A DNA stretch of 64,000 nucleotides from Pirellulales bacterium (lineage in GTDB: Bacteria; Planctomycetota; Planctomycetia; Pirellulales; JADZDJ01), in the NCBI GenBank assembly GCA_035499655.1, contig DATJYL010000112.1, positions 2,250-66,249 of the forward strand. Direction: 5' to 3'. This document shows positions 1-64,000 of this stretch, in pieces (within the stretch, counting starts at the first letter, position 1; the number at the start of each line of letters is the position of its first letter). Under the pieces are notes generated by a model, which worked only from the letters and a program-made list of their open reading frames with translations, was not told the origin of the DNA and ran no database searches. The position numbers were made by a program, and so were the translations under genes.

Positions 1-161
1 GGCGAAGTTCGTTTGTCACAATCTGTGCTGTGTTGTCCAGTCGATCCACGAATTTAATGTGAATCCGAATTTTAGTGCAGGCTCGTTACCTGCACCTTTA
101 TCATCCCTGAACTGAGAATAAAAATGCAAAGCCCAATATTATGTGAACGCAGGCCGCGGAA

Positions 162-1571
162 TTAACGCGTTTGGGGGAGTGATATGGTAAACGTAACGCC
201 TTGACCCGGAGGAGCTTGCACATCAAGCTGCCCGCTGTGCAGCTTGACGATCCGCCAACATTTCGAGAGGCCGAAACCCAGCCCCCTCCCGGCTTCCCGC
301 CCGGAGAAAAAAGGGTCAAAGATTTTGCCGCGAATTTCGGGGGGAATCCCGGGACCATCGTCGCTGACCACAATCTGAACGGCGCCGGCGGGTTGCTCGA
401 TGGTTCCCTCCGCTGCATCGCTGCGGCAGATTTCGATGGTCACATTTCCCCCTTGATTTAACGCTTCCAGCGAATTGGTGCATACGGCCCGCAGCGCAAT
501 CCGCAGTTGCGCGGGGTCCGCTTCAACGTGCAAGGGTTCGATTCGGGTTGGCGCATGCAGCGCCGTCTGCTGGGCGGCAGCCTGTTCGGCCAGTCCAGTG
601 AGTACTTCGTGAACCAAGGCCGTTAAATCGACTCGCTCCCACACCGGTTGCGGAGGATTGGCAAACAGCATCATGTCGGCCAGCATTTCGTGAGCGCGGA
701 AAGCTTGCGTGTTGATGGCCGCCAATCGCCGCCGCCGCTCCGGATGCGTTTCTTCTTTGAGCAGCGTTTGCGCACGGCTGGCGATGTTTGCCAAGGGATT
801 GTTCAATTCGTGCCCCGCTCCATAGGCAAACTCCCTGAGCGATTCCATTTTCGCCGTTTGCAAACGCTGTTCGAAGTTCTGTTCCAAGTCGGCCAGACGG
901 CGCAGCTGCGCGGCGAAGAAGGGGAGGAGTGCATGAACTGCGGGAATTTCTGTCAGCCAGCGACGCCACGCTTCGTCTGCCTTAGCGCGAGCTTCCGGTG
1001 CAGTGGTATTGCCGGCGGCTGGAGTTTCCAATGGCCACGTGGGCCACGCAACAAGCGGTGCCGCTTCGCCCCCTTGTGCAGCCGCCAGCCAGTCCTGCCA
1101 CCGCGCAGTTAGCGCTGCCAGATAGAGGGGATTCGAAAGCGGTTCTTCACTGCCTGTAGAACGCAGAGCGTTTTGGGCTGCGGCGACTGATTCCGCCACC
1201 AGCGCTGCAAACTGCCCATGCTGGGCAGCGGAAACATCGATCGTGCTTGCGGCATCGTGCCAGTCCAGCAACAAGGGTAACCGCGGCGCCAACCAGGCGG
1301 CCAGCCCGGAAATAGATCGCGGGAAATCGGCCGGTAAAGGTTGTGCCGCTGGCCCCGCCCCGTCCCCCTGTTTTGCCGCACACCACACGCTCCAAATTGC
1401 AAACGCCGGATCGACCGCCAGTACGGCACACAAACGGCTCGCGCGGCACTCGTCGCTGATTTCCGTGAAGGCTTCCAGCATTGCCAAAGCGGATGCGTCG
1501 CACAACGCCAGCCGCCATGGTCGGCTGTCGTAAACGATCGCCGGTAGACTCAACAAAGTGCGAGAAGTCAT
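162..1571 (-). CDS. Cytoplasmic sensor histidine kinase (degenerate HDOD-like N-terminus, HisKA, HATPase_c)
   Basis: H-box FAYGAGHELNNPL, N-box AVCTNSLEA, G1 DDGPGIP, F-box FDPFFS, G2 GLGFGL; no obvious TM segment; N-terminal LAVDPAFAIW resembles the HDOD DP motif. Confidence 0.9.
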   Translation of the reverse strand: MTSRTLLSLPAIVYDSRPWRLALCDASALAMLEAFTEISDECRASRLCAVLAVDPAFAIWSVWCAAKQGDGAGPAAQPLPADFPRSISGLAAWLAPRLPLLLDWHDAASTIDVSAAQHGQFAALVAESVAAAQNALRSTGSEEPLSNPLYLAALTARWQDWLAAAQGGEAAPLVAWPTWPLETPAAGNTTAPEARAKADEAWRRWLTEIPAVHALLPFFAAQLRRLADLEQNFEQRLQTAKMESLREFAYGAGHELNNPLANIASRAQTLLKEETHPERRRRLAAINTQAFRAHEMLADMMLFANPPQPVWERVDLTALVHEVLTGLAEQAAAQQTALHAPTRIEPLHVEADPAQLRIALRAVCTNSLEALNQGGNVTIEICRSDAAEGTIEQPAGAVQIVVSDDGPGIPPEIRGKIFDPFFSGREAGRGLGFGLSKCWRIVKLHSGQLDVQAPPGQGVTFTISLPQTR

Positions 1572-1619
1572 GGCGATATTTCTTCAAGCGGGGAAAAATG
1601 TCACGCTCCAAAATAATAA

Positions 1620-1647
1620 AAGCCCACGGGTTGCAACCCGTGGGCTT
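1620..1647. repeat. Perfect 28-bp palindrome (REP-like / possible terminator) between the response regulator and the kinase
   Basis: aagcccacgggttg|caacccgtgggctt is self-complementary. Confidence 0.85.
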
Positions 1648-1690
1648 GGAGTTCGAAATGATATTCATCCGACAGGCGGCACGTGCAACT

Positions 1691-2272
1691 TCAACCCGTG
1701 GTCACCGATTCCACATCAAGCAGCGCGCCGATGCGGTCGACCAGCGTTTCCACCTCGAAGGGCTTATGCATAAAATCATTGGCGCCGGCGGCTTTCAAAT
1801 CTTCGATTTTGTCGTTTTCGATCATGCCCGAGATGCAGATGATTTTTACGTCGTCCATGGTTTTGTCGCTCCGCACGCGCTGGCAGACCTCGCGGCCGTT
1901 GATGTCGGGCAACATCACGTCCAGCACCAGCAAGTCGGGGCGATACTCCTTGACCATCATGCCGGCGTCGAACCCGTTATTCACGGAGCGCACTTCGAAG
2001 CGGCCGTCTTTTTCCAAAACGTCGACAATCAGGTCGACCAGTTCTTGATCGTCATCGACAACCAGGATTTTCCGCTTCCCGCTTTCCAAGGCATCGGTCG
2101 GAATGCCGTTGTCGCGCATAAAAGCGTACAACTCGGCCCTGGGAATACGACGAAAACGGCTGCCGGGAACTCGAAATCCCTTGAGTTGTCCGGAATCAAA
2201 ACAGCGAATAATCGTTTGTTGGCTGACCTTGCAAATTTTCGCAGCCTCGCCGGTCGTAAATACGGTTTTCAT
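1691..2272 (-). CDS. Response regulator with N-terminal excisionase-like (HTH_17) DNA-binding domain and C-terminal receiver domain
   Basis: MKTVFTTGEAAKICKVSQQTIIR (HTH_17-like); REC motifs ILVVDDD, LLVLDVML, FMHKPF; start trimmed to ATG at 2272. Confidence 0.9.
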   Translation of the reverse strand: MKTVFTTGEAAKICKVSQQTIIRCFDSGQLKGFRVPGSRFRRIPRAELYAFMRDNGIPTDALESGKRKILVVDDDQELVDLIVDVLEKDGRFEVRSVNNGFDAGMMVKEYRPDLLVLDVMLPDINGREVCQRVRSDKTMDDVKIICISGMIENDKIEDLKAAGANDFMHKPFEVETLVDRIGALLDVESVTTG

Positions 2273-2698
2273 CTGGCAAACTACCCTCTCGCTAGCCGCG
2301 GCGCAGCTAGTCTCAGCGGGACCCACGATTAGCATCTATTCCGCAAGAAGCCTCGGGGTACCTAGTCCTCCATGTTTCGCAAAGACGAGCGCCGCCACGT
2401 CAACGGCGTGCGGCCTCACCAGCAAAATTTCATCTCGTCCAACCCTGACGTTAGAATCCTATACTACCATGCCAGCACCAATTCACAGAGCAAGTAGAAT
2501 TTGCCCTGAGACAGCTCACTGGAAACCACACCGCCTGGCTTACCAATTTTGCCATCCATGCGAATTATAGCCATCTTGCGAATTGCGTCAAGATTGATCC
2601 AATCGCCGCAACCGCCGGACAACAAATAGCTTGCGCAAAGCATCGATTTGACCGCTGTCCCCTCTTTTTCAAGGCAGGCCAAAATGCTACGCGGCGCC

Positions 2699-4585
2699 TC
2701 ACCCTTCCAGATGCACCAGCAGAACTGCCACGTCTGCCGGGGTGATGCCACTAATCCGGCTCGCTTGCGCTAAACTCATGGGACGCACTCGGGCGAATTT
2801 CTCTCGGGCTTCGGTGCGCAGTTGAACCAGGCACGAGTAATCGAAGCTTGCGGGAATTCGCTTTTCTTGCAACCGCCGTAAACGCGATACTTCCAAATCC
2901 TGGCGCTCCACATAGCCGGCGTACTTTAGATCGTATTCGATGCTCCGCGCTACTTCATCTGGCACTTGGGCAAGCTCCGGGAGTTGGGCGACCAAATCCG
3001 CCCAACCGATTTCCGGACGTCGCAGCAGCTTGGCCAGCTGCGTTTCGCCCGACTTGGTGATTTGCAGTAATGCCAGCACGCGCGCCATTGCCGTTTGCTT
3101 ACGCTCGAACTGTTGCCAACGCACATCATTCACCAGACCAATCTGCCGTCCCAGCGGTGTCAGGCGGCGGTCGGCGTTGTCTTGCCGCAGCGATAGACGA
3201 AATTCCGCGCGACTGGTGAACATGCGGTAAGGCTCGTCCACGCCGCGCGTCACCAGGTCGTCGATCAGCACACCGATATAACCTTGTTCGCGGGCCAGCA
3301 CCAGCGGTTCTGCCGCGCGCAGCTTCAACACCGCGTTGATGCCGGCCATTAAACCTTGGGCCGCCGCTTCCTCGTAACCGGTGGTGCCGTTAATCTGCCC
3401 GGCGAAGTACAGCCCGCCGACAAGTTTGGTTTCCAGGCTGGGCCACAGTTGCACCGGCGGAGCATAATCGTACTCCACGGCATAGCCATAGCGCATGATT
3501 TCGGCCCGTTCCAATCCGGGAATGAGCGGCAGCATGGCGTCTTGCACGTCGCGGGGCAGGCTGGTGGAAACGCCGTTCACGTACACTTCCAACGTGGTGC
3601 GCCCCTCGGGTTCCAAGAACAATTGATGCCGCTCTTTGTCGGCGAAGCGCACGACTTTATCTTCGATCGATGGGCAATACCGCGGACCGCGCGATTGTAT
3701 TTGGCCCGAGTACATGGGCGCCCGGTGCAAGTTGGCGCGAATCAGATCATGCACCGCCTGGTTGGTGTACGTAATCCAGCACGGCATTTGCGGCTGCGAA
3801 ATTTTGTCAGTGAGAAAACTGAACGGTTGCGGATCGTCGTCGCCGGGTTGCAGCTCGCAACAGCTGTAATCGATGGTGCGGCCGTTCAGGCGGCAAGGCG
3901 TGCCGGTTTTGAAACGGGCCAGCTCGAAGCCCAACCGCACCAGCGCGCCGCTGATGCCAGACGTCGTTCCCTCGCCGGCGCGGCCGCCGGGAGTTTTCGT
4001 TTCGCCGGTGTGCATGATGGCTTGCAGAAACGTGCCTGTGGTAAGAACCACGGCGCGAGCGCGGTATTTGGCCCCGCCGCGCACACCTACGCCGCTGATG
4101 CGGCGAGGCCGGAATTCGGAATTCGGAAGCCGGCAGATTTCAGACTGCTTGTTTTCCATTCCACATTCCACATTCCGCATTTCCCACTCTTCCGTTAGCA
4201 GATCTTCCACCACTTCCTGCCGCAGCACCAGATTCGGCTGCGACTCGACAATCCGCTTCATCTCCTGCTGATAAGCTTTTTTGTCGGCTTGCGCCCGGGG
4301 GCTGTGCATGGCCGGGCCTTTGCGGCGGTTGAGCAAGCGGAACTGAATTCCCGTGGCGTCGATGGCCTGTCCCATTGCCCCGCCCAGCGCGTCGATTTCG
4401 CGCACAATTTGCCCCTTGGCTACGCCGCCGATGGCCGGGTTGCAGCTCATTTGCGCCACGGTGTCGCAGTTGGTGGTCAGCAGCGCTGTGCGGGCCCCCA
4501 TGCGCGCCGCCGCCAACGCCGCTTCGCACCCGGCATGGCCGGCGCCGATGACAAGCACGTCGAAATCGTATGGCGAGGAGGACAT
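2699..4585 (-). CDS. mnmG: tRNA uridine-5-carboxymethylaminomethyl(34) synthesis enzyme MnmG (GidA), carrying an in-frame repeat-derived insertion
   Basis: [62 protein letters not shown]; start taken at ATG 4585 (alternative GTG 4612). Confidence 0.97.
4110..4188. repeat. Inverted heptamer-array pair inside the mnmG coding sequence
   Basis: ggaattc-ggaattc-ggaa (4111-4128) ... ttccaca-ttccaca-ttccgca-tttccc; encodes part of [26 protein letters not shown]. Confidence 0.8.
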
Positions 4586-4608
4586 AGAGAAATCGTTTAC
4601 ATTAAACG

Positions 4609-5139
4609 TCACTTCGCCAAATCGTCGACGCGGGGGTCGTCGGCGTCGTCGATGGCGGCGTGCAGGCGCACTTCGACGGCGCTCGTGGCATAAAGAGTTT
4701 TTTCGGCCTTAGCCAGCGCCAGCGGATCGTTGCCGTGGGCAATGACCAGGACGTGGCCTGATTTAATTTTTTTCTCGTACATTGGTATGTGATCTTTATG
4801 CACGCTCCATCCGCGAATGGCGCCGATCAATCCACCCACCACCACGCCGGTAAGCGCGCCCAGTGGGCCGGCGATAATAGCGCCCGTGCCGGCCAACGAG
4901 ATCACGGTAGCGCCGCCCAGTAAACCGATGACGCCGCCAATGCCGCCGCCAATCAGGGCGTCCTTATGGGCCTCGTCCCCCAGTTCCAAGGCGCGTTTGA
5001 CCGCGGCCGGTTCTTGGCTGAGCGTGGCGGTGACCAGCGAAATGTTGGTTTTGGGAAAACCGGAGGCGATGAGCTTCTCGATCGCCGTTTTCGCTTGATC
5101 GGCCTTTTCGTAAACGGCGACGACGCATTCTTCGGGCAT
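4609..5139 (-). CDS. General stress protein-like membrane protein (YflT/DUF1269-like, glycine zipper)
   Basis: [23 protein letters not shown]...ISLV, then [13 protein letters not shown]...GVVVGGLIG glycine zipper, [12 protein letters not shown]. Confidence 0.7.
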
Positions 5140-5148
5140 GGGAAACCT

Positions 5149-5190
5149 CAGTGGACAGTGATCGGTGGTCAGTGGTCAGTGCTGAGTGGC
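5149..5190. repeat. Six-unit degenerate heptamer array (CAGTGGT type), single arm
   Basis: cagtgga cagtgat cggtggt cagtggt cagtgct gagtggc; 9 bp upstream of the ATG at 5139 (minus strand). Confidence 0.85.
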
Positions 5191-5262
5191 TTGAACCAAA
5201 CCAATAGAAGCAGCAAACCTTATGTCGTGCGGCGAGTCACATCATAACGTCCGAAGCGGCAT

Positions 5263-6138
5263 TTATACCAGCCGCAGGCCGTGCGCGGTGATTTCGAACG
5301 GCACGGTTTGATCGCTGGCGGCGCTGCCCCGGTGTTTGGCAATATGCAACGCCCGGCGGATTTTGTCTCCGTCCCGCACTTTGCCCAGGTGAATGACGGT
5401 ATTGGCGTTGGCCAGAACATCCCCTTCATCCAGCGGCCGGCGAATGAGTTCGTCCAACATCGTTTCCGCCGAAGTGTACAACAGCAGGCAACCAATTTGC
5501 TCGTGATTGTAATGTGCCGCGGCTACCGCCGCTGCGAATTCACGGAACCGTTCCCGAAATAAATCGCGGGCCACCCAGTCGGCTTCTTTCCTCAGAATTT
5601 GGTGGTAAACGTAATCGAACAGATCGAGCTGGATGGAATCGCTGGGCCGCCCGACCGGTTCCACGCCGTCGATTACCGCCCGACGGACTCCGTGGATAAA
5701 GTTGCCGTAGAAAAAAGCAATAGCGGCGTTCAGCCGCGCGTTTAGTTCGGCCCGCCAGTCGTGCCAGGCTTCGAAGTCCAAATCGGCTCGTGTGACCCGC
5801 TTGCCCCGGCGATCGAAGACATGCAAATAATCGCCGAAATGACGAGCGGGATTGAAAAAATCGTCGAGCGCCGGCGGTGCGGCGGCGCTGGCCGGCTGCA
5901 GTTTCCAATCGAACATTCGCTGGGCGTATTCACCCTGGCTTTGCGAATCGCCCCGGGCGGTCAGGTCCAAAATAATACCCGCTCGGCCTTCCTGATTTCG
6001 TCCGGCATGGGCGAATTGCAACCCCAACTGCGTTTTGCCGATGCCGGTGGCCCCCACGACCACGGTGAGACGCCCGGGCAGCAACCCGCCGCCAAGCAAA
6101 TCGTCGAGGCCGGCAACTCCAGTAGAAAGACGGGACAT
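5263..6138 (-). CDS. Single-domain KaiC/RAD55-like RecA-superfamily ATPase
   Basis: RLSTGVAGLDDLLGGG, Walker A GATGIGKT, Walker B AVIDG, C-terminal RALHIAKHRGS. Confidence 0.88.
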   Translation of the reverse strand: MSRLSTGVAGLDDLLGGGLLPGRLTVVVGATGIGKTQLGLQFAHAGRNQEGRAGIILDLTARGDSQSQGEYAQRMFDWKLQPASAAAPPALDDFFNPARHFGDYLHVFDRRGKRVTRADLDFEAWHDWRAELNARLNAAIAFFYGNFIHGVRRAVIDGVEPVGRPSDSIQLDLFDYVYHQILRKEADWVARDLFRERFREFAAAVAAAHYNHEQIGCLLLYTSAETMLDELIRRPLDEGDVLANANTVIHLGKVRDGDKIRRALHIAKHRGSAASDQTVPFEITAHGLRLV

Positions 6139-6147
6139 AGGAGGGGA

Positions 6148-6217
6148 AATGACGAATGCCTAATGACGAATGACGAATGACGAATGACGAATGCGGAATG
6201 GGGAGTGTGGAATGTGA
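6148..6217. repeat. Ten-unit heptamer array grading from AATGACG to AATGCGG/AATGTGG types
   Basis: aatgacg aatgcct aatgacg aatgacg aatgacg aatgacg aatgcgg aatgggg agtgtgg aatgtga. Confidence 0.92.
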
Positions 6218-6239
6218 CAGAATATGCGTATCGGAATCG

Positions 6240-6254
6240 CGCTTGCGGTTTAGC
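6240..6254. repeat. REP-like motif CGCTTGCGGTTTAGC
   Basis: Exact reverse complement at 33919-33933; 14/15 match at 54822-54836; partial copy near 2762-2775. Confidence 0.65.
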
Positions 6255-6260
6255 ACGCTG

Positions 6261-8090
6261 TCAGGACGCATTACGCCGTCCCGGCGCGCCGGGATTCGCC
6301 GACAAATCTATCGTACCCGTTGGGCAGCGGAGATTGAACAGGCCGAAGATTTCCTGCTGCGTCAGGCCCAGGGCGTGGGGCCGGGCGGCATCGGAGAAAA
6401 TGGTGTCGAACAGTTCGCGCTTTTCGGCCAGCACTTGATCGATTCGTTCTTCGATGGTGTCGCGCGCTAAAAAGCGTGTGACGGTGACCGGCCCGGCCGA
6501 GCCGATGCGATGGGCGCGGTTGACGGCCTGATCTTCCACGGCCGGGTTCCACCAGCGATCGAACAGAAACACGTAACCGCAAAATTGTAAATTCAAACCT
6601 ACGCCGCCGGCGCCGTAGGTCATCAGCAGCACATGGTGGCGGCGATCGGCGCGAAACTGTTCCAAAATGGCATCTCGCTGCCGGGGCGAAATTTGCCCGT
6701 GATATTCCAACGGGTGCAAATGGGCCAGTTGGCCGCGAAGCCGCTGGGCGGCGCCGACCCATTGGCTGAAGACGATGGCTTTTTGCCCGCTGGCGGCGAC
6801 TTCGTCCAAATCGGCGGCCAGGCGTTCCAGCTTGGCGCTGACGCCGGTCGCCGGATCGAAATTGCAAATTTGCTTGAGCCGCAAAATCAACTCGAAGACG
6901 TGCTGGATGGTGACCGCGTCCCCCAGCTCGGTCAGCCGCAGCACGCCTTCGTCCTCGGCCAGCGTGTAGGTTTCGCGCTGCTCGGGCGAAAGATCGACAT
7001 CGGCGTCGCGGAACAATTTGGGGGGCAAATCGGCCAGAACTTGCGATTTGGTGCGTCGGATGATGTAATCGCCGGCGGCCCGGCCAAGGCTGCGCGGCTT
7101 CATATTCCCCGATAAATTGCCCGGCGCGACAAACTCAAAAATGCCCAGCAAATCGTCGGGCGAGTTTTCCACCGGCGTGCCGGTCAGGGCCCAACTGCGG
7201 CGGCGCGAAATCGAGCAGACGGCTTCGCTCGTGACGCCGCTGCGGTTTTTGATGCGCTGTGCTTCGTCCAGAATGACCAAATCGAACGGCTGCGAATGCC
7301 GGGCAACAATTTCCGCGTCGCGGCACAGCAATTCGTAATTAGCGATTTTCACGGGCGGCTCGGCCTGTTGCCATTGCCAAGCGCGGCGGGATTGATCGCC
7401 CTCGATCACCGCCACGGGAAGCTCCGGCGCCCATTGCGCCAGCTCGCGCTGCCAGTTCGTCACCAGCGGTTTGGGGCACACAATCAGCACGCTGCAAATT
7501 TCTCCGGCATGCAGCAGCATGCGCAGCGCCGTGATGGCCTGCATGGTTTTGCCCAGTCCCATTTCATCGGCCAGCACCGCGGACACACGGGGATATAAAA
7601 ACGCCACGCCCTGCATTTGATAGGGGAACGGATGATGCGGAAAATCGAGCCCCGCAGCGCCGGGACGCGCCAGCAATGTTTCCAGCGAAGGCTGCAGCAC
7701 GTACCGCAAGCGGTCGGAAAGTTTGATGACGTCGGCCGGCGGCAGGAGCCGAGTGGAAGTTGTGGCGCGTCTTGCCGAAGCGCTGGTCCAAGCGGCACGC
7801 CGGCTGATTACCCGAGGACTGAAAAGTTTCTTGTTTGATGCCCCGGTCGGCGGCGCCGGCAGACAAAAACTAAAACTCCGCACCGCCGGGCCGGTCGAAA
7901 CGATGGACGGTGATAACACACCCGGACGCGGCAGCGCCAACGGCGGTGAAAGCAGTTCCACTGCCCCCTTGGTAACCAGCGGCACGCCATGCACCGCGGG
8001 CGGTGTCACGCTCAAAGCGGAAAAACTGGTGACACGTAGAGCGCGACTTGCCTGGTGAACCGCAGGGCTGTTGGCAGCGGGATGATTCAT
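6261..8090 (-). CDS. SNF2-family (DEXD/H) helicase/ATPase
   Basis: LADEMGLGKT, VILDEAQRIKN, ALTGTPVEN, KAIVFSQW, GGVGLNL, DRWWNPAVEDQAVNRAHRIG; ATG 8090 overlaps the upstream stop (ATGA). Confidence 0.93.
   Translation of the reverse strand: MNHPAANSPAVHQASRALRVTSFSALSVTPPAVHGVPLVTKGAVELLSPPLALPRPGVLSPSIVSTGPAVRSFSFCLPAPPTGASNKKLFSPRVISRRAAWTSASARRATTSTRLLPPADVIKLSDRLRYVLQPSLETLLARPGAAGLDFPHHPFPYQMQGVAFLYPRVSAVLADEMGLGKTMQAITALRMLLHAGEICSVLIVCPKPLVTNWQRELAQWAPELPVAVIEGDQSRRAWQWQQAEPPVKIANYELLCRDAEIVARHSQPFDLVILDEAQRIKNRSGVTSEAVCSISRRRSWALTGTPVENSPDDLLGIFEFVAPGNLSGNMKPRSLGRAAGDYIIRRTKSQVLADLPPKLFRDADVDLSPEQRETYTLAEDEGVLRLTELGDAVTIQHVFELILRLKQICNFDPATGVSAKLERLAADLDEVAASGQKAIVFSQWVGAAQRLRGQLAHLHPLEYHGQISPRQRDAILEQFRADRRHHVLLMTYGAGGVGLNLQFCGYVFLFDRWWNPAVEDQAVNRAHRIGSAGPVTVTRFLARDTIEERIDQVLAEKRELFDTIFSDAARPHALGLTQQEIFGLFNLRCPTGTIDLSANPGAPGRRNAS
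6279..6300. repeat. Palindromic core TCCCGGCGCGCCGGGA(TTCG) inside the 3' end of the SNF2 gene
   Basis: 16-bp perfect palindrome 6279-6294; same core at 14397-14433 and 16013-16044. Confidence 0.8.
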
Positions 8091-8644
8091 GCGGCTTTGG
8101 CGCTGGCACGCTGGGCTTCGTCGATGGCCGCCCGAATGCGCTCGAACGGCTCGCACAGATCGAACAAATCTGCGAGCGTGGTTAACCGCTGCACAATGAG
8201 CGCCTGGTCGGCGGCAAATCGGGCGGCCACACGCAGGTGGTTTTGCCTTATAACGAATTCCGGGGTCTCGCCGGGAACCTCGATCGGGGCCTCGCCAGCG
8301 GCGGCCGAATTGGCAAGCGAAATGGTTGCGCAGACCAGCGCCGTGGGCACATCAATGTGCTGCCGGACCGCCAATGCGGCAACTTGCTCCACGAACAAAA
8401 CCGACGGCCGGCGCTGCGTGGCATTCAATAGGGTCGCGCCGATTTGCTCGCCGTATAGATACGGCTCCAGCGTAGGACCGTACAAAATTTGCTGGGCCCG
8501 ATTGGGCTTCACCGGGGCCGTGCAATGGAATTCCAGCGGCTGGCCGACGGCGTTGAGCAACAAATAACCGCCGAATAGGCCGTGTACTTCATGTTCCACA
8601 ATGCTCAAAAAGCCGAGGCAGCCTCTGGTGCGATCGTCGGGCAT
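8087..8644 (-). CDS. Conserved hypothetical protein, translationally coupled to the SNF2 helicase
   Basis: 185-aa ORF with protein-like motif GGYLLLNAVGQPLEFHCTAPVKPNRAQQILYG; stop overlaps the helicase start. Confidence 0.75.
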   Translation of the reverse strand: MPDDRTRGCLGFLSIVEHEVHGLFGGYLLLNAVGQPLEFHCTAPVKPNRAQQILYGPTLEPYLYGEQIGATLLNATQRRPSVLFVEQVAALAVRQHIDVPTALVCATISLANSAAAGEAPIEVPGETPEFVIRQNHLRVAARFAADQALIVQRLTTLADLFDLCEPFERIRAAIDEAQRASAKAA

Positions 8645-9055
8645 GGGCAGATATATTCCCCAATTTCTAAGATGTCGACGGTATTATGATGCTAGCACGG
8701 TTGTTCGGAGCTGCTGCTCTTGCTGGGATTCCGTGTGATCGATCCGAGGCCTCTCAACACCTTATTTATCGGCTCGCCCGAGTGGTCTTTGGGCAGCTAG
8801 ATTTCGCAGTCTCAGGCAAATAGCCGGGTCAAATGCGAAAAACGCTTTCAGAACAGCCTTGGCATCGCCGACACAAAGTTGATTAACCGGACGGTAAAGC
8901 GGGGCTGGCAGGATGGCCCCGGTGGGCCGCTTTCCCGACCGATGCAGCCGACACTTTCAGATTTCTCCGCCTCGCTTCGCCAAAGTAGTGGCATGCGCCG
9001 AGGTTTGTTGTTAAATTAAGGGTTTAACACTTTTCTGACACAGGGCTCCATTTCG

Positions 9056-9523
9056 ATGACGCAATCGACCCGCACCGCTGCACAGCTCTATACACAGCTC
9101 GATATCACCACGGCCTCCACTCCATCGCCAGCGCCGGTTACAGGCAACTCGCTGGAACAGAGCCAACTGTTGCACGATATTTTGTTGGCCTTGGATCGGC
9201 AAAACGAGTTGATGGAAGAATTGATTTCCCAGGTGGGCGCCGCGCAAAAACAGCGGGCCAGCGAACTTTCGCAATGGAAAGAGGCCAATCCGCGCTTAGC
9301 GCACAAATGCCGCATTGCGTCGGAAGCGCTAACCAAAGTGCAAACGGAGTTCCTGGCCACCTTAGCCGCTGAAGTGAACGAAAATCCCGAGGCCTTAATC
9401 GACGGCGAGTTTTTCTTGAACGAATTCATCGATCGTTACGGTCCTCGACTAGCACATCTAAACGGCGTGCTTCAGGTATTGGCGCAACTGGGCAGCGCAC
9501 CCAATCCGACCAACGCCCAATAA
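9056..9523 (+). CDS. Hypothetical alpha-helical protein
   Basis: 155-aa ORF, amphipathic Q/E/L-rich helices, first gene of a + strand run after a ~400-bp divergent intergenic region. Confidence 0.7.
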   Translation: MTQSTRTAAQLYTQLDITTASTPSPAPVTGNSLEQSQLLHDILLALDRQNELMEELISQVGAAQKQRASELSQWKEANPRLAHKCRIASEALTKVQTEFLATLAAEVNENPEALIDGEFFLNEFIDRYGPRLAHLNGVLQVLAQLGSAPNPTNAQ

Positions 9524-9592
9524 CGCGCCTAAACCATCATCCATACCGAGCCTCATCCGCGAGGAAGCGGAGGCGGCCACGGTCCCCTCGAT

Positions 9593-10510
9593 TTGGCGGA
9601 AGCAACTCAGGATATTTTACGTGTGTCTCACGTGGAACTGGTTCAAGTGCGCACGGCCGATGGTTTGCGACTGGATGGCGCCCTGGCTATACCCAAGCAT
9701 GCCGATCACGCCGTAGTTTCGCGAGGCTCCAACGTGCAGCATCGACCGCCGGTCGATGCCGCGCTGTGCGTGCACGGTACGGGAAGCAATTTTTACGGCG
9801 CGACTTTATTCGAGGGCCTTACGCCCAAACTGCTGGCCGATGGTCTGGCCGTGTTGCGGGTGAACACTCGCGGTCACGATGTGGTGAGTGTGGCCAGCAC
9901 GCTGCATGGTCCACGGCGATTAGGCTCGGCGCTGGAGCAGGTGGAAGATTGTCGGCACGATTTGATTGCCTGGCTGGAGTTTTTGGCGTCGCGCGGGTTC
10001 AAATCGGTGGCGCTCATTGGGCACAGCCTGGGAGCGATTAAGGCGCTGCATACCGCCGCTCGAATTCAACATCCGGCGCTGGCGCGACTGGTGGCAATTT
10101 CGCCGCCGCGGTTGTCGCATTCACATTATTTGGCCTCCGAGAAGCGGGAAGAATTCCTGACACAGTATCGGCTTGCTCAAGAACATGTCGCAGCTGGACG
10201 CGGTGATGCCTTGATCGAAAGGCCATTGTGGTTTTTGGCGTCGGCCGCCAGTTTCATCGACAAATATGGCCCCGACGAAAAATACAATTTCCTGCGCGAG
10301 TTGAACCGCCTGCATCTGTCCACGTTGTTTGCTTTTGGCGGCCTTGAATTGCAGGAAGCGAATTTTTGCGGCCTGCCGGAAGATATTTCCGCCGCCGTCT
10401 CACCAGCGCAAAATATCCAAGTGGTGACCATCGCCGGGGCCAACCACATTTACACGGGGCAAATCGACGAGCTGGCCCACAAAATTCGGGCGTGGCTGGC
10501 GACAAACTAA
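9593..10510 (+). CDS. Alpha/beta-fold hydrolase (DUF1749-like)
   Basis: HGTGSNFY, nucleophile elbow GHSLG, C-terminal GANHIY (catalytic His); start uncertain (TTG 9593 or a downstream GTG). Confidence 0.85.
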   Translation: MAEATQDILRVSHVELVQVRTADGLRLDGALAIPKHADHAVVSRGSNVQHRPPVDAALCVHGTGSNFYGATLFEGLTPKLLADGLAVLRVNTRGHDVVSVASTLHGPRRLGSALEQVEDCRHDLIAWLEFLASRGFKSVALIGHSLGAIKALHTAARIQHPALARLVAISPPRLSHSHYLASEKREEFLTQYRLAQEHVAAGRGDALIERPLWFLASAASFIDKYGPDEKYNFLRELNRLHLSTLFAFGGLELQEANFCGLPEDISAAVSPAQNIQVVTIAGANHIYTGQIDELAHKIRAWLATN

Positions 10511-10570
10511 GTTCGGCCGATAAAATCAGTTGTTTGCTGTTTCTGATACTGAATCGCCTAGGACCGCCGC

Positions 10571-11704
10571 ATGACGCCAAATCCAGTGACCTCGCCTGCC
10601 GATCTTAGTGCTTTCGTCGCCGCTGCCCGAGACCGGCTGAATGCCCACGTGTACGAAACCGTGCAGTGGCATTTTCATCCGTCAACGGGCTGCCCATTTT
10701 GGCTGGCGAAGGCGAGCGAGTTGAAATTCAATCCGCTGACGGAAGTGCGCTCCTTCGACGATTTGAAAAAGTTTCCGGAGTTCCAAGACGAATGGCTCCG
10801 CGGCGGTCCCGTGCGGCGGTGGGTGCCCAAAGCGCTGGCCGATAAGCCGATTTATGTGTTCGAAACCGGCGGGACAACCGGCATTCCTAAAAGCCGCATT
10901 GCCAGTGAAGATTTTCGCATCGATTACGAACTGTTCAGCCAAACGCTCCCCGAAAAATACTTTCCTCACGGCTCCAATTGGCTGATGTTGGGGCCATCCG
11001 GGCCGCGGCGGCTGCGGCTGGCCGTAGAGCATTTGGCGCAGCACCGCGGCGGCATTTGCTTTTGCATCGATTTGGATCCACGCTGGGTCATCAAGCTCAT
11101 CAAGCGCGGGTGGATGGAACACTTGGAAGCGTACAAGCAGCACTGCATCGAACAGGCGATTACCATTTTGCGGGCCGGTCACGACATCAAGTGCATGTTC
11201 ACCACGCCAAAATTGTTGGAGGCATTAGCGCTGGAATTGGAAAAGAGGGGCTCCAGTATTCCCCAGGAGGGCATCACCGGCATTTTCAGCGGCGGCACGG
11301 AGTTTACCCCGCAATGGACGCGGTTTGCCGTCGAAGAATTTCTGGGCGGGCCGCCGGAGCAAAGCGGCGTGTACATGACGCCCACCTACGGGAACACGCT
11401 GATGGGCCTGGCCGCCAGCAAGCCGGTCACCGCCGCCGACGGTTACAAAATTAGTTACTACGCGCCGCAACCCCGGGCCGTAGTGGAAGTGGTGGATTTC
11501 AAAAATTACAACAACGTGGTGGGCTACGGCCAAACCGGCCGGGCAAAATTGACCACGCTGACGAAAGAGTTTTTTGTGCCCGGCTTCATGGAGCGCGACG
11601 AAGGAGAACGTGAACCGCCGTACGAAAAATATCCCTGGGACGGCGTCAGCGGCGTGCGCCCGTTTCATGAACTGGCCGAAGCCACCACGGTGGGCGTGTA
11701 TTAG
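10571..11704 (+). CDS. LuxE/PaaK-like acyl-adenylate-forming enzyme (acyl-protein synthetase-like)
   Basis: AMP-binding loop FETGGTTGIPK, SGGTEF, TYGNTLMG; short 377-aa ANL-like fold lacking a typical C-terminal domain. Confidence 0.75.
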   Translation: MTPNPVTSPADLSAFVAAARDRLNAHVYETVQWHFHPSTGCPFWLAKASELKFNPLTEVRSFDDLKKFPEFQDEWLRGGPVRRWVPKALADKPIYVFETGGTTGIPKSRIASEDFRIDYELFSQTLPEKYFPHGSNWLMLGPSGPRRLRLAVEHLAQHRGGICFCIDLDPRWVIKLIKRGWMEHLEAYKQHCIEQAITILRAGHDIKCMFTTPKLLEALALELEKRGSSIPQEGITGIFSGGTEFTPQWTRFAVEEFLGGPPEQSGVYMTPTYGNTLMGLAASKPVTAADGYKISYYAPQPRAVVEVVDFKNYNNVVGYGQTGRAKLTTLTKEFFVPGFMERDEGEREPPYEKYPWDGVSGVRPFHELAEATTVGVY

Positions 11705-11735
11705 AGTGCGGAGTGGGTAGTGCGGAGTGCGGAGT
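11704..11735. repeat. Left heptamer arm (GAGTGCG type) of the four-helix-bundle cassette
   Basis: gagtgcg gagtggg tagtgcg gagtgcg gagt; begins at the last base of the upstream TAG. Confidence 0.9.
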
Positions 11736-11771
11736 TTTCAATCGGGATTAATTTCGAACAGGGCAAGGAAA

Positions 11772-12146
11772 ATGAGTTCCAACGATAAAGCATCGAAAGA
11801 GCAGTTGCGACCGCGGACTTATCAATTTGCTTTGCGAGTTATCCGCTTAGTCGATAGTTTACCGCGGTCACGCTCGGCAGATCACATCGGTGGGCAATTA
11901 CTACGTTGTGGCACTTCGGTGGGAGCAAATTACAGAGCTGCTTGCCGGGCCAGAAGTCCAGCTGAATTTCGAGCCAAATTAGGGATCGTTGAGGAAGAAT
12001 CCGACGAGGCGGCATTTTGGCTACATATTTTGGGAGATTCAAAGCTGATGAAGAAAGAACAGTTGATCGAGTTGTTGAAAGAATCCAATGAAATTACTGC
12101 AATGGTGGTTGCATCGATAAAAAGTTCTCGTCGATCCGATTCTTAA
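11772..12146 (+). CDS. Four-helix-bundle protein (23S rRNA IVS protein family PF05635/TIGR02436-like; Avd-like fold)
   Basis: RTYQFALRVIRLVDSLP...QLLRCGTSVGANYRAACRARSPAEFRAKLGIVEEESDEAAFWL...ESNEITAMV; AAGGA RBS before ATG 11772. Confidence 0.92.
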   Translation: MSSNDKASKEQLRPRTYQFALRVIRLVDSLPRSRSADHIGGQLLRCGTSVGANYRAACRARSPAEFRAKLGIVEEESDEAAFWLHILGDSKLMKKEQLIELLKESNEITAMVVASIKSSRRSDS

Positions 12147-12219
12147 ACTCCGCACTCCGCACTCTGCACTCCGCACTCCCCACTCCCCACTCCGCACTCC
12201 CCACTCCCCACTCCGCACT
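12147..12219. repeat. Right heptamer arm (ACTCCGC/ACTCCCC), 10.5 units, inverted relative to 11704-11735
   Basis: actccgc actccgc actctgc actccgc actcccc actcccc actccgc actcccc actcccc actccgc act; starts right after TAA 12146 and ends 1 bp before ATG 12221. Confidence 0.95.
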
Positions 12220-12220
12220 T

Positions 12221-13666
12221 ATGCTCAACCTTCCCGTTCTCCGTTGGGGCAAGCCGTACGATTCGCTGGAGAAGGACCAGGTGGTTCATTTCATCAGCGG
12301 CGAGCCGATTGCGGCGGTTAGCCAAGCGAACGGAGCCTTGCTGCAGCGCGATATGCGCAATGCTAAGAACGCCCGCAAGGCGCTGCTCGATTTCAAGCCC
12401 GAGGACTTGATCGAGCGGATTAAACAGGCGGCGGATTTGTATTTGAGCGCCACGCTGCCAATGGGCGATGGCACGCAATCGCCCGAGCAGTTTGCCCGGC
12501 AGCAGTCGGCCAGCACGGGTTTGCCCGAACACATGGCCCAGGCCAACATGGCCAAAAATCACTTCGTGTTGACGCACATGGAGCAAATGCTCGATGCGCT
12601 CACCCGCGGGCTACCGTTGGCAATACTGTCGCGCGGCTACGGTGTAGAAAGCCGTGGCGTAGTGGTGAGTTATCAGTGCCAAGCGCCGGCGCTGGGGGTG
12701 GTGTTGCCGTCCAATTCGCCGGGCGTGCATACGCTGTGGCTGCCGGTGATTCCCATGCAAGTGGGCTTGGTGCTCAAGCCTGGGCCGCAAGAACCGTGGA
12801 CGCCCTACCGCATGACGGCGGCGTTTGTGCAGGCGGGCATTCCGGCGGAAGCGATTAGCATTTATCCCGGCGGGGCCGATGCCGGCGCGGCCGTGCTGGC
12901 CAGTTGCCAGCGGAGCATGATCTTCGGCGGTACAGCCACGGTGGAGCGGTACAAGGGCAATCCGAAAGTCAGCGTGCATGGGCCGGGGTTCAGCAAAATT
13001 CTGCTGGGCGACGATGTGGTTGACGAGTGGGAGAAATATCTCGACGTGATGGTCGAGAGCGTGTTCGTCAACAGCGGACGGGGGTGCATCAACTGCTCCA
13101 GCATTTGGGCCTCGCGTCACACACAGGAAATTGCCCAAGCGATTGCCAAGCGAATTGGCCCGGTGGAACCCAAGTCGCCGGAAGACCCGACGGCGGCGCT
13201 GGCGGCGTTCACGGTGCCCGGACAAGCGGCAGGCGTGTGGAAAAGCATTGAGGCAGACTTGCGCGAAGCCGGCGTGGAACATATCACCGCGATGTATGGT
13301 CCGCGGCTGGTGGAACTGGAGCGGTGCGCGTATCTGCGGCCGACGGTGCTGCACTGCGAATCGCCCACGCTGGCGGCGTCCAAAAAAGAATTCATGTTCC
13401 CGTTTGTGAGTGTGGTGAATTGCCCCCAGGAAAAAATGATCGAGTCGATCGGTTACACGCTCGTCGGCACGGCCATCACCAACAATCCGCAGTGGCAACG
13501 CGAACTGACCGATGCCACGAATATCGATCGGTTGAACATCGGGCCAATTCCCACCACCAAGCTCGATTGGCTCCAGCCGCACGAAGGGAGCATCGTGGAG
13601 TTTTTGTTCCGCGCCAGGGCCTATCAACTCCCACCTGACCGGGTGGCGACCCTGGCGAATAAATGA
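12221..13666 (+). CDS. Aldehyde dehydrogenase-superfamily protein / LuxC-like acyl-CoA (acyl-protein) reductase
   Basis: VVLPSNSP, LVLKPG, MIFGG, HGPGFSK, catalytic Cys in NSGRGCINCSS, KEFMFPFVSVV. Confidence 0.85.
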   Translation: MLNLPVLRWGKPYDSLEKDQVVHFISGEPIAAVSQANGALLQRDMRNAKNARKALLDFKPEDLIERIKQAADLYLSATLPMGDGTQSPEQFARQQSASTGLPEHMAQANMAKNHFVLTHMEQMLDALTRGLPLAILSRGYGVESRGVVVSYQCQAPALGVVLPSNSPGVHTLWLPVIPMQVGLVLKPGPQEPWTPYRMTAAFVQAGIPAEAISIYPGGADAGAAVLASCQRSMIFGGTATVERYKGNPKVSVHGPGFSKILLGDDVVDEWEKYLDVMVESVFVNSGRGCINCSSIWASRHTQEIAQAIAKRIGPVEPKSPEDPTAALAAFTVPGQAAGVWKSIEADLREAGVEHITAMYGPRLVELERCAYLRPTVLHCESPTLAASKKEFMFPFVSVVNCPQEKMIESIGYTLVGTAITNNPQWQRELTDATNIDRLNIGPIPTTKLDWLQPHEGSIVEFLFRARAYQLPPDRVATLANK

Positions 13667-13668
13667 TC

Positions 13669-13729
13669 AACGCAAAGGTATGCAGAGAAATGTCGTCTGT
13701 GCTCTGCGTGCCTCCGCGTCTTTGCGGTT
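13669..13729. repeat. Imperfect inverted repeat with 8-9-bp internal period (CGCAAAG / CGCGGAG / CGCAGAG) between convergent genes
   Basis: aacgcaaaggtatgcagag ... ctctgcgtgcctccgcgtctttgcggtt; related arms at 51492-51668. Confidence 0.65.
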
Positions 13730-13742
13730 CAATTTAATTTGG

Positions 13743-14384
13743 CTACGGCTTGCGGAATTCCGCCCGGTAGACCGCCTCGCCGTGCAGCCGCATGCGGCGC
13801 TCGAAATGGGTCCGGAAATCCAAATCGTGCGCCGCTGCCTGTTCGGCCACCGGCAGCGGGCCGACCAATGGTGTCACCCTGGCAATCAATTCCAACGTGG
13901 TCTGAAAATACTCTTCCACGTCGGTCCAAAAATGAAGTGTGCCGCCCGGCCGCAAAACCCGCTCTGCCTGACGCAGAAACTGCTCGCTCATCACCCGCCG
14001 CTTTTTGTGACGCTTTTTCCACCACGGATCGGGAAAATAAACGTGCACGGCCACAGCGCACTGGTCCGGCAAAAACTCCGCGAAAACCCGCCGCGCATCC
14101 CCATGAATCAGCCGCGCGTTTTCCACCCCGCGCTTCGCCAGCCGGGCTGCCGAAAACCGCGCATATTTGGCCGCGATTTCCATTCCCAAAAAATCGTGTT
14201 CCGGGCGCTGGCTGGCTGCGGCACTTAAAAACAGCCCCTTGCCGCTGCCGACTTCCACTTCCAACGGCGCGGCGCGGCCAAACACGGCCACGGAGTCCCA
14301 CGGATGCGGCAACCGCTCCGGCGCAAGCAAATGCTCCGACAAATTCAGCGCCGGATCGATTTTTCGCAGCGAACGGCGTGACAT
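13743..14384 (-). CDS. trmB: tRNA (guanine-N7)-methyltransferase TrmB
   Basis: LEVEVGSGKG, FLGMEI, HVYFPDPWWKKRHKKRR, GGTLHFWTDVEEY, THFERR. Confidence 0.95.
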   Translation of the reverse strand: MSRRSLRKIDPALNLSEHLLAPERLPHPWDSVAVFGRAAPLEVEVGSGKGLFLSAAASQRPEHDFLGMEIAAKYARFSAARLAKRGVENARLIHGDARRVFAEFLPDQCAVAVHVYFPDPWWKKRHKKRRVMSEQFLRQAERVLRPGGTLHFWTDVEEYFQTTLELIARVTPLVGPLPVAEQAAAHDLDFRTHFERRMRLHGEAVYRAEFRKP

Positions 14385-14396
14385 GCAGAATCATCC

Positions 14397-14433
14397 GAAT
14401 GGCGAATCCCGGCGCGTCGGGACTCGTCATTTC
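14397..14433. repeat. Degenerate copy of the AATGACGAATCCCGGCG|CGCCGGGATTCGTCATT palindrome
   Basis: gaatggcgaatcccggcgcgtcgggactcgtcatttc, filling the rhomboid-trmB gap. Confidence 0.8.
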
Positions 14434-14436
14434 TAA

Positions 14437-15321
14437 TTAGTCCCAGCCTTCCGGCCAGCGTGGATCGTACGAATCGGGCCGACGTCGTGAAACATCGGGG
14501 GACTCCAAACCGAAACCGTGCCGCCGGTTCCAATCTTCGTCGGCATCCAACACCTCAGGCGGCTCCTGCGGCGCAGCCAGGGAAAACAGCGGCATCATCA
14601 CCGCCCCAACAATAAAGCCCCCCACGTGCGCCCACCAGGCCACACCCCCTGCCATTTGTCCCCCCAGCGCTCCCAGGCCGCTGAATAACTGCATCCCAAA
14701 CCAAAAAATTAAAAATACATAGGCCGGCAATTCGATCACCGTGACAAACAAAAACAAAATCACCAGTGTTTTGATCCGCGCATGCGGATACGTCACCGCA
14801 TACCCGCCCAACACCGCCGCAATCGCCCCGCTGGCCCCGATGATCGGCGTCGCGCTGCTCGGGTCCATGGCCCAATGCGCGGCCGTGGCCGACAATCCCC
14901 CCACAAAATAAAACACCGCGTAGAGTGCATGCCCCAGCTTATCTTCGATGTTATCGCCGAACAAAAGCAGATAGATCATGTTGCCGATCAAATGCAGCCA
15001 GCCGCCGTGCAGGAACATGCACGTTACGGCCGACAACATAATCTGTTGCGGTTGGGCGCGCAATTGCACCACGCGGGGCACCCCCACAATTTGACCCCAC
15101 CACAAAAATTGCTGCTGGCCGATCTGTACATCGACAATTTTGTGCGGATCGGAAACCTGCGCGACGCGCGCCGGCACAAATCCCCATTGCGCGGTCACCA
15201 TTTCCTGTTGCTGCGGCGGCAGGCTCATAAACCACAACAACGAAACGACGTTAAGGGCCACGAGAATATAAGTGACCACGGCCCAGCGCTTCGTCGGAAT
15301 GGTATCGGCAAATGGAAACAT
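14437..15321 (-). CDS. Rhomboid family intramembrane serine protease
   Basis: MFLHGGWLHLIGNMIYL, IIGASGAIAAV (GxSG), VAWWAHVGGF (catalytic His). Confidence 0.93.
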   Translation of the reverse strand: MFPFADTIPTKRWAVVTYILVALNVVSLLWFMSLPPQQQEMVTAQWGFVPARVAQVSDPHKIVDVQIGQQQFLWWGQIVGVPRVVQLRAQPQQIMLSAVTCMFLHGGWLHLIGNMIYLLLFGDNIEDKLGHALYAVFYFVGGLSATAAHWAMDPSSATPIIGASGAIAAVLGGYAVTYPHARIKTLVILFLFVTVIELPAYVFLIFWFGMQLFSGLGALGGQMAGGVAWWAHVGGFIVGAVMMPLFSLAAPQEPPEVLDADEDWNRRHGFGLESPDVSRRRPDSYDPRWPEGWD

Positions 15322-15439
15322 GCCCAGGCGATGGAGTAGTTTTGGCCGTCACCAGGCTGGCCATGATGGACGACAGAGCGAAAAACCGGTCCCTGGAACG
15401 CCGCAACCCGGGGATGGGCCGGCACGGCTTCAATCATAT

Positions 15440-15985
15440 TCAGTTCTGTGCTGGCAGGGGCACCGGTGCCGCTACGCTTAGTCCCAGCGCTTCCAAATCC
15501 AGCGGCAAGGGAATGCCTTTCAGCCGACCCTCTACCACCATCGCCTCTTTCACAAAGCCTTGAAAACGGCAGATTATCATGGCCCCGCGGCGGACTTTTA
15601 ACAATTGGACGACCATCACCAGCCGATCGCCCGGCAGCACGCCGCCCCGAAACTTGACTTCCTCCAGCCCGCCAAAGCCCACTACTTTGGCTCCCAGCAA
15701 ATCGTATTTTTGCACAAAGTAACTGGCCAATTGGGCGGCCACTTCGCAAATGATGACCCCCGGCATCAACGGCGCCTTGGGCATGTGCCCCCGAACCCAA
15801 AACTCGTTGAGAGTGATTTCTTTGTAACCAATGCAAATCTGCCGCTGCGTATCGCAGTGGCAAATGGCCGTCAGTTGCTCCATTTCAAATCGCTGCAAAT
15901 TATAGCGCCGAATTTCCTCGATGTCCGCCACGACGTGGTTCACGTCGTATTCGGAAAAATCCAATATCAGCTCTTTGCCAGACAC
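15440..15985 (-). CDS. FabZ/FabA-like 3-hydroxyacyl-ACP dehydratase (hot-dog fold)
   Basis: QRFEMEQL, EFWVRGHMPKAPLMPGVIICEVAAQ, VKFRGGVLPGD; GTG start. Confidence 0.88.
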   Translation of the reverse strand: MSGKELILDFSEYDVNHVVADIEEIRRYNLQRFEMEQLTAICHCDTQRQICIGYKEITLNEFWVRGHMPKAPLMPGVIICEVAAQLASYFVQKYDLLGAKVVGFGGLEEVKFRGGVLPGDRLVMVVQLLKVRRGAMIICRFQGFVKEAMVVEGRLKGIPLPLDLEALGLSVAAPVPLPAQN

Positions 15986-16004
15986 GCAGGAACCCTCAGA
16001 GGGA

Positions 16005-16044
16005 AATGACGAATGACGAATCCCGGCGCGCCGGGATTCGTCAT
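16005..16044. repeat. Perfect 32-bp palindrome with AATGACG heptamer tails
   Basis: atgacgaatcccggcg|cgccgggattcgtcat (16013-16044) preceded by an extra aatgacg unit. Confidence 0.92.
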
Positions 16045-16392
16045 GTTCTTTCTACGTCCGTATGTGCTTCCGCTTCATCTTTCGGGCTTTGCTATTGGCA
16101 GGACGGGCCCCGTGATTGGCTTTTTTCAAATTGCGATGTGGCTTGGCCATGAACGGTTTACTCCTCGTGCGAACTTGGTGTGGCTTGGGCACAAAAGAAC
16201 TGTGCCGCACTCGTTCAAATTACCATCTTCCCAGGCCCATGTGAAGCGGACCCACGCCAAGCTCAAGATACCGTGTCACCCCAAAATTCCGACCCCACAA
16301 AAACGCGCACGGGCAAACTTGCTTGCTCCCAAAATCGTGTCCGGCAAAATCAACGCTCTTCCAATCGCCAACTGGCAAGCTCGCGGCGCAGC

Positions 16393-16420
16393 AAAAAACC
16401 CCCGACTCCTCTCGGGGGTT
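16393..16420 (-). terminator. Probable intrinsic terminator downstream of the S41 protease gene
   Basis: 9-bp stem aacccccga/tcgggggtt with 6-nt loop and an adjacent A6 tract (U tract on the minus strand), about 110 nt after stop 16532. Confidence 0.65.
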
Positions 16421-16531
16421 GTGAACATGTAACGATTATGACCAAAAACCGCTGCCCACCAATCGAACGTTCGCCGCTCGTCACTGCTCATCCACTCACG
16501 GTTTCCTGTTCTCAGTCCCAACGGCCCCTCG

Positions 16532-18724
16532 TCATTGTCCCAGCGAAACGCTCGGATGGTTGCTGCTGGTAACCTTGTCCGCGGCCGCCAACTTTTTGCC
16601 CAATTGCAGGTAATCCAGCGTGATGGCCAAAACTTCGTTGAAGTAAAAGTCGCGCTTCACGACCGGCCGGTTGGGATCGTCCATTTGTTCCAATTGCTTT
16701 TCCTCTTCTTCCTCCGTATTCAAAGCGGCCCGTTCTGCCAGAAATTTTTCCTCGTTCAGCGGAACGGTTTTGCGGTCTTTCTGCACCACGTAATTCTTAA
16801 TTTTTTTGTCGAGCTTTTGGAAATCTTCCGAGCCTTGGATGCGCTCGGCCGAACGCGCGCGCAACTGATCCAGCAATCCTGAATCGACCATGTTCACCTT
16901 CGTGTACTCGGCAGGAGATATTTTATCGAACGGCAACGCAAAATCCAAATCCGTCTCGCCCACGTCAAAATGCGTGGTCAGCGAAGGCAGTTCGATATCG
17001 GACACCACGCCCCGGTTCTGGGTGCTGTCGCCGTCGGGACGATAAAATTGCTGAATCGTTATTTTTAGCGCTCCCAACTGCGGCGGATTCGGCAAGTTGG
17101 CAAAAAACGGCCCGCTCACGTCCAGCAGGCTTTGCACCGTCCCTTTGCCGTGCGAGGTTTTATCCCCCACGATAATGCCCCGCCCATAATCCTGGATGGC
17201 GCCGGCAAAAATCTCGCTGGCGCTCGCGCTGAACTTGCTTTGCAGCACCACCAGCGGGCCGGCCCAGGCCACGCCCTTGTCGGTATCGTCGTAATGCTGC
17301 ACCCGGCCGTCGGAATCTTTCACCTGCACGACCGGCCCTTCGTCGATGAACAGCCCCGTCAGGCTTACCGCCTCGACCAGCGAGCCCCCGCCGTTGCGAC
17401 GCAAATCCAACACCACGGCATCCACTCCCTTGGCGTTAAAATCGTCCAGTATTTTTTGCGTATCGCGGGTCGTGCTACGGTAATCGTTCAACCCCAGTTT
17501 GGCCCCTTTCATATCCATATAAAAACTCGGCAGATCAATCACCCCGATTTTGTACGGTTGGCCATTGGGCTTGTGAACATCGGTTTCGATAATCAACGAT
17601 TTCGCCATTTCCTCGCTGCTGGGCTTCGGCTGGTTAGGATTGGGCGCCTCGGTGTGGAAAATTTCCGACCGGGCTTCCTCATCCTTCAATTCGATGCTGG
17701 CCCGGGTGATGTCGATAATGCGCGGAGTTCCGCCGGTGGCCGCTTGCACTTTCAATCGGACTACGGTGCCGGCCTTGCCGCGAATTAAATCGACCACGTC
17801 GTTCAAATCCAGGTCGGCCACGTCGACAATTTCCCCGTCCGTGCCTTGCCCCACGCCAATCACGCGGTCTTCCGGCTTCAGACGGCCGTCTTTTTCCGCA
17901 GGCCCGCCGGGAATCAATCGGCTCACTTTGGTGCAGCCTTCCTCCAATTCGAATTCCAATGCCGCGCCAATGCCCTCCAACTGCAGCCGCATGTTAATGT
18001 CGAAATTCTCGAGCGTCTTGGGAGACATGTAATCGGTATGCGGATCGAAGCTGGTCGTCAGCGCCGTCAGGTAACGTTCCAACAACTCGTCGGAGGTCGT
18101 TTGGTGCATCCGCTTGGCAAAGCTGTGATACCGCCGCTCCACTTTGTCGTGCGCTTCCTGGTCGGCCACTTTGTCCGCCTTCTTGGAAAGCAAATCGAAC
18201 TTCAATCGCTTTTGCCATTTGTCGCGTATTTCAGCGTCGTCTTTGGCGTACGTAAGCTGCTTGGGATCGGTCTTCATGTCTTCGTCGACGGTAAAATCCA
18301 TCGGCTTGGAAAGCAACTCGTCCACCAAAAGCAGCCGCTGGTCGACGCGCTGCAAAAACCGGTCGAACACCGTGTACGCGAAGCTCACGTCCCCCTTTTT
18401 AATCATGTCGCCCATCGTGTCTTCATATTTCGAAAACTCATCGACGTCGGCCTGCGTGAAATACACTTTCATCGGATCCAGCATCTTCAAATACGTGGCG
18501 AACGCCCGCTTCGACATCTCCTCGTTCAGCGGCTGCTTCGATAAGTGGTCGTCCACCAGCAGCCGTGCCACGGCCCGCGATATTTGCCGATCGTACGCTA
18601 GCGGAGTCGGTCCCTGCGTCGCCGCCCTGGCGATCCAACCGCCGGCCCACACCGTCATCCCCGCCAGCAATCCCGTAATCAGCAAACGCCGGTAATGGAC
18701 CAATCCGTATGTCGCGCGATTCAT
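16532..18724 (-). CDS. prc: Carboxy-terminal processing (tail-specific) protease, S41 family, with PDZ domain and signal peptide
   Basis: FDPHTDYMSP, GIGAAL, DLRRNGGGSL, SASASEIFAGAIQDYGRG, HGKGTVQ, STQNRGVVSDI. Confidence 0.9.
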   Translation of the reverse strand: MNRATYGLVHYRRLLITGLLAGMTVWAGGWIARAATQGPTPLAYDRQISRAVARLLVDDHLSKQPLNEEMSKRAFATYLKMLDPMKVYFTQADVDEFSKYEDTMGDMIKKGDVSFAYTVFDRFLQRVDQRLLLVDELLSKPMDFTVDEDMKTDPKQLTYAKDDAEIRDKWQKRLKFDLLSKKADKVADQEAHDKVERRYHSFAKRMHQTTSDELLERYLTALTTSFDPHTDYMSPKTLENFDINMRLQLEGIGAALEFELEEGCTKVSRLIPGGPAEKDGRLKPEDRVIGVGQGTDGEIVDVADLDLNDVVDLIRGKAGTVVRLKVQAATGGTPRIIDITRASIELKDEEARSEIFHTEAPNPNQPKPSSEEMAKSLIIETDVHKPNGQPYKIGVIDLPSFYMDMKGAKLGLNDYRSTTRDTQKILDDFNAKGVDAVVLDLRRNGGGSLVEAVSLTGLFIDEGPVVQVKDSDGRVQHYDDTDKGVAWAGPLVVLQSKFSASASEIFAGAIQDYGRGIIVGDKTSHGKGTVQSLLDVSGPFFANLPNPPQLGALKITIQQFYRPDGDSTQNRGVVSDIELPSLTTHFDVGETDLDFALPFDKISPAEYTKVNMVDSGLLDQLRARSAERIQGSEDFQKLDKKIKNYVVQKDRKTVPLNEEKFLAERAALNTEEEEEKQLEQMDDPNRPVVKRDFYFNEVLAITLDYLQLGKKLAAADKVTSSNHPSVSLGQ

Positions 18725-19178
18725 GCTCTTCTCCACGATGATATTTGGAAACTCTGGGGAAACCTTACCGCATTATAGGCAGTCCCAATCATATCGGGAC
18801 TGCGGAAGTACCGCGGGCCACACCATACTTTGGCCGGGCAAGAATCCCAGGGAAAAGCATTCTGCCGGATGGAAAAAGATGGCGGCCGGTCGCTCCCGCC
18901 AAAGCGGGAATATTCCTTTATGCTGAACCGGCCCGGAACCGCCGGCAAATTTACTAAGTGCTAAATAACTAACGACTTAAAACCGATATTACTGGCTCGT
19001 GTTCCGCGATGCAATATCGAATGCCGACTATTGTTACGCACCCTGCAACTGTTGAGATCGCTTGAAGTTTGGGCATTTTTTGGTGGGCCACTCCCAAAAT
19101 GTTCACAAGCGGGCAGCTTAGGCAGCCAGAGACTGCCTATACATAGACGCCGCCGGGATGGCCGCATCCCACTACATT

Positions 19179-20111
19179 TTATGCGGACCGCGCCATCTCT
19201 ACCACCGCCTGCGCCACCAACGGAGAAGGCCCCAAATGCGACGCGATAATCCACTCCTTTTCCATTCCCTCTTCTTCTGCCTTCTGCTTTCTGCCTTCTT
19301 CTTTCCAATCACCGACCACCGACCACTGACTCACTGCCTCTCCAATCTGTCTCAGCACTTCCCCCGTGAATAGCAAATGTGGCTGCACCACAATCCGCCG
19401 ATATTCGCTCAAGGCCGCCCGCTTCAGCGCTTCCTTCAGTGTTGGCGTGGCCACGGCCGCAAAGCAAACTTCCACGCGGTCCACGGCGGTCTCTTGCGCC
19501 CGCAACGCCGCAAACCGCTGCATAGCGGCAATGGCGTCGGCATGCGAACTGCCCCGGCCGACCAATAAATGCAGAGTTTCCGCCGCCGGAACGTGCGGCC
19601 GGTCGTGTAATGCCTCGGCAAATCGCTGGGCCGATAGTTGGACGATCCGCTCGTGGCATTCCAGCGCGCCGAGAAATTCGACCTGCAACTCTTCCCGCGA
19701 ACCATCTTCTGCCTTCTGCCCTCTGCCTTCTGCCTTCTGCTTCGCCACCTTTCCTTTCTGGCCACAGACCACGGCTCGACTGAGTTCGCCGAAGTCCGAC
19801 CACTGACCACAAAGCCCCTCTTGCACCGCCGCCGGAATATCGTGCTTGGCATGCCCGGCCGCGAACAACAACAGCGGGACTACCGTCAACCGTTCCACCC
19901 CCTGCCGCAACAATCGCTCCAAGGCCTCCGGAATGCTCGGCTCGGCCAATTCCAAAAAGCAGGATTCCACCAAAAACTCGCCGGCCAACTCCGCCACCTG
20001 CCGCGCCACGGCCCAGAACTCCGCCAAACCGTTGGAATTTTGCGTCCCGTGCCCCACTAAAAGGAGGCCTTTTTTCGCCGTTTGTATGCTCGCCGGGAAT
20101 CCCATCGACAC
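19179..20111 (-). CDS. cbiX: Sirohydrochlorin chelatase, two-domain CbiX/SirB family, with two in-frame repeat insertions
   Basis: LLLVGHG, SCFLELAEPSI, VPLLLFAAGHAKHDIP, LLVGRGSS, VQPHLLFTG, ASHLGP. Confidence 0.85.
   Translation of the reverse strand: MSMGFPASIQTAKKGLLLVGHGTQNSNGLAEFWAVARQVAELAGEFLVESCFLELAEPSIPEALERLLRQGVERLTVVPLLLFAAGHAKHDIPAAVQEGLCGQWSDFGELSRAVVCGQKGKVAKQKAEGRGQKAEDGSREELQVEFLGALECHERIVQLSAQRFAEALHDRPHVPAAETLHLLVGRGSSHADAIAAMQRFAALRAQETAVDRVEVCFAAVATPTLKEALKRAALSEYRRIVVQPHLLFTGEVLRQIGEAVSQWSVVGDWKEEGRKQKAEEEGMEKEWIIASHLGPSPLVAQAVVEMARSA
19275..19330. repeat. Eight in-register heptamers inside cbiX (CAGTGGT-type plus GCAGAAG-type on the coding strand)
   Basis: ttctgcc ttctgct ttctgcc ttcttct ttccaat caccgac caccgac cactgac; encodes SQWSVVGDWKEEGRKQKAE. 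Confidence 0.85.
19707..19810. repeat. Second heptamer-rich insertion inside cbiX
   Basis: ttctgcc ttctgcc ctctgcc ttctgcc ttctgct ... ccacagaccac ... gaccactgaccac; encodes CGQWSDFGELSRAVVCGQKGKVAKQKAEGRGQKAE. Confidence 0.85.
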
Positions 20112-20194
20112 GATAATCCTGCTATAGTAGTGGTTTGTGTGATCCCGTCAGAAATCTCGAACTGAGAATTCCCGATCTGAGAATCTTAGCCTTG

Positions 20195-20221
20195 GTCATT
20201 CGTCATTAGACATTCGTCATT
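20195..20221. repeat. Single heptamer arm (TCATTCG type) upstream of the sigma54 activator gene
   Basis: gtcattcgtcattagacattcgtcatt, 26/27 identical to the reverse complement of 6148-6174. Confidence 0.85.
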
Positions 20222-20233
20222 TTATACCCCGCC

Positions 20234-22108
20234 GTGCCTGTCGCCACCGCCCAAAAATTCGCTTACTTCACGATGACCGTCGGCGGACGCGCCGGCGAGC
20301 ATTTTTTACTCGATCGGGCTGCTACCACGCGCTTGGGGCGCGGTGAAGATTGCCAAATTGTGCTGGGCGATCCGCTCTGTTCCCGCGTGCATTCCGAGGT
20401 GCTGCTCGATGGCGAAGGCCGCTGGATCATCCGCGATGCCGGCAGCCGCAACGGCACTTTCGTCAACGGCCAAAAAACGGACGAAGCCGTCCTGGCCGAA
20501 GGGCACAACATTCGAGTCGGCTCCAACGAGTTCGAATTTCACCTGGCCGATCAACCCCCCGCCGTCGTCGCCGAGCCGCAGGAAACGTACACCAACACCA
20601 TCGTCCGCGACACTCCCGTGCGCGACGCCGGGCAATCGCTCACCGATACCGGCGTGCTGGGCTTGGCCGCCGTGCGCGATTTCGAACAAGCCAAACAACT
20701 GCTCGTCCTCTATCAACTCAGCATCAAGCTGCTCGGTTGCCCGCAACCGGACGAAGTGGTGCGCATCGCCATTGAATTGCTCCAAGCCCAAACCAGAGCC
20801 TCCATCGTGGGTTTTTTGTGGGTCGACGATGAAGGCCGCCTGAAGCCTAAGTTTGTCATCCCGGAAGGTTCGCGCGAACCCGCCGATCTCAGCGATTCGC
20901 TCACCGAATTGGTTTGCCGCAAAGGCCATGCTGTGTGGATTGCCAAGCAGCGCGGCAGCCCCCAGTCCGACAGCCTGGGCCATTACGCCGACGCGCTGTG
21001 TGTTCCACTGGTCAGCGAACATCACACCTTTGGCGCCGTCCACGCTTATTTGGCCCAAGGCCGATTTCGGCAAAGCGATTTCGATTTCGCCATTTCCCTG
21101 GCCCATATTTTGGAAATCGCGCTGGTTCGCGCCCGCCAACAAAGCGCGCTGGAAACCGATTATCAACGGCTCGTGGAAAAATCGTCGATCTTCGGCCAAC
21201 TGATCGGCGATTCGACCGGCATGCGCGAATTGAAATCGAAAATCGGCCGGCTCGCCAAGGCCAGCGGCGGCGTGTTGATCCGCGGCGAAAGCGGCTCCGG
21301 AAAAGAACTCGTCGCCCGCGCTATTCATAAAGCCAGTCCCCGGGCCGACCGCCCCATGCTGTGCGTCAACTGCGCGGCCATTCCGCACGAGCTGATGGAA
21401 AGCCAACTGTTCGGCCACAAGGCCGGCGCTTTCACCAGCGCCGACCGCGACCACATCGGCTTTTTCCAGCAGGCCGACAGCGGCACGCTGTTTCTGGACG
21501 AAGTGGGCGAAATGACGCTGGAAGGCCAGGCCAAGCTGCTGCGAATTTTAGAAGGGCATCCGTTTTTGCCCGTCGGCAGCTCGCAGGAAGTCACCGCCGA
21601 CGTGCGGATTATCGCGGCCACCAATCAGGATTTGCAAACATACGTCCGCCAGAAAAAATTCCGTGAAGATTTGTACTACCGCCTCAGCGTATTCGAGCTG
21701 GTCGTCCCGCCGCTGCGCGACCGGGGCAGCGACATCAACCTGCTGGCCAATTATTTCCTCGATCATTTCCGCCGCCAGCATGGCCGCCCGCATCTGGAAA
21801 TTTCCGCCGAGGCCCGCCAAAAGCTGCTCGCCTACAACTGGCCGGGCAACGTCCGCCAGTTGCGCAACGTGATCGATAGCGCGGTCGTCATGGCCGGCGA
21901 CAACCGGATTGAAGCCAGCGACCTGGGCCTGCACGACATCAGCGGCGCGCCGGAAATGGAAACCCTGGCCCTGGATTATTGGGAACGCCGCCTCATCGGC
22001 GAAGCCCTGAAGCGCACGGGTGGCAACGTGCCCGAAGCCGCCAAACTGCTCGGCATCGGCCGCGCCACCCTCTACCGCAAAATCGAAGAGTACGGCATTA
22101 ACCGCTGA
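20234..22108 (+). CDS. Sigma54-dependent transcriptional activator (FHA - GAF - AAA+ - Fis HTH)
   Basis: FHA LGRG..CSRVHS..DAGSRNGTFVNG; GESGSGKE; GAFTSA (GAFTGA variant); LFLDEVG; REDLYYRL; YNWPGNVRQL; AAKLLGIGRATLYRKI. Confidence 0.95.
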   Translation: MPVATAQKFAYFTMTVGGRAGEHFLLDRAATTRLGRGEDCQIVLGDPLCSRVHSEVLLDGEGRWIIRDAGSRNGTFVNGQKTDEAVLAEGHNIRVGSNEFEFHLADQPPAVVAEPQETYTNTIVRDTPVRDAGQSLTDTGVLGLAAVRDFEQAKQLLVLYQLSIKLLGCPQPDEVVRIAIELLQAQTRASIVGFLWVDDEGRLKPKFVIPEGSREPADLSDSLTELVCRKGHAVWIAKQRGSPQSDSLGHYADALCVPLVSEHHTFGAVHAYLAQGRFRQSDFDFAISLAHILEIALVRARQQSALETDYQRLVEKSSIFGQLIGDSTGMRELKSKIGRLAKASGGVLIRGESGSGKELVARAIHKASPRADRPMLCVNCAAIPHELMESQLFGHKAGAFTSADRDHIGFFQQADSGTLFLDEVGEMTLEGQAKLLRILEGHPFLPVGSSQEVTADVRIIAATNQDLQTYVRQKKFREDLYYRLSVFELVVPPLRDRGSDINLLANYFLDHFRRQHGRPHLEISAEARQKLLAYNWPGNVRQLRNVIDSAVVMAGDNRIEASDLGLHDISGAPEMETLALDYWERRLIGEALKRTGGNVPEAAKLLGIGRATLYRKIEEYGINR

Positions 22109-22249
22109 GTGCCGCGTGTTGCCATTTTCACCTATAAAGCCGCGACCGTTGGTCGCGCTGCCCGCTCGCGACATGCTTGCCATTTCTAACCGCCGTGTAG
22201 TTTCGGACGAAGATTAACCGAGTGTAGCAATTCATCGAGGGTATTCGCC

Positions 22250-22466
22250 ATGTCCAATAACGCAAAGTACGAAATCATTCTTTACTGGAGTTCTGACGAT
22301 CAGGCTTCATCGCCGAAGTACCCGAGCTACTCGGCTGTGCCGCCGACGGCACTACCATCAAGCGGCGGTTGCCAATGCCGAAACGGTAATCCAGCAGTGG
22401 ATCGAAACAGCCCGCGAACTCGGCCGTCCTATCACGGAACCGCGCGGCCGACTGATTTACGCCTAG
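22250..22466 (+). pseudogene. hicB: HicB-family antitoxin pseudogene with two single-base deletions
   Basis: Restoring one base near 22307 and one near 22357 gives MSNNAKYEIILYWSSDDQA(F)IAEVPELLGCAADGTT(Y)QAAVANAETVIQQWIETARELGRPITEPRGRLIYA*. Confidence 0.8.
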
Positions 22467-22583
22467 CCAAACTCTTTGAAAGATGTGGTTCGCCATATGC
22501 GGAAAGAAGGCGCATATCGCAGGTACAGATTATCAAGGAAGTTTTGTGCCAAGTCATAATCCATTACTCAGCCTTGAAACTTC

Positions 22584-23723
22584 CTAGTTGAATAAACTTT
22601 TTGGAAATTGAATCTTGATAACGGCCAATTTTTTGTCTGGGAACGTATTTGGTTTTCGATCAACCGATTCCGCTATTGTGACTCGTTTGCTACTCTCTAA
22701 CGACTTCAAGGCGGCTTTGAATAAATAGCACGGCGTTTCGGTCAATACGAATTCCTTGATCTGTGAGCCATCCATTGTCTGCCCGGCTAATCGGGCTGTT
22801 AGTTCTTCTGCCAACCAAGTCTGATCGAATCGTTTTTCAAGCAGCATCAACTGACTTGGATCATCACGGTCTGAAAAACGAAATTCGCCAGTTTCATCGA
22901 CTTTCCACATGGCTTTCTTCATTTCTTCGATACCGCGGAGACTTTTTGTACAAAAGAGAAGCCAGTAAAGCGGGATGTTATTGCGATCATACATGAGAAA
23001 TGACACAACGAATTTTGCGCCCCCACGATACTTCAATGCCGTTTTATAAAGTGCGAGCAGTTTTTCGCGGCGTTGTTTCTCTGGCAAACCAACGCAGTCT
23101 CGCCACTCTTCACCGCCAAAGGCTCGTGTAAATGCATCTGCTTTCGTATCGTCCGTGATCCATCGGTTCATATCCTTGTAGTCGAGATATGTGAACACTT
23201 CGCAGACCGGAAAGGCTAAAATCCGTGCGATCAGAGCCATAGATACTTCGCCGTAGCCGAATTGATCTAAGAAGGCGAGTGCAGGGCCGAATTTGATATG
23301 TTTCGCTTCACAATCGGACAACAGTGTATTAAGAATGGCATCGCAGTCGCCACACTTTGGTTCAACCGCTCTAACATTCTTAGATGTTGCAATCTGCCCT
23401 TTAAATGGCGCGAGCATTTGCTTCAAATGCTCGTAGCGATCTTCGCGACGCTCAATGAAAAGCATCCGAATTGGATTAGGAAACGATACCGTGTGGTTCA
23501 AGGCTGCATTCAACGCAATCAATGGACTCCCTGGTTCGCCGCGATTGTACTCGCCCGGTCCGGCAAAACCGTCCACAAATAGAATTTCTCGTGCTTGATC
23601 ACCAATTTTGGCAGACTGTCGAGTTAGGATTGCCATCCACCTATGAAGATATTCATGGAGAATTGCGTGTTTTACAAGAGTGTGCGGACTAGCATCCCAA
23701 ACGGTCGGTAGCGTGTCGGTCAC
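22584..23723 (-). CDS. tcmP: Three-Cys-motif partner protein TcmP-like (SAM-methyltransferase-like motifs)
   Basis: [30 protein letters not shown]; GTG 23723 overlaps the DUF5131 stop (GTGA); low GC. Confidence 0.8.
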
Positions 23724-24424
23724 GGCATTTGATCCCAAGTCTGCCCATCAAGCAGGCGGCCGGTTCGTTTCTTGTTAGTCCCGCCCCACTGCTTGAAGAA
23801 AAAAGGAACATCTTTTGAAACACATTGATCTCTAAGCTGTCGCACCCATTCAACTTTCATAGGACGCGACCCCGGACCCGATTCACCTCCGACGATTACC
23901 CAGTGTATGCCTTTTAGTGGCAACCGTTTAATTGGCCCCAACAATGGTTCCACTGATAAGAATCGAATCGCGGCAGGAATCTCGCGCAATGATCTCACGC
24001 GCCACAAATAATCCTCATTTTCAACACTTGTTCCCATCCAGACATTCTTAGGCCACGGCAAATCTGCGCTCAATTCGGCAGCGCGATCCGGCCTTTTCGT
24101 CAAGACTTGGAATGTGTGTTGGCTTGCTTCTTCCATCACACCAAAACATTGCTGGATGTATTCTAGCGGTACATCAACATGAAAGAGATCACTCATCGAA
24201 TTGACGAAAATTACACGAGGCAATTTCCATCGCAACGGCACTTCTAACGCATCGGGTTGAAGTGTTAACTTGAATGCATTTCGGTATCTGTCTTGTCCCA
24301 TCGCCTTTAGACGATGAGCCATGCGTTCTGCATAACAAAACTTGCATCCCGGACTGATTTTCGTACATCCGGTGACAGGATTCCAAGTCGCTTCGGTCCA
24401 TTCGATAGTTGATGCTTGTGCCAT
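23720..24424 (-). CDS. DUF5131 family protein (phage Gp37/Gp68-like, radical-SAM-like three-Cys motif)
   Basis: [74 protein letters not shown]; GGAGG RBS before ATG 24424. Confidence 0.92.
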
Positions 24425-25017
24425 TTCAGCCCCCTCCAAGTTGGGCGGATTCGGCATACTGTACGCCAGTATATGTACATCGGTCGAAAAACGCAAGAGC
24501 ATCCACGAGCCGGGTTTCGGCCGGAAGTCCCGCCCGCGTATCAGATTCTAATCCCAATTTTAGGCCAACCCCGAAATTATCATTTCTCACTCCTGGCCCA
24601 AAAAAGCTTTGCAAATTAACGCGCTTGTTTGCTAGGGTGGTCCTATATAAATCAGCCCCGAAAGAAGCCCGGCGAAAGTAGGCAACCCAGGGCCTGGTGG
24701 TGGCCGGTCTATGCAGGCGGTAACGGACCGCCAGGCTGCAGCAGGCAATGTCGGCTCATTCCTCGTTAGCATTGATTGCTCTTTGGCAACTCGAAACTTT
24801 GCAAGCAGCAGCGAACGGATTGCCGCGCATGTGCCTAATTAGCCTTCCGCCGTTTGCCACCGTTTTCACTACCGTTTTCAACCGGTTATTGACCGTTTTT
24901 CACCGTTTTTACCGTTTTCTCCCACGAGCGCGCCTACTCCCTATTTCAATCCATCCCTCGTACAATACACCGGTACACACGCCCGTCAGTTGACCCGCTG
25001 GAAGGAGACAGCGCCCC

Positions 25018-25962
25018 ATGGCCAGAAAGGTGATTATCGACACCGATCCAGGCATTGACGACGCCGTGGCTTTGACCATGGCGCTGTTCGATCCGGAGTT
25101 GGAAGTGCTGGCCCTGACGGCGACGGGCGGGAACGTGTTTCCCAGTCAGGCCACGCGGAACGTGCAAACGATCGTGGAGCAGCTAGATCCGCCCCGCTGG
25201 CCGCGAGTCGGCGCCGCGCCGGAAGACAACCCGCTGCCCACCGACGGCCGCGTGCTCCACGGCCAAAACGGGCTGGGCAACATCGAGTTCCCCTTCGCCG
25301 GTCTGGCCAACATTCACCCGGCCGAAAAAGTCCTGTGCGACGAAGTACGGGCGGCTCCCGAGGAAATCACCATCATCTGTCTGGGGCCCCATACGAACAT
25401 CGCCCGAGCCATGCAGCGCGATCCGGAATTTTCCTCGCTTGTGGGACGGCTGGTCATCAGCGGCGGAACGATCAACACGCCGGGGCGGGTGAGCCCGGTG
25501 GCCGATTTCAACATTTATTGCGATCCGCTTTCAGCGCGCCACGTGCTGAAATCGCCCGCCACCAAAACGCTGGTGCCGCTGGACGTGAGCGGCGAGCTTG
25601 CGTTCACGTTCGATTTGCTCGATCAACTTCCCGCCGAAACGACCCGGGCCGGAAAATTTCTGCGGCAGATTTTGCCCTTTGCGTACCGTGCCCAGCGTCA
25701 AGTGTTGGGACAGGAACACGTTAACTTGCACGATGTGGCCGCCATTGTGGCCGTGACCAATCCGGAACTTTTCGAAACCGAGGCCCTGGCCGGCGACGTG
25801 GAAACGGAAGGCGAGCTGACCGGCGGCATGGTGGTGTTCGATCGCCGCCGGGCGAGCATCCGCGAGTGGCGCCAGAATATGGACGTCGCCATCAAGGCCG
25901 ATGTTGCCGCCATGCGTGATTGCGTGCTGCGCAGCCTGGAACGCGCCGGAAAAGCAAGCTGA
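25018..25962 (+). CDS. Inosine/uridine-preferring nucleoside hydrolase family protein
   Basis: IIDTDPGIDDAVAL, LGPHTNIA, ADFNIYCDP, LHDVAA. Confidence 0.92.
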   Translation: MARKVIIDTDPGIDDAVALTMALFDPELEVLALTATGGNVFPSQATRNVQTIVEQLDPPRWPRVGAAPEDNPLPTDGRVLHGQNGLGNIEFPFAGLANIHPAEKVLCDEVRAAPEEITIICLGPHTNIARAMQRDPEFSSLVGRLVISGGTINTPGRVSPVADFNIYCDPLSARHVLKSPATKTLVPLDVSGELAFTFDLLDQLPAETTRAGKFLRQILPFAYRAQRQVLGQEHVNLHDVAAIVAVTNPELFETEALAGDVETEGELTGGMVVFDRRRASIREWRQNMDVAIKADVAAMRDCVLRSLERAGKAS

Positions 25963-25963
25963 G

Positions 25964-27139
25964 CTATTCGGGATAATCGGCCCGATCGCCGACTTTGACC
26001 GTCAGGTTTACGGTTTGCCCGCCGCGGAAAACGGTAATCGGCACTTCTTTGCCGACTTCGATCAGACTGACCAGGAACATCAGATGGCTGTCGTCTTCGA
26101 CCGGCACGCCGTTGAACTCGACGATTACGTCGTCGCGCTGTAGCTTCGCCGCCTCGGCAGGCGATTTGGCCACCACGCCCGAAAGCCGGGCGCCCTCCGG
26201 CCGCGGCAGGCCAATTTTGATGAACTCGGCGGCCGCGAATTTGTCTTTGTCTTTATCTTTGTCGTAAAACCGCACGCCCAAGTAGGCCCGCGTCACCGTG
26301 CCGTGTTCGATTAACTGTTTGGCCACAATCATGGCCATGTCGATGGGAATGGTAAAACCCACGCCGGCGCTGCTGTTGGTGCTGGAGGCGATGGCCGTGT
26401 TCATGCCGATCACTTCCCCCTTCATATTCACCAGCGGGCCGCCGCTGTTGCCGGGATTGATCGGAGCATCGGTCTGAAAGAAATCTTGGAACTTGAGCAC
26501 GTTGTTGGAGCCTTCGTCCAAATCTAAATCGCGCCGGCCTTTGGCGCTGATGATGCCGAACGTGACGGAGTGACTTAACCCAAACGGACTGCCCACGGCC
26601 AGCACAAAATCGCCCACGTCCATGTCGTCGCTGTTGCCGATGCGTGCCGGCACCAGCCCTGTGCCTTGAATGGTCATCACCGCGATGTCGGTGGGCTGGT
26701 CGGCCCAAATGCGGGTGGGATGCAACTCGCGTCCGTCGGCCAAGCGAATGGTGATGCTGTCACTGCTGGAATCGCGAATAACGTGCCGGTTGGTGAGCAC
26801 GTACAATTTTTCGCCAAATTGCACGATGGTGCCGGAGCCGGCGTCTTCCTCGCGGCGGGCGTAATGATCTTTGTGGACCGAATCGATGTGCACCACCGAC
26901 GGCTTAACCAGGTGCGAAACTTTGCGCAGCACGTTGCCGGCCTGCTGCAAGCGCTCCGATTCGACCGCCAATTCGTCGAATTGTTTAGCCCGCTCTTCGG
27001 CCGTGGGTTGCTTCTCGTCCCATTGCTGCGCAACCACCGGCCGGTTCATCGCCAGCCACGTCAACAAGGCGCCCAAGTAAAAGGCGCCCAGCAAAGCACT
27101 CCGCACACCGCCAGCTAGATACCAGTTCGTTCGGGCCAT
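25964..27139 (-). CDS. DegP/HtrA-like trypsin serine protease with one PDZ domain and an N-terminal membrane anchor
   Basis: GSGTIV, LTNRHV, TDIAV, QTDAPINPGNSGGPL; start trimmed to ATG 27139 because the longer ORF overlaps the dksA-like gene. Confidence 0.92.
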   Translation of the reverse strand: MARTNWYLAGGVRSALLGAFYLGALLTWLAMNRPVVAQQWDEKQPTAEERAKQFDELAVESERLQQAGNVLRKVSHLVKPSVVHIDSVHKDHYARREEDAGSGTIVQFGEKLYVLTNRHVIRDSSSDSITIRLADGRELHPTRIWADQPTDIAVMTIQGTGLVPARIGNSDDMDVGDFVLAVGSPFGLSHSVTFGIISAKGRRDLDLDEGSNNVLKFQDFFQTDAPINPGNSGGPLVNMKGEVIGMNTAIASSTNSSAGVGFTIPIDMAMIVAKQLIEHGTVTRAYLGVRFYDKDKDKDKFAAAEFIKIGLPRPEGARLSGVVAKSPAEAAKLQRDDVIVEFNGVPVEDDSHLMFLVSLIEVGKEVPITVFRGGQTVNLTVKVGDRADYPE

Positions 27140-27452
27140 ACAAAAACTCCGAAGCAAAGTTCCCCTCACATATTCAGTATGACAAATGCCAAGCCGCAGG
27201 TAAAACGACGCCGCCCGAAAAAAACGGCGCCTATCGGAATACTTGCGTAAGACATGCACGTTGCGCAGCAAAATGGGAGGGCGGGGCATCGGCCAAACCG
27301 AAGATAGGCTTCGGTCGGCTGTCGCTCCGCCCTCCCTTTTGAATTTCGGAAATACTGATTTCGAAATCGCGGCATTTCCGGCCGGATGGACCGTTTGCCA
27401 TAGGAAAACGCCGCAAGTCAACCGGGCATCGCCCCGACGGACCAGATGCCGT

Positions 27453-27902
27453 TTACGAAACGTCCAGCTCGATATCGTCCAGCGTCGCTTCCGATTCGCC
27501 GCCGCCGGAATCGGAAAGCCGGCCCCAATCTTGATCATGGCCGCCTGCGGAGCCGTACTTCTCGACTTCTCGCGCGCATTGGATGCAGTAGGTGGCATAC
27601 GGCAATGCGTTCAGCCGGGCCATGGGAATTTTGCAGCCGCAGCCCTCGCACACGCCGTAGTGACCGGTGCGCATCCGTTCCAGAGCATTTTCGACATTTG
27701 CCAGTTCGCGGCTTTCCACTTCCGCCAACTGGGAGCTGATTTCGTCTTGGGCGGAATCCAGCGCCGCATCGACCAAATCGCCGGCCGTTTGGGCCCGTAG
27801 CTCTTTGAGTAAACTCAAGTCGCCGGCCAGCGCTTTGCGCAGGGCGTCCCGCCGCTTGATAAGAATCTGACGCATACTCACCAGTGCATCTTTGCGTGCC
27901 AT
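27453..27902 (-). CDS. DksA/TraR family C4 zinc-finger protein
   Basis: Coiled coil with DLVDAA (DxxDxA), YGVCEGCGCKIPMARLNALPYATYCIQC. Confidence 0.92.
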   Translation of the reverse strand: MARKDALVSMRQILIKRRDALRKALAGDLSLLKELRAQTAGDLVDAALDSAQDEISSQLAEVESRELANVENALERMRTGHYGVCEGCGCKIPMARLNALPYATYCIQCAREVEKYGSAGGHDQDWGRLSDSGGGESEATLDDIELDVS

Positions 27903-28750
27903 GTGGGCAATCCTCATCCCGACAGCCCAGCTGAAGCAGAAAGTTGTTTAGACGGCCACAGTGGGACAACTGGGTTGTGCCGTCGCTAAAAGAGTGACGA
28001 CAACCTGTTATGCATCCCGAACCTTAAAACTGCGAGCGTCCAACCCCCTTCGACAACTTGCTAAACCATCAGATTTCTGAGACCTCGTTTCTCTGTTTTT
28101 GTTCCACGATGCCGTCTAACCCCGGCCGCGGGAGCCTACGGTTAGCAAACCAAATATAGTACGTGAAACCGGCGAAAAGGATCGCCGGACACATCCATTT
28201 TTCTAAAAAACCTGTTTTGCAACCTCATACAACCGGCTGGGATATGGTGTGCGGCTAAATAATAGGCGGCCAGTTTATTCCGCCAAGTGTTGTTCTGGAG
28301 CGATTTCCAGATGCCGAGCACCCATCATATTTCCTCGTCTTGGACACTTAAGTGACGAAATTCACAATCTAATTGTTTCAAAACACAAGCTGAACCGGCC
28401 CGTATGCCGCGATGCTCAAACTTGCCCTGGGCGAACATTGATTTCGGCCATCGTAGTCTGATGAAGTTTTCCGCTCGTAACGATTACGATGACCGATGGC
28501 AGTCGCTATGGGATAATCGGCAAAATCGGCCTGGAGGTGCAGCGATTTCCGTCGAAAAAACGCCCAGCCCTCTGATTCCCGCCCTGTTGCTAGCGGCAAT
28601 AGGCCTGTGAAACCGTAATGGGTTTGGGATTTCATTGCCTGCCAGCGCTTTGACCTCGCCTGCCGAATAACCTACATCTCCAATGAGATTCGTGAGTTAC
28701 GGCTTGCGAATCGTAAGTCATCCCTGGCTGGCCGATTTGCACTTCCTTTT

Positions 28751-31700
28751 TTGGTCTCCACGTCCATGCCCGCTACTGCTTCCGCCGCACCGGTCAGCGC
28801 ATTACTGGGTACTCCTCCGGCGGCGCTGGCGCTGCGCGTTTGCGGGACTGAGCGCGATGGCGAAGTCGTCCGCCTGCTTTCGTCCAAAGTGACTATCGGC
28901 TCATCGCGGCAATGCACGCTGCGTGTGAAAGCACCCGGCATCGCGCCGCTGCACTGCGTCATTTTGCGGGGGGCTAAGCAAACCATTGTTCGCCGTTGGA
29001 CGCTCGATACTCGCTTGAACGAAGGCGCGTTCGACGAATCGCCGCTCCGGCTGCACGATCGTTTAACCGTGGGGCCGATTCAATTTGAAGTTGTCGACGA
29101 CGAAGGTGAGCGTTCCCAAGAGGCGAAGCGCTCCGCGGAAAACGAACAGCTTTTGGGATTGTTGTCGGAATTGCAAACTGATCTGCAATCGCTCAAAGAT
29201 CAACGACAACAGTGGCAGGCCGCTCATGAACAAGAGCAACAACTGCTGGCCCGGCAACAACAACAGGTCGACGAGCAGCGACAACAGGTCGATGAACAAA
29301 GTCGGCAGTCCGTTGCGGAGCAGCAATCGTGGGCGCTGGAACGCGAACGTCTGAACGAGGAGCGAACGAGGCTTGCCCAGCAAGCGGCCGAGTTCGAAAG
29401 CGAACGCGCGGCGATAGAAACCCAGCAGCAGGCTGTGCAGGAACAACGCCTGCAAGAAGAAGCAGCCTGCCGGCAACTGCAAATCACGCTTCACGAGCGC
29501 GAAGCGGCAACCTGCCAAAGCGAAGCGCTGCTAGCTGCGCAACATGCCAAAATACTGGAACATGAAACGCTGCTGAAGGAACGAGAATCGCACCTTCAAC
29601 AAAGGGCGTGTGAGCTGGATGCCCAGGCCGCTGCGTCAGAACTTCGGGCCGCAACTTTGGAAACCCAGGCCAGAGCGTTGGAGGCTCGTACCGCGGAGCT
29701 GGATGCTCAAGCGATTGCCTTTCAAGCTCAATCTTCGGCGCTGGAAGCTCAGGCCGGCGCGCTGGCAGCGCAAACGGACGATCTAACCCGTCGAGAAGCT
29801 GAGCTCCAACAAGCGGCGGCGTTGGCGCAGTCTCCTCTATCGGCCACTTCAGATGTCGATTTGGAGGCTCAGCAAGCCGCTCTGACAGCACTTCGGGAAC
29901 AATTGAATGCCGCGCAGGCCCAGTTCGATGCCGATCGCCAGGCATGGCTTTCGCAACAACAGGGTTGGCAAGCGGAGCGCTCCACTTGGGAAGCACAACA
30001 GCATGCCCGCGAAGCCGAAAAAGCCACTTGGGATGAAGAAAAAGAATCACGGAAAAACCGAAGCGCTGAGTGGGACAGCCAGCATGCCCGCCATGTCAAC
30101 GAGTTGCAAAGTCAGCAGGCAGAGCTGAAACAATTGCAATTGACGGTGGCGCAGGAGCAGACATCTCTTCATCAACAACAGCAGGAATTTAAACTCCTGC
30201 AGAAGCGCTGCGCCGAGCACGAACAGTCGCTTGATCAGCAACAGCAAACGTTGACGCAAAAACTACGCACGCTGGAAGAACAAAGCCAAGCGCTGGACGA
30301 GGAAAGAACTTCGCTGGAACAGCAGCGTCAGGCATTGTGTCAGCGGCAGCAAATCCTCGACCAGCGGCAACAGACTATGGATCAACGTCAACGGGCGTTG
30401 GACGAACAGAAACAAACGGTGGACCAGCGTCAGGTGGCGCTCGATGAGCACCAACTGATGCTCGACGAACGGCGCGACGCGCTGGATCAACGGCAACAAA
30501 CTTTGGAACAAAGGCAGCAGGCCGGCGAGCAACGCCAACGTACACTCGTCGAGCAACAACAAACGTTGGAACAACGTCAAAAGCTGCTGGACGACGAGCA
30601 AAAGGCACTGGACGAGCTTAATGCAACGCTGGAGGAACAACGAAAAGCGTTCGACCAGCAACAGCAGGCCTTCGCGGTCGAGCGCACCGACCTGGAACAG
30701 CAACGGCAATCGCTGGCTGAACAAGCTGCCGAACTGCAGCAACAGCGCAATGCCTTTGACAAGCGGCGGCAATCGCTCGAGTCCGATCGTCGCGCGGGAA
30801 ATGCACAACGGGAAGAAATCGCGTCGGAATTACGAGAACGGGAAGAGCAAGTGCGGCAACTCTCCGCCGAATTGAAACAACTTCAGCAGGATTCTGCTGC
30901 TCGCGCCAACCAACGCGAACCGGATCACACCCAGCAAGAAACGGCATTGACTGAGCGTGCTGCGGCCCTGGAAAGCCAGGTCGCCAATTTGGAAGCCGAG
31001 AACGACCAACTGCGGCAGGAGTGCCGGCAATCACAACAAGCGCTTCACAAGTTGGAAGACGACATGGCGGCCCTGCGCGATCAAAAACCAGTTTCAGCGA
31101 TGGAACGAGAAGAGGAAGCCCCGTCCAGCGAGACCGTTACCCACGACACGAAACCTGCGGAACCGACCGCGTCGCAAGACGATGGCCAGCCAACCTCTGC
31201 TTCCGATGAAGATGCCTTGTTTGCCCGGCTGCGGGCGATGTCGCTTTTGAAGGAAGACCACGTCGAAGAAGACCACGTCGAAGAGGAACAGAACATGCCG
31301 CCGGCTACGCCAGAACCTGAACTTCAACCAGAGGCAACGGAGGCAACTCCTAGCGCTCCGGCCATCCACGAACCCGAGCACGAGCATGACGAATCGGTCG
31401 ACGATTACATGGTCAAGCTGCTGCAACGAATGCGTGGCCTGACGGACGATGCATCCACGCCTGCGGCTCGCCGTCCTGCGACGGACGAAAGCACCAAGCC
31501 TGCATCGTCATCGTCGTTATCGTCAACGGTCTTTCCCTCCGTCACGTCTCGACCGGAAACCACCACACCGCCCACAAAAGCAGGCAAATTCGAGCCGCGC
31601 TCGGCGGCGCCGGAAAAAAGTCGCGATTTGGCGGCGATGCGCGAAATCGCGAATCTTAGTGCCCGCGCCGCCATCGCCACGCACCATCATCGTCGCGGCA

Positions 31701-32020
31701 CGGACCGGGCCTGGACGATTTTGTGGGCGGGAACGTTCAGCTTGGTCGTCGGAATCATCTTGCTGATCGAAGTGCCTGATTTCCGTTCACCCCTGTTTTA
31801 TCTGGGATTAACCGGAGTGGGGGCGGCGATTTGTTGCTTCACGAGATCACATCTGCTCGTGCGAAAACTGCTTTCGACGCAACGGCACAAAGAGCATCAA
31901 TTCGCGGCCATTGCGCACGAGAAAGACCTCGCGGAATCGCACGAGAAATCTGCGCCCGCATTGACTCCGGCCGAGCCGTCGGAAGAATCGACTTCTGTGA
32001 CGCCTGAAAGCACGTCGTAA
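28751..32020 (+). CDS. FHA-like domain / very long Q-E-rich coiled coil / C-terminal two-TM protein
   Basis: N-terminal VTIGSSRQCTL..GIAPLHCVI..LNEGAF; about 650 aa of heptad-rich sequence; low-complexity linker; MAAMREIANLSARAAI then two hydrophobic helices; start uncertain. Confidence 0.8.
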   Translation: MVSTSMPATASAAPVSALLGTPPAALALRVCGTERDGEVVRLLSSKVTIGSSRQCTLRVKAPGIAPLHCVILRGAKQTIVRRWTLDTRLNEGAFDESPLRLHDRLTVGPIQFEVVDDEGERSQEAKRSAENEQLLGLLSELQTDLQSLKDQRQQWQAAHEQEQQLLARQQQQVDEQRQQVDEQSRQSVAEQQSWALERERLNEERTRLAQQAAEFESERAAIETQQQAVQEQRLQEEAACRQLQITLHEREAATCQSEALLAAQHAKILEHETLLKERESHLQQRACELDAQAAASELRAATLETQARALEARTAELDAQAIAFQAQSSALEAQAGALAAQTDDLTRREAELQQAAALAQSPLSATSDVDLEAQQAALTALREQLNAAQAQFDADRQAWLSQQQGWQAERSTWEAQQHAREAEKATWDEEKESRKNRSAEWDSQHARHVNELQSQQAELKQLQLTVAQEQTSLHQQQQEFKLLQKRCAEHEQSLDQQQQTLTQKLRTLEEQSQALDEERTSLEQQRQALCQRQQILDQRQQTMDQRQRALDEQKQTVDQRQVALDEHQLMLDERRDALDQRQQTLEQRQQAGEQRQRTLVEQQQTLEQRQKLLDDEQKALDELNATLEEQRKAFDQQQQAFAVERTDLEQQRQSLAEQAAELQQQRNAFDKRRQSLESDRRAGNAQREEIASELREREEQVRQLSAELKQLQQDSAARANQREPDHTQQETALTERAAALESQVANLEAENDQLRQECRQSQQALHKLEDDMAALRDQKPVSAMEREEEAPSSETVTHDTKPAEPTASQDDGQPTSASDEDALFARLRAMSLLKEDHVEEDHVEEEQNMPPATPEPELQPEATEATPSAPAIHEPEHEHDESVDDYMVKLLQRMRGLTDDASTPAARRPATDESTKPASSSSLSSTVFPSVTSRPETTTPPTKAGKFEPRSAAPEKSRDLAAMREIANLSARAAIATHHHRRGTDRAWTILWAGTFSLVVGIILLIEVPDFRSPLFYLGLTGVGAAICCFTRSHLLVRKLLSTQRHKEHQFAAIAHEKDLAESHEKSAPALTPAEPSEESTSVTPESTS

Positions 32021-32043
32021 CCGCCAACGGCTGAAAAGTACGG

Positions 32044-33063
32044 CTAGCATTTCCCGCGGGCCGCCAGCACGTCGTCGAAATCGCGCAAATGGTAGCCAAT
32101 GCCCGCCACGTCCAGCACGCGGCACAGACTGCGCGTGGCCACGCCCAAGCCGTCGGGCCCGCTAAAGCCGCCAAATTGTCCGCCCCCTTTCAAATGGGGC
32201 TCTAAATCCATAAACACGCCGGGAATGCCCCGCCGCTTCAGCTTTTTTTCCAAGGCCGGAATTTCTTTGCGAAAATCGCGGAGAATGACGCCGTAAGAAC
32301 CGTCGCCCAGTTCGGCGGGCACAAAGTGCTTGAGGCCGTCTTCATCGACGTGCCGCTTGCGCTTAGCGGGCCGGGGCGAACGATAATCTTTGACGTGCAT
32401 CCAGCCGATGCCCGGCTTCATCGCCAAATACTGCTGGAAAACCTCGGCGGGCGTATAACCCTGCGAGACAATGTTGCCGGCGTCAAAAATCAACAGCAGG
32501 GCCGGATGATTCACCTGGCGATAAATTTCCGCCATCAGTTGTCCGCTTTGGCCCACCAAATTCGCTTCGATTTCCAAGCCGTAAGTCAAGTCGGAACGAT
32601 GGCATGCTTCGGCAATTTGCCCCAGTTGTTCCACCGTTTGCGGCAGGAACTTGGCCGGATCGGCCCCGCACGGCGGATAAAACGAAAATCCGCGGATCAG
32701 CTTCGTCTCGAACGCATGGGCCAATTCGCAGGCCCGTTTCACGTCGCCGGCCAGATATTTTTTGAACGGCACGTACTTGTTCTTGGTGCCGTCTTCCTCG
32801 TCGACCAATTTCACTTTGCCCAACGGCGAGCCGATGGAAGTGACATTCAGTCCGTATTCATCCTCCAGGTGGCGCAGCTTGGTGATTTCCGCCCGCGAAA
32901 GCTGCATTACGTTCTTAATGCCATTACCGACGTCGATAAATCGAATGCTGTAGTATTGCAACCCCAAGGCCCCCAGCGCCGCAAACTGTTGAACCGCCGT
33001 CTTTTGGTTCGCTGATTCATCGGCAAAGGCGCTAAGAATGACCTCCGGCGGTTCGTGGGGCAT
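32044..33063 (-). CDS. Sugar phosphate isomerase/epimerase family (xylose isomerase-like TIM barrel)
   Basis: LSAFADE, SIGSPLGK, IRGFSFY, GLEIEANL, IFDAGN, MHVKD, MDLEPHL. Confidence 0.85.
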   Translation of the reverse strand: MPHEPPEVILSAFADESANQKTAVQQFAALGALGLQYYSIRFIDVGNGIKNVMQLSRAEITKLRHLEDEYGLNVTSIGSPLGKVKLVDEEDGTKNKYVPFKKYLAGDVKRACELAHAFETKLIRGFSFYPPCGADPAKFLPQTVEQLGQIAEACHRSDLTYGLEIEANLVGQSGQLMAEIYRQVNHPALLLIFDAGNIVSQGYTPAEVFQQYLAMKPGIGWMHVKDYRSPRPAKRKRHVDEDGLKHFVPAELGDGSYGVILRDFRKEIPALEKKLKRRGIPGVFMDLEPHLKGGGQFGGFSGPDGLGVATRSLCRVLDVAGIGYHLRDFDDVLAARGKC

Positions 33064-33222
33064 GGCGATTGACTTTGCTGTGGTGATGAAATAGTTTCGC
33101 TTGGTGCAGATACAACATCCGCAGGCCAACGAGTGTTGCCATTGTGTGGCCCAGCATAACCTCCCGCAAGTCCCAAGGCAAATTACGCGGTAACTTGCAG
33201 ACCGTACTTTTCCTGCAGCGCC

Positions 33223-33900
33223 ATGCCCGATCTGATCGTCGATAACATTACCAAGCAGTTTCCGACGCGAGCCGAATCGTTATCGGTATTGCGTGGTGTA
33301 TCGCTCCAGTTGTCACGCGGCGAAAACTTGGCGATTTTGGGGCCCAGCGGCTCGGGCAAAAGCACACTGCTCTACATTGTCGGCACGCTCGATCGGCCCA
33401 CTTCCGGCCGCATCGAACTCGTCAGCGCCGATCCGTTCACTCTCGACGAGCCCCAGCTGGCCGATTTCCGCAACCAGCAAATCGGTTTTGTGTTCCAAGA
33501 TCATTACCTGCTGCCGCAGTGCTCGGTGCTGGAAAACGTGTTGTTGCCCACCATCGCGCACCCGGGACACAACGGCGCGCCGCTGGAACGCGCTCGGCTG
33601 CTGATCGAGCGGGTGGGGCTTTCCGAGCGAATCGATCATCGGCCGGCCGAACTCTCCGGCGGCGAACGCCAGCGCGTGGCCGTGGCCCGGGCGCTAATTC
33701 GTAAACCCATTTTGTTGTTGGCCGACGAGCCGACAGGAAATCTCGATCGCACCACCGCCGCCTCGGTCGGCAAGCTGCTGTTGGAACTGCAGCGCGACGA
33801 ACAAACTATGATGATTGTGGTCACGCACAGTCTGGAGTTGGCCGCGCTGTTCGATAAGCGACTGGAATTGAACGAAGGAAACCTAGCCGCAATTGCCTGA
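33223..33900 (+). CDS. ABC transporter ATP-binding protein (LolD/MacB type)
   Basis: GPSGSGKST, GFVFQDHYLL, LSGGERQRVAVARAL, LLADEPTGNLD, VVTH. Confidence 0.95.
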   Translation: MPDLIVDNITKQFPTRAESLSVLRGVSLQLSRGENLAILGPSGSGKSTLLYIVGTLDRPTSGRIELVSADPFTLDEPQLADFRNQQIGFVFQDHYLLPQCSVLENVLLPTIAHPGHNGAPLERARLLIERVGLSERIDHRPAELSGGERQRVAVARALIRKPILLLADEPTGNLDRTTAASVGKLLLELQRDEQTMMIVVTHSLELAALFDKRLELNEGNLAAIA

Positions 33901-33918
33901 ATTATTTCGGCTCATATT

Positions 33919-33951
33919 GCTAAACCGCAAGCGCTACGCCAGCCCGGCGGC
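33919..33951. repeat. REP-like GCTAAACCGCAAGCG...AGCCCGGCGGC between the ABC ATPase and permease genes
   Basis: Matches 6240-6254 (reverse complement) and the agcccggcggc of 44501-44511. Confidence 0.6.
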
Positions 33952-33995
33952 AAAACTATAAAACCCTCCTCCCCACTCGACCACTCACTGCCCTC

Positions 33996-36900
33996 ATGTC
34001 CCCCCTCCGCCTTGCCCTTCGCAGTTTGGCATATCACTGGCGCAGCAATTTCGCCGTGGCGCTGGGAGTGATGGCTGCCACGGCGGTGTTGACGGGTGCG
34101 CTGGTGGTGGGCGATTCGGTGACATTCAGCCTGCGGCAATTGGCGATCGATCGGCTGGGCCGCATCGACGCGGCACTGGTTACGCCCCATTTCTTTCGAG
34201 AAAAACTGGCTGAAGATGTTGCCGCTGATCCGACGTTCCAGCACGATTTCACCGCCGCGCTGCCGGCCATCATGCTGCAAGGCACGCTGGAAAATCCAAC
34301 GGGCGATCATCATCGCCGCGCGGGCAACGTGGCCATTTTGGGCGTGGGGGAACCATTCTGGCAACTGGGAAGCGGCGCCCCGACCAAGCCCCCAGTAAAA
34401 GACGAAATTGTTCTGAATCAGCCGCTGGCCGATCAACTGCGCGTGAAAGCCGGCGACGAAGTTGTTCTGCGATTACAACAAGCGGCCAATGTTCCGGCGG
34501 ACAGTCCGCTGGGCAGGAAGACCGAAACGATTCGCAGCCGCCGCTTCAGTGTCAGCGACGTGATTCCCGCCGAAGGATTGGGCCGCTTCGGCCTGCGCCC
34601 CTCGCAACAATTGCCGCTTGATGCTTACACAGTCATCCAGCCGCTCCAAGAAATGATCGGCGTCGAGGGGCGCGTAAATGCCATCCTTGTCGCCGGCAAT
34701 GATGAGAATGCCGTGCCCGACGCAGCCGCCGAACAAGCGCTGCAAAACTCCTTGCAACCGACGCTGGCCGATTACGGCGTTTCCATTCGCAAAACCGCGC
34801 GTGGGTATTTCAACATCACCACCGATCGCATGTTGCTGGAGCCGGCGATTGAATCGGCCGCGATGCGAACCTTTGGCGCTCTTGGGGCGCAGCCAGCATT
34901 CACGTATCTGGCGAATTACATATTAGCGGACGAGGGTCGCGGCAAAATTCCGTATTCGACCGTGGCGGCGGTCGATTTCAGCAATCAGCCGCCGCTGGGT
35001 CCGCTGGTAAATCGCCAAGGCCAGCCCATTGGCCCGCTGGCCGAAGATGAAATTGTGCTCAACTCCTGGGCTGCCGACGATCTGGCCGCCCAAGGCGCGC
35101 CGGTTAAGCCGGGCGACACGATCGTCATCACGTACTTTGAGCCGGAAAGCACGCACGGCAAAGTGGTCGAATCGCGGCACACCTTTCGCTTGAAAGATAT
35201 TACCCCGCTGGCGGGCGTGGCTGACGACCGTGATTTCACGCCCGAGGTGAAAGGAATCACCGACGAAGCTTCCATCGCCGATTGGAACCCGCCATTTCCG
35301 TACGATCCGCAGCGTGTTCGCAGCACGCCGCCAAACAATCAGGACGATTTGTATTGGCGCGAGCATCGGGCCACACCCAAGGCCTTCATCAGTCTGGAGG
35401 AAGGCCGCCAATTGTGGAGCAGTCGCTTTGGCAACACCACTTCCATTCGCATTCCGTCGGGAGACGGCTTGACCGAGCAAGCCATCGCCGAAAAATTACA
35501 ATCGGCCATTAAACCCGCCGATTTAGGCTTCGATTTCCTGCCGGTCAAGCGGCTAAGTTTGACTGCCGCTGCAGGCACAACTCCATTTGCATTGCTGTTT
35601 TTAGGATTCAGCCTGTTTATCATCGCCGCCGCGCTAATGCTGGTGATGCTGTTGTTCAAGCTTGGAGTCGATGAACGGGCCGCGGAACTGGGCATTGTGT
35701 TGGCCGTCGGACTGAGGCGCCGCTTGGCCCGACGAATGTTGCTGCTGGAAGGCGGATTTGTAGCATTGATCGGGGCTACATTCGGCGCTATGGCCGGCGT
35801 CGGATACGCCTGGCTGATGCTGGTGGGATTGAAAACATGGTGGCTGGGAGCGATTTCCACGCCGTTTTTGCATCTGCATGTTGACGAGCACAGCGTGGTT
35901 CACGGCGGATTTTTCGGCGTGGCGATTTCGCTGGCCACCATCGTTTGGGCGGTGCGGCAAACCCGGCGAGTCAGTGTGCGGAGCTTGCTGGCCGGCCGCG
36001 CCGAAGAAAGCCGTTTATTTGGTCACCGCCCAGCGCGCCGCGCACCGTGGATTGCCGCCGCGCTTTTGGTCGTGGCCATTGCCGCGGGTTTTTCCGCCGC
36101 TTCGCTCACCGGCGAAGAACAGGCCGGCACATTTATAACCGCCGGCGCTTTGGTGCTGGCCGCAATATTAACGTGGCTTTGGGACCGTCTTCGGGCCGTC
36201 CGCACTTCATCGCCCCTGGTGGGCCGCGGAGCTCTGGCGTGGTTGGCCTGGCGCAACGCTTCTCGCAATCCGCTGCGCAGCACGCTGACCATCGGTTTGA
36301 CGGCTGCCGCCTGCTTTCTGATCGTCGCTCTCAGCGCGTTTCAGCTCGAGGCGCCCGTGCATGGACCTGCGTTCGACAGCGGCGACGGGGGTTATGCCTT
36401 CGTGGCCCACAGCGATCAGCCGATTTATCAAAATCTAAACTCGCCCGCAGCTTGGCAAGATTTAGGCTTTAGCTCGCAGGCGGAGAAAACGCTAACCGCC
36501 GCGGAAGCTGCCGGCGTGCGGATTTATTCGCTGCGAGTCGAGGCCGGCGACGACGCCAGTTGCTTGAATCTTTACCGGCCGCGGCAGCCGCGTATATTGG
36601 GCGTGCCGCCGGAATTTATCGGACAAGGGGGTTTCGCTTGGGCGGCGACGGCGGCGAAAACGGATCGAGAGAAAAGCAATTCTTGGCTGTTGTTAATGCG
36701 TCGGCCTAATCCTGAGGCGGGCGATGGAAAAAAATCTGACCCCGCGCCCGGCGACGCCATTCCCGTCGTGCTGGATCAAAATACCGCGCTGTACAGCCTG
36801 CATCTTTACGGCGGCGTGGGAGAGATGTTTGAAATCGATAATCCACGCGGCGGAAAAATTCGCCTGCAAGTGGTGGGGCTGCTGGACGGCAGCATTTTTC

Positions 36901-37520
36901 AGGGTGATTTGCTCATCAGCGAGGGAAACTTCCAGCGGTTGTTTCCGGATGCGAGCGGTTACCGATTCTTTCTAGCGAGTGTGCCGTCGGCAGGTGCTGA
37001 GTCCAGCGCTGCAACTGCCGCTGCGCCGCCACCGGGCGCCGCTCAAGTGGCTGATGCGTTGGAAAACGGCTTGAGCGATTACGGATTTGTCACGCAAAGC
37101 ACAACGGCGCGGCTGGCGATGTTTTTCGCCGTGCAAAACACCTATTTGGCGACCTTTCGCAGCCTGGGGGCGCTGGGGTTGTTGCTGGGCACGTTCGGGC
37201 TGGCCGCCGTGCAATTACGGAGCGTCTTCGAACGTCGGGGCGAATTGGCGCTGATGCAGGCCACGGGCTTCCGCCGACGCCGCTTGGCGCAAATGGTGCT
37301 GCTTGAAAATGCTGCGTTGTTGATTGCCGGCCTGGCTGCCGGAACGGTGGCTGCAGGAGTTGCGTTATTGCCCCATTTGCTGACCGGCGGAGCAGGCATT
37401 CCGTGGCTTTCGCTGATTGCCATGTTGCTGATCGTTCTGATTGTCGGCGTCTCGGCCGGAATGCTGGCCGTGCGAGCCGTACTGCGTGCCCCATTGTTGG
37501 CTGCCTTGCACGGAAATTGA
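33996..37520 (+). CDS. Large ABC transporter permease (duplicated MacB/FtsX-type)
   Basis: LALRSLAYHWRSNFAVALGV; two FtsX-like TM blocks (ERAAELGIVLAVG; ERRGELALMQATGF); WRNASRNPLRSTLTIG. Confidence 0.9.
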   Translation: MSPLRLALRSLAYHWRSNFAVALGVMAATAVLTGALVVGDSVTFSLRQLAIDRLGRIDAALVTPHFFREKLAEDVAADPTFQHDFTAALPAIMLQGTLENPTGDHHRRAGNVAILGVGEPFWQLGSGAPTKPPVKDEIVLNQPLADQLRVKAGDEVVLRLQQAANVPADSPLGRKTETIRSRRFSVSDVIPAEGLGRFGLRPSQQLPLDAYTVIQPLQEMIGVEGRVNAILVAGNDENAVPDAAAEQALQNSLQPTLADYGVSIRKTARGYFNITTDRMLLEPAIESAAMRTFGALGAQPAFTYLANYILADEGRGKIPYSTVAAVDFSNQPPLGPLVNRQGQPIGPLAEDEIVLNSWAADDLAAQGAPVKPGDTIVITYFEPESTHGKVVESRHTFRLKDITPLAGVADDRDFTPEVKGITDEASIADWNPPFPYDPQRVRSTPPNNQDDLYWREHRATPKAFISLEEGRQLWSSRFGNTTSIRIPSGDGLTEQAIAEKLQSAIKPADLGFDFLPVKRLSLTAAAGTTPFALLFLGFSLFIIAAALMLVMLLFKLGVDERAAELGIVLAVGLRRRLARRMLLLEGGFVALIGATFGAMAGVGYAWLMLVGLKTWWLGAISTPFLHLHVDEHSVVHGGFFGVAISLATIVWAVRQTRRVSVRSLLAGRAEESRLFGHRPARRAPWIAAALLVVAIAAGFSAASLTGEEQAGTFITAGALVLAAILTWLWDRLRAVRTSSPLVGRGALAWLAWRNASRNPLRSTLTIGLTAAACFLIVALSAFQLEAPVHGPAFDSGDGGYAFVAHSDQPIYQNLNSPAAWQDLGFSSQAEKTLTAAEAAGVRIYSLRVEAGDDASCLNLYRPRQPRILGVPPEFIGQGGFAWAATAAKTDREKSNSWLLLMRRPNPEAGDGKKSDPAPGDAIPVVLDQNTALYSLHLYGGVGEMFEIDNPRGGKIRLQVVGLLDGSIFQGDLLISEGNFQRLFPDASGYRFFLASVPSAGAESSAATAAAPPPGAAQVADALENGLSDYGFVTQSTTARLAMFFAVQNTYLATFRSLGALGLLLGTFGLAAVQLRSVFERRGELALMQATGFRRRRLAQMVLLENAALLIAGLAAGTVAAGVALLPHLLTGGAGIPWLSLIAMLLIVLIVGVSAGMLAVRAVLRAPLLAALHGN

Positions 37521-37612
37521 TCGGCTGGAATTCAGCAAAATCTCTCTCGTTTCGCTGCCCTTACAGATGTTACACTACAGAACTCTCCAATTTCTCTCCT
37601 GTAGGCAACTTC

Positions 37613-38719
37613 ATGAAAAACCTAGTTTACGTTTTGCTGTTCACCGCAATGACCGCCATTTCTTGGGGAATTTACGGGCCATTATTGAGCATTGGCGGAA
37701 AACAAATGGGCGGCAGCCATTGGTTGCCGTTTGTATTTGTTGGCGTGGCATACTTCCTGATCGCGGTTTTAGCAACAACCGCTTTGCTGGTATGGCGAGG
37801 CGAACCTGGTAATTGGAATTCCCGCGGCATCATTTGGAGTTTTTTTGCAGGCGTGGTTACAGCCGTGGGCGCGCTCAGCTTGATTCTGGCGCTCACCAAC
37901 AAAGGCAATCCGATTTATGTGATGCCGCTCGTGTTTGGCGGAGCGCCGGTCGTTAACACGTTGCTGGCGATGTGGATTTCGAAAACCTATCGCGAGACGG
38001 GACCATTCTTTTACGCCGGATTAATTTTGGTAATTGCGGGCGCCGTGGCAGTCTTAGTCTTCAAACCTCACGAGATGGCGCCGGCCGCGCCTCTTCCAAC
38101 GGCTACTGCTGGGCAAGCAGTTCCCGCCTCAGAACCCAATGCTGCCACAGCGCAAGCAGCTGTCGCAAACACGGGTTCTGGATTTACGACTCTGCTGATT
38201 ATTTCCGCATTCATTGCGTTAACGGCAATTTGTTGGGGGTGTTATGGCCCGTTATTGCACAAGGGACAAACCTTTATGCACGGCAGCCGCATGCGACCCT
38301 TCATTTGCGTAGGAATGGCGTATGTTGTCGTGGGGATCGTTGCTCCTTTAGTTTTTTGGACCGCTCTGGGAGACCACGGCCAAATTTCTGCTCGCGGAGT
38401 GATCTGGAGTCTGGCAGGAGGAACCGCAGGCGCCGTCGGGTCGTTAGGCGTAATTCTAGCATTTACCTTCGGTGGCAAACCCATTTACGTTATGCCGCTG
38501 GTCTTTGGCGGCGCGCCAGTCGTGAATACATTCTTTAGCATCATCACGGCCCAGCAATTAAGCAGCATTTCGCCGTTTTTCTACGCCGGGCTGATTGTCG
38601 TGGTCGCCGGCGCGGTTAGCGTGCTGGTGTTTGCTCCGCACGGCGCCCCGCACCCGGCACCCGCCACCGAGACAAAACCGCCCGCCGCTCCCGCCACTCC
38701 CGAGCCGGCGAAACCGTAA
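37613..38719 (+). CDS. Integral membrane protein with an internally duplicated DMT/EamA-like unit
   Basis: Two repeats of WGxYGPLL...GxPIYVMPLVFGGAPVVNT...PFFYAGLI separated by an Ala/Pro/Thr linker. Confidence 0.8.
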   Translation: MKNLVYVLLFTAMTAISWGIYGPLLSIGGKQMGGSHWLPFVFVGVAYFLIAVLATTALLVWRGEPGNWNSRGIIWSFFAGVVTAVGALSLILALTNKGNPIYVMPLVFGGAPVVNTLLAMWISKTYRETGPFFYAGLILVIAGAVAVLVFKPHEMAPAAPLPTATAGQAVPASEPNAATAQAAVANTGSGFTTLLIISAFIALTAICWGCYGPLLHKGQTFMHGSRMRPFICVGMAYVVVGIVAPLVFWTALGDHGQISARGVIWSLAGGTAGAVGSLGVILAFTFGGKPIYVMPLVFGGAPVVNTFFSIITAQQLSSISPFFYAGLIVVVAGAVSVLVFAPHGAPHPAPATETKPPAAPATPEPAKP

Positions 38720-38823
38720 TGACCAAGATGAATTTCCAATGACCACACGAAGTGGCGGAGCTAAATCCCAATGACCAATGATTTGCTCCAACATTGGTCA
38801 TTGGTGCTTGGGCATTGGTTATT
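38718..38823. repeat. Inverted AATGACC-type heptamer arms between convergent genes
   Basis: aatgacc...aaatccc aatgacc aatga [tttgctccaa] cattgg tcattgg tgcttgg gcattgg ttatt. Confidence 0.9.
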
Positions 38824-38829
38824 TTTTCT

Positions 38830-39564
38830 TCACGTGCCGCGCACGTTGCCGAACCACTCGATGTGCTTTCGGGGGCAGAAATTCAACTGCTGCCGGCGGC
38901 AGTACGGTTCTAACCAGGTTGCGGTGTGCATGAGCGTTTCGACGTTTATTCCCTGCGGCATCAATAGCACGCGGGAGCGTTTGACTTGTGGAAATTCTTC
39001 CAGCCATGCTTCGGCGGCCAGGCAATCGTCGGGTGAATCGACCACGAATTTAATCTGATAGGGATACTCTGTCACCAATCGCCGTATGACGTCGGGCAAG
39101 TGCCGTGATTCTTCATGCCGCACATTCCAACGCGGTTCTTGAGATGCCGGCGGCGCGGAGCCGGCCAGCTTGGGACTGATCGACATCAAATCGCACTCCA
39201 GCGGCAAATACAGTGTGCCGGCCGTTTCCACCGTGATGTGCAGACCGCGCTGGCGCAAAGCCGCGGCCAGTGGCACCAGTTCGGCAAACAACATCGGCTC
39301 GCCGCCAGTCAGAACGACATGACCGCATTTATAATCTCCCTCTCCCTTTGGGAGAGGGTCGGGGTGAGGGTGTCCCAGCAATTCATCGACCTGTCGCAGA
39401 ATTTCCTCGACCGATAAATCTTCTCCTTCCGGCTCCCAGGAAGTGTATGGCGTATCGCAAAACCAGCACCGCAGGTTGCAACCGCTGGCGCGGACAAACA
39501 CGCTGGGCGTTCCGGTCAGAAAGCCCTCGCCTTGCAGCGATCGAAATATCTCGGCAATACGCAT
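38830..39564 (-). CDS. queE: 7-carboxy-7-deazaguanine synthase QueE (radical SAM) with an in-frame palindrome insertion
   Basis: MRIAEIFRSLQGEG, FVRASGCNLRCWFCDTPY, VVLTGGEP, VETAGT, SISPKL. Confidence 0.93.
   Translation of the reverse strand: MRIAEIFRSLQGEGFLTGTPSVFVRASGCNLRCWFCDTPYTSWEPEGEDLSVEEILRQVDELLGHPHPDPLPKGEGDYKCGHVVLTGGEPMLFAELVPLAAALRQRGLHITVETAGTLYLPLECDLMSISPKLAGSAPPASQEPRWNVRHEESRHLPDVIRRLVTEYPYQIKFVVDSPDDCLAAEAWLEEFPQVKRSRVLLMPQGINVETLMHTATWLEPYCRRQQLNFCPRKHIEWFGNVRGT
39338..39370. repeat. CCCTCTCCC-NNN-GGGAGAGGG REP-like hairpin in frame within queE
   Basis: ccctctccc ttt gggagaggg tcggggtgaggg; encodes PHPDPLPKGEG between DELLG and HVVLTGGEP. Confidence 0.8.
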
Positions 39565-39572
39565 GATGAAAG

Positions 39573-39656
39573 CAATTAGCGGCTGGCAATTAGCGATTAG
39601 CAACGGACGGTATCATTCATTTTCTGCGATTGGCTAGTTGCTAATTGCTAATTGCT
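39573..39656. repeat. Inverted CAATTAG-type heptamer arms between queC and queE
   Basis: caattag cggctgg caattag cgattag caa ... cgattgg ctagttg ctaattg ctaattg ct; supplies the queC stop (TAG 39648-39650). Confidence 0.85.
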
Positions 39657-40385
39657 GTATTCTAGTGGATCGGTCATTCCCGCTTCGGCAAAGCCTTTGC
39701 GGCGGAGCAAGCAAGCGTCGCAGCGGCCGCACGGCTTGCCACTTGCGTCGGGATCGTAACAACTGTATGTCAGACCGTAATCTACGCCTAATTGCGTGCC
39801 GCGGCGGATTATTTCCGCTTTGGTCATCGTAATCAGCGGCGTGTGAATTTTGAATTGCAGTGTCCCTTCCACGCCCGCCTTGGTAGCCAAATTCGCCAGC
39901 CGTTCGAACGCAGCAATATATTCCGGCCGGCAGTCGGGATAGCCGCTGTAATCGATGGCATTGACGCCCAGAAAAATGTCGGCCGCTTCCACCGTTTCGG
40001 CATACGCTAGCGCTAGCGACAACAGCACCGTGTTCCGCGCTGGCACATACGTCACTGGAATGCCGTGTCCCATTTCATCGGCGCTGCGTCCCTTGGGCAC
40101 GGCAATGTCCGCGGTTAGAGCGCTGTGGCCGAAACGAGCTAAATCGATTCGCACTGTTTCGTGCCGTTTTACTCCCAAGTGTTTTGCCACCCGAGCAGCC
40201 GCTTCCAGTTCGAACCGGTGCCGCTGGCCGTAATCGACCGACAGAGCAAACAGTTCGTATCCCTCTGACTTGGCCACGGCGGCTGTGGTCGTCGAATCTA
40301 GCCCGCCGGAGAGCAAAATGACGGCTGATTTTCCCCTTGATGGCGCATTCGGTGTGTTCGTTGTCGCGGAGGCTCTGGTTTCCAT
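39648..40385 (-). CDS. queC: 7-cyano-7-deazaguanine synthase QueC
   Basis: [50 protein letters not shown]. Confidence 0.97.
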
Positions 40386-40430
40386 CCTTCCATGTTGGCA
40401 CAATTAAAGTTTGAAGAAAAGGAGCTGCAC

Positions 40431-40790
40431 GTGCCCGACAATTTTCGCAACACGCTGGAAACCTTCGCCAACCAATATCCTGGGCGAGATTACAGCATTG
40501 AAATCATCTGCCCAGAGTTCACTTCCGTTTGCCCGAAAACCAGCCAGCCCGATTTCGGCACGCTAACTATCACGTACACGCCGGAAGCCAAATGCGTGGA
40601 ACTGAAAAGCCTGAAACTGTATTTGCAGCAGTTCCGCAACGAGGGAATTTTTTACGAAACGGTGACGAACCGCATTTTGGATGATTTGGTGGCGGTGCTT
40701 GCGCCGCGCCGCATGAAACTGGTGGCGGCTTTTACGCCGCGGGGTGGGATCAGCACGAATGTGATCGTGGAATTAAAATCTGATACATGA
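40431..40790 (+). CDS. queF: NADPH-dependent preQ0 reductase QueF (unimodular type)
   Basis: [42 protein letters not shown]; GTG with AAGGAG RBS. Confidence 0.95.
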
Positions 40791-40817
40791 ATCTGTAAAC
40801 GGCAATCCCTCGAGTCT

Positions 40818-41288
40818 TCAATATGTTCTGGCCGTCGGCAGCATTTTCCAATCGTGAAATAGTTGCTTGCACTCTGCGGACAGCACGCCGCCGATGAGTT
40901 TTACTTTGCTGCGGCCCAGCGATAGAATTTGCTGGGCGTCGATGTACAACTCGTTGAAGCCCGCATCGGCTGCGTCTTGGACGGTCGCGCCGAAGTAAAC
41001 CGTCTCTACTCGGGCCCAGTGCAAGGCTGACATGCACATCGGGCACGGCTCGCAGGTAGTGGCGACAATGCCCCCTTCCAGAAAAATTTTGCCCGTGTGT
41101 TTGCAGCCAGCCCGAATGGCGTTCACTTCGGCGTGGGCCGTGCTGTCGATGGTCGTCAGCACCGTGTTGTGCGCGGAGGCGATGACTTTTCCCCCCTGCT
41201 CAATCGCACAGCCAAACGGACTATTGCCCGTCTTAAAACCCTCGCGGGTTTTGTCGATCGCTAGCCGCATTAGGTCTTCTGGTGACAT
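40818..41288 (-). CDS. Nucleoside/guanine deaminase (zinc-dependent cytidine deaminase fold)
   Basis: SPFGCAI, TAHAEVNAIR, TCEPCPMCMSALHWAR, DAADAGF. Confidence 0.9.
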   Translation of the reverse strand: MSPEDLMRLAIDKTREGFKTGNSPFGCAIEQGGKVIASAHNTVLTTIDSTAHAEVNAIRAGCKHTGKIFLEGGIVATTCEPCPMCMSALHWARVETVYFGATVQDAADAGFNELYIDAQQILSLGRSKVKLIGGVLSAECKQLFHDWKMLPTARTY

Positions 41289-41387
41289 GCCGAAAGCTTA
41301 GCACATCGCCATTCGTTGTAGGAGGGGAAACCTTTCCCCGACTGCGAAGCGGTTGATTCCGTCGGCGAAGGGATTCGCCTCCTACAG

Positions 41388-41807
41388 CTACACGCAATAC
41401 GGCCGGAGTTTGCCGGCCACATTTTCCGGAATGGGAATTGATTGCAGCACGTTACCGGTCGCGGGCAACCGGCAACAAACGGCGGTCATGCTGCCGGTGG
41501 CCACAGGTCGCTCGTCATGCGACACTTCGAATTTGTACGTCACGCTTTTGTTTCCCAGTCGGGAAATGCTGAGCGTGATGGTGAGCACATCTTCAAAGCG
41601 CACCGCGCTTTGAAAATCGCACTGGGCATTGACGCGCGGCCAACTGAACGGGCCCGTATCATCTTTCGCCAGCACACTCAGCCCCAAGTGCCGCAAGAAT
41701 TCGTGCTCCACTGATTCCATCAGCGGAAAGAACGAGGCGAAGTGCATGATGCCCGCCGCATCGGTATCGCGAAATTCCACTCGGCGCGTGGCGGTGAAAG
41801 AAGGCAT
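41388..41807 (-). CDS. Acyl-CoA thioesterase (4-HBT / hot-dog family)
   Basis: RRVEFRDTDAAGIMHFASFF, CDFQSAVRFED, KSVTYKF. Confidence 0.88.
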   Translation of the reverse strand: MPSFTATRRVEFRDTDAAGIMHFASFFPLMESVEHEFLRHLGLSVLAKDDTGPFSWPRVNAQCDFQSAVRFEDVLTITLSISRLGNKSVTYKFEVSHDERPVATGSMTAVCCRLPATGNVLQSIPIPENVAGKLRPYCV

Positions 41808-41811
41808 AAAT

Positions 41812-41888
41812 GCAGAAGGCAGAAGGCAGAAGGCAGAAAACACCAAATCGTGCGTGCGATTCTGCTTTCTGCAGTCTGCCTTCTGCCT
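41812..41888. repeat. Inverted GCAGAAG-type heptamer arms between rpsR and the thioesterase gene
   Basis: gcagaag x3 gcagaaa ... ttctgct ttctgca gtctgcc ttctgcc. Confidence 0.9.
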
Positions 41889-41894
41889 TAAAAA

Positions 41895-42182
41895 CTACTC
41901 GCCCACGTACGGCAATAGCGCCATGAAGCGGGCCCGCTTCACCGCCAGGGTAATGGCATGTTGGCTGGCGGCGGTGCAACCGCTTTTGCGACGGCTGACA
42001 ATTTTTCCCTGGCGATTGGTGAGCTTGTTCAGCAGGTCCAAATCTTTGTAATCGACAAACAAGGGGCGCGGCCGCTTGCCATCGATGAAGATGGGGTCTT
42101 TTTTCTTAGTGCGGATTTTAGGCTTGGCCCGCTTCCGCAGGGGCATTTTCTTTTTGTCGCGAAAGGAACCAAATCGAGGCAT
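41895..42182 (-). CDS. rpsR: 30S ribosomal protein bS18 (no N-terminal CxxC)
   Basis: VDYKDLDLL..GKIVSRRKSGC..QHAITLAVKRARFMALLPY. Confidence 0.95.
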   Translation of the reverse strand: MPRFGSFRDKKKMPLRKRAKPKIRTKKKDPIFIDGKRPRPLFVDYKDLDLLNKLTNRQGKIVSRRKSGCTAASQHAITLAVKRARFMALLPYVGE

Positions 42183-42265
42183 AGGGACGAAGGAGTTGGG
42201 GTGTGAAATGAAACGACTTATGATACCGGTTTCCGCATTCAGAATCTAGCGGGGTCTTGTGGTTT

Positions 42266-42343
42266 CTAAAAGTCGAAAAGTCAAACGGGCGGATCGCCCC
42301 GCACCTCCGTCTTTTCGACTTTCAGACTTTTCGACTCTTGGAC
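42266..42343. repeat. Inverted octamer-array arms (GAAAAGTC type)
   Basis: ctaaaagt cgaaaagt caaa ... tcttttcg actttcag acttttcg actcttgg ac. Confidence 0.8.
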
Positions 42344-42364
42344 CTCTACAACGCCGCCCCACTC

Positions 42365-42407
42365 AAAACAATTCGCCCCCGGCGGGCAGTTTGCCAGCCG
42401 GGGGCGA
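42365..42407 (-). terminator. Probable intrinsic terminator after the RRM gene
   Basis: 11-bp stem tcgcccccggc/gccgggggcga with an adjacent A-rich tract (U-rich on the minus strand). Confidence 0.6.
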
Positions 42408-42477
42408 GGTGATGGTCAAGTTAACTCTCCGTCAACTGCCCTCACAAACAATTTGGCGATCAAGGCGCCAGACAAGC

Positions 42478-42792
42478 TTAGCGCCGGCCGTAACCGCCGC
42501 CGCCATAACCGCCACGGCCACCACCGCCACCGGCGGGGCGCGGGGTGCGTTCCCGCGCTTCGTTGACCGTTAGCGCACGGCCGCCCATGTCTTTGCCGTT
42601 CATGGCGGCAATGGCGGCATTCATCGCTTCATCGGATTCCATTTCGACAAACCCGAAACCGCGGGAGCGGCCGGTTTCGCGATCGGAAATCACTTCGGCA
42701 TTTTTCACGCCGCCGTGTTCTGCAAACATGTTTTGCAATTCCGAGGAAGTGGTTGACCAGGGAAGATTCCCAACATAAATCCGTCGACCCAT
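42478..42792 (-). CDS. RRM-domain RNA-binding protein with glycine-rich tail
   Basis: RNP2 IYVGNL, RNP1 RGFGFVEM, GRALTVNEA, GGGGGRGGYGGGGYGRR. Confidence 0.95.
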   Translation of the reverse strand: MGRRIYVGNLPWSTTSSELQNMFAEHGGVKNAEVISDRETGRSRGFGFVEMESDEAMNAAIAAMNGKDMGGRALTVNEARERTPRPAGGGGGRGGYGGGGYGRR

Positions 42793-43097
42793 CGAACACC
42801 TTCTACAAGGGAGCACACGAACTAAAACAGCACTTCTTCAAAACGAGACGTGAACTGAACCGAGGACGCCGTGGCTTGGCTCCCCGAGGGCCACAACGCC
42901 GCTTGACCGGCTATTGGAAGTGTAGCGTGCCCCTGGCGCAGGCCGCAATGTCTGTGAGGCAAAAAACAATCAAGAAGTCCGAAATTGCCGCCGGTGGTCT
43001 GGAGCGTTGACCGGGATGATTCGGCATAGCCCCTCCCTTTGGTAAGCCGCAAAGCATTGCCGGTTTTTGAGTTCGGCCACAACGCCGAATTTGGCGG

Positions 43098-44483
43098 CTA
43101 CCCCGCCGCGACAGCAACACGCTTTACCTCGCGGTACAATTCGCGGTGTTCTTGGGCCATTTGCAGGGCCGTGTATTGGGCGTGAATCACTTGCCGGCCG
43201 CGGCGTCCGTGTTCGGCAGCCAGCGCGGGATTCAAGATGTATTCGCGCAACTTGCGGGCCAGATCGCCGGCGTTTTCCGGCTCGCACAGCAGGCCGCCGC
43301 CGGTATGCTCGATGATTTCCGGGAACGAGCCATGCCGCGGCACGACGACCGGCACGCCGTTGGCCAGCGCTTCCAATACGGAAAGCCCCTTGCTTTCGCG
43401 ATATACCGTGGGCACGCTCATCACGTCGAGCGATTGCAAAAAGGCAATTTTTCCGGCGCGATCCAATTCGCCCGCATATTCAAAATGGTCGGCCAAATTT
43501 AACTCTTGCACGCGCTGCAGGATGGATTGAAAATACGGTTCGTCGCCGGACGATTTGTAACCGGCGGCCTTCAAACGCAGCCGGGGCACAGCCCCGTCAG
43601 CACCATCAGCCCGCAGCAATGCAAACGCTTCGACCAGCAGATGCAACCCCTTTTCCGGAGCGATGCGAGAAAAGAAGCCGATGGTAAACGGCTCGTCTGC
43701 TTGGCTGCCACGGCGTTGACCGTGCCCGGCCAAATGCAGCCCGTGGCGGATGACTTCGATGCGATTATGTGGAACGCTTAAATAATCGGCCATGAAGTCG
43801 GCGAAGTAGCGGTTGTACGCCACGAACACATCGACATCGCGCGCCCGCTGGCGCAACAGCTCGCGCGCCTGGCTGTAGTGCGGTTCGGACAATTGCTCCA
43901 GGAACAAATCCTCGCCCGCCAATCCGCAGATGATGGGCACGTTCAGCCGCTCGCGGAGCCGGCGCGCCATGCCCAGCAAGAGCGCGTTGGAAAGATGAAT
44001 CACCTGTGGCCGGCCTTCCTGTTCCAGCCACGAAGCCAGCTTTTCGAGTTCTTTTCGTTGCCGGCCTTGTTCGCCCTGCAGCGTGGAAATAGTGAGGGCG
44101 CCCAATTTAGCCACCGGCATGCCGGCGCTGCGCGCGGCCAGCCAGTTGAGCAGCTTGGGGGAATCGAGCCAGCGATCTAAGAACCAGGGTGTGTGTCGAA
44201 ACAGTGACGAGTTTTGCTGCAAGTAAACATTCACGCCGCCAAAAAAAACGCGGTTCAGGCTGACATTTTCTTCATCGGTGCGCAGCGGCGTATAGGTAGG
44301 CACCAGCAAAACATCCTCGCCCAAATCCGCCAGTGCTTTAGCCAAGGCGTTGTCGTGCAAGCAGGAACCGCAATAGCGCGTGGCGGCCCCCGCGGTGAGA
44401 TACACAATCCGCAACGGTGAACCATCGCTGTATCGAGCTGACGCTTCGGGAATTTTGGCCATAGAACTGGTCTGTAGCGCCAT
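43098..44483 (-). CDS. Glycosyltransferase family 4 (GT-B)
   Basis: YCGSCLHDNAL, GFFSRIAPEKGLH, ESKGLSVLEALANGVPVV; start uncertain (possibly TTG 44414). Confidence 0.9.
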   Translation of the reverse strand: MALQTSSMAKIPEASARYSDGSPLRIVYLTAGAATRYCGSCLHDNALAKALADLGEDVLLVPTYTPLRTDEENVSLNRVFFGGVNVYLQQNSSLFRHTPWFLDRWLDSPKLLNWLAARSAGMPVAKLGALTISTLQGEQGRQRKELEKLASWLEQEGRPQVIHLSNALLLGMARRLRERLNVPIICGLAGEDLFLEQLSEPHYSQARELLRQRARDVDVFVAYNRYFADFMADYLSVPHNRIEVIRHGLHLAGHGQRRGSQADEPFTIGFFSRIAPEKGLHLLVEAFALLRADGADGAVPRLRLKAAGYKSSGDEPYFQSILQRVQELNLADHFEYAGELDRAGKIAFLQSLDVMSVPTVYRESKGLSVLEALANGVPVVVPRHGSFPEIIEHTGGGLLCEPENAGDLARKLREYILNPALAAEHGRRGRQVIHAQYTALQMAQEHRELYREVKRVAVAAG

Positions 44484-44491
44484 AAGGCAAG

Positions 44492-44516
44492 CGCCGGGCT
44501 AGCCCGGCGGCTAAAC
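44492..44516. repeat. 18-bp palindrome plus GCTAAAC tail (REP-like)
   Basis: cgccgggct|agcccggcg followed by gctaaac. Confidence 0.65.
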
Positions 44517-45176
44517 ATCCACCGGCGCGGCAATCTCCAGCAATTCTACCGCGGGTTCACAGTTGCAGTGAATAATGGCGGTGCGGCCATACGTGGTTTG
44601 TTGCGGGGCGATGCCGAACATTTGGCATAAGTCGATCCCCGGCTGCACGCGCCACAGCCCTATGAGTTCGATTTTCCGCATCACGTTATGGCGAATCAGG
44701 ATGCGACCCAGCGGCGTTTGCTGGATTTCAATTTCTCGCCGCACTTCGTCGCTCAGGAAATCGAAATTCAACCGCACGATGCCAAATTGCACCACCCGCC
44801 GGTCGCTGTGGCGCATGAGCAAAATCCGCCTCGCATAATGGTTCCCGTCCAGCTTTTTTCCCAACACCCGCACATCCACCGGGCCTTCGTAAAATTCTTC
44901 CATGGCCACGGTCATGTGATGGCAATGATCCAGTAATTTGCGATAAGGTCCCGGCACTTCTTCTGGGAGCGATTTTTCAAAGTGCCCCAGGCCATCGGGC
45001 AAGCCGTAAAACAGCCCGACAAGACTCGATAACTCAGCGTTGACGGGGCGAGATGGCACAGGCGGTTGGCACAGGGCAGGAGGCAGCGGGCGGGACTGCA
45101 AGCGCAAGGCAAGTCCAAAGGGATCCAGGTAGCAATACAATGTCGCTGGGACCAATCTTAGGGCGGCGGTGGTCAA
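44511..45176 (-). CDS. Chorismate-lyase (UbiC)/UTRA-fold-like protein
   Basis: LLDHCHHMTVAMEEF, YARRILL, VQFGIVR, PLGRILIRHNV; start uncertain (GTG 45059 possible). Confidence 0.6.
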   Translation of the reverse strand: MTTAALRLVPATLYCYLDPFGLALRLQSRPLPPALCQPPVPSRPVNAELSSLVGLFYGLPDGLGHFEKSLPEEVPGPYRKLLDHCHHMTVAMEEFYEGPVDVRVLGKKLDGNHYARRILLMRHSDRRVVQFGIVRLNFDFLSDEVRREIEIQQTPLGRILIRHNVMRKIELIGLWRVQPGIDLCQMFGIAPQQTTYGRTAIIHCNCEPAVELLEIAAPVDV

Positions 45177-45198
45177 GAGTCCAATCCGGAATTCCGGC

Positions 45199-46416
45199 CT
45201 ACACTTGCCGACGCTCCAACACCATGTCGATCAAGTGGAAAAACAATCGCCGTAGCGGTTCGGGCTGAATGTCCGCGGCCAAAGCTTCGGCCCGTTGCTG
45301 GTGCTTGTACACCCATCGATCAGCCGTTTGGAAAGCGCCCGCTTCATCGTACAGGCGCCGGATTTCACGCAGCTTTTCGTCCGACAAGGGTAGTTCGTTG
45401 GCCAACGATTCCAACTTGCCGCGCTTGTCCACCGGCAAACCATCCAGCGCCAAGGCCCACAGCAGCGTCGGGCGTCCGCCGCTAATATCTCCGGCGGCCA
45501 GCAGTTTATTGTGATTGTCGCCCAACCAATCGTTCATATCGTTGATAATTTGGAAGGCGATGCCCAGGTCGCGGGCGAACTGAGCAATGGGCTGCAAGTA
45601 ATGTTCCGTCGGGCCGGCCAAACGCAAACCGGTGTGCAAAGCCGCCTCGAAGGCCGGAGCTGTTTTGAGCGCATAAATTCTGAGCGTATCTTGCGGCGTA
45701 AGTTGTTTGTTGTGCGAATCGCGCCAGATCAGTTCCGCGCCTTGTCCTTCGCTCAATTTCATGTGGGCATCGGCAATATGATCGAGAATGTCACTGACCA
45801 CGTCGGGGCCCAGGGCTTTCGCTTCGCGGCTGACTAGGCGGTAGCCCAGACCGATTAAATAATCGCCCACGTTGATTGCCGTCGGTGTGCCGTATTTGCG
45901 ATGCAGCGTGGCCGTGCCGTAGCGGAACTCGTCGTCATCTTCAATGTCGTCATGCACCAGCGAGGCCTTGTGAAACGTTTCGATCGACAAGGCGCAGCGC
46001 TTCACCGCATCGGGCAATTCCAGTTCCGTATGCGCTTCACCGTTTCGCGCGGAATTGGCGCGGACGGGTTCCTCCGTCCGCAACGCCTGATAAGCCGCCA
46101 GCGTAATGAATGGGCGTGAATGCTTGCCCCCCTTGGCTAAAAAATCGTAGGCCAGGGCTTCGGTGGCTGCCAGCGGAGTAAGACCTTGCAACCCTTGTCC
46201 GTTCAGCCGTTCGCCATGATCGCGATTTGCCGCAGACAATGGGCCATGCAACCGCGGCGCCAATCGCTCCAACTCTTGCGGTTGAAACATGACGGCCGCG
46301 GCCTGCATCAGGCGGGCGTAACCGTCGTCAATTTGTACACTGTGACGGCGATTGGAAGCGGACCCCGCCGACGAATTTCCATCACCTCGGACAGATTGGG
46401 GGAGTGCAGTTGCCAA
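45199..46416 (-). CDS. Polyprenyl diphosphate synthase family protein
   Basis: GGKHSRP, ETFHKASLVHDDIEDDDEFRYG (first Asp-rich motif), GQGAEL, KTAP, GIAFQIINDMND (second motif, DD replaced by ND). Confidence 0.9.
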   Translation of the reverse strand: MATALPQSVRGDGNSSAGSASNRRHSVQIDDGYARLMQAAAVMFQPQELERLAPRLHGPLSAANRDHGERLNGQGLQGLTPLAATEALAYDFLAKGGKHSRPFITLAAYQALRTEEPVRANSARNGEAHTELELPDAVKRCALSIETFHKASLVHDDIEDDDEFRYGTATLHRKYGTPTAINVGDYLIGLGYRLVSREAKALGPDVVSDILDHIADAHMKLSEGQGAELIWRDSHNKQLTPQDTLRIYALKTAPAFEAALHTGLRLAGPTEHYLQPIAQFARDLGIAFQIINDMNDWLGDNHNKLLAAGDISGGRPTLLWALALDGLPVDKRGKLESLANELPLSDEKLREIRRLYDEAGAFQTADRWVYKHQQRAEALAADIQPEPLRRLFFHLIDMVLERRQV

Positions 46417-46571
46417 AGTAGTGCCTTCCTAGAAAACCGCGACCGATCAATTGGCGTTCCGTCTAATGCTACACGTTTGAAGCCGCAAGAAAAGATGGTA
46501 TTCGACAAGAACCGCATACTTTCCAGGATACGCTGCGAGAATATCCCCCTGGAAAAACTGTTTGCTGGCAC

Positions 46572-47879
46572 TTAGGTGTAGCGCACTCCACGATGTTCGG
46601 GCTCGAAAAACGCCGGCAACAGTGCGTCGGCCTGCAACAAACCGGCGCGGCTAAGTTGAATATGGTCCCCCTCGATGGCCAGCAATTCATCGGCGGCGTA
46701 TTCCTGCCAAACGTCGCGCCAGTGATCGAGAATTTCGACGCCGAATTTGCGGCGGAAATATCCGGCGTCGAGTTCGCCTGTTTTAAGTTGCAAAATCATT
46801 TCCCGCACCAGACGTTGATGCGCTGTCGGCTGCATGCCGCGCCACAGGGGTAATTCGCCGCGGTCCAAAGCACCCACATATTGCGGCCACTCCGCCAAAT
46901 TTTGGTAATGCACTCCGGAAATATGGCCGAAGCTGGCCACGCCCGTGGCCAGCAAATCGCTGCCGCGCCACAGGTTGTCGCGGTAGCTAAAATTGACTTT
47001 GCGCTTGTCTTTCACCAACGTGTAAGCGCTGGAAACGCTGTAACCGGCGGCGCACAACTCGTCGAAAGCGTAATCGACCCAGGCCCGCTTCGTCGGCCAA
47101 TCGGCCACCGGCGTTTCGAGGTGATTGCCCAAAATATCTTTCGAATACACCGTGTTGAACGGCAATTCCATTTGATAAATGGTCACGCTGTCGGGTGAAC
47201 AATCGATGGTCTTGCGCACCGTATCGCGCCAGTTGTCCCACGATTCGCCGACCATGCCGGAGATCAAATCGATGTTCGTGTTAGGAAAGCCGGCGTCGAC
47301 AATCCACTGCCAGGCCTTGGCGATTTCTGCCGACAAATGGGCCCGGCCGTTTTCTTCCAACACCGCATCGCTAAAGTTTTCCACGCCCAGGCTGATGCGC
47401 GTCACGCCCAATTCGCGGAGCGTTTGCACCTTCGGTTCAGAAAGCGTGCCCGGCTCGCATTCGAACGTGACTTCCTCAGCCTGGTCCCAACGGATGTTGG
47501 CTCGCAACCGATCGACCAGCGACGTGAGTTGCTTGGCGCTTAAAAACGAGGGGGTGCCGCCTCCGAAATAAACAAATCGAAAGGGCCGCCCACCCATCAC
47601 CGGCAGCTTACTGACGAGTTCGATTTCCCGCGCCAAGGCCGCAACGTATTGCTCCACTTCCGCGGCGTTTTTGTCGGTGTAGACCCGAAAATAGCAAAAC
47701 TTGCACCGCTTGCGGCAAAACGGAATGTGCAAATACAGTCCCAGCGGCACATCGGCCGGCGGGGCGTGCAGCGCCGCTTGCACTACGGGCAACGCTTCCG
47801 CCGTCCACTGCGAAAACGGCGGGTAATTGGCGATGAAGTAGCTGCCAACTTCGGTTTTTTTGGTCGTTCCGGTCGCCAC
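46572..47879 (-). CDS. HemN-like radical SAM protein (class C family)
   Basis: LYLHIPFCRKRCKFCYF, YFGGGTPS, RISLGVENF, NIDLISG. Confidence 0.9.
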   Translation of the reverse strand: MATGTTKKTEVGSYFIANYPPFSQWTAEALPVVQAALHAPPADVPLGLYLHIPFCRKRCKFCYFRVYTDKNAAEVEQYVAALAREIELVSKLPVMGGRPFRFVYFGGGTPSFLSAKQLTSLVDRLRANIRWDQAEEVTFECEPGTLSEPKVQTLRELGVTRISLGVENFSDAVLEENGRAHLSAEIAKAWQWIVDAGFPNTNIDLISGMVGESWDNWRDTVRKTIDCSPDSVTIYQMELPFNTVYSKDILGNHLETPVADWPTKRAWVDYAFDELCAAGYSVSSAYTLVKDKRKVNFSYRDNLWRGSDLLATGVASFGHISGVHYQNLAEWPQYVGALDRGELPLWRGMQPTAHQRLVREMILQLKTGELDAGYFRRKFGVEILDHWRDVWQEYAADELLAIEGDHIQLSRAGLLQADALLPAFFEPEHRGVRYT

Positions 47880-47955
47880 GCTGTGTCAGCTCCTCTCGCT
47901 CTCCCGGCGCGTCGGGATTGCGGCTAAACATCACAACTTCACACAGCCAACATGG

Positions 47956-49047
47956 TCAGGCATCCACTTTTCGCAGCTTGATGACCCGGCCGTCGGTCAG
48001 CCACTCGGTAATGTAAATGTTGCCGGCCCGGTCCCACAGGCAGCCATGCGGCGAAACAAACACGCCCGGCTTGCGGTCGGCGGCCGGAATATTGTTTTTA
48101 CCACGCTGCTGGGGATTGTCATTATCGCCCAAAATGACAATTTGCTGGTTGTCTTTGTCCAGAATACTTACGCGGCCATCCAGCCCCGGCAAGAGCAATT
48201 CGCTGCCGCGCTGGTCAAAGTGGCAGGGCCGGCGATAGGCTTTGTCCTCCGGCGGCCGTAACGTTTCCAGGTGCGAACCGTCCAGGTCGAACCATTGCAA
48301 CCGCTCGTTCTTACGGTCGGCCACTAAAATCATAGGATTCGGCCCCCGTGTGTCGCACCAAATGCCGTGCGGTTCTTGCAGCACGCCGTCGTCCGTGCCC
48401 GGGCCGCCAAACGTGGAAATATACTTTCCGTCTTTGCCATAGCGATGGATGAAATACGAGCCGTAACCGTCGGCCACGTAAAAATCGCCGCCCGGCGCAA
48501 ACGCGATGTTCGTGGGCAAATACTTTTGCTCGTTCTTATAGCAGCGGTCGCCGGCCGCGCCATCCGCATCCTTGGGATAATCGAGCACAAACAGTTGCTC
48601 GCCGTCGAGTGTGGTTTTTACCACCTGATGCTGCTTCGTCGTGGCCAGGTACAAAAACTCGTCGTTGCCTTCCCGACGCAGTTGCATGCCGTGAGCGCCT
48701 ACGCGCCACTGGGCTCCCCACGATTTGATGAACTTGCCGTCAGGATCGAAAATGAAGACCGAGTCGGGCGCACCGTTTTGATGATGGATGAAAATCCGCC
48801 CCTGCGAATCTTCTTGCACCATGTGCGTGTTGCCGAATCGCATGCCATCGGGAATCTGCGCCCAGCCGTGAAGGGCCTCGTACGTGTGGGGTCCGTTACC
48901 CAAAACTGGCGCTTTTCCGCCGGCTTTGTCGTCGGCGTGCAAAAACAGCGGGGCTCGGGCAAGGACGGCGCTTGCTCCCAATGCGCCGCCGGCGCATTTG
49001 ACAAACTCTCGCCGGGAAATCCTCGGCGATAAATTACGTTTCTTCAT
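47956..49047 (-). CDS. Tat-exported NHL-repeat beta-propeller protein (PAL/peptidylglycine monooxygenase-like)
   Basis: ISRREFVK twin-arginine signal; PTNIAFAPGGDFYVADGYG, EPHGIW, VADRKNERLQWF, SPHGCLWD. Confidence 0.85.
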   Translation of the reverse strand: MKKRNLSPRISRREFVKCAGGALGASAVLARAPLFLHADDKAGGKAPVLGNGPHTYEALHGWAQIPDGMRFGNTHMVQEDSQGRIFIHHQNGAPDSVFIFDPDGKFIKSWGAQWRVGAHGMQLRREGNDEFLYLATTKQHQVVKTTLDGEQLFVLDYPKDADGAAGDRCYKNEQKYLPTNIAFAPGGDFYVADGYGSYFIHRYGKDGKYISTFGGPGTDDGVLQEPHGIWCDTRGPNPMILVADRKNERLQWFDLDGSHLETLRPPEDKAYRRPCHFDQRGSELLLPGLDGRVSILDKDNQQIVILGDNDNPQQRGKNNIPAADRKPGVFVSPHGCLWDRAGNIYITEWLTDGRVIKLRKVDA

Positions 49048-49126
49048 CGTTCACCTGTGCGTCGCGATTCCCAACGGATGCAATATCGCCCCAGACGACC
49101 AGACACCAGACTACCATGCCCCTCTG

Positions 49127-50308
49127 CTACTTCTCTCCAAAGCAGTATACCACTCCGGCATCGCTGGCAATAACAAGATGCCGCTGGACCGCAGCCAAAC
49201 TGCCGACCAGCGCGCCACCGCATTCGTACTCCCAAACATTTTCGCCGGAAGCCACGTCGAGGCCATAAATGCGCCCGTCAGCAGAACCGACAAACACGCG
49301 CCGCCCGACCACCACCGGCGAGCTATCGACCCGGCCCTTGGTGGGAAAATCCCATAATTTCTCGCCCGTTTTCGGATCGAGCGCATGCACGATTTTGTCG
49401 CGCCCGCCGAAAACAACCGCCTGCGGCGTCAGTGCGGCGCTGGAGCGAATCGGCAGGCCACGGAGTTTATCTTGCCAACTCCAAATTTCCTTGAGCTGCT
49501 TCCAATTGAGGCAAAAAAACGTGGCCCCTTCCGTGCCGAAATAAATCAACTCGCCCGTCGCGGCCGGCGTGCTGCCGGTGGGGGCCGCAATTTCCACCGC
49601 GCCGGTTTCTTTGCCGTCGTGCAAATCGATGACGTGCAGCTTGCCGTCGCACCCGGCCAAAAAACAACAATCGTCCACGACCGTGGGCGAGCAGCGAATT
49701 TGATCGCCAATTTGATGCGTCCACTGCTTCTGGCCGGTTTTCGCGTCGAAGCAATACAGCGTGGCATCTTGCGAACCGAACAGCACCTTGTCGTGATAGA
49801 AATTGGCCGCGGAATCAATTTCGGCCCCCGCGGTGGCAGTCCATTTTTTCTCGCCTGTCCGGGCATCCAGGCAGAAAAAATTTCCATCCATGTCGCCGAT
49901 GTAAACCAAACCGTCGCGCACCGCGGCGGCGGCGGTAAAGCCGGCCTTGTCTTTGCCGATGTCGAATTTCCACCGCTCCTTGCCGGTTTGCAAATCGAGC
50001 GCGTAAAACGTGCCGTCCATGTCGCCGATGTAAACCACGCCGTCGACCACCACCGGCGTGGCCTCGAACGATCCCTTCTGGACCGCGTATTTCCACGCCA
50101 ACTGCAACTGCGGTGGCAAATGGCTTTCCGCCACCCCCGTCGCCTGTGCATTGCCGCGAAACACCGGCCACTGGCCGCTGGTGGAACCATCGTCGTCACT
50201 GGCAGCCTTAAGCCCTGAATTATCGTTGGCTGTAGGAATAGTGTTCTGCGTTCCGCAGCCACACAAGAAAACAAGCAAAAGCACAATCGATATTGATCTG
50301 GTGCGCAT
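49127..50308 (-). CDS. PQQ-like (BamB-type) beta-propeller lipoprotein
   Basis: Lipobox FLCGC; WPVFRGNAQATG; repeated tryptophan-docking motifs (GKERWKF, GEKKWT, GQKQWT, GEKLWDF, GENVWEY). Confidence 0.88.
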   Translation of the reverse strand: MRTRSISIVLLLVFLCGCGTQNTIPTANDNSGLKAASDDDGSTSGQWPVFRGNAQATGVAESHLPPQLQLAWKYAVQKGSFEATPVVVDGVVYIGDMDGTFYALDLQTGKERWKFDIGKDKAGFTAAAAVRDGLVYIGDMDGNFFCLDARTGEKKWTATAGAEIDSAANFYHDKVLFGSQDATLYCFDAKTGQKQWTHQIGDQIRCSPTVVDDCCFLAGCDGKLHVIDLHDGKETGAVEIAAPTGSTPAATGELIYFGTEGATFFCLNWKQLKEIWSWQDKLRGLPIRSSAALTPQAVVFGGRDKIVHALDPKTGEKLWDFPTKGRVDSSPVVVGRRVFVGSADGRIYGLDVASGENVWEYECGGALVGSLAAVQRHLVIASDAGVVYCFGEK

Positions 50309-50329
50309 CAATGGCTGAGCTCTGGTCAA

Positions 50330-51481
50330 TTAATAAGCGGCTTGATACAGCGACAGCAATTGTTCCGCCTGCACTTTACGTGGATTGAAATCGGCCGTCC
50401 ACTGCTTGGCGGCATCGGTGGCCAACGTTTCCAGCTTGTGGGCTGGAATCTCGAACTCACGCAAGCGGCTGATCAAGCCCGCCTGCTGGACCAAAGCGGC
50501 CACAAAATCGGCCAGACCCCGGTAACCCGCCGTGGGCTCGGGAAAGCCATTTCCGCCGGCAGTGCATTCCAACAGCTCGAAATATAAATGGCCGAACTCT
50601 TCGCCATTGAAGCGAATCACGTGCGGCAACATCATGCCGACTGCCTGGCCGTGCGCAATACCGAAGTGTGCCGTCAGTGGATTAGCCAATGCGTGGGCCG
50701 CGCCTAGCATGCTGTTTTCAATCGCCAGGCCTGAAAAGCAGGCGCCCAACTGCATGCCGCTGCGGGCTTCCAAATTCGTGGGAGCGGCCAGCACGTGTGC
50801 AAAGTTGGCGCCCAACAGCAACCACGCCTCGCGGCTGAAGGCCATCGAAGCCGGATTGCGCGTGCGGCACACATAACTTTCCAATGCATGAGCCACGGCG
50901 TCGATGCCCGTCAATGCCGTCACTCGCGACGGTTGGGTCACCGTCAATTCCGGATCAAGCAGCGCCACGCGGAAGCTAGCTTTTTTATCGCCGCAGGCCA
51001 TTTTCATGTGCGTTTTGGCGTCGCTGATGAGCGCGAACGATTGCGTTTCGCTCCCGGTGCCGGCGGTGGTGGGCACGGCAATCATCGGCAGCATGGGCTG
51101 GGTGGCTTTGCCGATGCCCCAGTAATCTTGCATCGTGCCGCCGCCTGTGTACAGAAAGTTGATTCCCTTGGCGCAATCCATGCTGCTGCCGCCGCCGAGC
51201 CCGACAATCAACTGCGGCTGAAAGCGTTTTGCAACTTTCAATCCGGCATCGACATGTTCTGTGGTCGGATTTTCGCCCACGTTGTCGAACAACTGCGCTT
51301 CAATGCCGGCCTGCTGGAGCATTTCCATGCCCCGCGCCGTGTGGCCGGCTTTCACGATGCCCGGATCGCTCACCACCAGCACTCGCCGCGCGCCCAATTC
51401 CCCGGCCAACTCCCCCAGCGCAGCCAATTTGCCCGGGCCGAAGACGATGCGTGTTCGCGGATAAAAATCAAACGGCGTCAT
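50330..51481 (-). CDS. Iron-containing alcohol dehydrogenase
   Basis: GLGGGSSMDCAKG, PTTAGTGSE, GIDAVAHALES, LGAAHALANPL..IAHG. Confidence 0.95.
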   Translation of the reverse strand: MTPFDFYPRTRIVFGPGKLAALGELAGELGARRVLVVSDPGIVKAGHTARGMEMLQQAGIEAQLFDNVGENPTTEHVDAGLKVAKRFQPQLIVGLGGGSSMDCAKGINFLYTGGGTMQDYWGIGKATQPMLPMIAVPTTAGTGSETQSFALISDAKTHMKMACGDKKASFRVALLDPELTVTQPSRVTALTGIDAVAHALESYVCRTRNPASMAFSREAWLLLGANFAHVLAAPTNLEARSGMQLGACFSGLAIENSMLGAAHALANPLTAHFGIAHGQAVGMMLPHVIRFNGEEFGHLYFELLECTAGGNGFPEPTAGYRGLADFVAALVQQAGLISRLREFEIPAHKLETLATDAAKQWTADFNPRKVQAEQLLSLYQAAY

Positions 51482-51491
51482 AATTCGATTG

Positions 51492-51668
51492 TAACCAAGG
51501 GGCGCGGAGACGGCAGGGAGCGGATGCCCAGGCCGTATGCTAGCATGAAATGCCCTTTGCGGGGTTCCACGGTTTTGAGATACTCCGCGGCCGGTTTTAC
51601 TCGATTTTTCACGGGCATGCGAATTTCCCGCGGTTCGTTATCTCTGTGCCTTTGCGTCACTGCGGTTA
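51492..51668. repeat. Imperfect inverted arms (TAACC..CGCGGAG / CTTTGCG..GCGGTTA) bracketing a divergent promoter region
   Basis: taaccaaggggcgcggagacggcaggg (51492-51518) ... ctctgtgcctttgcgtcactgcggtta (51642-51668); resembles 13669-13729. Confidence 0.45.
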
Positions 51669-51704
51669 GAAACGCCGGGGGAATTCGGTCGCAAGGAAGC
51701 GACG

Positions 51705-52517
51705 ATGATTCGAAATTCTGTTATCATTCCGCAGCAGGATCGCGGGGACGAAGTCCGGCGGCAGTTGCCCGGACTGGCTGCGGTGCTCGATAAGCTGGGG
51801 GAGCCGTATGAAATTGTCGTCGTCGATGACGGCTCCAGCAGCGCCACGCAGCGGTTGCTGGAAAAGCTATTGATGGAATGCCGCGCATTGCGGGCGTTGC
51901 GGCTGGATCAGCCGGCCGGTGTAAGCGTGGCACTGGCGGCGGGAATTCGTGCTGCCCGGGGCGAAGTGCTGATTGCCCTTGAGCCAGGATTGACCTACCC
52001 GCCTGAGCAAATCCCCGCGCTGTTAAATTTGCTGCAGCGCGGCGATTTGGTGATGGGCCGCCGCCGCCACTTTGGCGCGGCCAAGCTGTGGCAGCGCATC
52101 GGCCGAGTTCCGAGGTGGTTGCTATTGGGACTCGATGGGCACGATCCTGATTGCTTGTTTTGGGCAGCGCGGCGCGAAGTGTTTAGCGACCTGAATCTTA
52201 CGGCAGGCATGGCGCGGTATTTGCCTGCCCTGGTTCGACCACGGGGCTTTCGCGTCTGCGAAGCGTACGTGCAGCGGCAGGGTCCAGCCCAGCCGCTGCA
52301 AGACTTACGGGCCAATCCCGGCGATTTGCTGGCTGCCTGGTGGCATTGCCGACGCTGGCGGAGTCAAACCGTTTGCGAATTGTTTGCCGGTGGTATGGCC
52401 GAACGGCCCGCGCTGCGGATTGTCGGTGGCGGGGAAAATTCAATGCGCCATGATCACGCCGCCAGCGAAGTTGCTTTTCCGTCCGGGCAACATCCGCCGC
52501 TGGTGAAACGCGCATGA
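51705..52517 (+). CDS. Glycosyltransferase family 2 (ArnC/DPM-synthase-like, degenerate)
   Basis: VIIP, YEIVVVDDGS, GVSVALAAG, DLVMGRR, GFRVCE; stop overlaps the lpxB start. Confidence 0.8.
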   Translation: MIRNSVIIPQQDRGDEVRRQLPGLAAVLDKLGEPYEIVVVDDGSSSATQRLLEKLLMECRALRALRLDQPAGVSVALAAGIRAARGEVLIALEPGLTYPPEQIPALLNLLQRGDLVMGRRRHFGAAKLWQRIGRVPRWLLLGLDGHDPDCLFWAARREVFSDLNLTAGMARYLPALVRPRGFRVCEAYVQRQGPAQPLQDLRANPGDLLAAWWHCRRWRSQTVCELFAGGMAERPALRIVGGGENSMRHDHAASEVAFPSGQHPPLVKRA

Positions 52518-53860
52518 AAATTTTCTTTTCGGCCGGAGAACCCAGTGGCGACGTACACGGGGCGAATTTGATTCGCCAGTTGCGTCGGTTGCGCCCGAAA
52601 GTGCAGTGCGTCGGTTACGGCGGGCCGGAAATGGCCGCCGCCGGTTGCACGCTGCATGCCGATTTGACCGCCCTGGCGGTGATGTGGTTTTTGCGGGCGC
52701 TGCTGAACCTGCACAAGTTTCTGGCGCTGGCCAGCCGGGCCGATCGCTACTTTCGCCACCAGCGGCCCGATGCCGTGGTGCTGATCGATTACCCGGGCTT
52801 CAATTGGTGGATAGCCCGGCGGGCGAAGGCGCATGGCATTCCGGTGTTGTATTACTGCCCGCCGCAGATTTGGTCGTGGGGCAGTTGGCGGATCAAAAAA
52901 ATGCGGCGGTTTGTCGATCACGTCTTGTGCGCGCTGCCGTTTGAAGAAACGTGGTTTCGCGAGCAAGGCTGCCGGGCGACGTTCGTGGGGCATCCGTTTT
53001 TCGACGAAGTGCGGGAGCACAAAGTTGACGAAGCGTTCATGGATGCCATGCGCCGCAAGCCAGGGCGCTTGATTACCATTCTGCCCGGATCGCGCACGCA
53101 GGAAGTGCAGCACAACTTGAAGTGGTTTTTGAAAGCGGCGGCGCTGGTGCAAGTGAGGTTTCCAAAAGTTCGCTTTGCCGTGGCGGCATTCAAGCCGCAT
53201 CAGGCGCAAATCGCCCGGCGATTAATCGAACAGGCCAAGCTGCCGGCGGAAGTGTACGTTCGCAAAACGCCAGAGCTGATGCAGTTGGCCGAATGTTGCA
53301 TGGCGTGCAGCGGCTCGGTTTCGCTGGAGCTGTTGTATCACAAAAAGCCCACCGTCGTGCTGTACTGGATCACACCGTTGGCCTATCGCGTGCAGCAAAT
53401 GTTTCGCCGGGTCAAATACATTACGCTGGTGAATTTACTGACGGCCAAGGAATTGTTTCCGTCCGATACCACGCCGTATAGTCCCACCGATCCGGATGCC
53501 GACCGGGTGTTGTTCCCCGAGTATTTAACCTACGAAGATAAGTCGCTGCAAATCGCCGCGCATGTAACTCAGTGGTTGGCCAGCGACGAGCGGCGCGATG
53601 GGTTGATTGCGCAGTTGGCGGAATTGAAGGCGAAAGTGGGGCATGGCGGCGCCTCGCAAATGGCCGCCGAATTGATTTTGGCCGAGGCCGAGCATCATGC
53701 CCGTCTGCATTCCCAGCCGCCCAGGCCGCATTTCACGCCGGGCATGATCGTGGCCAGCAGCGGCGGAGCGGAGAAGGCAATACTCAAGGCACAGGCACGC
53801 AGCAAATCGAAAACGGCGCCCAACAACGATGGTCCGCGACGCATGGATAAGGCGGCCTGA
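52514..53860 (+). CDS. lpxB: Lipid-A-disaccharide synthase LpxB
   Basis: IFFSAGEPSGD, VLIDYPGFN, YCPPQIWSW, LPFEE, FVGHP, LPGSRTQEV, SGSVSLE. Confidence 0.93.
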   Translation: MKIFFSAGEPSGDVHGANLIRQLRRLRPKVQCVGYGGPEMAAAGCTLHADLTALAVMWFLRALLNLHKFLALASRADRYFRHQRPDAVVLIDYPGFNWWIARRAKAHGIPVLYYCPPQIWSWGSWRIKKMRRFVDHVLCALPFEETWFREQGCRATFVGHPFFDEVREHKVDEAFMDAMRRKPGRLITILPGSRTQEVQHNLKWFLKAAALVQVRFPKVRFAVAAFKPHQAQIARRLIEQAKLPAEVYVRKTPELMQLAECCMACSGSVSLELLYHKKPTVVLYWITPLAYRVQQMFRRVKYITLVNLLTAKELFPSDTTPYSPTDPDADRVLFPEYLTYEDKSLQIAAHVTQWLASDERRDGLIAQLAELKAKVGHGGASQMAAELILAEAEHHARLHSQPPRPHFTPGMIVASSGGAEKAILKAQARSKSKTAPNNDGPRRMDKAA

Positions 53861-54001
53861 GACGCCGCTTCCGCCGTATTCGTTTTGCTTCACACTTCTG
53901 CAGCCGAGTCTCTTTCGGCGCGTGCTAAAGGCAAGTATCTTGTAAACCATGCGGGCTTGTGTTCCAGGCATTGCACCGTCCTATTTTCGATCATTGCTTG
54001 C

Positions 54002-54781
54002 ATGTCGTACCATTCATTGGCCAGCGATCTGCCCGAGGCAAATTTGCCGCCGTGCCATGTGGGCCTGGTGTTTGCCATGGGCTTGGAAGCCGGCGCGCTG
54101 GAGGACAAATTGGCTGGCAAAATTGCCGTCCGCGGCAGCCGGTACACCGCCTGGCAGGGTGGTTTGAAAGGGCGCGGCGTGGTGATTGTCCACTCCGGAG
54201 TGGGACAAAAAAATGCTGCCATGGCCACGGCCGCGCTCATCGTCGGGCACAAACCGCGCTGGGTGATCTCTGCGGGCTTGGCCGGGGGGCTTCAGGCCGA
54301 TGTGAATCGTGGCGACATCGTCATGCCCGATTGCATCTTGGGCGAAGATGGCCGGCGCTTGGCGATCGATTTTCACATTTCGCCGCAGCAACAAGCAGCG
54401 ACTCCCGGCCTGCACGTGGGGCCGCTGTTGACGATTGATCGGGTGGCTTTCAAAGCCGCGGAGAAGCTGCAATTGGGTCAGCGGCACGGCGCCTTGGCCG
54501 TCGATATGGAAACGCTGGCCGTGGCCGAGGAATGTCGCCGCGAAAAGCAGCGTTTTTTGGCCGTGCGGGTCGTGAGCGATCCGGTCGACGAGGAATTACC
54601 GGCCGACATCGAGCGGTTGGTTACTCGCCCCACATGGATGCGGCGGATTGGCGCCACGGCCGGCTCGATCATTCGCCGGCCGTCAACGGTGAAAGATTTG
54701 TGGCGCTTCCGCGAGGCTGCGCTGGTCTGCTCGAAAAAATTGGCCGCTTTCTTGGAAGGCATTATCGAGCAGTTGGGGTAG
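54002..54781 (+). CDS. Purine nucleoside phosphorylase/nucleosidase family protein, HpnG-like
   Basis: SGVGQKNA, ISAGLAGGL, AVDMETLAVA, AVRVVSD; converges on hpnCDE; start uncertain. Confidence 0.75.
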   Translation: MSYHSLASDLPEANLPPCHVGLVFAMGLEAGALEDKLAGKIAVRGSRYTAWQGGLKGRGVVIVHSGVGQKNAAMATAALIVGHKPRWVISAGLAGGLQADVNRGDIVMPDCILGEDGRRLAIDFHISPQQQAATPGLHVGPLLTIDRVAFKAAEKLQLGQRHGALAVDMETLAVAEECRREKQRFLAVRVVSDPVDEELPADIERLVTRPTWMRRIGATAGSIIRRPSTVKDLWRFREAALVCSKKLAAFLEGIIEQLG

Positions 54782-54831
54782 CGGACAAGCTGTTGTCGCG
54801 CAGGAAAGTGATGAATCCATCCGCTGGCGGT

Positions 54832-56301
54832 TTAGCTTGTCAGCCACCGCGCCAGCCACGGCCGGGGTAAATCGGGCGACAGGATTTTCGTGGGGCGATT
54901 GAGGCGCAAAAGAACCGCTTCTGCGGCCAGATATCCGCTGCGCACGGCTCCTTCCATCGTGGCTGGCCAGCCAGTGGCAGTCCAATCGCCCGCCAAAAAC
55001 AAATTCGGCACCGCGGTTTGTTGGCGTGGACGTAAGTGTTCGCTACCCGGCAGCGGCGAAAACACCGCATGCTGCTGCGTAATGAGCCGCGCTTGCAGCA
55101 GCTTCGCCTGTGCTGCTTCCGGCAACACCTCGACCAGCTCTTGCCGCACTTGTGCGATAATTGCTTCGCGTGACTGCGAGGCCAGACCGCGCGAAGCGCT
55201 GATGACGATTTGAATATAATGCGCGTCCGCCGGCGGATCGTCAGCACCCGTCGAATTCGATTGCACGCCATGATTGAACACCCATTGGCTGGTGCGGCCC
55301 GGCAAAACCGCGTGCGGCAAATCAGTAATCGGCCGGTCAAACCACAGATGCACGGCGCTGATGGGGGCCGATTCCAAACCATCGGTCTGCTTTAATTCCG
55401 GCAGCGCGGCCCGCAGCCGGTCGGGCAATAATTCGCCCGCGCGCCGCCAGGGAACAGCCAACACGATATAGTCCACGGGCAGGCGCTGACCGTCGGCCAA
55501 CTCAATTTCGTTCACGCCCTGGCTAGCGCCGATGATTTGTTTTGCCGCGCATTCCAGTCGCAGCGTTATGCCATGTTCGCGCAGCCATTGTTCCAAACGC
55601 CGGCCGTAGAATTCGCCCAATGGCACACGGGGAATCTGCAGCTGGCAGGCTTGCCGCGAGGCGAGGAAGGCATCGACAAACACTTTTCGCACCGGCGGCA
55701 CGGCGGCGCGGTCCACCGTCTCGCTCAAGGCGCTAACGATGACAGGCGTCCAAAACAGATCAATCGCCCGCTGGGTTTGGCCGTGAGTCAGGAGCCAATG
55801 GCCAATCGTCGGTGAAGCCGCATCGTCTTTGATCGGCGTGCGTGCCAACTTTCGCAGCCCGGAAATAATGCCCAGCCTTTCTCGCCGAGAGAGATATTTC
55901 AACCGCAACAGCGACGGCAGCAAATGCAGCGGTGCGGGCAACCAGCGGCTGGGGGCGACATCGCAGCGGCGACCGTCTGGGCCAAAAAAATGGAGCGTTT
56001 GGTCGAGGCGGAGCAAATCGCTTAAGCCGGTTCGGCGGCAGAAATCGGTGAGATTTGTGCAGCAGCCGAGACTGACATGCTGGCAATGATCGACCCAGGC
56101 GTCGCTGGCCAAATCGCGGAACGATCCAGCCCGGCCGCCCAGTTGGCGACGTGCTTCGAACAGTGTGATGTTGAACTGGCCATCGGCCAACGCCACCGAC
56201 GCGGCCAAGCCCGCCAATCCTCCGCCGACGATGGCTACTCGCGGGGCACCCGAGCGTTCTGACGACGTGCGGTCAACTGCTTCGTGTTCTGCCCCGTTCA
56301 T
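54832..56301 (-). CDS. hpnE: Hydroxysqualene dehydroxylase HpnE (FAD-dependent)
   Basis: VAIVGGGLAGLAA, EARRQLGGRA, VDHCQHV, LAGDWTATGWPATMEGAVRSG; ATGA overlap with hpnD. Confidence 0.92.
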   Translation of the reverse strand: MNGAEHEAVDRTSSERSGAPRVAIVGGGLAGLAASVALADGQFNITLFEARRQLGGRAGSFRDLASDAWVDHCQHVSLGCCTNLTDFCRRTGLSDLLRLDQTLHFFGPDGRRCDVAPSRWLPAPLHLLPSLLRLKYLSRRERLGIISGLRKLARTPIKDDAASPTIGHWLLTHGQTQRAIDLFWTPVIVSALSETVDRAAVPPVRKVFVDAFLASRQACQLQIPRVPLGEFYGRRLEQWLREHGITLRLECAAKQIIGASQGVNEIELADGQRLPVDYIVLAVPWRRAGELLPDRLRAALPELKQTDGLESAPISAVHLWFDRPITDLPHAVLPGRTSQWVFNHGVQSNSTGADDPPADAHYIQIVISASRGLASQSREAIIAQVRQELVEVLPEAAQAKLLQARLITQQHAVFSPLPGSEHLRPRQQTAVPNLFLAGDWTATGWPATMEGAVRSGYLAAEAVLLRLNRPTKILSPDLPRPWLARWLTS

Positions 56302-57191
56302 GACGATACGGTTTCCCACTTCGATGCGGCGGATGGCGGTGTCGGTCGCGCCAGCAGTGCGCCGGCAGCGATGCGTGCTTTTTCCCACGGGCTAAGCCGA
56401 ATGCGGCGGCGGAACACGTCGGCGGGGCGGCGCTTAATTTTCGCCAGCACGGCGCGGTAGGTGGCCGTCATCGCGCGGAACACGCGCTGGCCGTCGCGCT
56501 GGAGCAAGGGTTCGAGTTCAGCGGCCGCGGCATAAAATTGTTCAGCCCGAGTGATTTCGAATTGCATGAGATTAAAAAACGGGGAGTTATCGTTGGAGCC
56601 GCGGAGTTGTTGGGCAGTGTAACCGAAGCGGTGCAAATCTTCCTGCGGCAAATAGAGGCGGCCGCGCTGGGAGTCTTCGCGGAGGTCGCGCAGAATATTC
56701 GTGAGCTGGAATGCCACGCCGCAGCGGCGGGCCGGCTCCAGCGCCGCCGGACTGCGAAACCCCCAGATGTGAATGCACGCCAATCCGACGACTGACGCCA
56801 CACAATAGCAGTATTGCTCCAAATCGGCGAAAGTTTCGTAACGGCGGCCGGCGAGGTCCATTTCGACGCCGTCGATGGCGGCGGTGAGATACTCCAACGG
56901 AATGCGGTAGCGAGCGGCGGTATCGACAAGCGCGGGAAGGATAAGATTGGCCGTGCAGTTGGAAGACGGCCGTTGCAGGCTTGCTCGTAATTCGATCAGT
57001 GCGGCGTGCCGGGCGGCAACGTCGCGGCGATCGTCGTCGGCCAGATCATCCACGTGGCGCAAATAGGCGTACAGGGCGCACATGGCCCGACGCTTGGCCC
57101 GCGGCAGCAGCAAAAACGAGTAATAAAAGTTCGAGGCAGACTTTCGCGCCAGCCGTTGGCAGAAGGCGTAACTGGCGGCAAGTGAGTTCAC
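56298..57191 (-). CDS. hpnD: Presqualene diphosphate synthase HpnD
   Basis: ASNFYYSF, YAYLRHVDDLADD, YCYCVASVVG, FQLTNILRDLRED, GRLYLPQED; GTGA overlap with hpnC. Confidence 0.9.
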   Translation of the reverse strand: MNSLAASYAFCQRLARKSASNFYYSFLLLPRAKRRAMCALYAYLRHVDDLADDDRRDVAARHAALIELRASLQRPSSNCTANLILPALVDTAARYRIPLEYLTAAIDGVEMDLAGRRYETFADLEQYCYCVASVVGLACIHIWGFRSPAALEPARRCGVAFQLTNILRDLREDSQRGRLYLPQEDLHRFGYTAQQLRGSNDNSPFFNLMQFEITRAEQFYAAAAELEPLLQRDGQRVFRAMTATYRAVLAKIKRRPADVFRRRIRLSPWEKARIAAGALLARPTPPSAASKWETVSS

Positions 57192-58135
57192 GGCCGCGCC
57201 TCCGACGATGGCGGATTTGCAATCCGCCGCCTTACAAGGCATGCGCCCAACAGCAGATTGAGCTTTTTCCACTTGCCTACTACCGGCCGGGTGTGCCACA
57301 CGTTGTAATCAAGTTTTCGAATGGCCTGCAAAATCGCCCGCCCGCCATCGATGAACAATTGCACGCTGATTCGCAAACTGGGCGGAACCTGCGCCACCAG
57401 CGGCTGGCCGGCGTCGAAGAACGCTTCTGCCCGCGCAACCTCGCCGGCTAGCAACTCGCGAAATTGCGGATTGAACTCGCCGCGGGCGAACATAGCTTCT
57501 GGGTAACCCGCGCGGCGACAACTTTCTTGCGGCAGGTAAATGCGGCCGATGCGGTAATCGCGGGCCACGTCTTGCCAAAAATTCGCCAGTTGCAGGCCGG
57601 TGCAAATAGAATCGGCTAGCAGGCCGCGGGACTCGTCGTGGCAGCGGCCCAAATACAGCACCAGCCGGCCCACGGGATTGGCGGAATTGCGGCAGTAAGC
57701 CAGCAGATCGTCAAAAGTTTCGTATCGCGTGCAAGTTTGATCTTGCTTGAAGGCGATCAGCAAACTGCGAAACGGCTCAATGGGAATTTCAAACCCGCGA
57801 ATAGTTTCCGCCAAGGCCACGAACACGGGATGGCTGGCCACGCCGCGATAACAATCGTCGAGTTGCGATTGCCACCAATCCAGCAGCAGCAAACTTTGCT
57901 GGCCGCCAGCGGTTTCATCGGCCAGGTCGTCCGACCAGCGGCAATAGGCGTAGATATTGCAAAAATGTTGGCGCAGTTGCGCCGGCAACAACCAACTGGC
58001 GACCGTGAAGTTTTCGTAATGACATCGGGCCAAGCGGCGGCAATACGTTTGCGCTGCGGCCAACGTGGGACACGGCTGCGCAGCGGGGCCCGGTCCGTAA
58101 AGCGCAAGTTCGTCAGGGAACGAAATTTGAGACAT
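57188..58135 (-). CDS. hpnC: Squalene synthase HpnC
   Basis: HYENFTVASWLLP, YAYCRWSDDLADE, YCRNSANPVGRL, LQLANFWQD. Confidence 0.95.
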   Translation of the reverse strand: MSQISFPDELALYGPGPAAQPCPTLAAAQTYCRRLARCHYENFTVASWLLPAQLRQHFCNIYAYCRWSDDLADETAGGQQSLLLLDWWQSQLDDCYRGVASHPVFVALAETIRGFEIPIEPFRSLLIAFKQDQTCTRYETFDDLLAYCRNSANPVGRLVLYLGRCHDESRGLLADSICTGLQLANFWQDVARDYRIGRIYLPQESCRRAGYPEAMFARGEFNPQFRELLAGEVARAEAFFDAGQPLVAQVPPSLRISVQLFIDGGRAILQAIRKLDYNVWHTRPVVGKWKKLNLLLGACLVRRRIANPPSSEARP

Positions 58136-58248
58136 GCTGCGTGCTAGCGGTTTGCCGAAACTGCCTATCCGGGAAGTGGGCGGCACATTATGATAACGCA
58201 TAGCGGCGTGGGAAGCATCGTTGTTCCAGACGAAAGAATCGTCATCTG

Positions 58249-59190
58249 ATGAAAATTATTCTGGCCAGTCCGCGCGGGTTTTGTGCGGGCGTGAACATGG
58301 CGATCGACACGTTGGAAAAATCGCTGGGCATTTTTGGCGCGCCGGTGTACGTCTATCATGAAATTGTGCACAACAAGCACGTCGTGGAGCGGTTTCGCGC
58401 GGAAGGGGCCGTCTTCGTGGACGATTTGCACGAAGTGCCCGAGGGGGCGAATTTGCTGTTTTCGGCCCACGGTGTCTCGCCGGAAGTGCGGCGTGTGGCT
58501 CAGGAGCGGCGGCTGAATACCATCGACGCCACGTGCCCGCTAGTGACCAAAGTGCATTTGGAAGCGGTGCGGTATGCGAAGCAAGGTTACAAAATCATCT
58601 TGGTGGGCCATGCCGGGCATGACGAAGTGATCGGCACTATGGGGGAAGCGCCCGATGCGTTTTATTTGGTTGGGACGGCCGAGGAGGTCGACGGATTGGA
58701 ATTTCCATCCAAAACCAAGCTGGCGTATCTCACGCAAACAACGCTCTCGGTCGACGACGCCAACCGCATCATTAAGCGGCTGAAGGAAAAGTTCCCGCAC
58801 ATCATTGGGCCGCCCAAGGAAGATATTTGCTACGCCACACAGAACCGGCAGGAGGCAGTGCGGCAGTTATCGTCCGAGGCCAACGTAGTGCTGGTAATTG
58901 GCAGCCAGAACAGCTCCAACAGCTTGCGGCTGGCGGAGCTGGCGTCCGAAACCGGCACGCCCGCTTATTTGATCGACGGCCCGCCGGACATCGAATTATC
59001 CTGGTTCCAGCCGGACTCGACGGTGCTCATTACCGCCGGCGCCAGCGCGCCGGAAACGGTGGTGCAGCAGTGCATCGAATTACTGAAACGGCACTTCGGC
59101 GCCACGGTGGAAGAACGCACGCTGCGCGAGGAGCAAGTGTTCTTTGCGCTACCGAAAGAATTGCGCGTACTGACGGGCGTAGAAAGATAA
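58249..59190 (+). CDS. ispH: 4-hydroxy-3-methylbut-2-enyl diphosphate reductase IspH
   Basis: PRGFCAGV, EIVHN, FSAHGV, DATCPLV, QTTLS, ICYATQNRQ, NSSNS, TAGASAPE. Confidence 0.98.
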   Translation: MKIILASPRGFCAGVNMAIDTLEKSLGIFGAPVYVYHEIVHNKHVVERFRAEGAVFVDDLHEVPEGANLLFSAHGVSPEVRRVAQERRLNTIDATCPLVTKVHLEAVRYAKQGYKIILVGHAGHDEVIGTMGEAPDAFYLVGTAEEVDGLEFPSKTKLAYLTQTTLSVDDANRIIKRLKEKFPHIIGPPKEDICYATQNRQEAVRQLSSEANVVLVIGSQNSSNSLRLAELASETGTPAYLIDGPPDIELSWFQPDSTVLITAGASAPETVVQQCIELLKRHFGATVEERTLREEQVFFALPKELRVLTGVER

Positions 59191-59242
59191 TGACCAATGA
59201 CCAAGTCGCAATGACCAGAAAATCATTGGTCATTGGTGCTTG
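59189..59242. repeat. Inverted AATGACC-type heptamer arms after ispH
   Basis: aatgacc aatgacc aagtcgc aatgacc [agaaaa] tcattgg tcattgg tgcttg. Confidence 0.9.
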
Positions 59243-59258
59243 TTGATTCGGGCTTTTC

Positions 59259-59696
59259 TTACCCGTGGATGTAGCTTTTCAGGTAATGGTTTTCCATCGT
59301 CAGTTGGTCATGCTGGTGTTTGACCAAGTCGCCGATGGACACAATGCCTGCCAGTTTTCCTTCGTCGTCGATGACCGGCAAGTGACGAATGCGGCGGTCG
59401 GTCATCACGCCCATGGCGTCTTGCACGCTGTCGTTGGGCGAGCAAGTGGCTAAATCAGCCGTCATTACGTCTTCCACACGAAGTTGCTCCAGCGGAGCCC
59501 GATGGATGGCGCAGGCTTTAAGGATATCGCGCTCGGTGATAATGCCCAGCAAGTGGCTGCAATCGTTTTCCTCGCAGACCACGAGTGAACCGCAATTGTT
59601 TTTGACCAGCTTTTGCACGACGTCGGCCAGCGTAGCATGGGGCGAAATGCTTAACACGCGGGAGCCTTTGTGCTGCAGAATTTGCGCAAGCGACAT
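59259..59696 (-). CDS. CBS-domain-pair protein
   Basis: LLGIITERDIL, RIRHLPVID..GKLAGIVSIGDLVK; start trimmed to ATG 59696. Confidence 0.92.
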   Translation of the reverse strand: MSLAQILQHKGSRVLSISPHATLADVVQKLVKNNCGSLVVCEENDCSHLLGIITERDILKACAIHRAPLEQLRVEDVMTADLATCSPNDSVQDAMGVMTDRRIRHLPVIDDEGKLAGIVSIGDLVKHQHDQLTMENHYLKSYIHG

Positions 59697-59914
59697 AACA
59701 ATTCCTCGCTTTCCTGACCCAGATAAGAAATGCTGACCAGAAATGGCAGCCTCTTCTTTCAGCGCAGCCATGTTGAGTTGCCGCGCGCCGCTCCCATTAC
59801 AAGCATAGAAGGAAAAGGAGCGGGCAGTCAAAGCGATTTTTTTGAAAATGGAAGTTTGTAGATGCAGGAATTGGAATGCGCTGAGACTGTGAAAAAAATC
59901 ACGAACGGGAAGAG

Positions 59915-60013
59915 AATGACCAATGACCAAATCCCAATGACCAATATGCGGTTCAATCCAGCTAGGGCATTGCCGCTTAATCATTGGTCATTGGTGCTTG
60001 GGCATTGGTCATT
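59915..60013. repeat. Inverted AATGACC-type heptamer arms with a ~35-bp spacer
   Basis: aatgacc aatgacc aaatccc aatgacc aat ... tcattgg tcattgg tgcttgg gcattgg tcatt; the right arm shares 27 identical bp with 38792-38818. Confidence 0.92.
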
Positions 60014-60392
60014 GTGTTGTGCGGATCACCAATCGCACATCACCAATGGGGCTTCCCAGTGGTTCTTCAGGATCGATAATATAAACCGATGCAGATGGCG
60101 GCGGCTGCGCAACCGCAGAGTGCGGATCGACCGACACCATCAGCTCATTGGCGGGCTTTAGCAGCGGGGTAATGTCGGCCGAAAAGAATTGCCCCGGTTC
60201 AAGCCGGCCCAAATTCGTGCCGTTTAGCGAAATTTCGCCCAAAAAAATCCCCCGATCTACTTCCAGCGACACCCGCTCCCAGGTGTCCAAGCCCGTGGGG
60301 CATTTGAATCGCCGGCGATATGCCACTCGCCCCGGCGAGGCGTCAGGCAACTCTTCCCACGGCTGCCGCAGGCGAATCGGGTGGGGAATCAT
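60009..60392 (-). CDS. Small protein resembling the galactose-binding/sugar-binding module of GH2 enzymes
   Basis: IRLRQPW..VAYRRRFKCPTGL..EISLNGTNLG..DITPLLKPANELMV; stop TGA lies inside a repeat arm. Confidence 0.65.
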   Translation of the reverse strand: MIPHPIRLRQPWEELPDASPGRVAYRRRFKCPTGLDTWERVSLEVDRGIFLGEISLNGTNLGRLEPGQFFSADITPLLKPANELMVSVDPHSAVAQPPPSASVYIIDPEEPLGSPIGDVRLVIRTTQ

Positions 60393-60406
60393 GGGGAAGA
60401 CGGGAG

Positions 60407-60531
60407 GATGAAGGCAGAAGGCGGAAGGCGGAAGGGGGAACCCGGATAAGGCAGACGCAGGATTGAGGTGAAACACCTGGACGAAAACAGAACGCTATGC
60501 GTTTTACATTCTGCTTTCTGCCTTCTGCCTT
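60407..60531. repeat. Inverted GCAGAAG/GCGGAAG-type heptamer arms with a ~70-bp spacer
   Basis: gatgaag gcagaag gcggaag gcggaag ... ttctgct ttctgcc ttctgcc. Confidence 0.85.
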
Positions 60532-60533
60532 TT

Positions 60534-62201
60534 CTACTGCGGCACGAACGATTCGACCACACTAATTTCGTGTGTCTGGCGGCTGTCAGGCTCGTAGCAA
60601 CGGATGGTCACTTTGACGCCCCGCAGCGCAACAGGGTAGGGGGGCGAAGTTTCTGTGTTGTTGGCAAAATCTTGGAAGCCGGAGGCCGCCTGGTCGACGA
60701 CGCCATTGCCGTCTTGATCCAGGCCATCGTGTTCGTAATAAGTCGACCAGGTGTCGAATGTGGCGGGCGTGTAGCCATACAATCCATAATCAGGCAGATT
60801 GCTGGTTAAATGATCGTCGAAGAGCCAGTTCTTGGTAAAGTCGGTCGGCGCTGCCGGTCCAGCGGATGGACTCGCGGCCACTAATTGCGACTTGGGATAT
60901 CCGGTGGAGTAGAACGGGCTCATATTCTGCGTGCTGCAATCGGCCAGCGCCAAAAGCGGAATGGAGCCGTTGTTGACGCCCGCCACATTCTTCCCGCATG
61001 GTCCCACGGCATTCGCTGTCGTCGTTGTGGCGAGAGTAATGTACGAGCTATACAAATTGTTGGTTGCCGCCCAATTCAAATCGACAAAGGCGCCCGCGGC
61101 ATCTGCAGTCGGATAAATATACAAGGACACTGGCGATATGGGCGTCGTCTTCAACTGCCCTGGTATTTTGGTAAACCCAAAATCGCCTGGCGCCACCGTT
61201 ACCTGACTGGGCGATGTGCCCTGCAAATACACCGGCGCAGTGGGGTCCCACACTTGCACATCGAACGAAATGACATTTGTCAGCACGACATCTTGCCCAA
61301 AGCGGGCATTGCTTGTGTCAACGGTGTAAGTGCCGTTCGACAAACTGCCGCCTAGCGGAACCAAATAAGGCGGATAAACACGGTGCGGAAAACCGTTCGA
61401 CGAAGCCGCGTTATTAACAAACGCATGGCCGAAGCGGCATTCGCGGTTCGTCAAATCGCCCAGGGTGTTGGCCACGGCGACGGGCGTGCCTGTGGATTCG
61501 TCGATGTGGGCTGAAATATCGTTGTTTTGATAGAACGTGCTCACGGGCATTTGCAGGCCGGCGGTTGTCGTCGGCGCGGCGCCGGTCAGCACGGTTTGAT
61601 TGCCCTGATAGGTCGGCATCACCAAAAACACGCGGCGGTACAGCGTGAACATCGGCGGGTTGACTGGCGTGACGCCGTCGGACAGGAGCGTTGGCCGGAG
61701 GAACCAGACCACTTCGGCGACTTGCGATTGCACGGTTTGCGTTTTGCCGGTGGTGTCGGTATATAGTCCAGTAAATGGCACATCCTTGCTACGGACGGTG
61801 AACATTAGCACGTCGTCGGTGTCGCCCATCGGGTAGACGGTGTTCGGCGTGGCGGTGGTATCGGTCAGGTTGTAGGTGGCCGAGGCGGAATAGCCGGTGA
61901 GGCCCGGGTTCTGATCGCTGAGCGGGCCTTCGATAATTTCAAAATATCCGCCCCCGGCCGCCGGATCTTGCCAGGGAAGCATGTTGCACGTGTGGCCGGC
62001 TAAATCGGTCCGCAACCGCCCGGCCGCGCTTTGCATGCGGTTGGTCAGCTCGATCATCGAGCGGGCATCGCCGATGCGGCCGCCGACGTCGCTAAACAAC
62101 TGCGTGTAAGCGAACATCAGCAAAATGACGCACACCAGCGAAATCAGCATTTCGACCAGCGTAAGGCCCTGACGACAACGGTGGCTTCGTTGTACTGGCA
62201 T
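60534..62201 (-). CDS. Large prepilin-type (type IV pilin / pseudopilin) protein
   Basis: Class III signal RQG|LTLVEMLISLVCVILL with E5; long T/N/P-rich beta-type body; start uncertain (62201 or 62249). Confidence 0.85.
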   Translation of the reverse strand: MPVQRSHRCRQGLTLVEMLISLVCVILLMFAYTQLFSDVGGRIGDARSMIELTNRMQSAAGRLRTDLAGHTCNMLPWQDPAAGGGYFEIIEGPLSDQNPGLTGYSASATYNLTDTTATPNTVYPMGDTDDVLMFTVRSKDVPFTGLYTDTTGKTQTVQSQVAEVVWFLRPTLLSDGVTPVNPPMFTLYRRVFLVMPTYQGNQTVLTGAAPTTTAGLQMPVSTFYQNNDISAHIDESTGTPVAVANTLGDLTNRECRFGHAFVNNAASSNGFPHRVYPPYLVPLGGSLSNGTYTVDTSNARFGQDVVLTNVISFDVQVWDPTAPVYLQGTSPSQVTVAPGDFGFTKIPGQLKTTPISPVSLYIYPTADAAGAFVDLNWAATNNLYSSYITLATTTTANAVGPCGKNVAGVNNGSIPLLALADCSTQNMSPFYSTGYPKSQLVAASPSAGPAAPTDFTKNWLFDDHLTSNLPDYGLYGYTPATFDTWSTYYEHDGLDQDGNGVVDQAASGFQDFANNTETSPPYPVALRGVKVTIRCYEPDSRQTHEISVVESFVPQ

Positions 62202-62366
62202 GGCGCGCAGAAAGCGGGCAAGGAAATTTGCGGGGGGGCAAGTGTGCATCGCTTCTCCAATCCGGCGGACCATAAGCCCCTATTGAATGGCCGAAAGTTC
62301 CGATTCATGGCCGCGTGCTGCCCTAGATCAATTCCACACCGAATCACGGCAAAAGTCAAGCAGGAA

Positions 62367-62433
62367 AGGGTTCAGGGTGTAGGACACAGGGGGCAGGGAA
62401 ACCCCGCAACCATTCGCCGAACCCTGAACCCTA
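62367..62433. repeat. Inverted AGGGTTC-type heptamer arms
   Basis: agggttc agggtgt aggacac agggggc ... gaaccct gaaccct. Confidence 0.7.
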
Positions 62434-62435
62434 AT

Positions 62436-62597
62436 CTATTGCCCGGCGGCCGGCGCCGGCTGCGTGGGCCGATTGGCCGGGACATTCGGAATTGGCCCGC
62501 CTGGATCGCCTTTCAATTGGAACCAGACGAGGGCCGCAACCGCCAATACGACCAGTGCAAAAAACCAATGCCGATGTTTGTGCAGAAAATGATACAT
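62436..62597 (-). CDS. Putative 53-aa single-TM small protein
   Basis: MYHFLHKHRH-WFFALVVLAVAALVWF-QLKGDPGG + Pro-rich tail; co-directional with terC and the pilin gene. Confidence 0.45.
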   Translation of the reverse strand: MYHFLHKHRHWFFALVVLAVAALVWFQLKGDPGGPIPNVPANRPTQPAPAAGQ

Positions 62598-62643
62598 GGG
62601 GTCCAGTGTGGATTGATGAGGGTGGTGAGACGGATTACATCTG

Positions 62644-62722
62644 AATGACCAATGTCCAAGCACCAATGACCAATCTGAAAATGCATCGCGCATTGGTCAT
62701 TGTGGCTTTGTCATTGGTCATT
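62644..62722. repeat. Inverted AATGACC-type heptamer arms overlapping the terC stop
   Basis: aatgacc aatgtcc aagcacc aatgacc aat ... gcattgg tcattgt ggctttg tcattgg tcatt. Confidence 0.9.
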
Positions 62723-63724
62723 TACCGCTTTCGGCTTTCCGACCGCCAGCGAAGCCACGATGGCAATTCCCAGCAGGGCGGCGATGACGGCCAACGAAAT
62801 CCAAGGATAATCTTTGAACAAGTGTAGATCAAAAAAATACTCGGCCATCATCTTGCCGCCGACAAAAATCAACACCGCCGCCAGGCCGTAATGCAAATAG
62901 CGGAACAGGCCCATCACGCCGGCCAGCAAAAAGTATAACGCCCGCAGGCCCAAAATGGCGAAAATGTTCGAAGTGAACACAATGAACGGATCGCGCGTCA
63001 CGCCGAAAATGGCCGGTACGCTGTCGACGGCAAACAGCACGTCGGTGCTTTCCACCACCAGCAGCACCAAAAACAGCGGGGTGATGCAGCGGCGGCTGTT
63101 CTCGCGCACAAAAAAACGGTTGCCGTGCGAACCACCGGCCACGGGCAAAAATCGCCGGGCTAACCGCATTATCAGATTGTTTTCCGGATGCGTCTCTTCG
63201 TGCTTCAAGGCCAACCGCAGCCCGGTGATAATCAACAGGCCACCGAATACCAGCAGCATCCATTCGAAGTATTCCAGCAAGGCGGCGCCCACCAGGATGA
63301 ATGCCAGACGCATGAAAATCGCGCCCAAAATGCCCCAAAACAACACTCGATATTGATACTCCAGCGGTATCTGAAAAAACGTGAAGATGACGGCAAACAC
63401 AAACACGTTATCCATCGACAGCGACCATTCGACGAGATAACCGGTCAGGAATTGCACGGCCGCGGTTGAGCCGCCCCAGCGCCACACCAAACCGTTGAAG
63501 GCCAACGCCAATGCCGTCCACACGGCGGTCCAAAAAGCGCTTTCTTTCAGCGTCGGTTCCCGCGAGTGGCGATGAAACACCCCCAAATCCAGCGCCAGCA
63601 TCACCGCCACAAACACGCCAAACGCCACCCAATGCCACCACTGGGCCTGAATGCCGGAGGGGAGTGCGGCGGCGGTTTGCTCGGCCAACAGACGACCGAT
63701 CGAAATTTGAAACGCAGCGTGCAT
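62711..63724 (-). CDS. TerC/Alx family integral membrane protein
   Basis: FLTGYLVEWSLSMDNVFVF, QYRVLFWGILGAIFMR, VESTDVLFAVDSVPAIFG, SNIFAILGLRALYF. Confidence 0.95.
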   Translation of the reverse strand: MHAAFQISIGRLLAEQTAAALPSGIQAQWWHWVAFGVFVAVMLALDLGVFHRHSREPTLKESAFWTAVWTALALAFNGLVWRWGGSTAAVQFLTGYLVEWSLSMDNVFVFAVIFTFFQIPLEYQYRVLFWGILGAIFMRLAFILVGAALLEYFEWMLLVFGGLLIITGLRLALKHEETHPENNLIMRLARRFLPVAGGSHGNRFFVRENSRRCITPLFLVLLVVESTDVLFAVDSVPAIFGVTRDPFIVFTSNIFAILGLRALYFLLAGVMGLFRYLHYGLAAVLIFVGGKMMAEYFFDLHLFKDYPWISLAVIAALLGIAIVASLAVGKPKAVNDQ

Positions 63725-64000
63725 GGTGGGCAGTGTTTACGGCGACCGGCGGGATGTAATCTCGATACGACAGATACCAAAATCGTGCAACCTCCGGCGA
63801 ATCATAGGTTTAACCGACGGGGGCAACAAGGCGAAGCGAACCGCGGGAATCAGCCGATTGTCGCAGGTATTGGCGCATTGGCAGAGAGGCCAATCGCTTG
63901 ACCCGCTACGGTCGATCATCTAAAGTTGCGGTAGAGAGATGGTCGAAAAGCAGTAGGCGGTTTTTTGGAGTTGGGGCAGGTTTCGGGCAGTTGTTTTTAG

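Follow-up and report, generated by a model that had tools for sequence, protein, structure and literature searches.

To our knowledge, carboxylate reductases made of two proteins are known from a few antibiotic and pigment pathways, with scant biochemistry. The pair EhpF/EhpG belongs to the D-alanylgriseoluteic acid cluster of Pantoea agglomerans (PDB 3HGU, 3HGV, 3L2K), and Bera and co-workers in 2010 reportedly proposed its activity from structure and a knockout. In the Lux fatty-acid system a conserved cysteine of LuxE carries the acyl-protein intermediate, and canonical ANL enzymes need a lysine of their C-terminal domain for adenylation. According to PMC10179220, which cites Suzuki 2007, GriC/GriD convert 3-amino-4-hydroxybenzoate into the aldehyde by way of an acyl-AMP. 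In Planctomycetales strain 10988, BaaA and BaaB, a chorismate-lyase-like protein and a flavin-dependent brominase, were proposed to act in the formation of 3,5-dibromo-p-anisic acid, a compound that retains its carboxyl group (bioRxiv 10.1101/723874).

Gene content of the interval

The window, a stretch of 64,000 nucleotides from a Pirellulales bacterium, was previously given a preliminary description in which positions 9056-13666 were read as a co-directional trio resembling luxD, luxE and luxC. These three genes and the motifs described for them are confirmed (GHSLG of the hydrolase, ETGGTTGIPKSR of the ligase and the catalytic Cys of the ALDH-like protein) and they do share a strand, but the interval carries five co-directional open reading frames rather than three, and a four-helix-bundle gene separates the ligase gene from the ALDH-like gene:

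9056-9523, plus strand: open reading frame for a helical protein of 155 aa with no assigned function
9593-10510, plus strand: alpha/beta hydrolase, 305 aa (Abhydrolase_6, 47 bits; GHSLG at residues 143-147)
10571-11704, plus strand: EhpF-type adenylating ligase, 377 aa, with ETGGTTGIPKSR (PF00501 at just 19 bits)
11704-12219, plus strand: inserted four-helix-bundle cassette, 516 bp, its gene lying between 7-base repeat arrays
11727-12146, plus strand: the four-helix-bundle gene of this cassette, 139 aa (PF05635, 62 bits; TIGR02436, 86 bits)
12221-13666, plus strand: ALDH-superfamily protein, EhpG-type, 481 aa (PF00171, 68.7 bits; Cys289)

All of these genes are real, as each has full-length relatives by the hundreds or thousands. 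The source is a wetland DNA metagenome, and contigs from an independent assembly of it matched positions 11494-14562 with zero differences; these contigs are short, with a depth of about 5x, and leave 8267-11470 uncovered. Scans for promoters and terminators gave matches at chance level only.

The cassette gene is an insertion and does not belong to the enzyme system. It is flanked by hairpin-forming arrays of GAGTGCG (4.6 copies, 11704-11735) and ACTCCGC (10.4 copies, 12147-12219). Its position between the two genes of the pair, together with a block carrying an iron-containing alcohol dehydrogenase (Fe-ADH) 37 kb away, counts against assuming co-transcription in this genome.

Comparison with Lux profiles and structures

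A luciferase-family gene was not found within the window, in agreement with the earlier remark that luxAB is missing there, and PF00296 matched the genome once, on a contig other than that of the window. The Lux models were tested by hmmscan (E up to 10) and by six-frame searches of the genome. PF04443 (LuxE) did not match the ligase, and its only match in the six-frame search, at 12.6 bits, lies on another contig. PF05893 (LuxC) matched no protein of the window, its matches in the genome being located on two contigs (C24 and C62), while the ALDH-like protein was recognized by PF00171. PF02273 (LuxD) did not match the hydrolase, whose PDB matches include no LuxD structure. The proposed kinship to the Lux proteins was thus not borne out for the ligase, the ALDH-like protein or the hydrolase.

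The ligase and its ALDH-like partner

The ligase corresponds to the N-terminal domain of ANL enzymes alone, with the P-loop ETGGTTGIPKSR at residues 98-109 and the hinge motif ERD at 341-343. As it stops 34 residues past this hinge, in a tail that ends on an invariant GVY, it has no ANL C-terminal domain. It was aligned by phmmer with EhpF (PDB 3L2K/3HGU) at E 1.8e-38, residues 17-366 against 14-354 of 366, and its identity to homologues from Pantoea, Streptomyces and haloarchaea is 31-36%. NCBIfam gave no match to the ligase, and Pfam yielded a weak AMP-binding match alone, with no carrier domain. Across the ligase family no conserved cysteine column was found; the Cys-rich columns 163 and 208 are absent from EhpF and other distant homologues.

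In the ALDH-like protein Cys289 and Asn165 are invariant among 18 sequences, EhpG included, and the NAD-binding Glu390 is intact. The position of the general-base Glu is taken by His in planctomycetes (His253), by Gln in EhpG and by Tyr in the haloarchaeal homologue. Near the C-terminus there is a family-specific block that includes QPHEG (452-456). BLASTP alignments ran end to end with EhpG, encoded beside ehpF on a Pantoea plasmid (E 6e-28, residues 4-468), and with the partner protein of Halalkalicoccus (E 7e-35). NCBIfam produced weak generic ALDH matches alone, and Pfam Aldedh alone, with no SDR-type reductase domain.

Orthologues of the two genes occur in the identical 39 of 201 Planctomycetota genomes, a count that spans related genomes and therefore overstates independence. 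Co-occurrence persists where the genes are unlinked, either by distances of megabases (G043, G156) or by location on separate contigs (G118). Of the 19 orthologous loci that were fetched, 17 have the two genes side by side, and in 16 of these 17 they abut with no gene between them. The planctomycete pair is chromosomal and 53-80% identical across classes. Many planctomycetes, and also Halalkalicoccus, carry a sodium:solute symporter gene 5' of the pair; a tblastn search (1e-8) found no homologue of it in this genome.

Modelling of the two proteins as a complex gave a score of 0.66, against 0.00 for the best control, with runs that agreed and a pLDDT of 91 for the ALDH-like chain; in a benchmark, 58 of 80 solved complexes scored this high, as did 2 of 110 mismatched pairs. 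The model supports binding of the ligase to its ALDH-like partner. Among the PDB sequence matches there was no solved complex of the EhpF/EhpG family.

Based on homology, the residue pattern, co-inheritance and the predicted interface, we consider it likely, with a probability of about 0.75, that the ligase works together with the ALDH-like protein as a carboxylic acid reductase of two proteins, belonging to the EhpF/EhpG (GriC/GriD) type. The ligase, which has no ANL C-terminal domain, would use ATP to turn a free and most likely aromatic carboxylic acid into an acyl-adenylate, and the acyl group would be handed directly to Cys289 of the bound partner. Since this partner is devoid of the thioester-hydrolysing Glu, it would reduce the thioester instead, using NAD(P)H and releasing the aldehyde. 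The direction of the reaction, the cofactor and the substrate are what we infer in this scheme. The Fe-ADH, which adjoins the pair in relatives and is found at 50.3-51.5 kb here, probably converts the aldehyde to the alcohol. The preliminary description had already proposed an ATP- and NAD(P)H-dependent module for carboxylic acid reduction that makes a possibly aromatic aldehyde for another pathway. For the ligase and the ALDH-like protein the sequence comparisons support such a module, whose substrate is probably an aromatic acid and whose product would enter a larger pathway.

That the pair is not a reductase, with the ALDH-like protein oxidising an aldehyde or acting as a CoA-acylating enzyme and the ligase serving another acceptor to give an amide or ester, appears quite improbable. 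Membership of the ALDH-like protein in PF00171 and its intact Cys, Asn and NAD-binding Glu390 would fit such a function, but the hydrolytic Glu is gone throughout the family and co-inheritance is strict with a ligase that, for want of the C-terminal domain, cannot make CoA thioesters. The predicted interface likewise speaks against it, as do GriC/GriD, which are reported to reduce an acid.

The substrate class also bears on a Lux-type fatty acid reductase, in which a LuxD-like hydrolase would supply a self-acylating LuxE-like synthetase and, in turn, a LuxC-like reductase. The lengths of 305, 377 and 481 aa and the general fold classes resemble those of LuxD, LuxE and LuxC, and the three genes are co-directional with a gap of 60 bp between hydrolase and ligase. 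However, apart from the unmatched models PF02273, PF04443 and PF05893, the ligase family offers no conserved cysteine as an acyl-protein site, and those homologues that were inspected in annotated records belong to aromatic-acid pathways (phenazine-1,6-dicarboxylate; a setting with DAHP synthase and PabB; an mqn-like cluster). With the hydrolase missing from all 19 orthologous loci, as described in the following, we regard this reading as very improbable.

Neighbourhood of the hydrolase

In the hydrolase Ser145 lies within GHSLG and the oxyanion motif reads HGxGxNFY; both nucleophile elbow and oxyanion motif are invariant. It had been counted as the third member of the enzyme system, yet it is not co-conserved with the pair, an outcome that the preliminary description itself had named as refuting the trio. 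None of 19 orthologous ligase loci, drawn from across the phylum, contains it, and it was found in 3 of the 201 genomes, compared with 39 for the pair. Gene order instead places it with the upstream 155-aa gene. Among the loci of hydrolase homologues, 14 had both the 155-aa gene and the ligase as neighbours, 10 the 155-aa gene only and 1 the ligase only, and one of the ligase-less loci runs on into unrelated housekeeping genes. The 155-aa gene travels with the hydrolase and with divergent genes for a 185-aa protein and an SNF2 helicase, not with the pair.

Judged by these comparisons, the hydrolase is not a LuxD-like component; it adjoins the pair in one lineage only and probably lies outside the reductase. 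It could still be a true accessory in this Pirellulales lineage, as an esterase or thioesterase that frees the acid before the pair reduces it, and the invariant elbow around Ser145 and oxyanion motif agree with this. Furthermore, the hydrolase lies directly upstream and co-directional here, and the same arrangement is seen at 17 of the 58 hydrolase loci whose downstream sequence is long enough; most gaps to the ligase measure 136-480 bp, and the ligases next to it show about 60-84% identity. However, the same genomes share the upstream SNF2, 185-aa and 155-aa genes, so that the adjacency can be inherited gene order, and the prevalence of ligase-less loci (10 against 1) points the same way. 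One genome (G156) has the genes for hydrolase, ligase and ALDH-like protein at three widely separated places. An accessory role is therefore judged unlikely.

A second gene block and the possible substrate

Between 41 and 51 kb the window carries a second block of genes:

50330-51481, minus strand: iron-containing alcohol dehydrogenase (PF00465/PF25137)
49127-50329, minus strand: BamB/PQQ_2-type beta-propeller, cluster gene
47956-49047, minus strand: NHL propeller, cluster gene
46572-47879, minus strand: HemN-like radical SAM protein, cluster gene
45199-46416: polyprenyl synthetase, inside the block
44511-45176, minus strand: chorismate-lyase-fold protein (BaaA-like; AlphaFold model, pLDDT 79.8)
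43098-44483, minus strand: GT4 glycosyltransferase, conserved cluster member in distant planctomycetes
41388-41846, minus strand: 4HBT-fold thioesterase, conserved cluster member in distant planctomycetes

An unrelated RRM gene sits between the last two. The Fe-ADH gene is located 36.7 kb from the pair and on the opposite strand, whereas relatives have it immediately after the ALDH-like gene. Its identity is 83-87% with the Fe-ADH encoded next after the pair in two loci (L025, L026) and 50% with that of the cluster in a third (L023), and the order of the propeller, NHL and HemN-like genes after it is the same in close relatives. From the gene order in relatives, the segment between about 13.7 and 51.5 kb is putatively inverted; repeats common to the two putative breakpoints were looked for and none was found.

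In Foldseek searches the model of the chorismate-lyase-fold protein matched the DUF98 protein 2NWI (E 3e-8) and UbiC 1G81 (E 3e-5), and its atlas neighbours bear Chor_lyase or Rv2949c-like domains. This makes it a candidate source of a hydroxybenzoate substrate. A chorismate-lyase-like gene was detected in 26 of the 201 genomes, and 36 had a flavin halogenase with the motifs GxGxxG and WxWxIP (35 by the survey search plus this genome by tblastn); all belong to the 39 with the pair. Neither gene was found in the 162 genomes without the pair, and since the survey search missed this genome's own halogenase, which lies outside the window on contig C191, such 'not found' counts are lower bounds. 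Where the cluster is conserved in planctomycetes, these two genes lie side by side on one strand.

Our leading but tentative guess for the substrate is 4-hydroxybenzoate derived from chorismate, possibly halogenated. Somewhat more doubtful is that the co-inherited planctomycete set, comprising chorismate lyase, flavin halogenase, the reductase pair, Fe-ADH, the HemN-like radical SAM protein, GT4, thioesterase and exported beta-propellers, yields a halogenated hydroxybenzaldehyde or hydroxybenzyl alcohol derivative.

Alternatively, the pair might act in quinone metabolism, with 1,4-dihydroxy-6-naphthoate of the futalosine pathway or a prenylated form of it as substrate. In Streptomyces, a homologue that bears the annotation arylcarboxylate reductase stands between the genes for MqnD and MqnE, homologues of MqnA, MqnC, MqnD and MqnE are present in this genome, and the second block includes the polyprenyl synthetase. 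However, the pair is restricted to just 39 of 201 Planctomycetota genomes, the mqn homologues sit on contigs other than that of the window, and the polyprenyl synthetase query matched only one other locus (L013), which sets it apart from the conserved members of the cluster. As the co-occurring genes point to a chorismate-lyase product, we give this alternative hardly any weight.

Comparison with known systems

For annotation, the assignment of the pair to the EhpF/EhpG type corrects a recurring misreading of the two genes as LuxE/LuxC or PaaK. The planctomycete clade is unusually conserved, and its co-inheritance with chorismate lyase and halogenase suggests 4-hydroxybenzoate and its halogenated forms as a substrate panel. 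Within the one halogenated aromatic pathway so far proposed in the phylum, the pair may supply a branch that was missing. If the co-inherited set does make the halogenated derivative suggested above, it would represent a bacterial, phylum-wide source of the halogenated benzyl alcohols and aldehydes that have until now been ascribed to algae and fungi, possibly with a conserved physiological role in view of the strong gene conservation.

The two protein types of BaaA/BaaB also stand next to each other in the conserved planctomycete cluster that holds the pair, a likeness drawn from the published description. The genes of BaaA and BaaB are adjacent, whereas the halogenase of the present genome is on a separate contig. 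The only planctomycete compound tied to genes of this type retains its carboxyl, which counts against the reductase reading.

With LuxD/LuxE/LuxC the pair shares similar protein sizes and the sequence of ATP activation of an acid, transfer to the Cys of an ALDH fold and NADPH reduction to an aldehyde. The Lux proteins form a fatty-acid system, in contrast to the homologues of the pair that were examined, which lie in aromatic-acid pathways, and the acylation cysteine of LuxE has no conserved counterpart in the ligase family. Single-polypeptide CAR, with adenylation, carrier and reductase domains, performs the same net reaction from acid, ATP and NADPH to aldehyde; the planctomycete pair instead consists of two proteins with an ALDH-fold reductase and has neither a carrier domain with its phosphopantetheine arm nor an SDR-type reductase domain.

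GriC/GriD of the grixazone pathway of Streptomyces griseus are reported to be AMP-binding and ALDH-like proteins with the same reaction as that proposed for the planctomycete pair; they are likened by description, the sequences compared being Streptomyces homologues from other clusters with 32-36% identity. EhpF/EhpG belong to a plasmid-borne antibiotic cluster and to phenazine-1,6-dicarboxylate, whereas the planctomycete pair is chromosomal, in a different cluster without phz genes, and identity between the two pairs is only 23-31%. Like the ligase, EhpF is an ANL protein without the C-terminal domain, about 31% identical over the full length, and the C-terminal GVY is common to both. EhpG resembles the ALDH-like protein in that its gene adjoins the ligase gene, in its end-to-end alignment and in having the Cys without the general-base Glu.

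Identification of a probable EhpF/EhpG-type enzyme pair

Five open reading frames, against three in the preliminary description, occupy positions 9056-13666 (+) of the window, which derives from the genome (4.5 Mb, 97% complete) of a Pirellulales bacterium that is uncultured, and the labels of close homologues are likewise Pirellulales. The co-directional alpha/beta hydrolase, adenylate-forming enzyme and aldehyde dehydrogenase (ALDH) protein described earlier are all among them.

Genes at 9056-13666
9056-9523, +, 155-aa protein of unknown function; no significant family match
9593-10510, +, alpha/beta hydrolase with GHSLG; Abhydrolase_6, 47 bits
10571-11704, +, adenylate-forming enzyme (the ligase), 377 aa; ETGGTTGIPKSR
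Between ligase and ALDH-like gene, +, four-helix-bundle gene, 139 aa; PF05635, TIGR02436
12221-13666, +, ALDH-superfamily protein (the ALDH-like partner), 481 aa; PF00171, 68.7 bits

Residues 17-366 of the 377 in the ligase aligned with EhpF (3L2K/3HGU; E 1.8e-38), and its next best PDB matches were canonical CoA ligases at E 0.02 or worse. The partner aligned end to end with EhpG (E 6e-28) and with the partner of the haloarchaeal homologue (E 7e-35). EhpF is reportedly an ANL enzyme without a C-terminal domain, and EhpF and EhpG are said to have been proposed to convert phenazine-1,6-dicarboxylate to the 6-formyl compound via an acyl-adenylate. The same is reported for GriC/GriD of Streptomyces griseus with 3-amino-4-hydroxybenzoate, in a passage of PMC10179220 that cites Suzuki et al. 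2007. EhpF belongs to the D-alanylgriseoluteic acid cluster of Pantoea agglomerans; the next gene on the Pantoea plasmid is annotated 'aldehyde dehydrogenase family protein' and, by the nomenclature in PMC11278526, is EhpG. The pair encoded here is an uncharacterised new member of a known, little-studied kind of enzyme, whose family is of modest size (267 clusters at 50% identity, E 1e-30 or better).

Residues were compared in alignments that took in EhpF, EhpG, haloarchaeal and Streptomyces homologues. P-loop, YGNT motif and ERD hinge are all retained in the ligase, whose chain ends 34 residues beyond this hinge with an invariant GVY. Throughout the family, with EhpF and the homologues from Streptomyces and the haloarchaeon included, ligases have G-V/I-Y as the final three residues. 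So conserved a free C-terminus suggests that it docks, possibly on the partner or into the active site of the ligase itself. The partner retains Cys289 as nucleophile, Asn165 for the oxyanion and Glu390, which contacts NAD. Where hydrolytic ALDHs have the general-base Glu of ELGG, the planctomycete proteins have His253, EhpG has Gln and the haloarchaeal protein has Tyr. Such a pattern is expected of an enzyme which would hold an acyl thioester and reduce rather than hydrolyse it. The last 60 residues of the partner lie beyond the Pfam match and include a family-specific invariant block with QPHEG.

Kinship of the hydrolase, ligase and ALDH-like protein with LuxD, LuxE and LuxC, as suggested earlier, did not survive these comparisons. 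Models PF04443 (LuxE), PF05893 (LuxC) and PF02273 (LuxD) gave zero matches to these proteins with E allowed up to 10. When the whole genome was searched in six frames with the same models, nothing inside the window matched, and no LuxD structure was among the PDB matches of the hydrolase. In the ligase family alignment, again with EhpF and the haloarchaeal and Streptomyces homologues, no family-wide conserved cysteine was found, which argues against a LuxE-style acyl-protein intermediate. As already stated for luxAB, no luciferase-family gene was found within the window.

Ligase and partner probably form a unit, to which the hydrolase probably does not belong

Among 201 evenly chosen Planctomycetota genomes, orthologues of the ligase (53% identity or more) and of the partner were each detected in 39, with identical genome lists, although these genomes are kin and not independent, so that the counts overstate the support. 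The two genes were adjacent in 17 of 19 fetched loci and were both kept where separated, by megabases in G043 and G156, by 20 kb in G074 and on different contigs in G118. Prediction of the ligase-partner complex from custom alignments scored 0.66 against 0.00 for the best control (runs agreed; partner pLDDT 91), which supports binding of the two proteins but does not show it. Of 80 solved complexes 58 attain this mark, and of 110 mismatched pairs 2 do. The predicted interface comprises ligase residues 180-186, 217-224 and 246-256 and, within the N-terminal 45 residues of the partner, 15-17 and 35-43. The ligase segments are conserved, and 246-256 includes the invariant Q248, R251, E255 and E256.

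The hydrolase, earlier taken as third member of the unit, was not co-conserved: none of 19 orthologous loci had it in the 9 kb around the ligase, and it was detected in only 3/201 genomes, including G156, where all three genes are mutually distant. Lack of co-conservation had been named beforehand as an outcome that would refute the three-gene unit. Hydrolase homologues were fetched at 80 loci, and the ligase came next in 17 of the 58 with enough sequence downstream. Where both flanks were available, 14 loci had the 155-aa gene and the ligase, 10 the 155-aa gene alone and 1 the ligase alone; one ligase-free locus runs on into unrelated housekeeping genes. That the hydrolase serves the pair as an accessory esterase is improbable. 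Close relatives do keep the order 155-aa gene, hydrolase, ligase and ALDH, but conservation in them extends upstream to the SNF2 and 185-aa genes, and plain inheritance of gene order can account for the adjacency. The block at 6261-9523, consisting of an SNF2 helicase (-), the 185-aa protein (-) and the 155-aa protein (+), is common to many Pirellulales-type genomes and accompanies the hydrolase; for the two small proteins no significant family match was obtained. Of the earlier interpretation, a carboxylate-reduction module, probably aromatic, stands as a fair reading; the Lux homology and the three-gene unit attached to it are unsupported.

An inserted cassette and a rearranged gene cluster

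Arrays of 7-base repeats flank the four-helix-bundle gene on both sides, reaching the stop codon of the ligase gene at one end and the start codon of the ALDH-like gene at the other; gene and repeats are an inserted cassette of 516 bp (11704-12219). The encoded protein belongs to the 23S rRNA IVS protein family. In the distant genome G172 a four-helix-bundle gene (L019:8526-8831; cassette protein 39% identical) also lies between ligase and ALDH-like gene, and in a close relative one (L025:8624-9007) lies between the ALDH-like gene and an iron alcohol dehydrogenase gene. Intergenic sites of one operon have been hit more than once.

The pair is set within a long conserved cluster in more distant planctomycetes, whose ligases are 52-60% identical.

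Gene order of the cluster in distant planctomycetes
1, BamB/PQQ_2-type propellers
2, sodium:solute symporter
3, ligase and ALDH-like gene
4, iron alcohol dehydrogenase, often then another propeller
5, HemN-like radical SAM protein
6, small protein, about 195 aa
7, flavin-dependent halogenase (CmlS-like, 208 bits)
8, GT4 glycosyltransferase
9, 4HBT thioesterase
10, PaaK-like ligase

The ALDH-like gene of two close relatives is directly followed by the genes for the iron alcohol dehydrogenase and a propeller, after which comes an NHL or radical SAM gene. Here, this block is intact on the minus strand at 41.4-51.5 kb, in the order iron alcohol dehydrogenase, propeller, NHL, radical SAM, polyprenyl synthetase, small protein, GT4 and thioesterase. 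An inversion spanning some 38 kb, one of its breakpoints lying just past the ALDH-like gene, would account for the arrangement; no repeats were found at the putative breakpoints, and we therefore infer this event from gene order. The halogenase and a PaaK-propeller pair lie on other contigs amid unrelated genes. On contig C197 (L109:4976-7642) the genes of the PaaK-like ligase and of a BamB-type propeller are still adjacent, next to TrpD and pyrroline-5-carboxylate reductase genes. The source genome has the ancestral cluster dispersed across four or more places. Genes for a QueE-like radical SAM protein, QueC and a TadA-like deaminase (38830-41288) lie between the cluster thioesterase and an EamA-like region, and LpxB is followed by a PNP_UDP_1 nucleosidase (53885-54781), possibly a hydrolase of the MTA or futalosine type. 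On plasmid 2 of Halalkalicoccus jeotgali (L004:4508-8566), sodium:solute symporter, EhpF-like and ALDH-like genes are consecutive, the order of many planctomycetes.

A candidate substrate

A Pfam search with the small protein (44511-45176, -) was without match. Its structural model (pLDDT 79.8) matched the DUF98 protein 2NWI (E 3e-8) and product-bound E. coli chorismate lyase (E 3e-5), and the domains of its Atlas neighbours are Chor_lyase or Rv2949c-like. The family was present in 26/201 genomes, all within the 39 bearing the pair. The halogenase contains GxGxxG and WxWxIP, two motifs which flavin-dependent halogenases typically have. Its orthologues (39% identity or more) were detected in 36 of the 39 pair-bearing genomes, 35 by genome search and the source genome by tblastn, and in none of the 162 without the pair; as the genome search overlooked the source genome's own halogenase, presence counts are lower bounds. 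Small-protein and halogenase genes are often adjacent, even with the reductase pair megabases off (G070, G095).

EhpF-like genes examined elsewhere adjoin aromatic-acid genes, namely phz genes, DAHP synthase with PabB, and an mqn-like cluster. On plasmid p1 of Streptomyces angustmyceticus (L003:5995-7077) an EhpF-like 'arylcarboxylate reductase' lies between MqnD and MqnE genes. These belong to a second futalosine-like cluster, carried on the plasmid, and the 13 kb shown contain no gene annotated as an ALDH-like partner. The source genome has MqnA, MqnC, MqnE and MqnD homologues on contigs C113, C138 and C215, and judging by these probably makes menaquinone by the futalosine route.

BaaA/BaaB of Planctomycetales strain 10988, which have the same arrangement as the small-protein and halogenase genes, form a proposed, genetically unproven route to 3,5-dibromo-4-hydroxybenzoate as a precursor of 3,5-dibromo-p-anisic acid (bioRxiv 10.1101/723874). 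Because of this likeness, the co-occurrence of chorismate-lyase-like and halogenase genes and the aromatic-acid neighbours, we tentatively favour, at roughly one chance in three, a 4-hydroxybenzoate, possibly halogenated, as the substrate acid. The pair would reduce it to the aldehyde, from which the benzyl alcohol would then be formed.

A 2025 review of planctomycete metabolism makes no mention of a carboxylate reductase. The present locus contributes an operon split by a cassette and a probable inversion, the clean rejection of the hydrolase as a component, and a genome-by-genome link of the pair to BaaA/BaaB-type genes.

Follow-up and report, generated by a model that had tools for sequence, protein, structure and literature searches.

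The block at positions 11704-12219 of the window, i.e. of the whole 64,000-nucleotide stretch of Pirellulales DNA analysed here, is as a whole probably best explained as a self-contained, armed cassette for a four-helix-bundle protein. Its 516 bases hold a gene of the PF05635/TIGR02436 family between a GAGTGCG array and an ACTCCGC array, and it is an insert, not native sequence of the operon in which it is found. The locus and its relatives bring together three separate puzzles: the open reading frame (ORF) inside rRNA intervening sequences, the genes of 'four helix bundle proteins', which are very common and occur in operons, restriction-modification loci and cas loci, and the 7-nt tandem repeats that are over-represented beside stop codons in many bacteria. 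What emerges is a gene family that is packaged in heptamer hairpins, moves between phyla with its arms and decays to gene-less hairpins.

The cassette and both flanking genes are encoded on the plus strand. The upstream host gene (10571-11704, 377 aa, taken from the ORF list) is adenylate-forming-like, with a weak, sub-threshold match to the AMP-binding profile PF00501 (Pfam, E=5.9e-4), and the downstream host gene (12221-13666, 481 aa) is a member of the aldehyde dehydrogenase family (PF00171, E=4.8e-19); the names 'LuxE-like' and 'LuxC-like', which a first-pass annotation made from the sequence alone had given to the two genes, are not upheld by these Pfam results. The TAG stop codon of the upstream gene is located at 11702-11704, its G being the first base of the left (5') arm (11704-11735), which comprises 4.6 units of GAGTGCG (Tandem Repeats Finder) and is G-rich on the sense strand. 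A leader of 36 nt (11736-11771), in which a purine-rich ribosome-binding stretch, AAGGAAA, can be read ahead of the ATG, is followed by the four-helix-bundle gene (11772-12146, 124 aa), the sole ORF of the cassette. The right (3') arm (12147-12219) contains 10.4 units of ACTCCGC/ACTCCCC (Tandem Repeats Finder); its first base is located directly behind the stop codon of the cassette gene and its last base 1 nt ahead of the ATG at 12221. Across 31-34 nt the arms are 91-94% complementary, and this holds for three registers (inverted repeats I1-I3), i.e. the left arm, being shorter, can pair with the right arm at three positions. The inverted-repeat score at the locus is 27, whereas only 1/400 random controls of the same geometry from this genome reaches 14 and the maximum is 15. 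In the minimum-free-energy fold of the RNA (dG -189 kcal/mol, z -3.3) the cassette is closed off by pairing between its arms. The GC content of the cassette ORF is 46% (GC3 42%) as compared to 59-61% (GC3 73-76%) in both flanking genes. Thus, the ORF, the inverted arrays and the lower GC described in the first-pass annotation are borne out, the architecture in every structural detail.

The protein is readily assigned to its family, matching PF05635 with E=4.9e-17 (62.5 bits, cut-off 33.8) and TIGR02436 with E=1.2e-24 (86.6 bits, cut-off 24), and its residues 12-120 match the sequence of PDB entry 2RLD, an entry with five chains (E=1.5e-15). Solved homologues of the protein are pentamers. A profile search against PADLOC-DB and PHROGs, i.e. 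anti-phage defence and phage families, yielded no match. The orthologue in G004, a relative from another genus, is 77% identical (dN 0.147, dS saturated), and the cassette gene is, as judged from sequence comparison, under purifying selection. The unit AGTGCGG is unchanged between this genome (G000) and G004, although dS reaches 1.41 at the synonymous sites of the flanking gene.

The two host genes are adjacent in 28/29 of the relatives' loci that were read, and the downstream gene is present in 57/61 relatives. In relatives with an empty junction, stop and start codon overlap as TGATG or are separated by a gap of 21 nt, which agrees with the proposal of a discrete insert between otherwise abutting genes, and the empty-site alleles for which a search of orthologous loci had been recommended are found in sister species. 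The aldehyde dehydrogenase tree pairs the filled site of G000 with the 21-nt gap of G002, and the filled site of G004 with the TGATG overlap of G007. In G004 the orthologous cassette is located at an identical junction and has the GAGTGCG arm unit of G000, and in G008 a solo right arm is left, which terminates in the same CTCCGCACTT ahead of the ATG as in G000. Traced across these genomes, the insertion at the junction is older than the split of the family's genera and was thereafter inherited vertically under purifying selection, and the cassette has evidently been lost at least four times in relatives, one of these losses leaving the solo arm. Low GC is therefore no mark of a recent arrival: the insert predates the split of the two genera and its synonymous sites are saturated, but it is still GC-poor. 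Descent at this locus is vertical with repeated loss and mobility is shown only for the class.

The orthologous junction is also occupied in other ways. G051, from another family, carries a different cassette with 37% identity and AATTGCA arms, and G039 has a GGGGCGA hairpin. Junctions used by cassettes are also occupied by toxin-antitoxin modules. No consistent target-site duplication was found at G000, G004 or the two cassettes for which a plain empty site is available; G000 has a possible TTA..TTA duplication, but G004 does not. Likewise, a second near-identical copy was found for none of the cassettes, paralogues within one genome being 31-49% identical and differing in their arms.

The association of gene and arms extends far beyond this locus. 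All PF05635 genes of this genome (8/8) lie within inverted heptamer arrays, with scores of 16.5-32.5 and each with its own unit, and none of its Y1-transposase (PF01797) genes (0/6) is bracketed by arrays, i.e. the latter have no association with arrays. Among the closest relatives of the protein 54/80 are armed (about 19 phyla), as opposed to 0/142 shifted controls, i.e. within this set the enrichment of inverted 7-mers around PF05635 genes that was to be checked is present. In armed loci the upstream gene is co-oriented with the cassette in 50/53 cases, the left arm starts at most 5 nt from the upstream stop codon in 32/50, and 45 different gene families are found upstream; the median lengths of arm and cassette in armed relatives are 33 nt and 492 nt, respectively. 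The 5' arm is purine-rich in 8/8 own loci, and G exceeds C in 50/54 foreign loci. On the protein tree the class of the arm unit changes 11 times, against 25.1 changes in shuffles (0/300 as low), and the host phylum changes 38 times; as far as these reconstructions go, the arm unit follows the protein tree and not the host. The class has been exchanged between phyla with its arms attached; its members occupy a wide range of gene junctions, and their turnover among congeneric species is fast. Cassette copy numbers are 8 in G000, 3 in G002, 6 in G004 and 0 in G007 with only two sites in common, and two of the G004 cassettes correspond to plain empty sites in this genome.

Decay can be observed in G002, where an internally deleted copy of the cassette C9 consists of the arms and a gene remnant. 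In a positional alignment at the orthologous site this remnant scores 23, whereas shuffles score 3.5 +/- 1.9 (0/2000 as high); significance is confined to this positional alignment, a genome-wide BLAST search with the G002 hairpin loop being not significant. In the cargo-less hairpins of this genome a six-frame HMM search detected gene remnants in 0/25 cases. Pseudogenised cassettes are common, e.g. C131 in this genome and several copies with internal stops in relatives.

One may ask whether hairpin and protein have instead become a domesticated host module, in which the RNA-binding bundle protein and the hairpin process or stabilise the operon mRNA and are kept by selection, the patchy distribution reflecting loss and ordinary horizontal transfer. 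We regard this as unlikely. It would be in line with the maintenance of the cassette at the junction since before the two-genus split, with the strong purifying selection on the protein and the unchanged arm unit, with arms that abut stop and start codons exactly, and with paralogues that are single-copy and divergent, like domesticated RAYTs. However, most relatives have lost the cassette with no visible replacement, congeners have almost no cassettes in common, toxin-antitoxin modules use identical junctions, and pseudogenised copies are frequent both here and in relatives, all of which speaks against a host module.

Of 383 free arrays, i.e. arrays of this genome that enclose no gene, 67% match a unit of one of the genome's own cassettes with at most one mismatch, as compared to 13-14% for random or foreign units. 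Three complete genomes that have no PF05635 gene contain 2.5-7.5 arrays per Mb, and genomes that have one contain 25-92 per Mb (density correlation, rho 0.78, p 0.04, for seven genomes and with phylogeny not corrected for), and this near-absence of arrays from gene-less genomes suggests a partnership of the REP/RAYT type. Moreover, the occurrence of AGTGCGG arrays is associated with that of this protein subfamily (Fisher p 0.0012). Exceptions to the partnership are the unit of the present cassette, which is found in at most one free array here, and G007, where AGTGCGG occurs at about six loci and the array density is 65 per Mb with no PF05635 gene in the 79%-complete assembly. The result of a test for one cassette per repeat family is marginal, the chance that eight draws share no array family being 0.058. 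That the cargo-less hairpins are relatives of cassettes, as first suggested, is supported by the deleted cassette of G002 and by the two thirds of free arrays that are made of own units; nevertheless, this particular cassette is not the master of the other hairpins in the window, as there is at most one free array of its unit GAGTGCG in the genome.

Based on these findings we speculate, as a possibility that we hold tentatively, that there is a class of hairpin elements found across bacteria, whose autonomous members are the PF05635 genes with inverted heptamer arms and whose gene-less derivatives are the cargo-less arrays. Arrays of a given unit would have the pentameric protein specific for this sequence as their partner, by which they are maintained or spread, in a symbiosis resembling that of REPINs and RAYTs that is built on a protein without a known nuclease fold, 23S rRNA intervening sequences would be copies that landed in rRNA, and the excess of 7-nt repeats in bacteria would be the footprint of the class. 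If the protein does bind its own repeat, this would establish a hitherto undefined kind of genetic element, minimal in content and lacking any recognisable transposase, and the binding would offer a handle on its mechanism. For annotation, 'hypothetical' operon insertions of about 500 bp and many intergenic or in-frame heptamer arrays could be recognised as one class.

The same arrays could also be read the other way round, i.e. the heptamer hairpins might belong to the host, e.g. as terminators, insulators or REP-like elements, and only the gene might move into their loops, the arms being target rather than cargo. A precedent for such homing is IS1397, which inserts into REP palindromes. In line with it, a junction filled by a cassette in one species often has a cargo-less hairpin, different or related, in another, as seen for the sites C10, C95 and C131 of this genome with respect to cassettes of G002, G004 and G001 and for the GGGGCGA hairpin of G039 at this very junction, and free AGTGCGG arrays occur in genomes without the cognate gene. 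We nonetheless consider it quite improbable, as the arm unit tracks the phylogeny of the protein across phyla, in two filled/empty pairs the empty site is plain and free of any hairpin, a cassette deletion has demonstrably given rise to one cargo-less hairpin, and complete gene-less genomes are nearly free of arrays. Even less probable, in fact very much so, is the view that replication slippage has generated the arrays locally, at gene junctions, with the gene association as a by-product, e.g. of a single-stranded loop that promotes slippage. The very unequal array lengths (4.6 and 10.4 units), their variation among orthologues and the occupation of the whole intergenic space by arrays could be explained in this way, but neither the fixed polarity of the complementary arrays seen in own and foreign loci nor the conservation of the unit across phyla within one protein clade could.

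Returning to the cassette as an element that carries its arms along, its closest published counterpart is the ORF-bearing intervening sequence (IVS) of 23S rRNA, as found in Leptospira and Coxiella burnetii. The S23p IVS of C. burnetii is 428-444 nt long, its ORF is enclosed by a stem of about 28 bp that the terminal inverted repeats build, and its 5' part contains tandem heptamers, GACAGAT, in strain-variable copy number; it is excised by RNase III, and a past as a mobile element has been suggested for it (Warrier et al. 2016, PMC4990558). S23p is PF05635 in both systems, the size class is alike (428-444 vs 516 nt), and in the cassette inverted arms of 32 nt enclose an S23p-family ORF with heptamer arrays present, which bears out the IVS-like build foreseen in the first-pass annotation, i.e. 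a long stem of terminal inverted repeats around such an ORF together with heptamers. In contrast to the IVS, which resides in helix 45 or 25 of the rRNA, the cassette lies between two cistrons of a protein-coding operon and both of its arms consist wholly of heptamer arrays. Furthermore, excision by RNase III is known for the IVS while processing of the cassette is only predicted, and the Coxiella ORF is decaying whereas the cassette gene is under purifying selection.

Heptameric arrays as such have been described as simple-sequence arrays in Xanthomonas and Nostoc (Rehm et al. 2015, PMC4692102) and as four-heptanucleotide elements in Geobacter metallireducens (Aklujkar et al. 2009, PMC2700814). 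They are cargo-less, no protein family was named for them, and explanations as G-quadruplexes or regulator sites were favoured (PMC4692102, PMC2700814). They share with the present arrays the 7-nt unit, the preference for about four units, the many convergent pairs, a G-rich version on the coding strand 0-50 nt from or overlapping the stop codon, and copies inside genes; they differ in that the arrays here enclose a gene and that their units match the genome's own cassettes. A link between PF05635 and heptamer hairpins outside rRNA was not found in the literature searched.

Among known partnerships of a gene with its repeats, REP/REPIN-RAYT systems reportedly consist of a single-copy gene between inverted copies of the repeat that belongs to it, with one repeat family per paralogue and many short gene-less hairpin copies in intergenic space near stop codons, and genomes without the gene are said to lack the repeats. 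In this genome, similarly, every cassette gene lies between inverted arrays, the unit differs from paralogue to paralogue and gene-less hairpins are numerous. The gene product, however, is a helical bundle of 124 aa with no HUH or Y1 motif, and the repeats are tandem 7-mers instead of a single palindrome; the protein is not known to have catalytic activity. Avd, a small basic pentamer of four-helix bundles which acts with a reverse transcriptase in binding nucleic acid, is distantly related to the cassette protein, but in contrast to diversity-generating retroelements the cassette gene lies within a hairpin in an unrelated operon and the genome has no reverse transcriptase. MITEs resemble the cassettes in that they are small and intergenic, end in inverted repeats and give rise to gene-less derivatives by internal deletion (a single case here), whereas the cassettes differ from MITEs and from transposons with terminal inverted repeats in having no transposase, target-site duplication or families of near-identical copies, and in arms that differ among all copies in a genome.

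In its build, the cassette consists of a G-rich array of 7-nt units of about 33 nt, a short leader, the PF05635 gene and the complementary array, and it directly follows the stop codon of a host gene with the same orientation. Mechanistically, we envisage that the cassette gene would have no promoter of its own and would depend on transcription reading through from the operon of the host. The arms may then pair in the mRNA to a stem of about 32 bp, which would bring the upstream stop codon beside the downstream start codon, and by analogy with the ORF-bearing 23S rRNA intervening sequences this stem may be a substrate for RNase III, whose gene is present in this genome. The protein, pentameric in solved homologues, may recognise its own heptamer unit, and the cassette gene might then relate to the cargo-less arrays as a RAYT gene does to REP sequences. 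DNA insertion would use neither a transposase encoded by the element nor a reverse transcriptase; a recombinase for the cassette was not found. Mismatches in 54 arm pairs comprise 47 G·U and 50 A·C, i.e. there is no excess of G·U, so that selection for a sense-strand RNA stem is not demonstrated and the pairing could matter in DNA. Hardly credible at all is the spread via an RNA intermediate that had initially been considered, in which the stem-loop would be excised from mRNA and the Avd-like protein would aid a reverse transcriptase: the distant relation to Avd and the RNA fold that closes the cassette would suit it, but the associated reverse transcriptase for which a search had been advised is found nowhere in this genome (PF00078, no match in the whole 97%-complete assembly, positive controls matched), the arms have no G·U over A·C bias, and there are no poly-A, target duplication or processed copies.

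A metagenome contig joins both arms via a loop of 24 nt, with only 31 nt flanking the joint. We do not take it as a population polymorphism, as ACTCCGC arrays are very abundant in the sample and an origin from another organism may explain the contig. None of the RNA runs searched contains the window, and in runs matched via a Nostocales relative the assembled contigs, which provide no read ends, contained arms or cargo-less hairpins only.

The block at window 11704-12219 is an inserted, conserved and selected cassette, i.e. a gene of the PF05635 four-helix-bundle family bracketed by inverted arrays of 7-nt units, the arms. Its ORF (window 11772-12146, forward strand) encodes 124 amino acids that match PF05635 (E=4.9e-17) and TIGR02436 (E=1.2e-24), both above the curated cut-offs, as well as the solved protein 2RLD (E=1.5e-15). 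Tandem Repeats Finder places the left arm at window 11704-11735 (GAGTGCG, 4.6 units) and the right arm at 12147-12219 (ACTCCGC, 10.4 units); they are inverted repeats with 91-94% complementarity over 31-34 nt and, as the right arm is longer than the left, three pairing registers exist. The left arm sets in at the G of the upstream gene's TAG, and the right arm begins directly at the TAA of the cassette gene and ends 1 nt before the next ATG. The inverted-repeat score is 27, whereas only one of 400 random sites sampled from this genome with identical geometry scored 14 or more. In the predicted RNA fold the block is closed by the arms (dG -189 kcal/mol, z = -3.3). The GC content of the ORF is 46% (GC3 42%) as compared to 59-61% (GC3 73-76%) in the flanking genes. 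ORF, family, arms, boundaries and lower GC are thus as the first-pass annotation had described them, whereas its names for the neighbors, "LuxE-like" and "LuxC-like", find no backing in Pfam, which gives a sub-threshold AMP-binding match (10571-11704) and the aldehyde dehydrogenase family (12221-13666).

The genome assembly (4.54 Mb, 244 contigs, 97% complete) contains eight PF05635 genes, one of them frameshifted. Each of the eight lies between heptamer arrays that are inverted relative to each other (scores 16.5-32.5), as compared to none of the six Y1-transposase genes. The arm units all differ (AGGGCGC, AGCGACT, GAGTGGT, AATGGGG, GAGTGCG, AATGACC, AATGACG, GCAGAAG), but in every cassette the purine-rich arm lies on the 5' side in gene sense. 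The paralogous proteins are just 31-49% identical to each other, and the GC content of all eight genes is 5-12 points below that of their flanks. The frameshift splits the gene at C131:22757-23046 into two HMM pieces, the orthologue in the congener G002 being an open frame; copies with internal stop codons also occur in several relatives. At C191:36682-37345 an inverted CAGTGGT/CACTGAC array pair surrounds 572 nt in which no PF05635 match was found, and this may be a hairpin with different or degraded cargo.

That the block is an inserted unit, as had been proposed, is confirmed by filled and empty junctions. The orthologous junction (window 11704-12220) was followed across the order: the flanking genes neighbor each other in 28 of 29 loci read from relatives, with a spacing from a 1-nt overlap up to 960 nt, and 57 of 61 relatives have the downstream gene. 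In the clade formed by this genome's family (support 100/100), G004, from another genus, carries a cassette at the same position, with a protein 77% identical and the same AGTGCGG/ACTCCGC arms. The empty-site alleles sought are found in G002, the sister of our genome (99/98), with a 21-nt purine-rich gap, and in G007, the sister of G004 (100/99), and G009, both with a TGATG stop/start overlap. In G008 the 41-nt junction is a solo right arm (CCGCACT CCGAATT CCGAACT CCGCACT T, followed by ATG), and in G003, G005 and G006 the sequence is unrelated. The simplest reading is that the cassette was inserted once, before the genera split, and then lost at least four times. Between our genome and G004 the cassette protein has diverged to an extent (dN 0.147, dS saturated) that accords with a flanking gene (dN 0.099, dS 1.41), and the protein is under purifying selection; moreover, the arm unit is identical at a distance where synonymous sites are scrambled. 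The low GC content has likewise persisted since an insertion older than the genus split and is therefore a standing property rather than a mark of recent arrival. In G004 (L015/L273) the downstream gene, read by eye, apparently lacks an ATG; it may start at a GTG overlapping the cassette gene's TGA (GTGA), in which case the right arm may be translated as an N-terminal extension (TPHSAPRTPHSC...).

This junction acts as an insertion hot spot for small selfish elements. Its contents elsewhere in the order (loci L021, L036, L039, L013, L019, L032 and L292) are HicAB, two PIN-type toxin-antitoxin pairs, two small ORFs without an assigned function, a cargo-less GGGGCGA hairpin, i.e. an array pair without a gene, and, in G051, a different four-helix-bundle cassette (37% identical, AATTGCA arms). 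The junction was therefore colonized independently more than once. In G002 (L123, C183) another such cassette, antisense to its neighbors and with GGCTAGT-type arms, directly follows the aldehyde dehydrogenase gene; past it, the gene order resumes, inverted, at the counterpart of window ~51480, a synteny break of ~38 kb.

Gain and loss of cassettes at gene junctions are frequent. Copy numbers are 8 in our genome, 3 in G002, 6 in G004 and 0 in G007; our genome shares only the C131 cassette with G002 and only the window cassette with G004. Opposite two G004 cassettes our genome has plain empty sites (C197:29445-29522 and C217:19575-19644), ordinary spacers with no hairpin; a third faces a cargo-less hairpin (C95) whose unit is one mismatch away. 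Unrelated hairpins lie opposite a G002 cassette (C10) and a G001 cassette (C131:21585-21876, a junction empty in G002). Four of our cassette sites are empty in G002; one, that of C48b, carries instead an 896-nt insert (L133, G002:C127:13488-14383) with an apparent nucleotidyltransferase/HEPN pair, named by reading the sequence; in G003 the same site has a small membrane-protein-like ORF. No filled/empty pair compared revealed a consistent target-site duplication. Cassettes can also decay to gene-less hairpins. The G002 counterpart of the C9 site is a 149-nt hairpin whose arms are of the same family and which also contains 87 nt of homology to the cassette gene's 3' end (alignment score 23 versus 3.5 +/- 1.9 in 2000 shuffles; random genome windows reached at most 13). 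This hairpin is a cassette whose middle has been lost, and it illustrates one way in which a cassette can become a cargo-less hairpin.

Across phyla the arms are inherited along with the gene. Among the 80 closest relatives of the protein (51-68% identical, ~19 phyla), 54 have arms scoring at least 14, as compared to 0 of 142 controls shifted by 1.5 kb. Median arm and cassette lengths in the armed relatives are 33 and 492 nt. With ORFs called from stop to stop, the upstream gene has the orientation of the cassette in 50 of 53 loci, and the left arm begins at most 5 nt from its stop codon in 32 of 50; where a convergent gene follows, its stop codon usually borders the right arm, too. The upstream genes belong to 45 different families. 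On the protein tree host phylum requires 38 changes, well-supported branches imposing at least four within each of four phyla, whereas arm-unit class requires 11 versus 25.1 in shuffles (0 of 300 as low); thus, the arms travel with the gene. A[A/G/T]TGCGG units characterize the clade of the window cassette and ATTTTGG-type units its sister clade, even in GC-rich hosts.

Among described elements, the 23S rRNA intervening sequence that encodes S23p comes closest: it shares protein family and size, has a 28-bp terminal stem and GACAGAT heptamers in variable number, is proposed to have once been mobile, and was experimentally shown in Coxiella to be cleaved by RNase III (PMC4990558). Cargo-less heptamer arrays beside stop codons, often convergent pairs of ~4 units, are known from Xanthomonas and Nostoc (PMC4692102) and from Geobacter (PMC2700814), with no protein tied to them in either study, and our full-text literature search found no paper connecting PF05635 with heptamer hairpins in operons. 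REP/REPIN-RAYT systems are the best functional analogy, but by their enzyme the armed cassettes fall outside them. The cassettes are of high interest as they join three old puzzles, i.e. the role of the intervening-sequence ORF, four-helix-bundle genes in operons and 7-nt repeats at stop codons, and the window cassette and its relatives lend themselves to clear experiments.

As for the mechanism, the cassette gene is probably expressed by read-through from the host operon, given the co-orientation in 50 of 53 loci and the lack of room for a promoter. In the transcript the arms may pair, bringing the upstream stop next to the downstream start, and RNase III, which is encoded in this genome, might cleave the stem as in rRNA intervening sequences. 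The first-pass annotation had suggested excision or spread through an RNA intermediate, for which we found no evidence: the genome (97% complete) contains no reverse transcriptase, and arm mismatches in the 54 relatives' pairs (G·U 47 versus A·C 50) give no positive sign of RNA- over DNA-level selection. Since this test yields no positive RNA signal, we regard the RNA part of the reading above, arm pairing and cleavage in the transcript, as about equally likely to be right or wrong. Mobility, also claimed, holds for the class, with its gain, loss and inter-phylum spread; for this old copy we only infer it.

The cassette protein may recognize its own heptamer unit. Seven is the commonest tandem-repeat period in this genome (508 arrays), and inverted period-7 pairs fall into two spacing classes, 8-106 nt (~44 cargo-less hairpins) and 360-470 nt (cassettes). 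Of the 383 arrays outside cassettes, 39% carry the exact unit of an own cassette and 67% match one with at most one mismatch, as compared to 13-14% for random or foreign-cassette units. In 400 kb sampled from each of six relatives, array density correlated with gene copy number (Spearman 0.78, p 0.04, uncorrected for phylogeny): it is 2.5-7.5 per Mb in three complete genomes without a PF05635 gene and 25, 92 and 89 per Mb in genomes with 4, 6 and 8 copies. Fourteen of 61 relatives have arrays of three AGTGCGG units, and in these 14 the reversed pattern is absent apart from a single match in G036; such arrays are found in 6 of 8 genomes whose protein is at least 48% identical to that of the window versus 8 of 53 without one (p 0.0012), and outside the family in 2 of 4 versus 3 of 46 (p 0.045). 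Exceptions are the window cassette's own unit, with at most one free array in this genome, and G007, in whose 79%-complete assembly no PF05635 gene is detectable despite ~6 AGTGCGG loci and an array density of 65 per Mb.

Further heptamer arrays in the window lie at 4110-4181, 5148-5189, 6148-6216, 16005-16021, 19274-19330, 19706-19740, 20195-20221, 38641-38823, 39571-39656, 41799-41889, 59189-59237, 59915-60014, 60395-60531 and 62644-62722. They are mostly cargo-less inverted pairs with short loops, and their units, including AATGACC, AATGACG, GCAGAAG/AAGGCAG and AGCAATT, are arm units of cassettes elsewhere in this genome. Outside the window, AGGGCGC repeats, one array and one AGGGCGC/GCGCCCT hairpin (C33:1309-1338 and 1711-1772), lie in frame inside the isoleucyl-tRNA synthetase gene, whose product gains ~16 residues (GDRAQGAGDSSDPASRALRPAPF) from the repeats; an insertion of variable length is present at that point in all members of the family and absent in other families of the order. 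Finally, a contig from metagenome run X1 joins a GAGTGCG arm to an ACTCCGC arm via a 24-nt loop (CGCTCAACTTGCCTCTCCGGCATC; cf. window 11735/12147), and contig depths at the right arm add up to 1162 in X1 and 443 in a second run, X2, so that arrays of this unit are very common in those communities.

What the first reader, a model, noticed from the sequence alone, without database searches (positions are those of the whole stretch)
19275..19810. CbiX chelatase carries two independent heptamer-derived in-frame insertions at equivalent positions of its two domains
Seen: insert 1 (about 19700-19810, CGQWSDFGELSRAVVCGQKGKVAKQKAEGRGQKAEDG) and insert 2 (19275-19330, SQWSVVGDWKEEGRKQKAEEEG). Both run CAGTGGT-type units into GCAGAAG-type units; insert 2 keeps an unbroken 7-bp register for 8 units while the sequence drifts. 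Each lies after the His-containing motif region (GHAKHDIP / QPHLLFTG) of its CbiX half and before the next strand. Three heptamers equal 21 nt or 7 aa, so expansion by three units preserves frame. Inference: repeated targeting of, or tolerance at, the same structural loop.
Basis: partly seen in the sequence, partly recalled or inferred. Interest (0 to 1): 0.68.

Follow-up and report, generated by a model that had tools for sequence, protein, structure and literature searches.

The report
Repeat DNA translated in two chelatase loops
The only sirohydrochlorin chelatase gene of an uncultured Pirellulales bacterium carries, in the matching surface loop of each of its two halves, in-frame stretches of the genome's own 7-base repeat DNA; relatives hold other repeat families in the same two loops, so mobile repeat DNA can settle and turn over inside an essential-looking enzyme without breaking it.

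Summary
The gene (window 19179-20105/20111, minus strand) is an intact two-domain CbiX/SirB chelatase. It has two in-frame inserts, +36 aa and +15 aa against a phylum-wide baseline of 20 and 21 loop residues. Both lie in the alpha3-to-beta4 connection of their half. The 7-base periodicity of the gene peaks only there.

- Insert 1 is composite: CAGTGGT units enclose a 24-nt dispersed element (11 genome copies, all nested in such arrays). A degenerate stretch and five GCAGAAG units follow.
- The net lengths (108 and 45 nt) are not multiples of 21, although one exact 21-nt step separates the gene from a close relative.
- The two inserts are separate but not unrelated: they hold the same two flavours in the same order.

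In 143 orthologues outside the insert clade only alpha-to-beta loops and the linker vary in length. One Pirellulales clade fills these two loops with at least seven heptamer flavours and an unrelated 25-nt hairpin repeat, which sits in both loops of a same-genus relative. The inserts evolve faster than constrained codon positions.

Best reading: structural tolerance filters a genome-wide repeat flux, and existing arrays attract more. This is a new variant of the Rickettsia RPE-like habit.

The parts
19179..20111 (-). CDS of a two-domain CbiX/SirB-type sirohydrochlorin chelatase. It is 310 aa from GTG 20111, or 308 aa from ATG 20105, which is the form held in the protein database. The stop codon is included.
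   Evidence: ORF list. Pfam PF01903 6e-41 with two stretches. P0001 is 308 aa and 100% identical. The fold matches B. subtilis SirB 5zt7, TM 0.88 normalised to the target. It is the only PF01903 gene in the 97%-complete genome.
19608..20072 (-). N-terminal CbiX half (residues 14-168). It holds the invariant H21, E54 and H87.
   Evidence: Secondary structure of the model. Invariant columns.
19185..19577 (-). C-terminal CbiX half (residues 179-309). It holds the invariant H245.
   Evidence: The halves align at 33% identity, E 1e-11.
19701..19811 (-). Insert 1 (residues about 101-137, CGQWSDFGELSRAVVCGQKGKVAKQKAEGRGQKAEDG). It adds a net 36 aa to the alpha3-beta4 loop of the N-terminal half.
   Evidence: Loop length 56 against a mode of 20. 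pLDDT 50-59 over residues 105-142. The HMMER alignment to SirB stops at residue 97.
19797..19810 (-). Insert 1, module a: two CAGTGGT-type units (GTGGTCA GTGGTCG).
   Evidence: Sequence. This is the left flank of the dispersed module matched at 88-98% elsewhere in the genome.
19773..19796 (-). Insert 1, module b: a 24-nt small dispersed element, GACTTCGGCGAACTCAGTCGAGCC (DFGELSRA), nested inside the CAGTGGT array.
   Evidence: 11 copies in the genome, 10-11 of them between CAGTGGT-type units. It has weak hairpin potential without covariation support.
19758..19772 (-). Insert 1, module c: CAGTGGT-type units resuming after the core (GTGGTCT GTGGCCA G).
19741..19757 (-). Insert 1, module d: a degenerate purine-rich transition (AAAGGAAAGGTGGCGAA).
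   Evidence: Sequence. It aligns with the matching transition of insert 2.
19706..19740 (-). Insert 1, module e: five GCAGAAG units (KQKAEGRGQKAE).
   Evidence: TRF period 7, 5.0 copies, 92% matches. The flavour family has 29-50 arrays in the genome. The close relative L161 has the same flavour at the same place.
19266..19331 (-). Insert 2 (residues 261-282, SQWSVVGDWKEEGRKQKAEEEG). Nine to ten units stay in one 7-nt register. It adds a net 15 aa to the alpha3'-beta4' loop of the C-terminal half.
   Evidence: Loop length 36 against a mode of 21. Lag-7 identity up to 0.74. pLDDT 61-77. TRF rows 19274-19305 and 19310-19330.
19310..19330 (-). Insert 2, 5' module: three CAGTGGT-type units (GTCAGTG GTCGGTG GTCGGTG). 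This is about the 21 nt that L161 lacks.
   Evidence: TRF. Pairwise alignment with L161 shows a net 21-nt gap here.
19268..19309 (-). Insert 2, 3' module: transition plus GCAGAAG-type units (ATTGGAA AGAAGAA GGCAGAA AGCAGAA GGCAGAA GAAGAGG).
   Evidence: It is shared in flavour and position with L161 loop 2.

Best explanation
The gene is a working two-domain class II chelatase, most likely the siroheme ferrochelatase SirB of this organism. Its two pseudo-symmetric alpha3-to-beta4 loops have been colonised by the genome's own repeat DNA and are translated as floppy, hydrophilic loop extensions.

The source is a genome-wide pool of about 500 tandem 7-nt arrays. Every PF05635 four-helix-bundle gene in the genome is bracketed by such arrays, 7 of 8 by an inverted same-flavour pair, and many more arrays stand as gene-less hairpins or single arms.

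The inferred process has two layers.

At the DNA level, single arms and small nested elements enter or are copied into existing arrays by slippage and ectopic template switching. Once a loop holds an array it keeps gaining, losing and swapping units.

At the protein level, selection keeps only changes that meet four conditions:
- they are multiples of 3 nt, for example 21 nt or 24 nt;
- they lack stop codons;
- they lack an inverted partner;
- they lie in connections on the face of the sheet opposite the active site.

The alpha3-beta4 loop is the most permissive connection inside each half, so both halves end up inserted. The inserted peptides themselves probably have no function.
For: Shown, host gene:
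- Intact ORF with all invariant residues.
- Confident core model, mean pLDDT 88.9, with low-confidence inserts.
- SirB is the best structural match.
- It is the sole CbiX gene.
- A siroheme-type reductase is present, and only two TP_methylase genes exist, so there is no de novo B12 route.
- Synteny with the sigma-54 activator and the Prc protease is conserved in inserted orthologues.

Shown, repeat pool:
- Period 7 is the commonest tandem period: 508 arrays, 14.2 kb.
- 32% of arrays lie in long open frames against 71% of random sites.
- All 8 PF05635 loci are bracketed by heptamer arrays, 7 by inverted same-flavour pairs, one of them GCAGAAG. Only 1.9% of random 800-nt windows hold two or more arrays.

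Shown, copying from elsewhere:
- The 24-nt core and its flanks match 10 other loci at 88-100% identity.

Shown, filter:
- Beta-to-alpha loops never vary in length in 143 outgroup orthologues, while the alpha3-beta4 loops of both halves do.
- Arrays inside long ORFs are almost always solo: 3/51 paired against 87/272 outside, Fisher p 6e-5.

Shown, turnover:
- Different flavours and a second repeat family occupy the same loops in relatives.
- There are at least 6 state changes for loop 2.
- One exact 21-nt step.
- Insert divergence is 0.18-0.20 in the pair L162/L168, where core codon positions 1 and 2 diverge by 0.06-0.08 and position 3 by 0.24, with many indels.

Inferred:
- The opposite-face geometry. 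It follows from H21, E54 and H87 sitting just after strands 1-3 in the model, whereas the inserts precede strand 4.
- The slippage and template-switch mechanism.
- That the GCAGAAG parts are older than the CAGTGGT parts.
Against: - Translation of the inserts is therefore inferred from frame conservation only.
- All sequences are metagenome assemblies.
- The interdomain linker is as length-tolerant as the two loops in outgroups (15 rows), yet it is expanded in only one row of the heptamer clade. Tolerance alone does not explain the choice of site.
- Both inserts carry the same rare flavour order, which hints at a DNA-level bias or copying between the loops.
- No PF05635 cassette with exactly CAGTGGT arms was found.
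- In two pairs the inserts diverge less than third codon positions (0.25-0.30 against 0.42-0.44). Some constraint, or alignment bias, remains.
Confidence: 0.7

Rival explanations
1. DNA-level homing. The arrays, or a machine that writes them, recognise a sequence or an existing array. The two loops are hit because their DNA offers the same seed, not because the protein tolerates inserts there.
For: - Both inserts begin with the near-identical string GTCAGTGGTCGGTGGTC(T/G)GTG after a GAG-G..GTG context, and both end in GCAGAAG units.
- The CAGTGGT-then-GCAGAAG order on one strand is called by TRF only in this gene.
- The 24-nt core is always nested in CAGTGGT arrays.
- Neighbouring arrays of different flavours are common.
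- The equally tolerant linker is rarely used.
Against: - An unrelated hairpin repeat uses the same two loops.
- Outgroup orthologues lengthen these loops with non-periodic sequence.
- No target-site duplication or terminal inverted repeat flanks the inserts.
- Uninserted orthologues show no common motif at the two sites beyond Ala-Val codons.
Confidence: 0.15
2. Adaptive loops. The charged, Gly-rich KAEGRRQ/QWSVV peptides were selected for a function such as partner binding, solubility or regulation of the chelatase.
For: - The inserts are retained in frame in about 19 orthologues.
- In two pairs the inserts diverge less than third codon positions.
Against: - The peptide sequence, flavour and length differ completely among the three closest relatives: Q, L161 and L178.
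- L166 and L081 have lost insert 1 altogether, with an 18-residue loop.
- Model confidence is low and there is no stable structure.
- The same peptides occur in many unrelated ORFs.
Confidence: 0.07
3. Contingency switch. Slippage of the arrays by 7 nt turns the only siroheme chelatase gene off and on in the population.
For: - Five near-perfect GCAGAAG units lie inside the ORF.
- A one-unit change shifts the frame.
- Heptamer tracts are known phase-variation devices in Haemophilus (PMC8262952, listed).
Against: - The tracts are short and imperfect, 92% and 89% matches.
- The gene is a single-copy housekeeping enzyme.
- All 19 inserted orthologues are in frame.
- No polymorphism data could be obtained.
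Confidence: 0.05
4. Artefact or pseudogene. The inserts are assembly errors in repeat DNA, or the gene is decaying.
For: - The source is a short-read metagenome assembly of 244 contigs.
- Repeats are hard to assemble.
Against: - Independent assemblies from many samples show inserts in the same loops.
- The ORF is intact, catalytic residues are invariant, the core model is confident, and the genome holds no other CbiX gene.
Confidence: 0.03

Closest known systems
Rickettsia palindromic elements (RPE; Ogata et al. 2000, as summarised in the MITE review PMC10969869)
   Same: Dispersed repeat families sit in frame inside unrelated metabolic genes. They are read through as extra peptide at places compatible with the fold.
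   Different: RPEs are about 150-bp palindromic elements, each encoding one conserved peptide. Here the inserted DNA is tandem 7-nt arrays of changing flavour and copy number plus a nested 24-nt element. It is not palindromic in this gene, it occurs in free-living Planctomycetota, and it turns over quickly between close relatives.
Heptanucleotide long simple-sequence repeats of prokaryotes: cyanobacterial STRR and TAACTGA repeats of Beggiatoaceae and Cyanobacteria (PMC4679880)
   Same: Tandem 7-nt units are the most abundant tandem-repeat class. They are mostly intergenic, come in several flavours, and their origin is unexplained.
   Different: Those repeats are described as intergenic, often just upstream of start codons. 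Here they are translated inside a conserved enzyme, twice, and in this genome they form the arms of PF05635 gene cassettes.
Small dispersed repeats nested in cyanobacterial repeats (Elhai et al. 2008, Genome Res 18:1484; reference seen in PMC3116915; content from my own recollection, the paper is not held)
   Same: A roughly 24-nt element with many copies is found nested within heptamer arrays.
   Different: The lineage differs. This copy is 24 nt, so it keeps the reading frame of an enzyme gene. Its hairpin character is weak.
ORF-bearing intervening sequences of 23S rRNA genes (Pfam PF05635, 23S_rRNA_IVP)
   Same: A small PF05635 gene is enclosed by inverted repeats.
   Different: The arms here are heptamer arrays, and the cassettes lie between protein genes, not in rRNA. 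The chelatase holds only single arms without the gene.
Bacillus subtilis SirB (PDB 5zt7, 6jv6)
   Same: The two-domain class II chelatase fold: TM 0.88 normalised to the target, rmsd 2.2 A. The GHG and LE motifs align with the invariant H21 and E54.
   Different: Sequence identity is 23%. SirB has short alpha3-beta4 loops. The metal specificity of the window's enzyme is untested.

Membership tests
CbiX/SirB class II sirohydrochlorin chelatase (host gene) | Two CbiX (PF01903) domains | tested here: met
   Pfam 6.2e-41 with two stretches. Two domain matches in one open frame.
CbiX/SirB class II sirohydrochlorin chelatase (host gene) | Class II chelatase fold | tested here: met
   Model pLDDT 88.9. 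Foldseek match to SirB 5zt7, E 6e-15, TM 0.88 normalised to the target.
CbiX/SirB class II sirohydrochlorin chelatase (host gene) | Conserved metal and substrate ligands. These would be His and Glu after strands 1 and 2 of the N-terminal half, His10 and Glu43 in SirB by my recollection. | tested here: met
   H21, E54, H87 and H245 are invariant in 91 sequences. The motifs align with SirB.
CbiX/SirB class II sirohydrochlorin chelatase (host gene) | Chelatase activity and metal choice (Fe or Co) | not testable with these tools
   Context favours siroheme: one NIR_SIR reductase and only two TP_methylase genes.
Tandem heptanucleotide repeats (LSSR/STRR type) | Head-to-tail 7-nt units | tested here: met
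   TRF rows. Lag-7 peaks of 0.71-0.74.
Tandem heptanucleotide repeats (LSSR/STRR type) | Genome-wide excess of period 7, and preference for non-coding DNA | tested here: met
   508 arrays, the top period. 32% lie in long frames against 71% of random sites.
RPE/MITE-like in-frame mobile element | Dispersed copies of the same sequence | tested here: met
   The core module has 11 copies. There are tens of GCAGAAG and CAGTGGT arrays.
RPE/MITE-like in-frame mobile element | Palindromic or terminal inverted repeats | tested here: not met
   No inverted arms flank or fill the inserts. RNA folding z-scores are -1.4, 0.1 and -1.75.
RPE/MITE-like in-frame mobile element | Target-site duplication | tested here: not met
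   No flanking direct repeat.
RPE/MITE-like in-frame mobile element | In-frame insertion at a structurally permissive site of a housekeeping gene | tested here: met
Small dispersed repeat nested in heptamer arrays (SDR-like) | A short element of about 24 nt, in many copies, nested in arrays | tested here: met
   11 copies, 10-11 of them inside CAGTGGT arrays.
Small dispersed repeat nested in heptamer arrays (SDR-like) | Conserved hairpin | tested here: inconclusive
   The consensus fold is -14.9 kcal/mol, but the covariation term is only -0.7 and most pairs are invariant.
Arm of a heptamer-armed PF05635 cassette | A cassette with arms of the same flavour exists in the genome | tested here: inconclusive
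   GCAGAAG: yes, at C131:22698-23108, where the gene is in two pieces. CAGTGGT: none; the nearest is GAGTGGT at C123.
Simple-sequence contingency locus | A long perfect tract and length polymorphism within the population | tested here: not met
   The tracts have 3-5 units and are 89-92% perfect.

The most novel reading that the evidence does not exclude
Heptamer arrays are self-extending landing pads. Once a single arm of a PF05635 cassette sits in a permissive loop, it recruits further arms and 24-nt elements from the roughly 500 arrays of the genome by homology-driven copy-and-paste. The matching loops of both chelatase halves, and loops of other core enzymes, then become hypervariable modules. 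On this reading, 7-nt slippage in these arrays would also make the only siroheme chelatase gene a stochastic on/off switch in a free-living planctomycete.
Probability: 0.12. Interest if true: 0.8.

Novelty: new variant of a known kind. Interest (0 to 1): 0.55.

Why it matters
Selfish repeat DNA read through inside essential genes is a textbook oddity of Rickettsia. Here the same habit appears in free-living Planctomycetota with a different kind of DNA: tandem 7-base arrays, a nested 24-nt element and a small hairpin repeat.

The internal duplication of the chelatase acts as a natural control. The same loop of each half is used, and the loops that face the active site are never used. This separates what the protein tolerates from what the DNA process prefers.

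The case also links translated arrays to the long-unexplained heptamer repeats of bacteria, and in this genome to PF05635 four-helix-bundle cassettes.

It offers a simple experimental system: one enzyme, two loops, and natural variants with and without inserts. That system could measure how much junk a fold can carry and how fast such loops turn over.

Tried and rejected
- RNA structure in the inserts: not better than shuffles.
- Pseudogene or paralogue backup: rejected, because the ORF is intact and single-copy.
- The idea that insert lengths are multiples of 21 nt: rejected (108 and 45 nt). Only the Q-L161 difference in loop 2 is exactly 21 nt.
- Strand bias of translated arrays towards the purine-rich strand: not found, 17 against 18.
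- The metagenome scan gave few close relatives, so DNA of close relatives had to be fetched one by one.
- Literature searches for heptamer repeats in Planctomycetes found no report.
- The Elhai 2008 paper is not held.
- My first strict period scan undercounted arrays and was replaced by TRF.

Full report
**1. The object**

Window 19179-20111 (minus strand) is a 310-aa ORF from GTG. The database form is 308 aa from ATG 20105.

- Pfam finds CbiX twice (E 6.2e-41). NCBIfam finds only sub-threshold chelatase models.
- The nearest solved relative by sequence and by fold is Bacillus subtilis SirB. phmmer gives E 2e-18, and its alignments break at residues 97 and 260. Foldseek gives 5zt7, E 6e-15, TM 0.88 normalised to the target, rmsd 2.2 A.
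- The AlphaFold model is confident: mean pLDDT 88.9, pTM 0.86.
- It is the only PF01903 gene in a 97%-complete genome.
- The genome has one siroheme-type NIR_SIR reductase and only two TP_methylase genes. The likely role is therefore siroheme ferrochelatase rather than a B12 enzyme. This is an inference.
- The gene order (sigma-54 FHA-GAF activator, chelatase, Prc protease) is kept in orthologues.

**2.

- The quoted peptides and units are at the stated coordinates.
- The lag-7 identity along the gene has two peaks only, at the two inserts (0.71 and 0.74). Only 2.2e-4 of random genome windows reach 0.70.
- I compared 162 planctomycete orthologues taken from genome and metagenome contigs and from exact look-ups. 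The P93-L150 segment has 20 residues in 116 rows, and the G250-W287 segment has 21 residues in 132 rows. The window has 56 and 36.
- The two halves align (33% identity, E 1e-11) with the inserts facing each other.
- In the model both inserts fill the connection between helix alpha3 and strand beta4, at residues 105-142 and 267-285. pLDDT there is about 50-59 and 61-77, while the rest is above 95.

**3. What the inserts are made of**

Insert 2 is nine to ten units in one register, drifting from GTCAGTG/GTCGGTG to GGCAGAA.

Insert 1 is layered:
- two CAGTGGT-type units;
- a 24-nt core, GACTTCGGCGAACTCAGTCGAGCC;
- two more CAGTGGT-type units;
- a degenerate purine-rich stretch;
- five GCAGAAG units.

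The core with its flanks recurs at 10 other loci at 88-100% identity, nearly always nested in CAGTGGT arrays. It is a small dispersed element, and its 24 nt keep the reading frame. Its hairpin potential is weak and has no covariation support.

Neither insert folds better than shuffled sequence. Neither has inverted ends or a target duplication.

**4. The genomic background**

- Period 7 is the commonest tandem period in the genome: 508 arrays, 14.2 kb. The flavours include AATGACC, GCTAATT, GCAGAAG, AATGACG, CAGTGGT and CAGGGTT.
- Arrays avoid coding DNA (32% in long open frames against 71% of random sites), but dozens are embedded in long frames.
- Intergenic arrays typically come as inverted same-flavour pairs.
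- Following a lead from earlier notes, I tested the PF05635 link. The ORF at window 11727-12146 is PF05635. All 8 PF05635 loci of the genome are bracketed by heptamer arrays, and 7 of them by an inverted pair of one flavour each, one of them GCAGAAG. Only 1.9% of random 800-nt windows hold two or more arrays.
- Arrays inside long ORFs are nearly always solo: 3/51 paired against 87/272 outside, p 6e-5.

The chelatase inserts therefore look like single arms of this element class.

**5. The orthologues**

A well-supported clade (97/98) of 20 rows holds every loop with a 7-nt signal.

- The flavours differ from lineage to lineage: GTGGTCA, GCGGTAG, GGGTTCA, CGGAAGG, CAGTGGG, AATGGGG and TCCGCAC.
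- A second, unrelated repeat, ATAAAGCCGCGACCGNTGGTCGCGC, has about 73 copies in the window's genome. It sits in frame (KAATGGRA) in loop 1 of L161, L165, L163, L005 and L169. It sits in both loops of L165 and of the same-genus genome G002.
- On a 37-row tree built without the loop columns, the expanded or baseline state changes at least 3 times for loop 1 and at least 6 times for loop 2.
- The three closest genes (the window, L161 and L178; starred trio) have entirely different loop contents.
- L161 shares GCAGAAG-type arrays in both loops. It lacks the CAGTGGT modules and is exactly 21 nt (three units) shorter in loop 2.
- The most economical history is older GCAGAAG arrays in both loops and younger CAGTGGT modules added at their 5' edges in the window's lineage. 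This is an inference.
- After removal of the core the two inserts of the window align well (GTCAGTGGTCGGTGGTC(T/G)GTG is shared). Their flavour order on one strand is called nowhere else in the genome. They are separate events but not unrelated ones.

**6. Tolerance or targeting**

- In the 143 rows outside the clade, the six beta-to-alpha connections, which carry H21, E54, H87 and H245, never change length.
- The variable places are the alpha3-beta4 loops of both halves (10 rows each beyond +3 residues, without 7-nt signal), the interdomain linker (15 rows) and a few other alpha-to-beta loops.
- This is the pattern expected if inserts survive only on the face of the sheet opposite the active site.
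- The use of the same loops by two unrelated repeat families points the same way.
- A DNA-level bias is not excluded. The tolerant linker is hardly used in the clade, arrays of different flavour often adjoin, and the core element always sits in CAGTGGT arrays.

**7. Constraint on the peptides**

- In the pair L162/L168 the inserts differ at 0.18-0.20 of sites. Core codon positions 1 and 2 differ at 0.06-0.08 and position 3 at 0.24.
- In the pairs L167/L163 and Q/L161 the inserts differ at 0.25-0.30 against 0.42-0.44 at position 3.
- Indels are abundant, for example 48 of 129 and 70 of 183 alignment columns.
- L166 and L081 have lost insert 1.

The peptides are at most weakly constrained.

**8. 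Comparison with the known**

- The closest analogue in effect is the Rickettsia palindromic element (PMC10969869).
- The inserted DNA belongs to the heptanucleotide repeat class known from many prokaryotes and described as mainly intergenic (PMC4679880).
- The nested core recalls the small dispersed repeats of cyanobacteria (Elhai 2008; recollection only, the paper is not held).
- I found no report of heptamer repeats in Planctomycetes in the held library.
- Earlier notes of this scan describe similar in-frame arrays in other enzymes and phyla. I treated them as leads and tested only the PF05635 link and the nesting here.

**9. Limits**

- All sequences are metagenome assemblies.
- There are no expression or population data.
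- Low model confidence does not prove disorder.
- The relative age of the modules and the slippage and template-switch mechanism are inferred, not shown.

**Verdict**

The case is a new variant of a known kind and is of moderate interest as a clean, internally controlled example.

Noticed in passing
genome contig C42:19008-20729 (minus strand), outside the window: The CobA-HemD fusion gene (uroporphyrinogen-III methyltransferase/synthase, 574-aa frame) works in the same siroheme pathway. It also carries an in-frame GCAGAAG array of about 10 units (…GRHKKPEGRGQKAEGEQNAKGRRQKAEKCSEIH…) inside its TP_methylase domain.
   Followed up: partly
whole genome; e.g. window 22137 region (C112:24386), just after the stop of the sigma-54 activator gene: A second dispersed repeat, (C/T)ATAAAGCCGCGACCGNTGGTCGCGC, forms a 6-8 bp hairpin and has about 73 copies. 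6 of 73 copies have a heptamer array directly upstream, against 0.4% of random windows. It is translated in frame as KAATGGRA in the chelatase loops of relatives.
   Followed up: partly
window 11704-12219 and seven other loci (C48 twice, C9, C123, C214, C127, C131): Every PF05635 (23S rRNA IVS protein) gene of the genome is bracketed by heptamer arrays. Seven of eight have an inverted pair of one flavour each, with the purine-rich arm first whatever the gene orientation. The GCAGAAG-armed copy at C131:22698-23108 has its gene in two pieces.
   Followed up: yes
window 20150-20221: The spacer between the chelatase and the divergent sigma-54 activator gene holds a GTCATTC/AATGACG array (about 4 units) and a 15-nt repeat, AGAATTCCCGAACTG, x2.3. 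Both lie just upstream of the chelatase start.
   Followed up: no
L167:1501-2448 and L164:1501-2589 (orthologue loop 1): In two orthologues loop 1 holds a purine-rich arm followed by a pyrimidine-rich arm (GGAATCG … CATTCCA x3; GGAAGGC … TCCGCAC x5). This is closer to a whole foldback element, and it is read as ISFPIPHSTFSI and HTPQSALRTPHSDLGLP.
   Followed up: no
genome contig C26, about 21080-32689 (minus strand): One very long open frame (over 2,500 codons) contains at least eight separate heptamer arrays of several flavours: GCAGAAG, CAGTGGT, GAGTGGT and CGCAGGG.
   Followed up: no
L177 (G007:C3:866629-867452): A family-level relative has its chelatase frame shifted inside loop 2. The C-terminal part matches in another frame, which means a frameshift or a sequencing error within the repeat-derived loop.
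   Followed up: no
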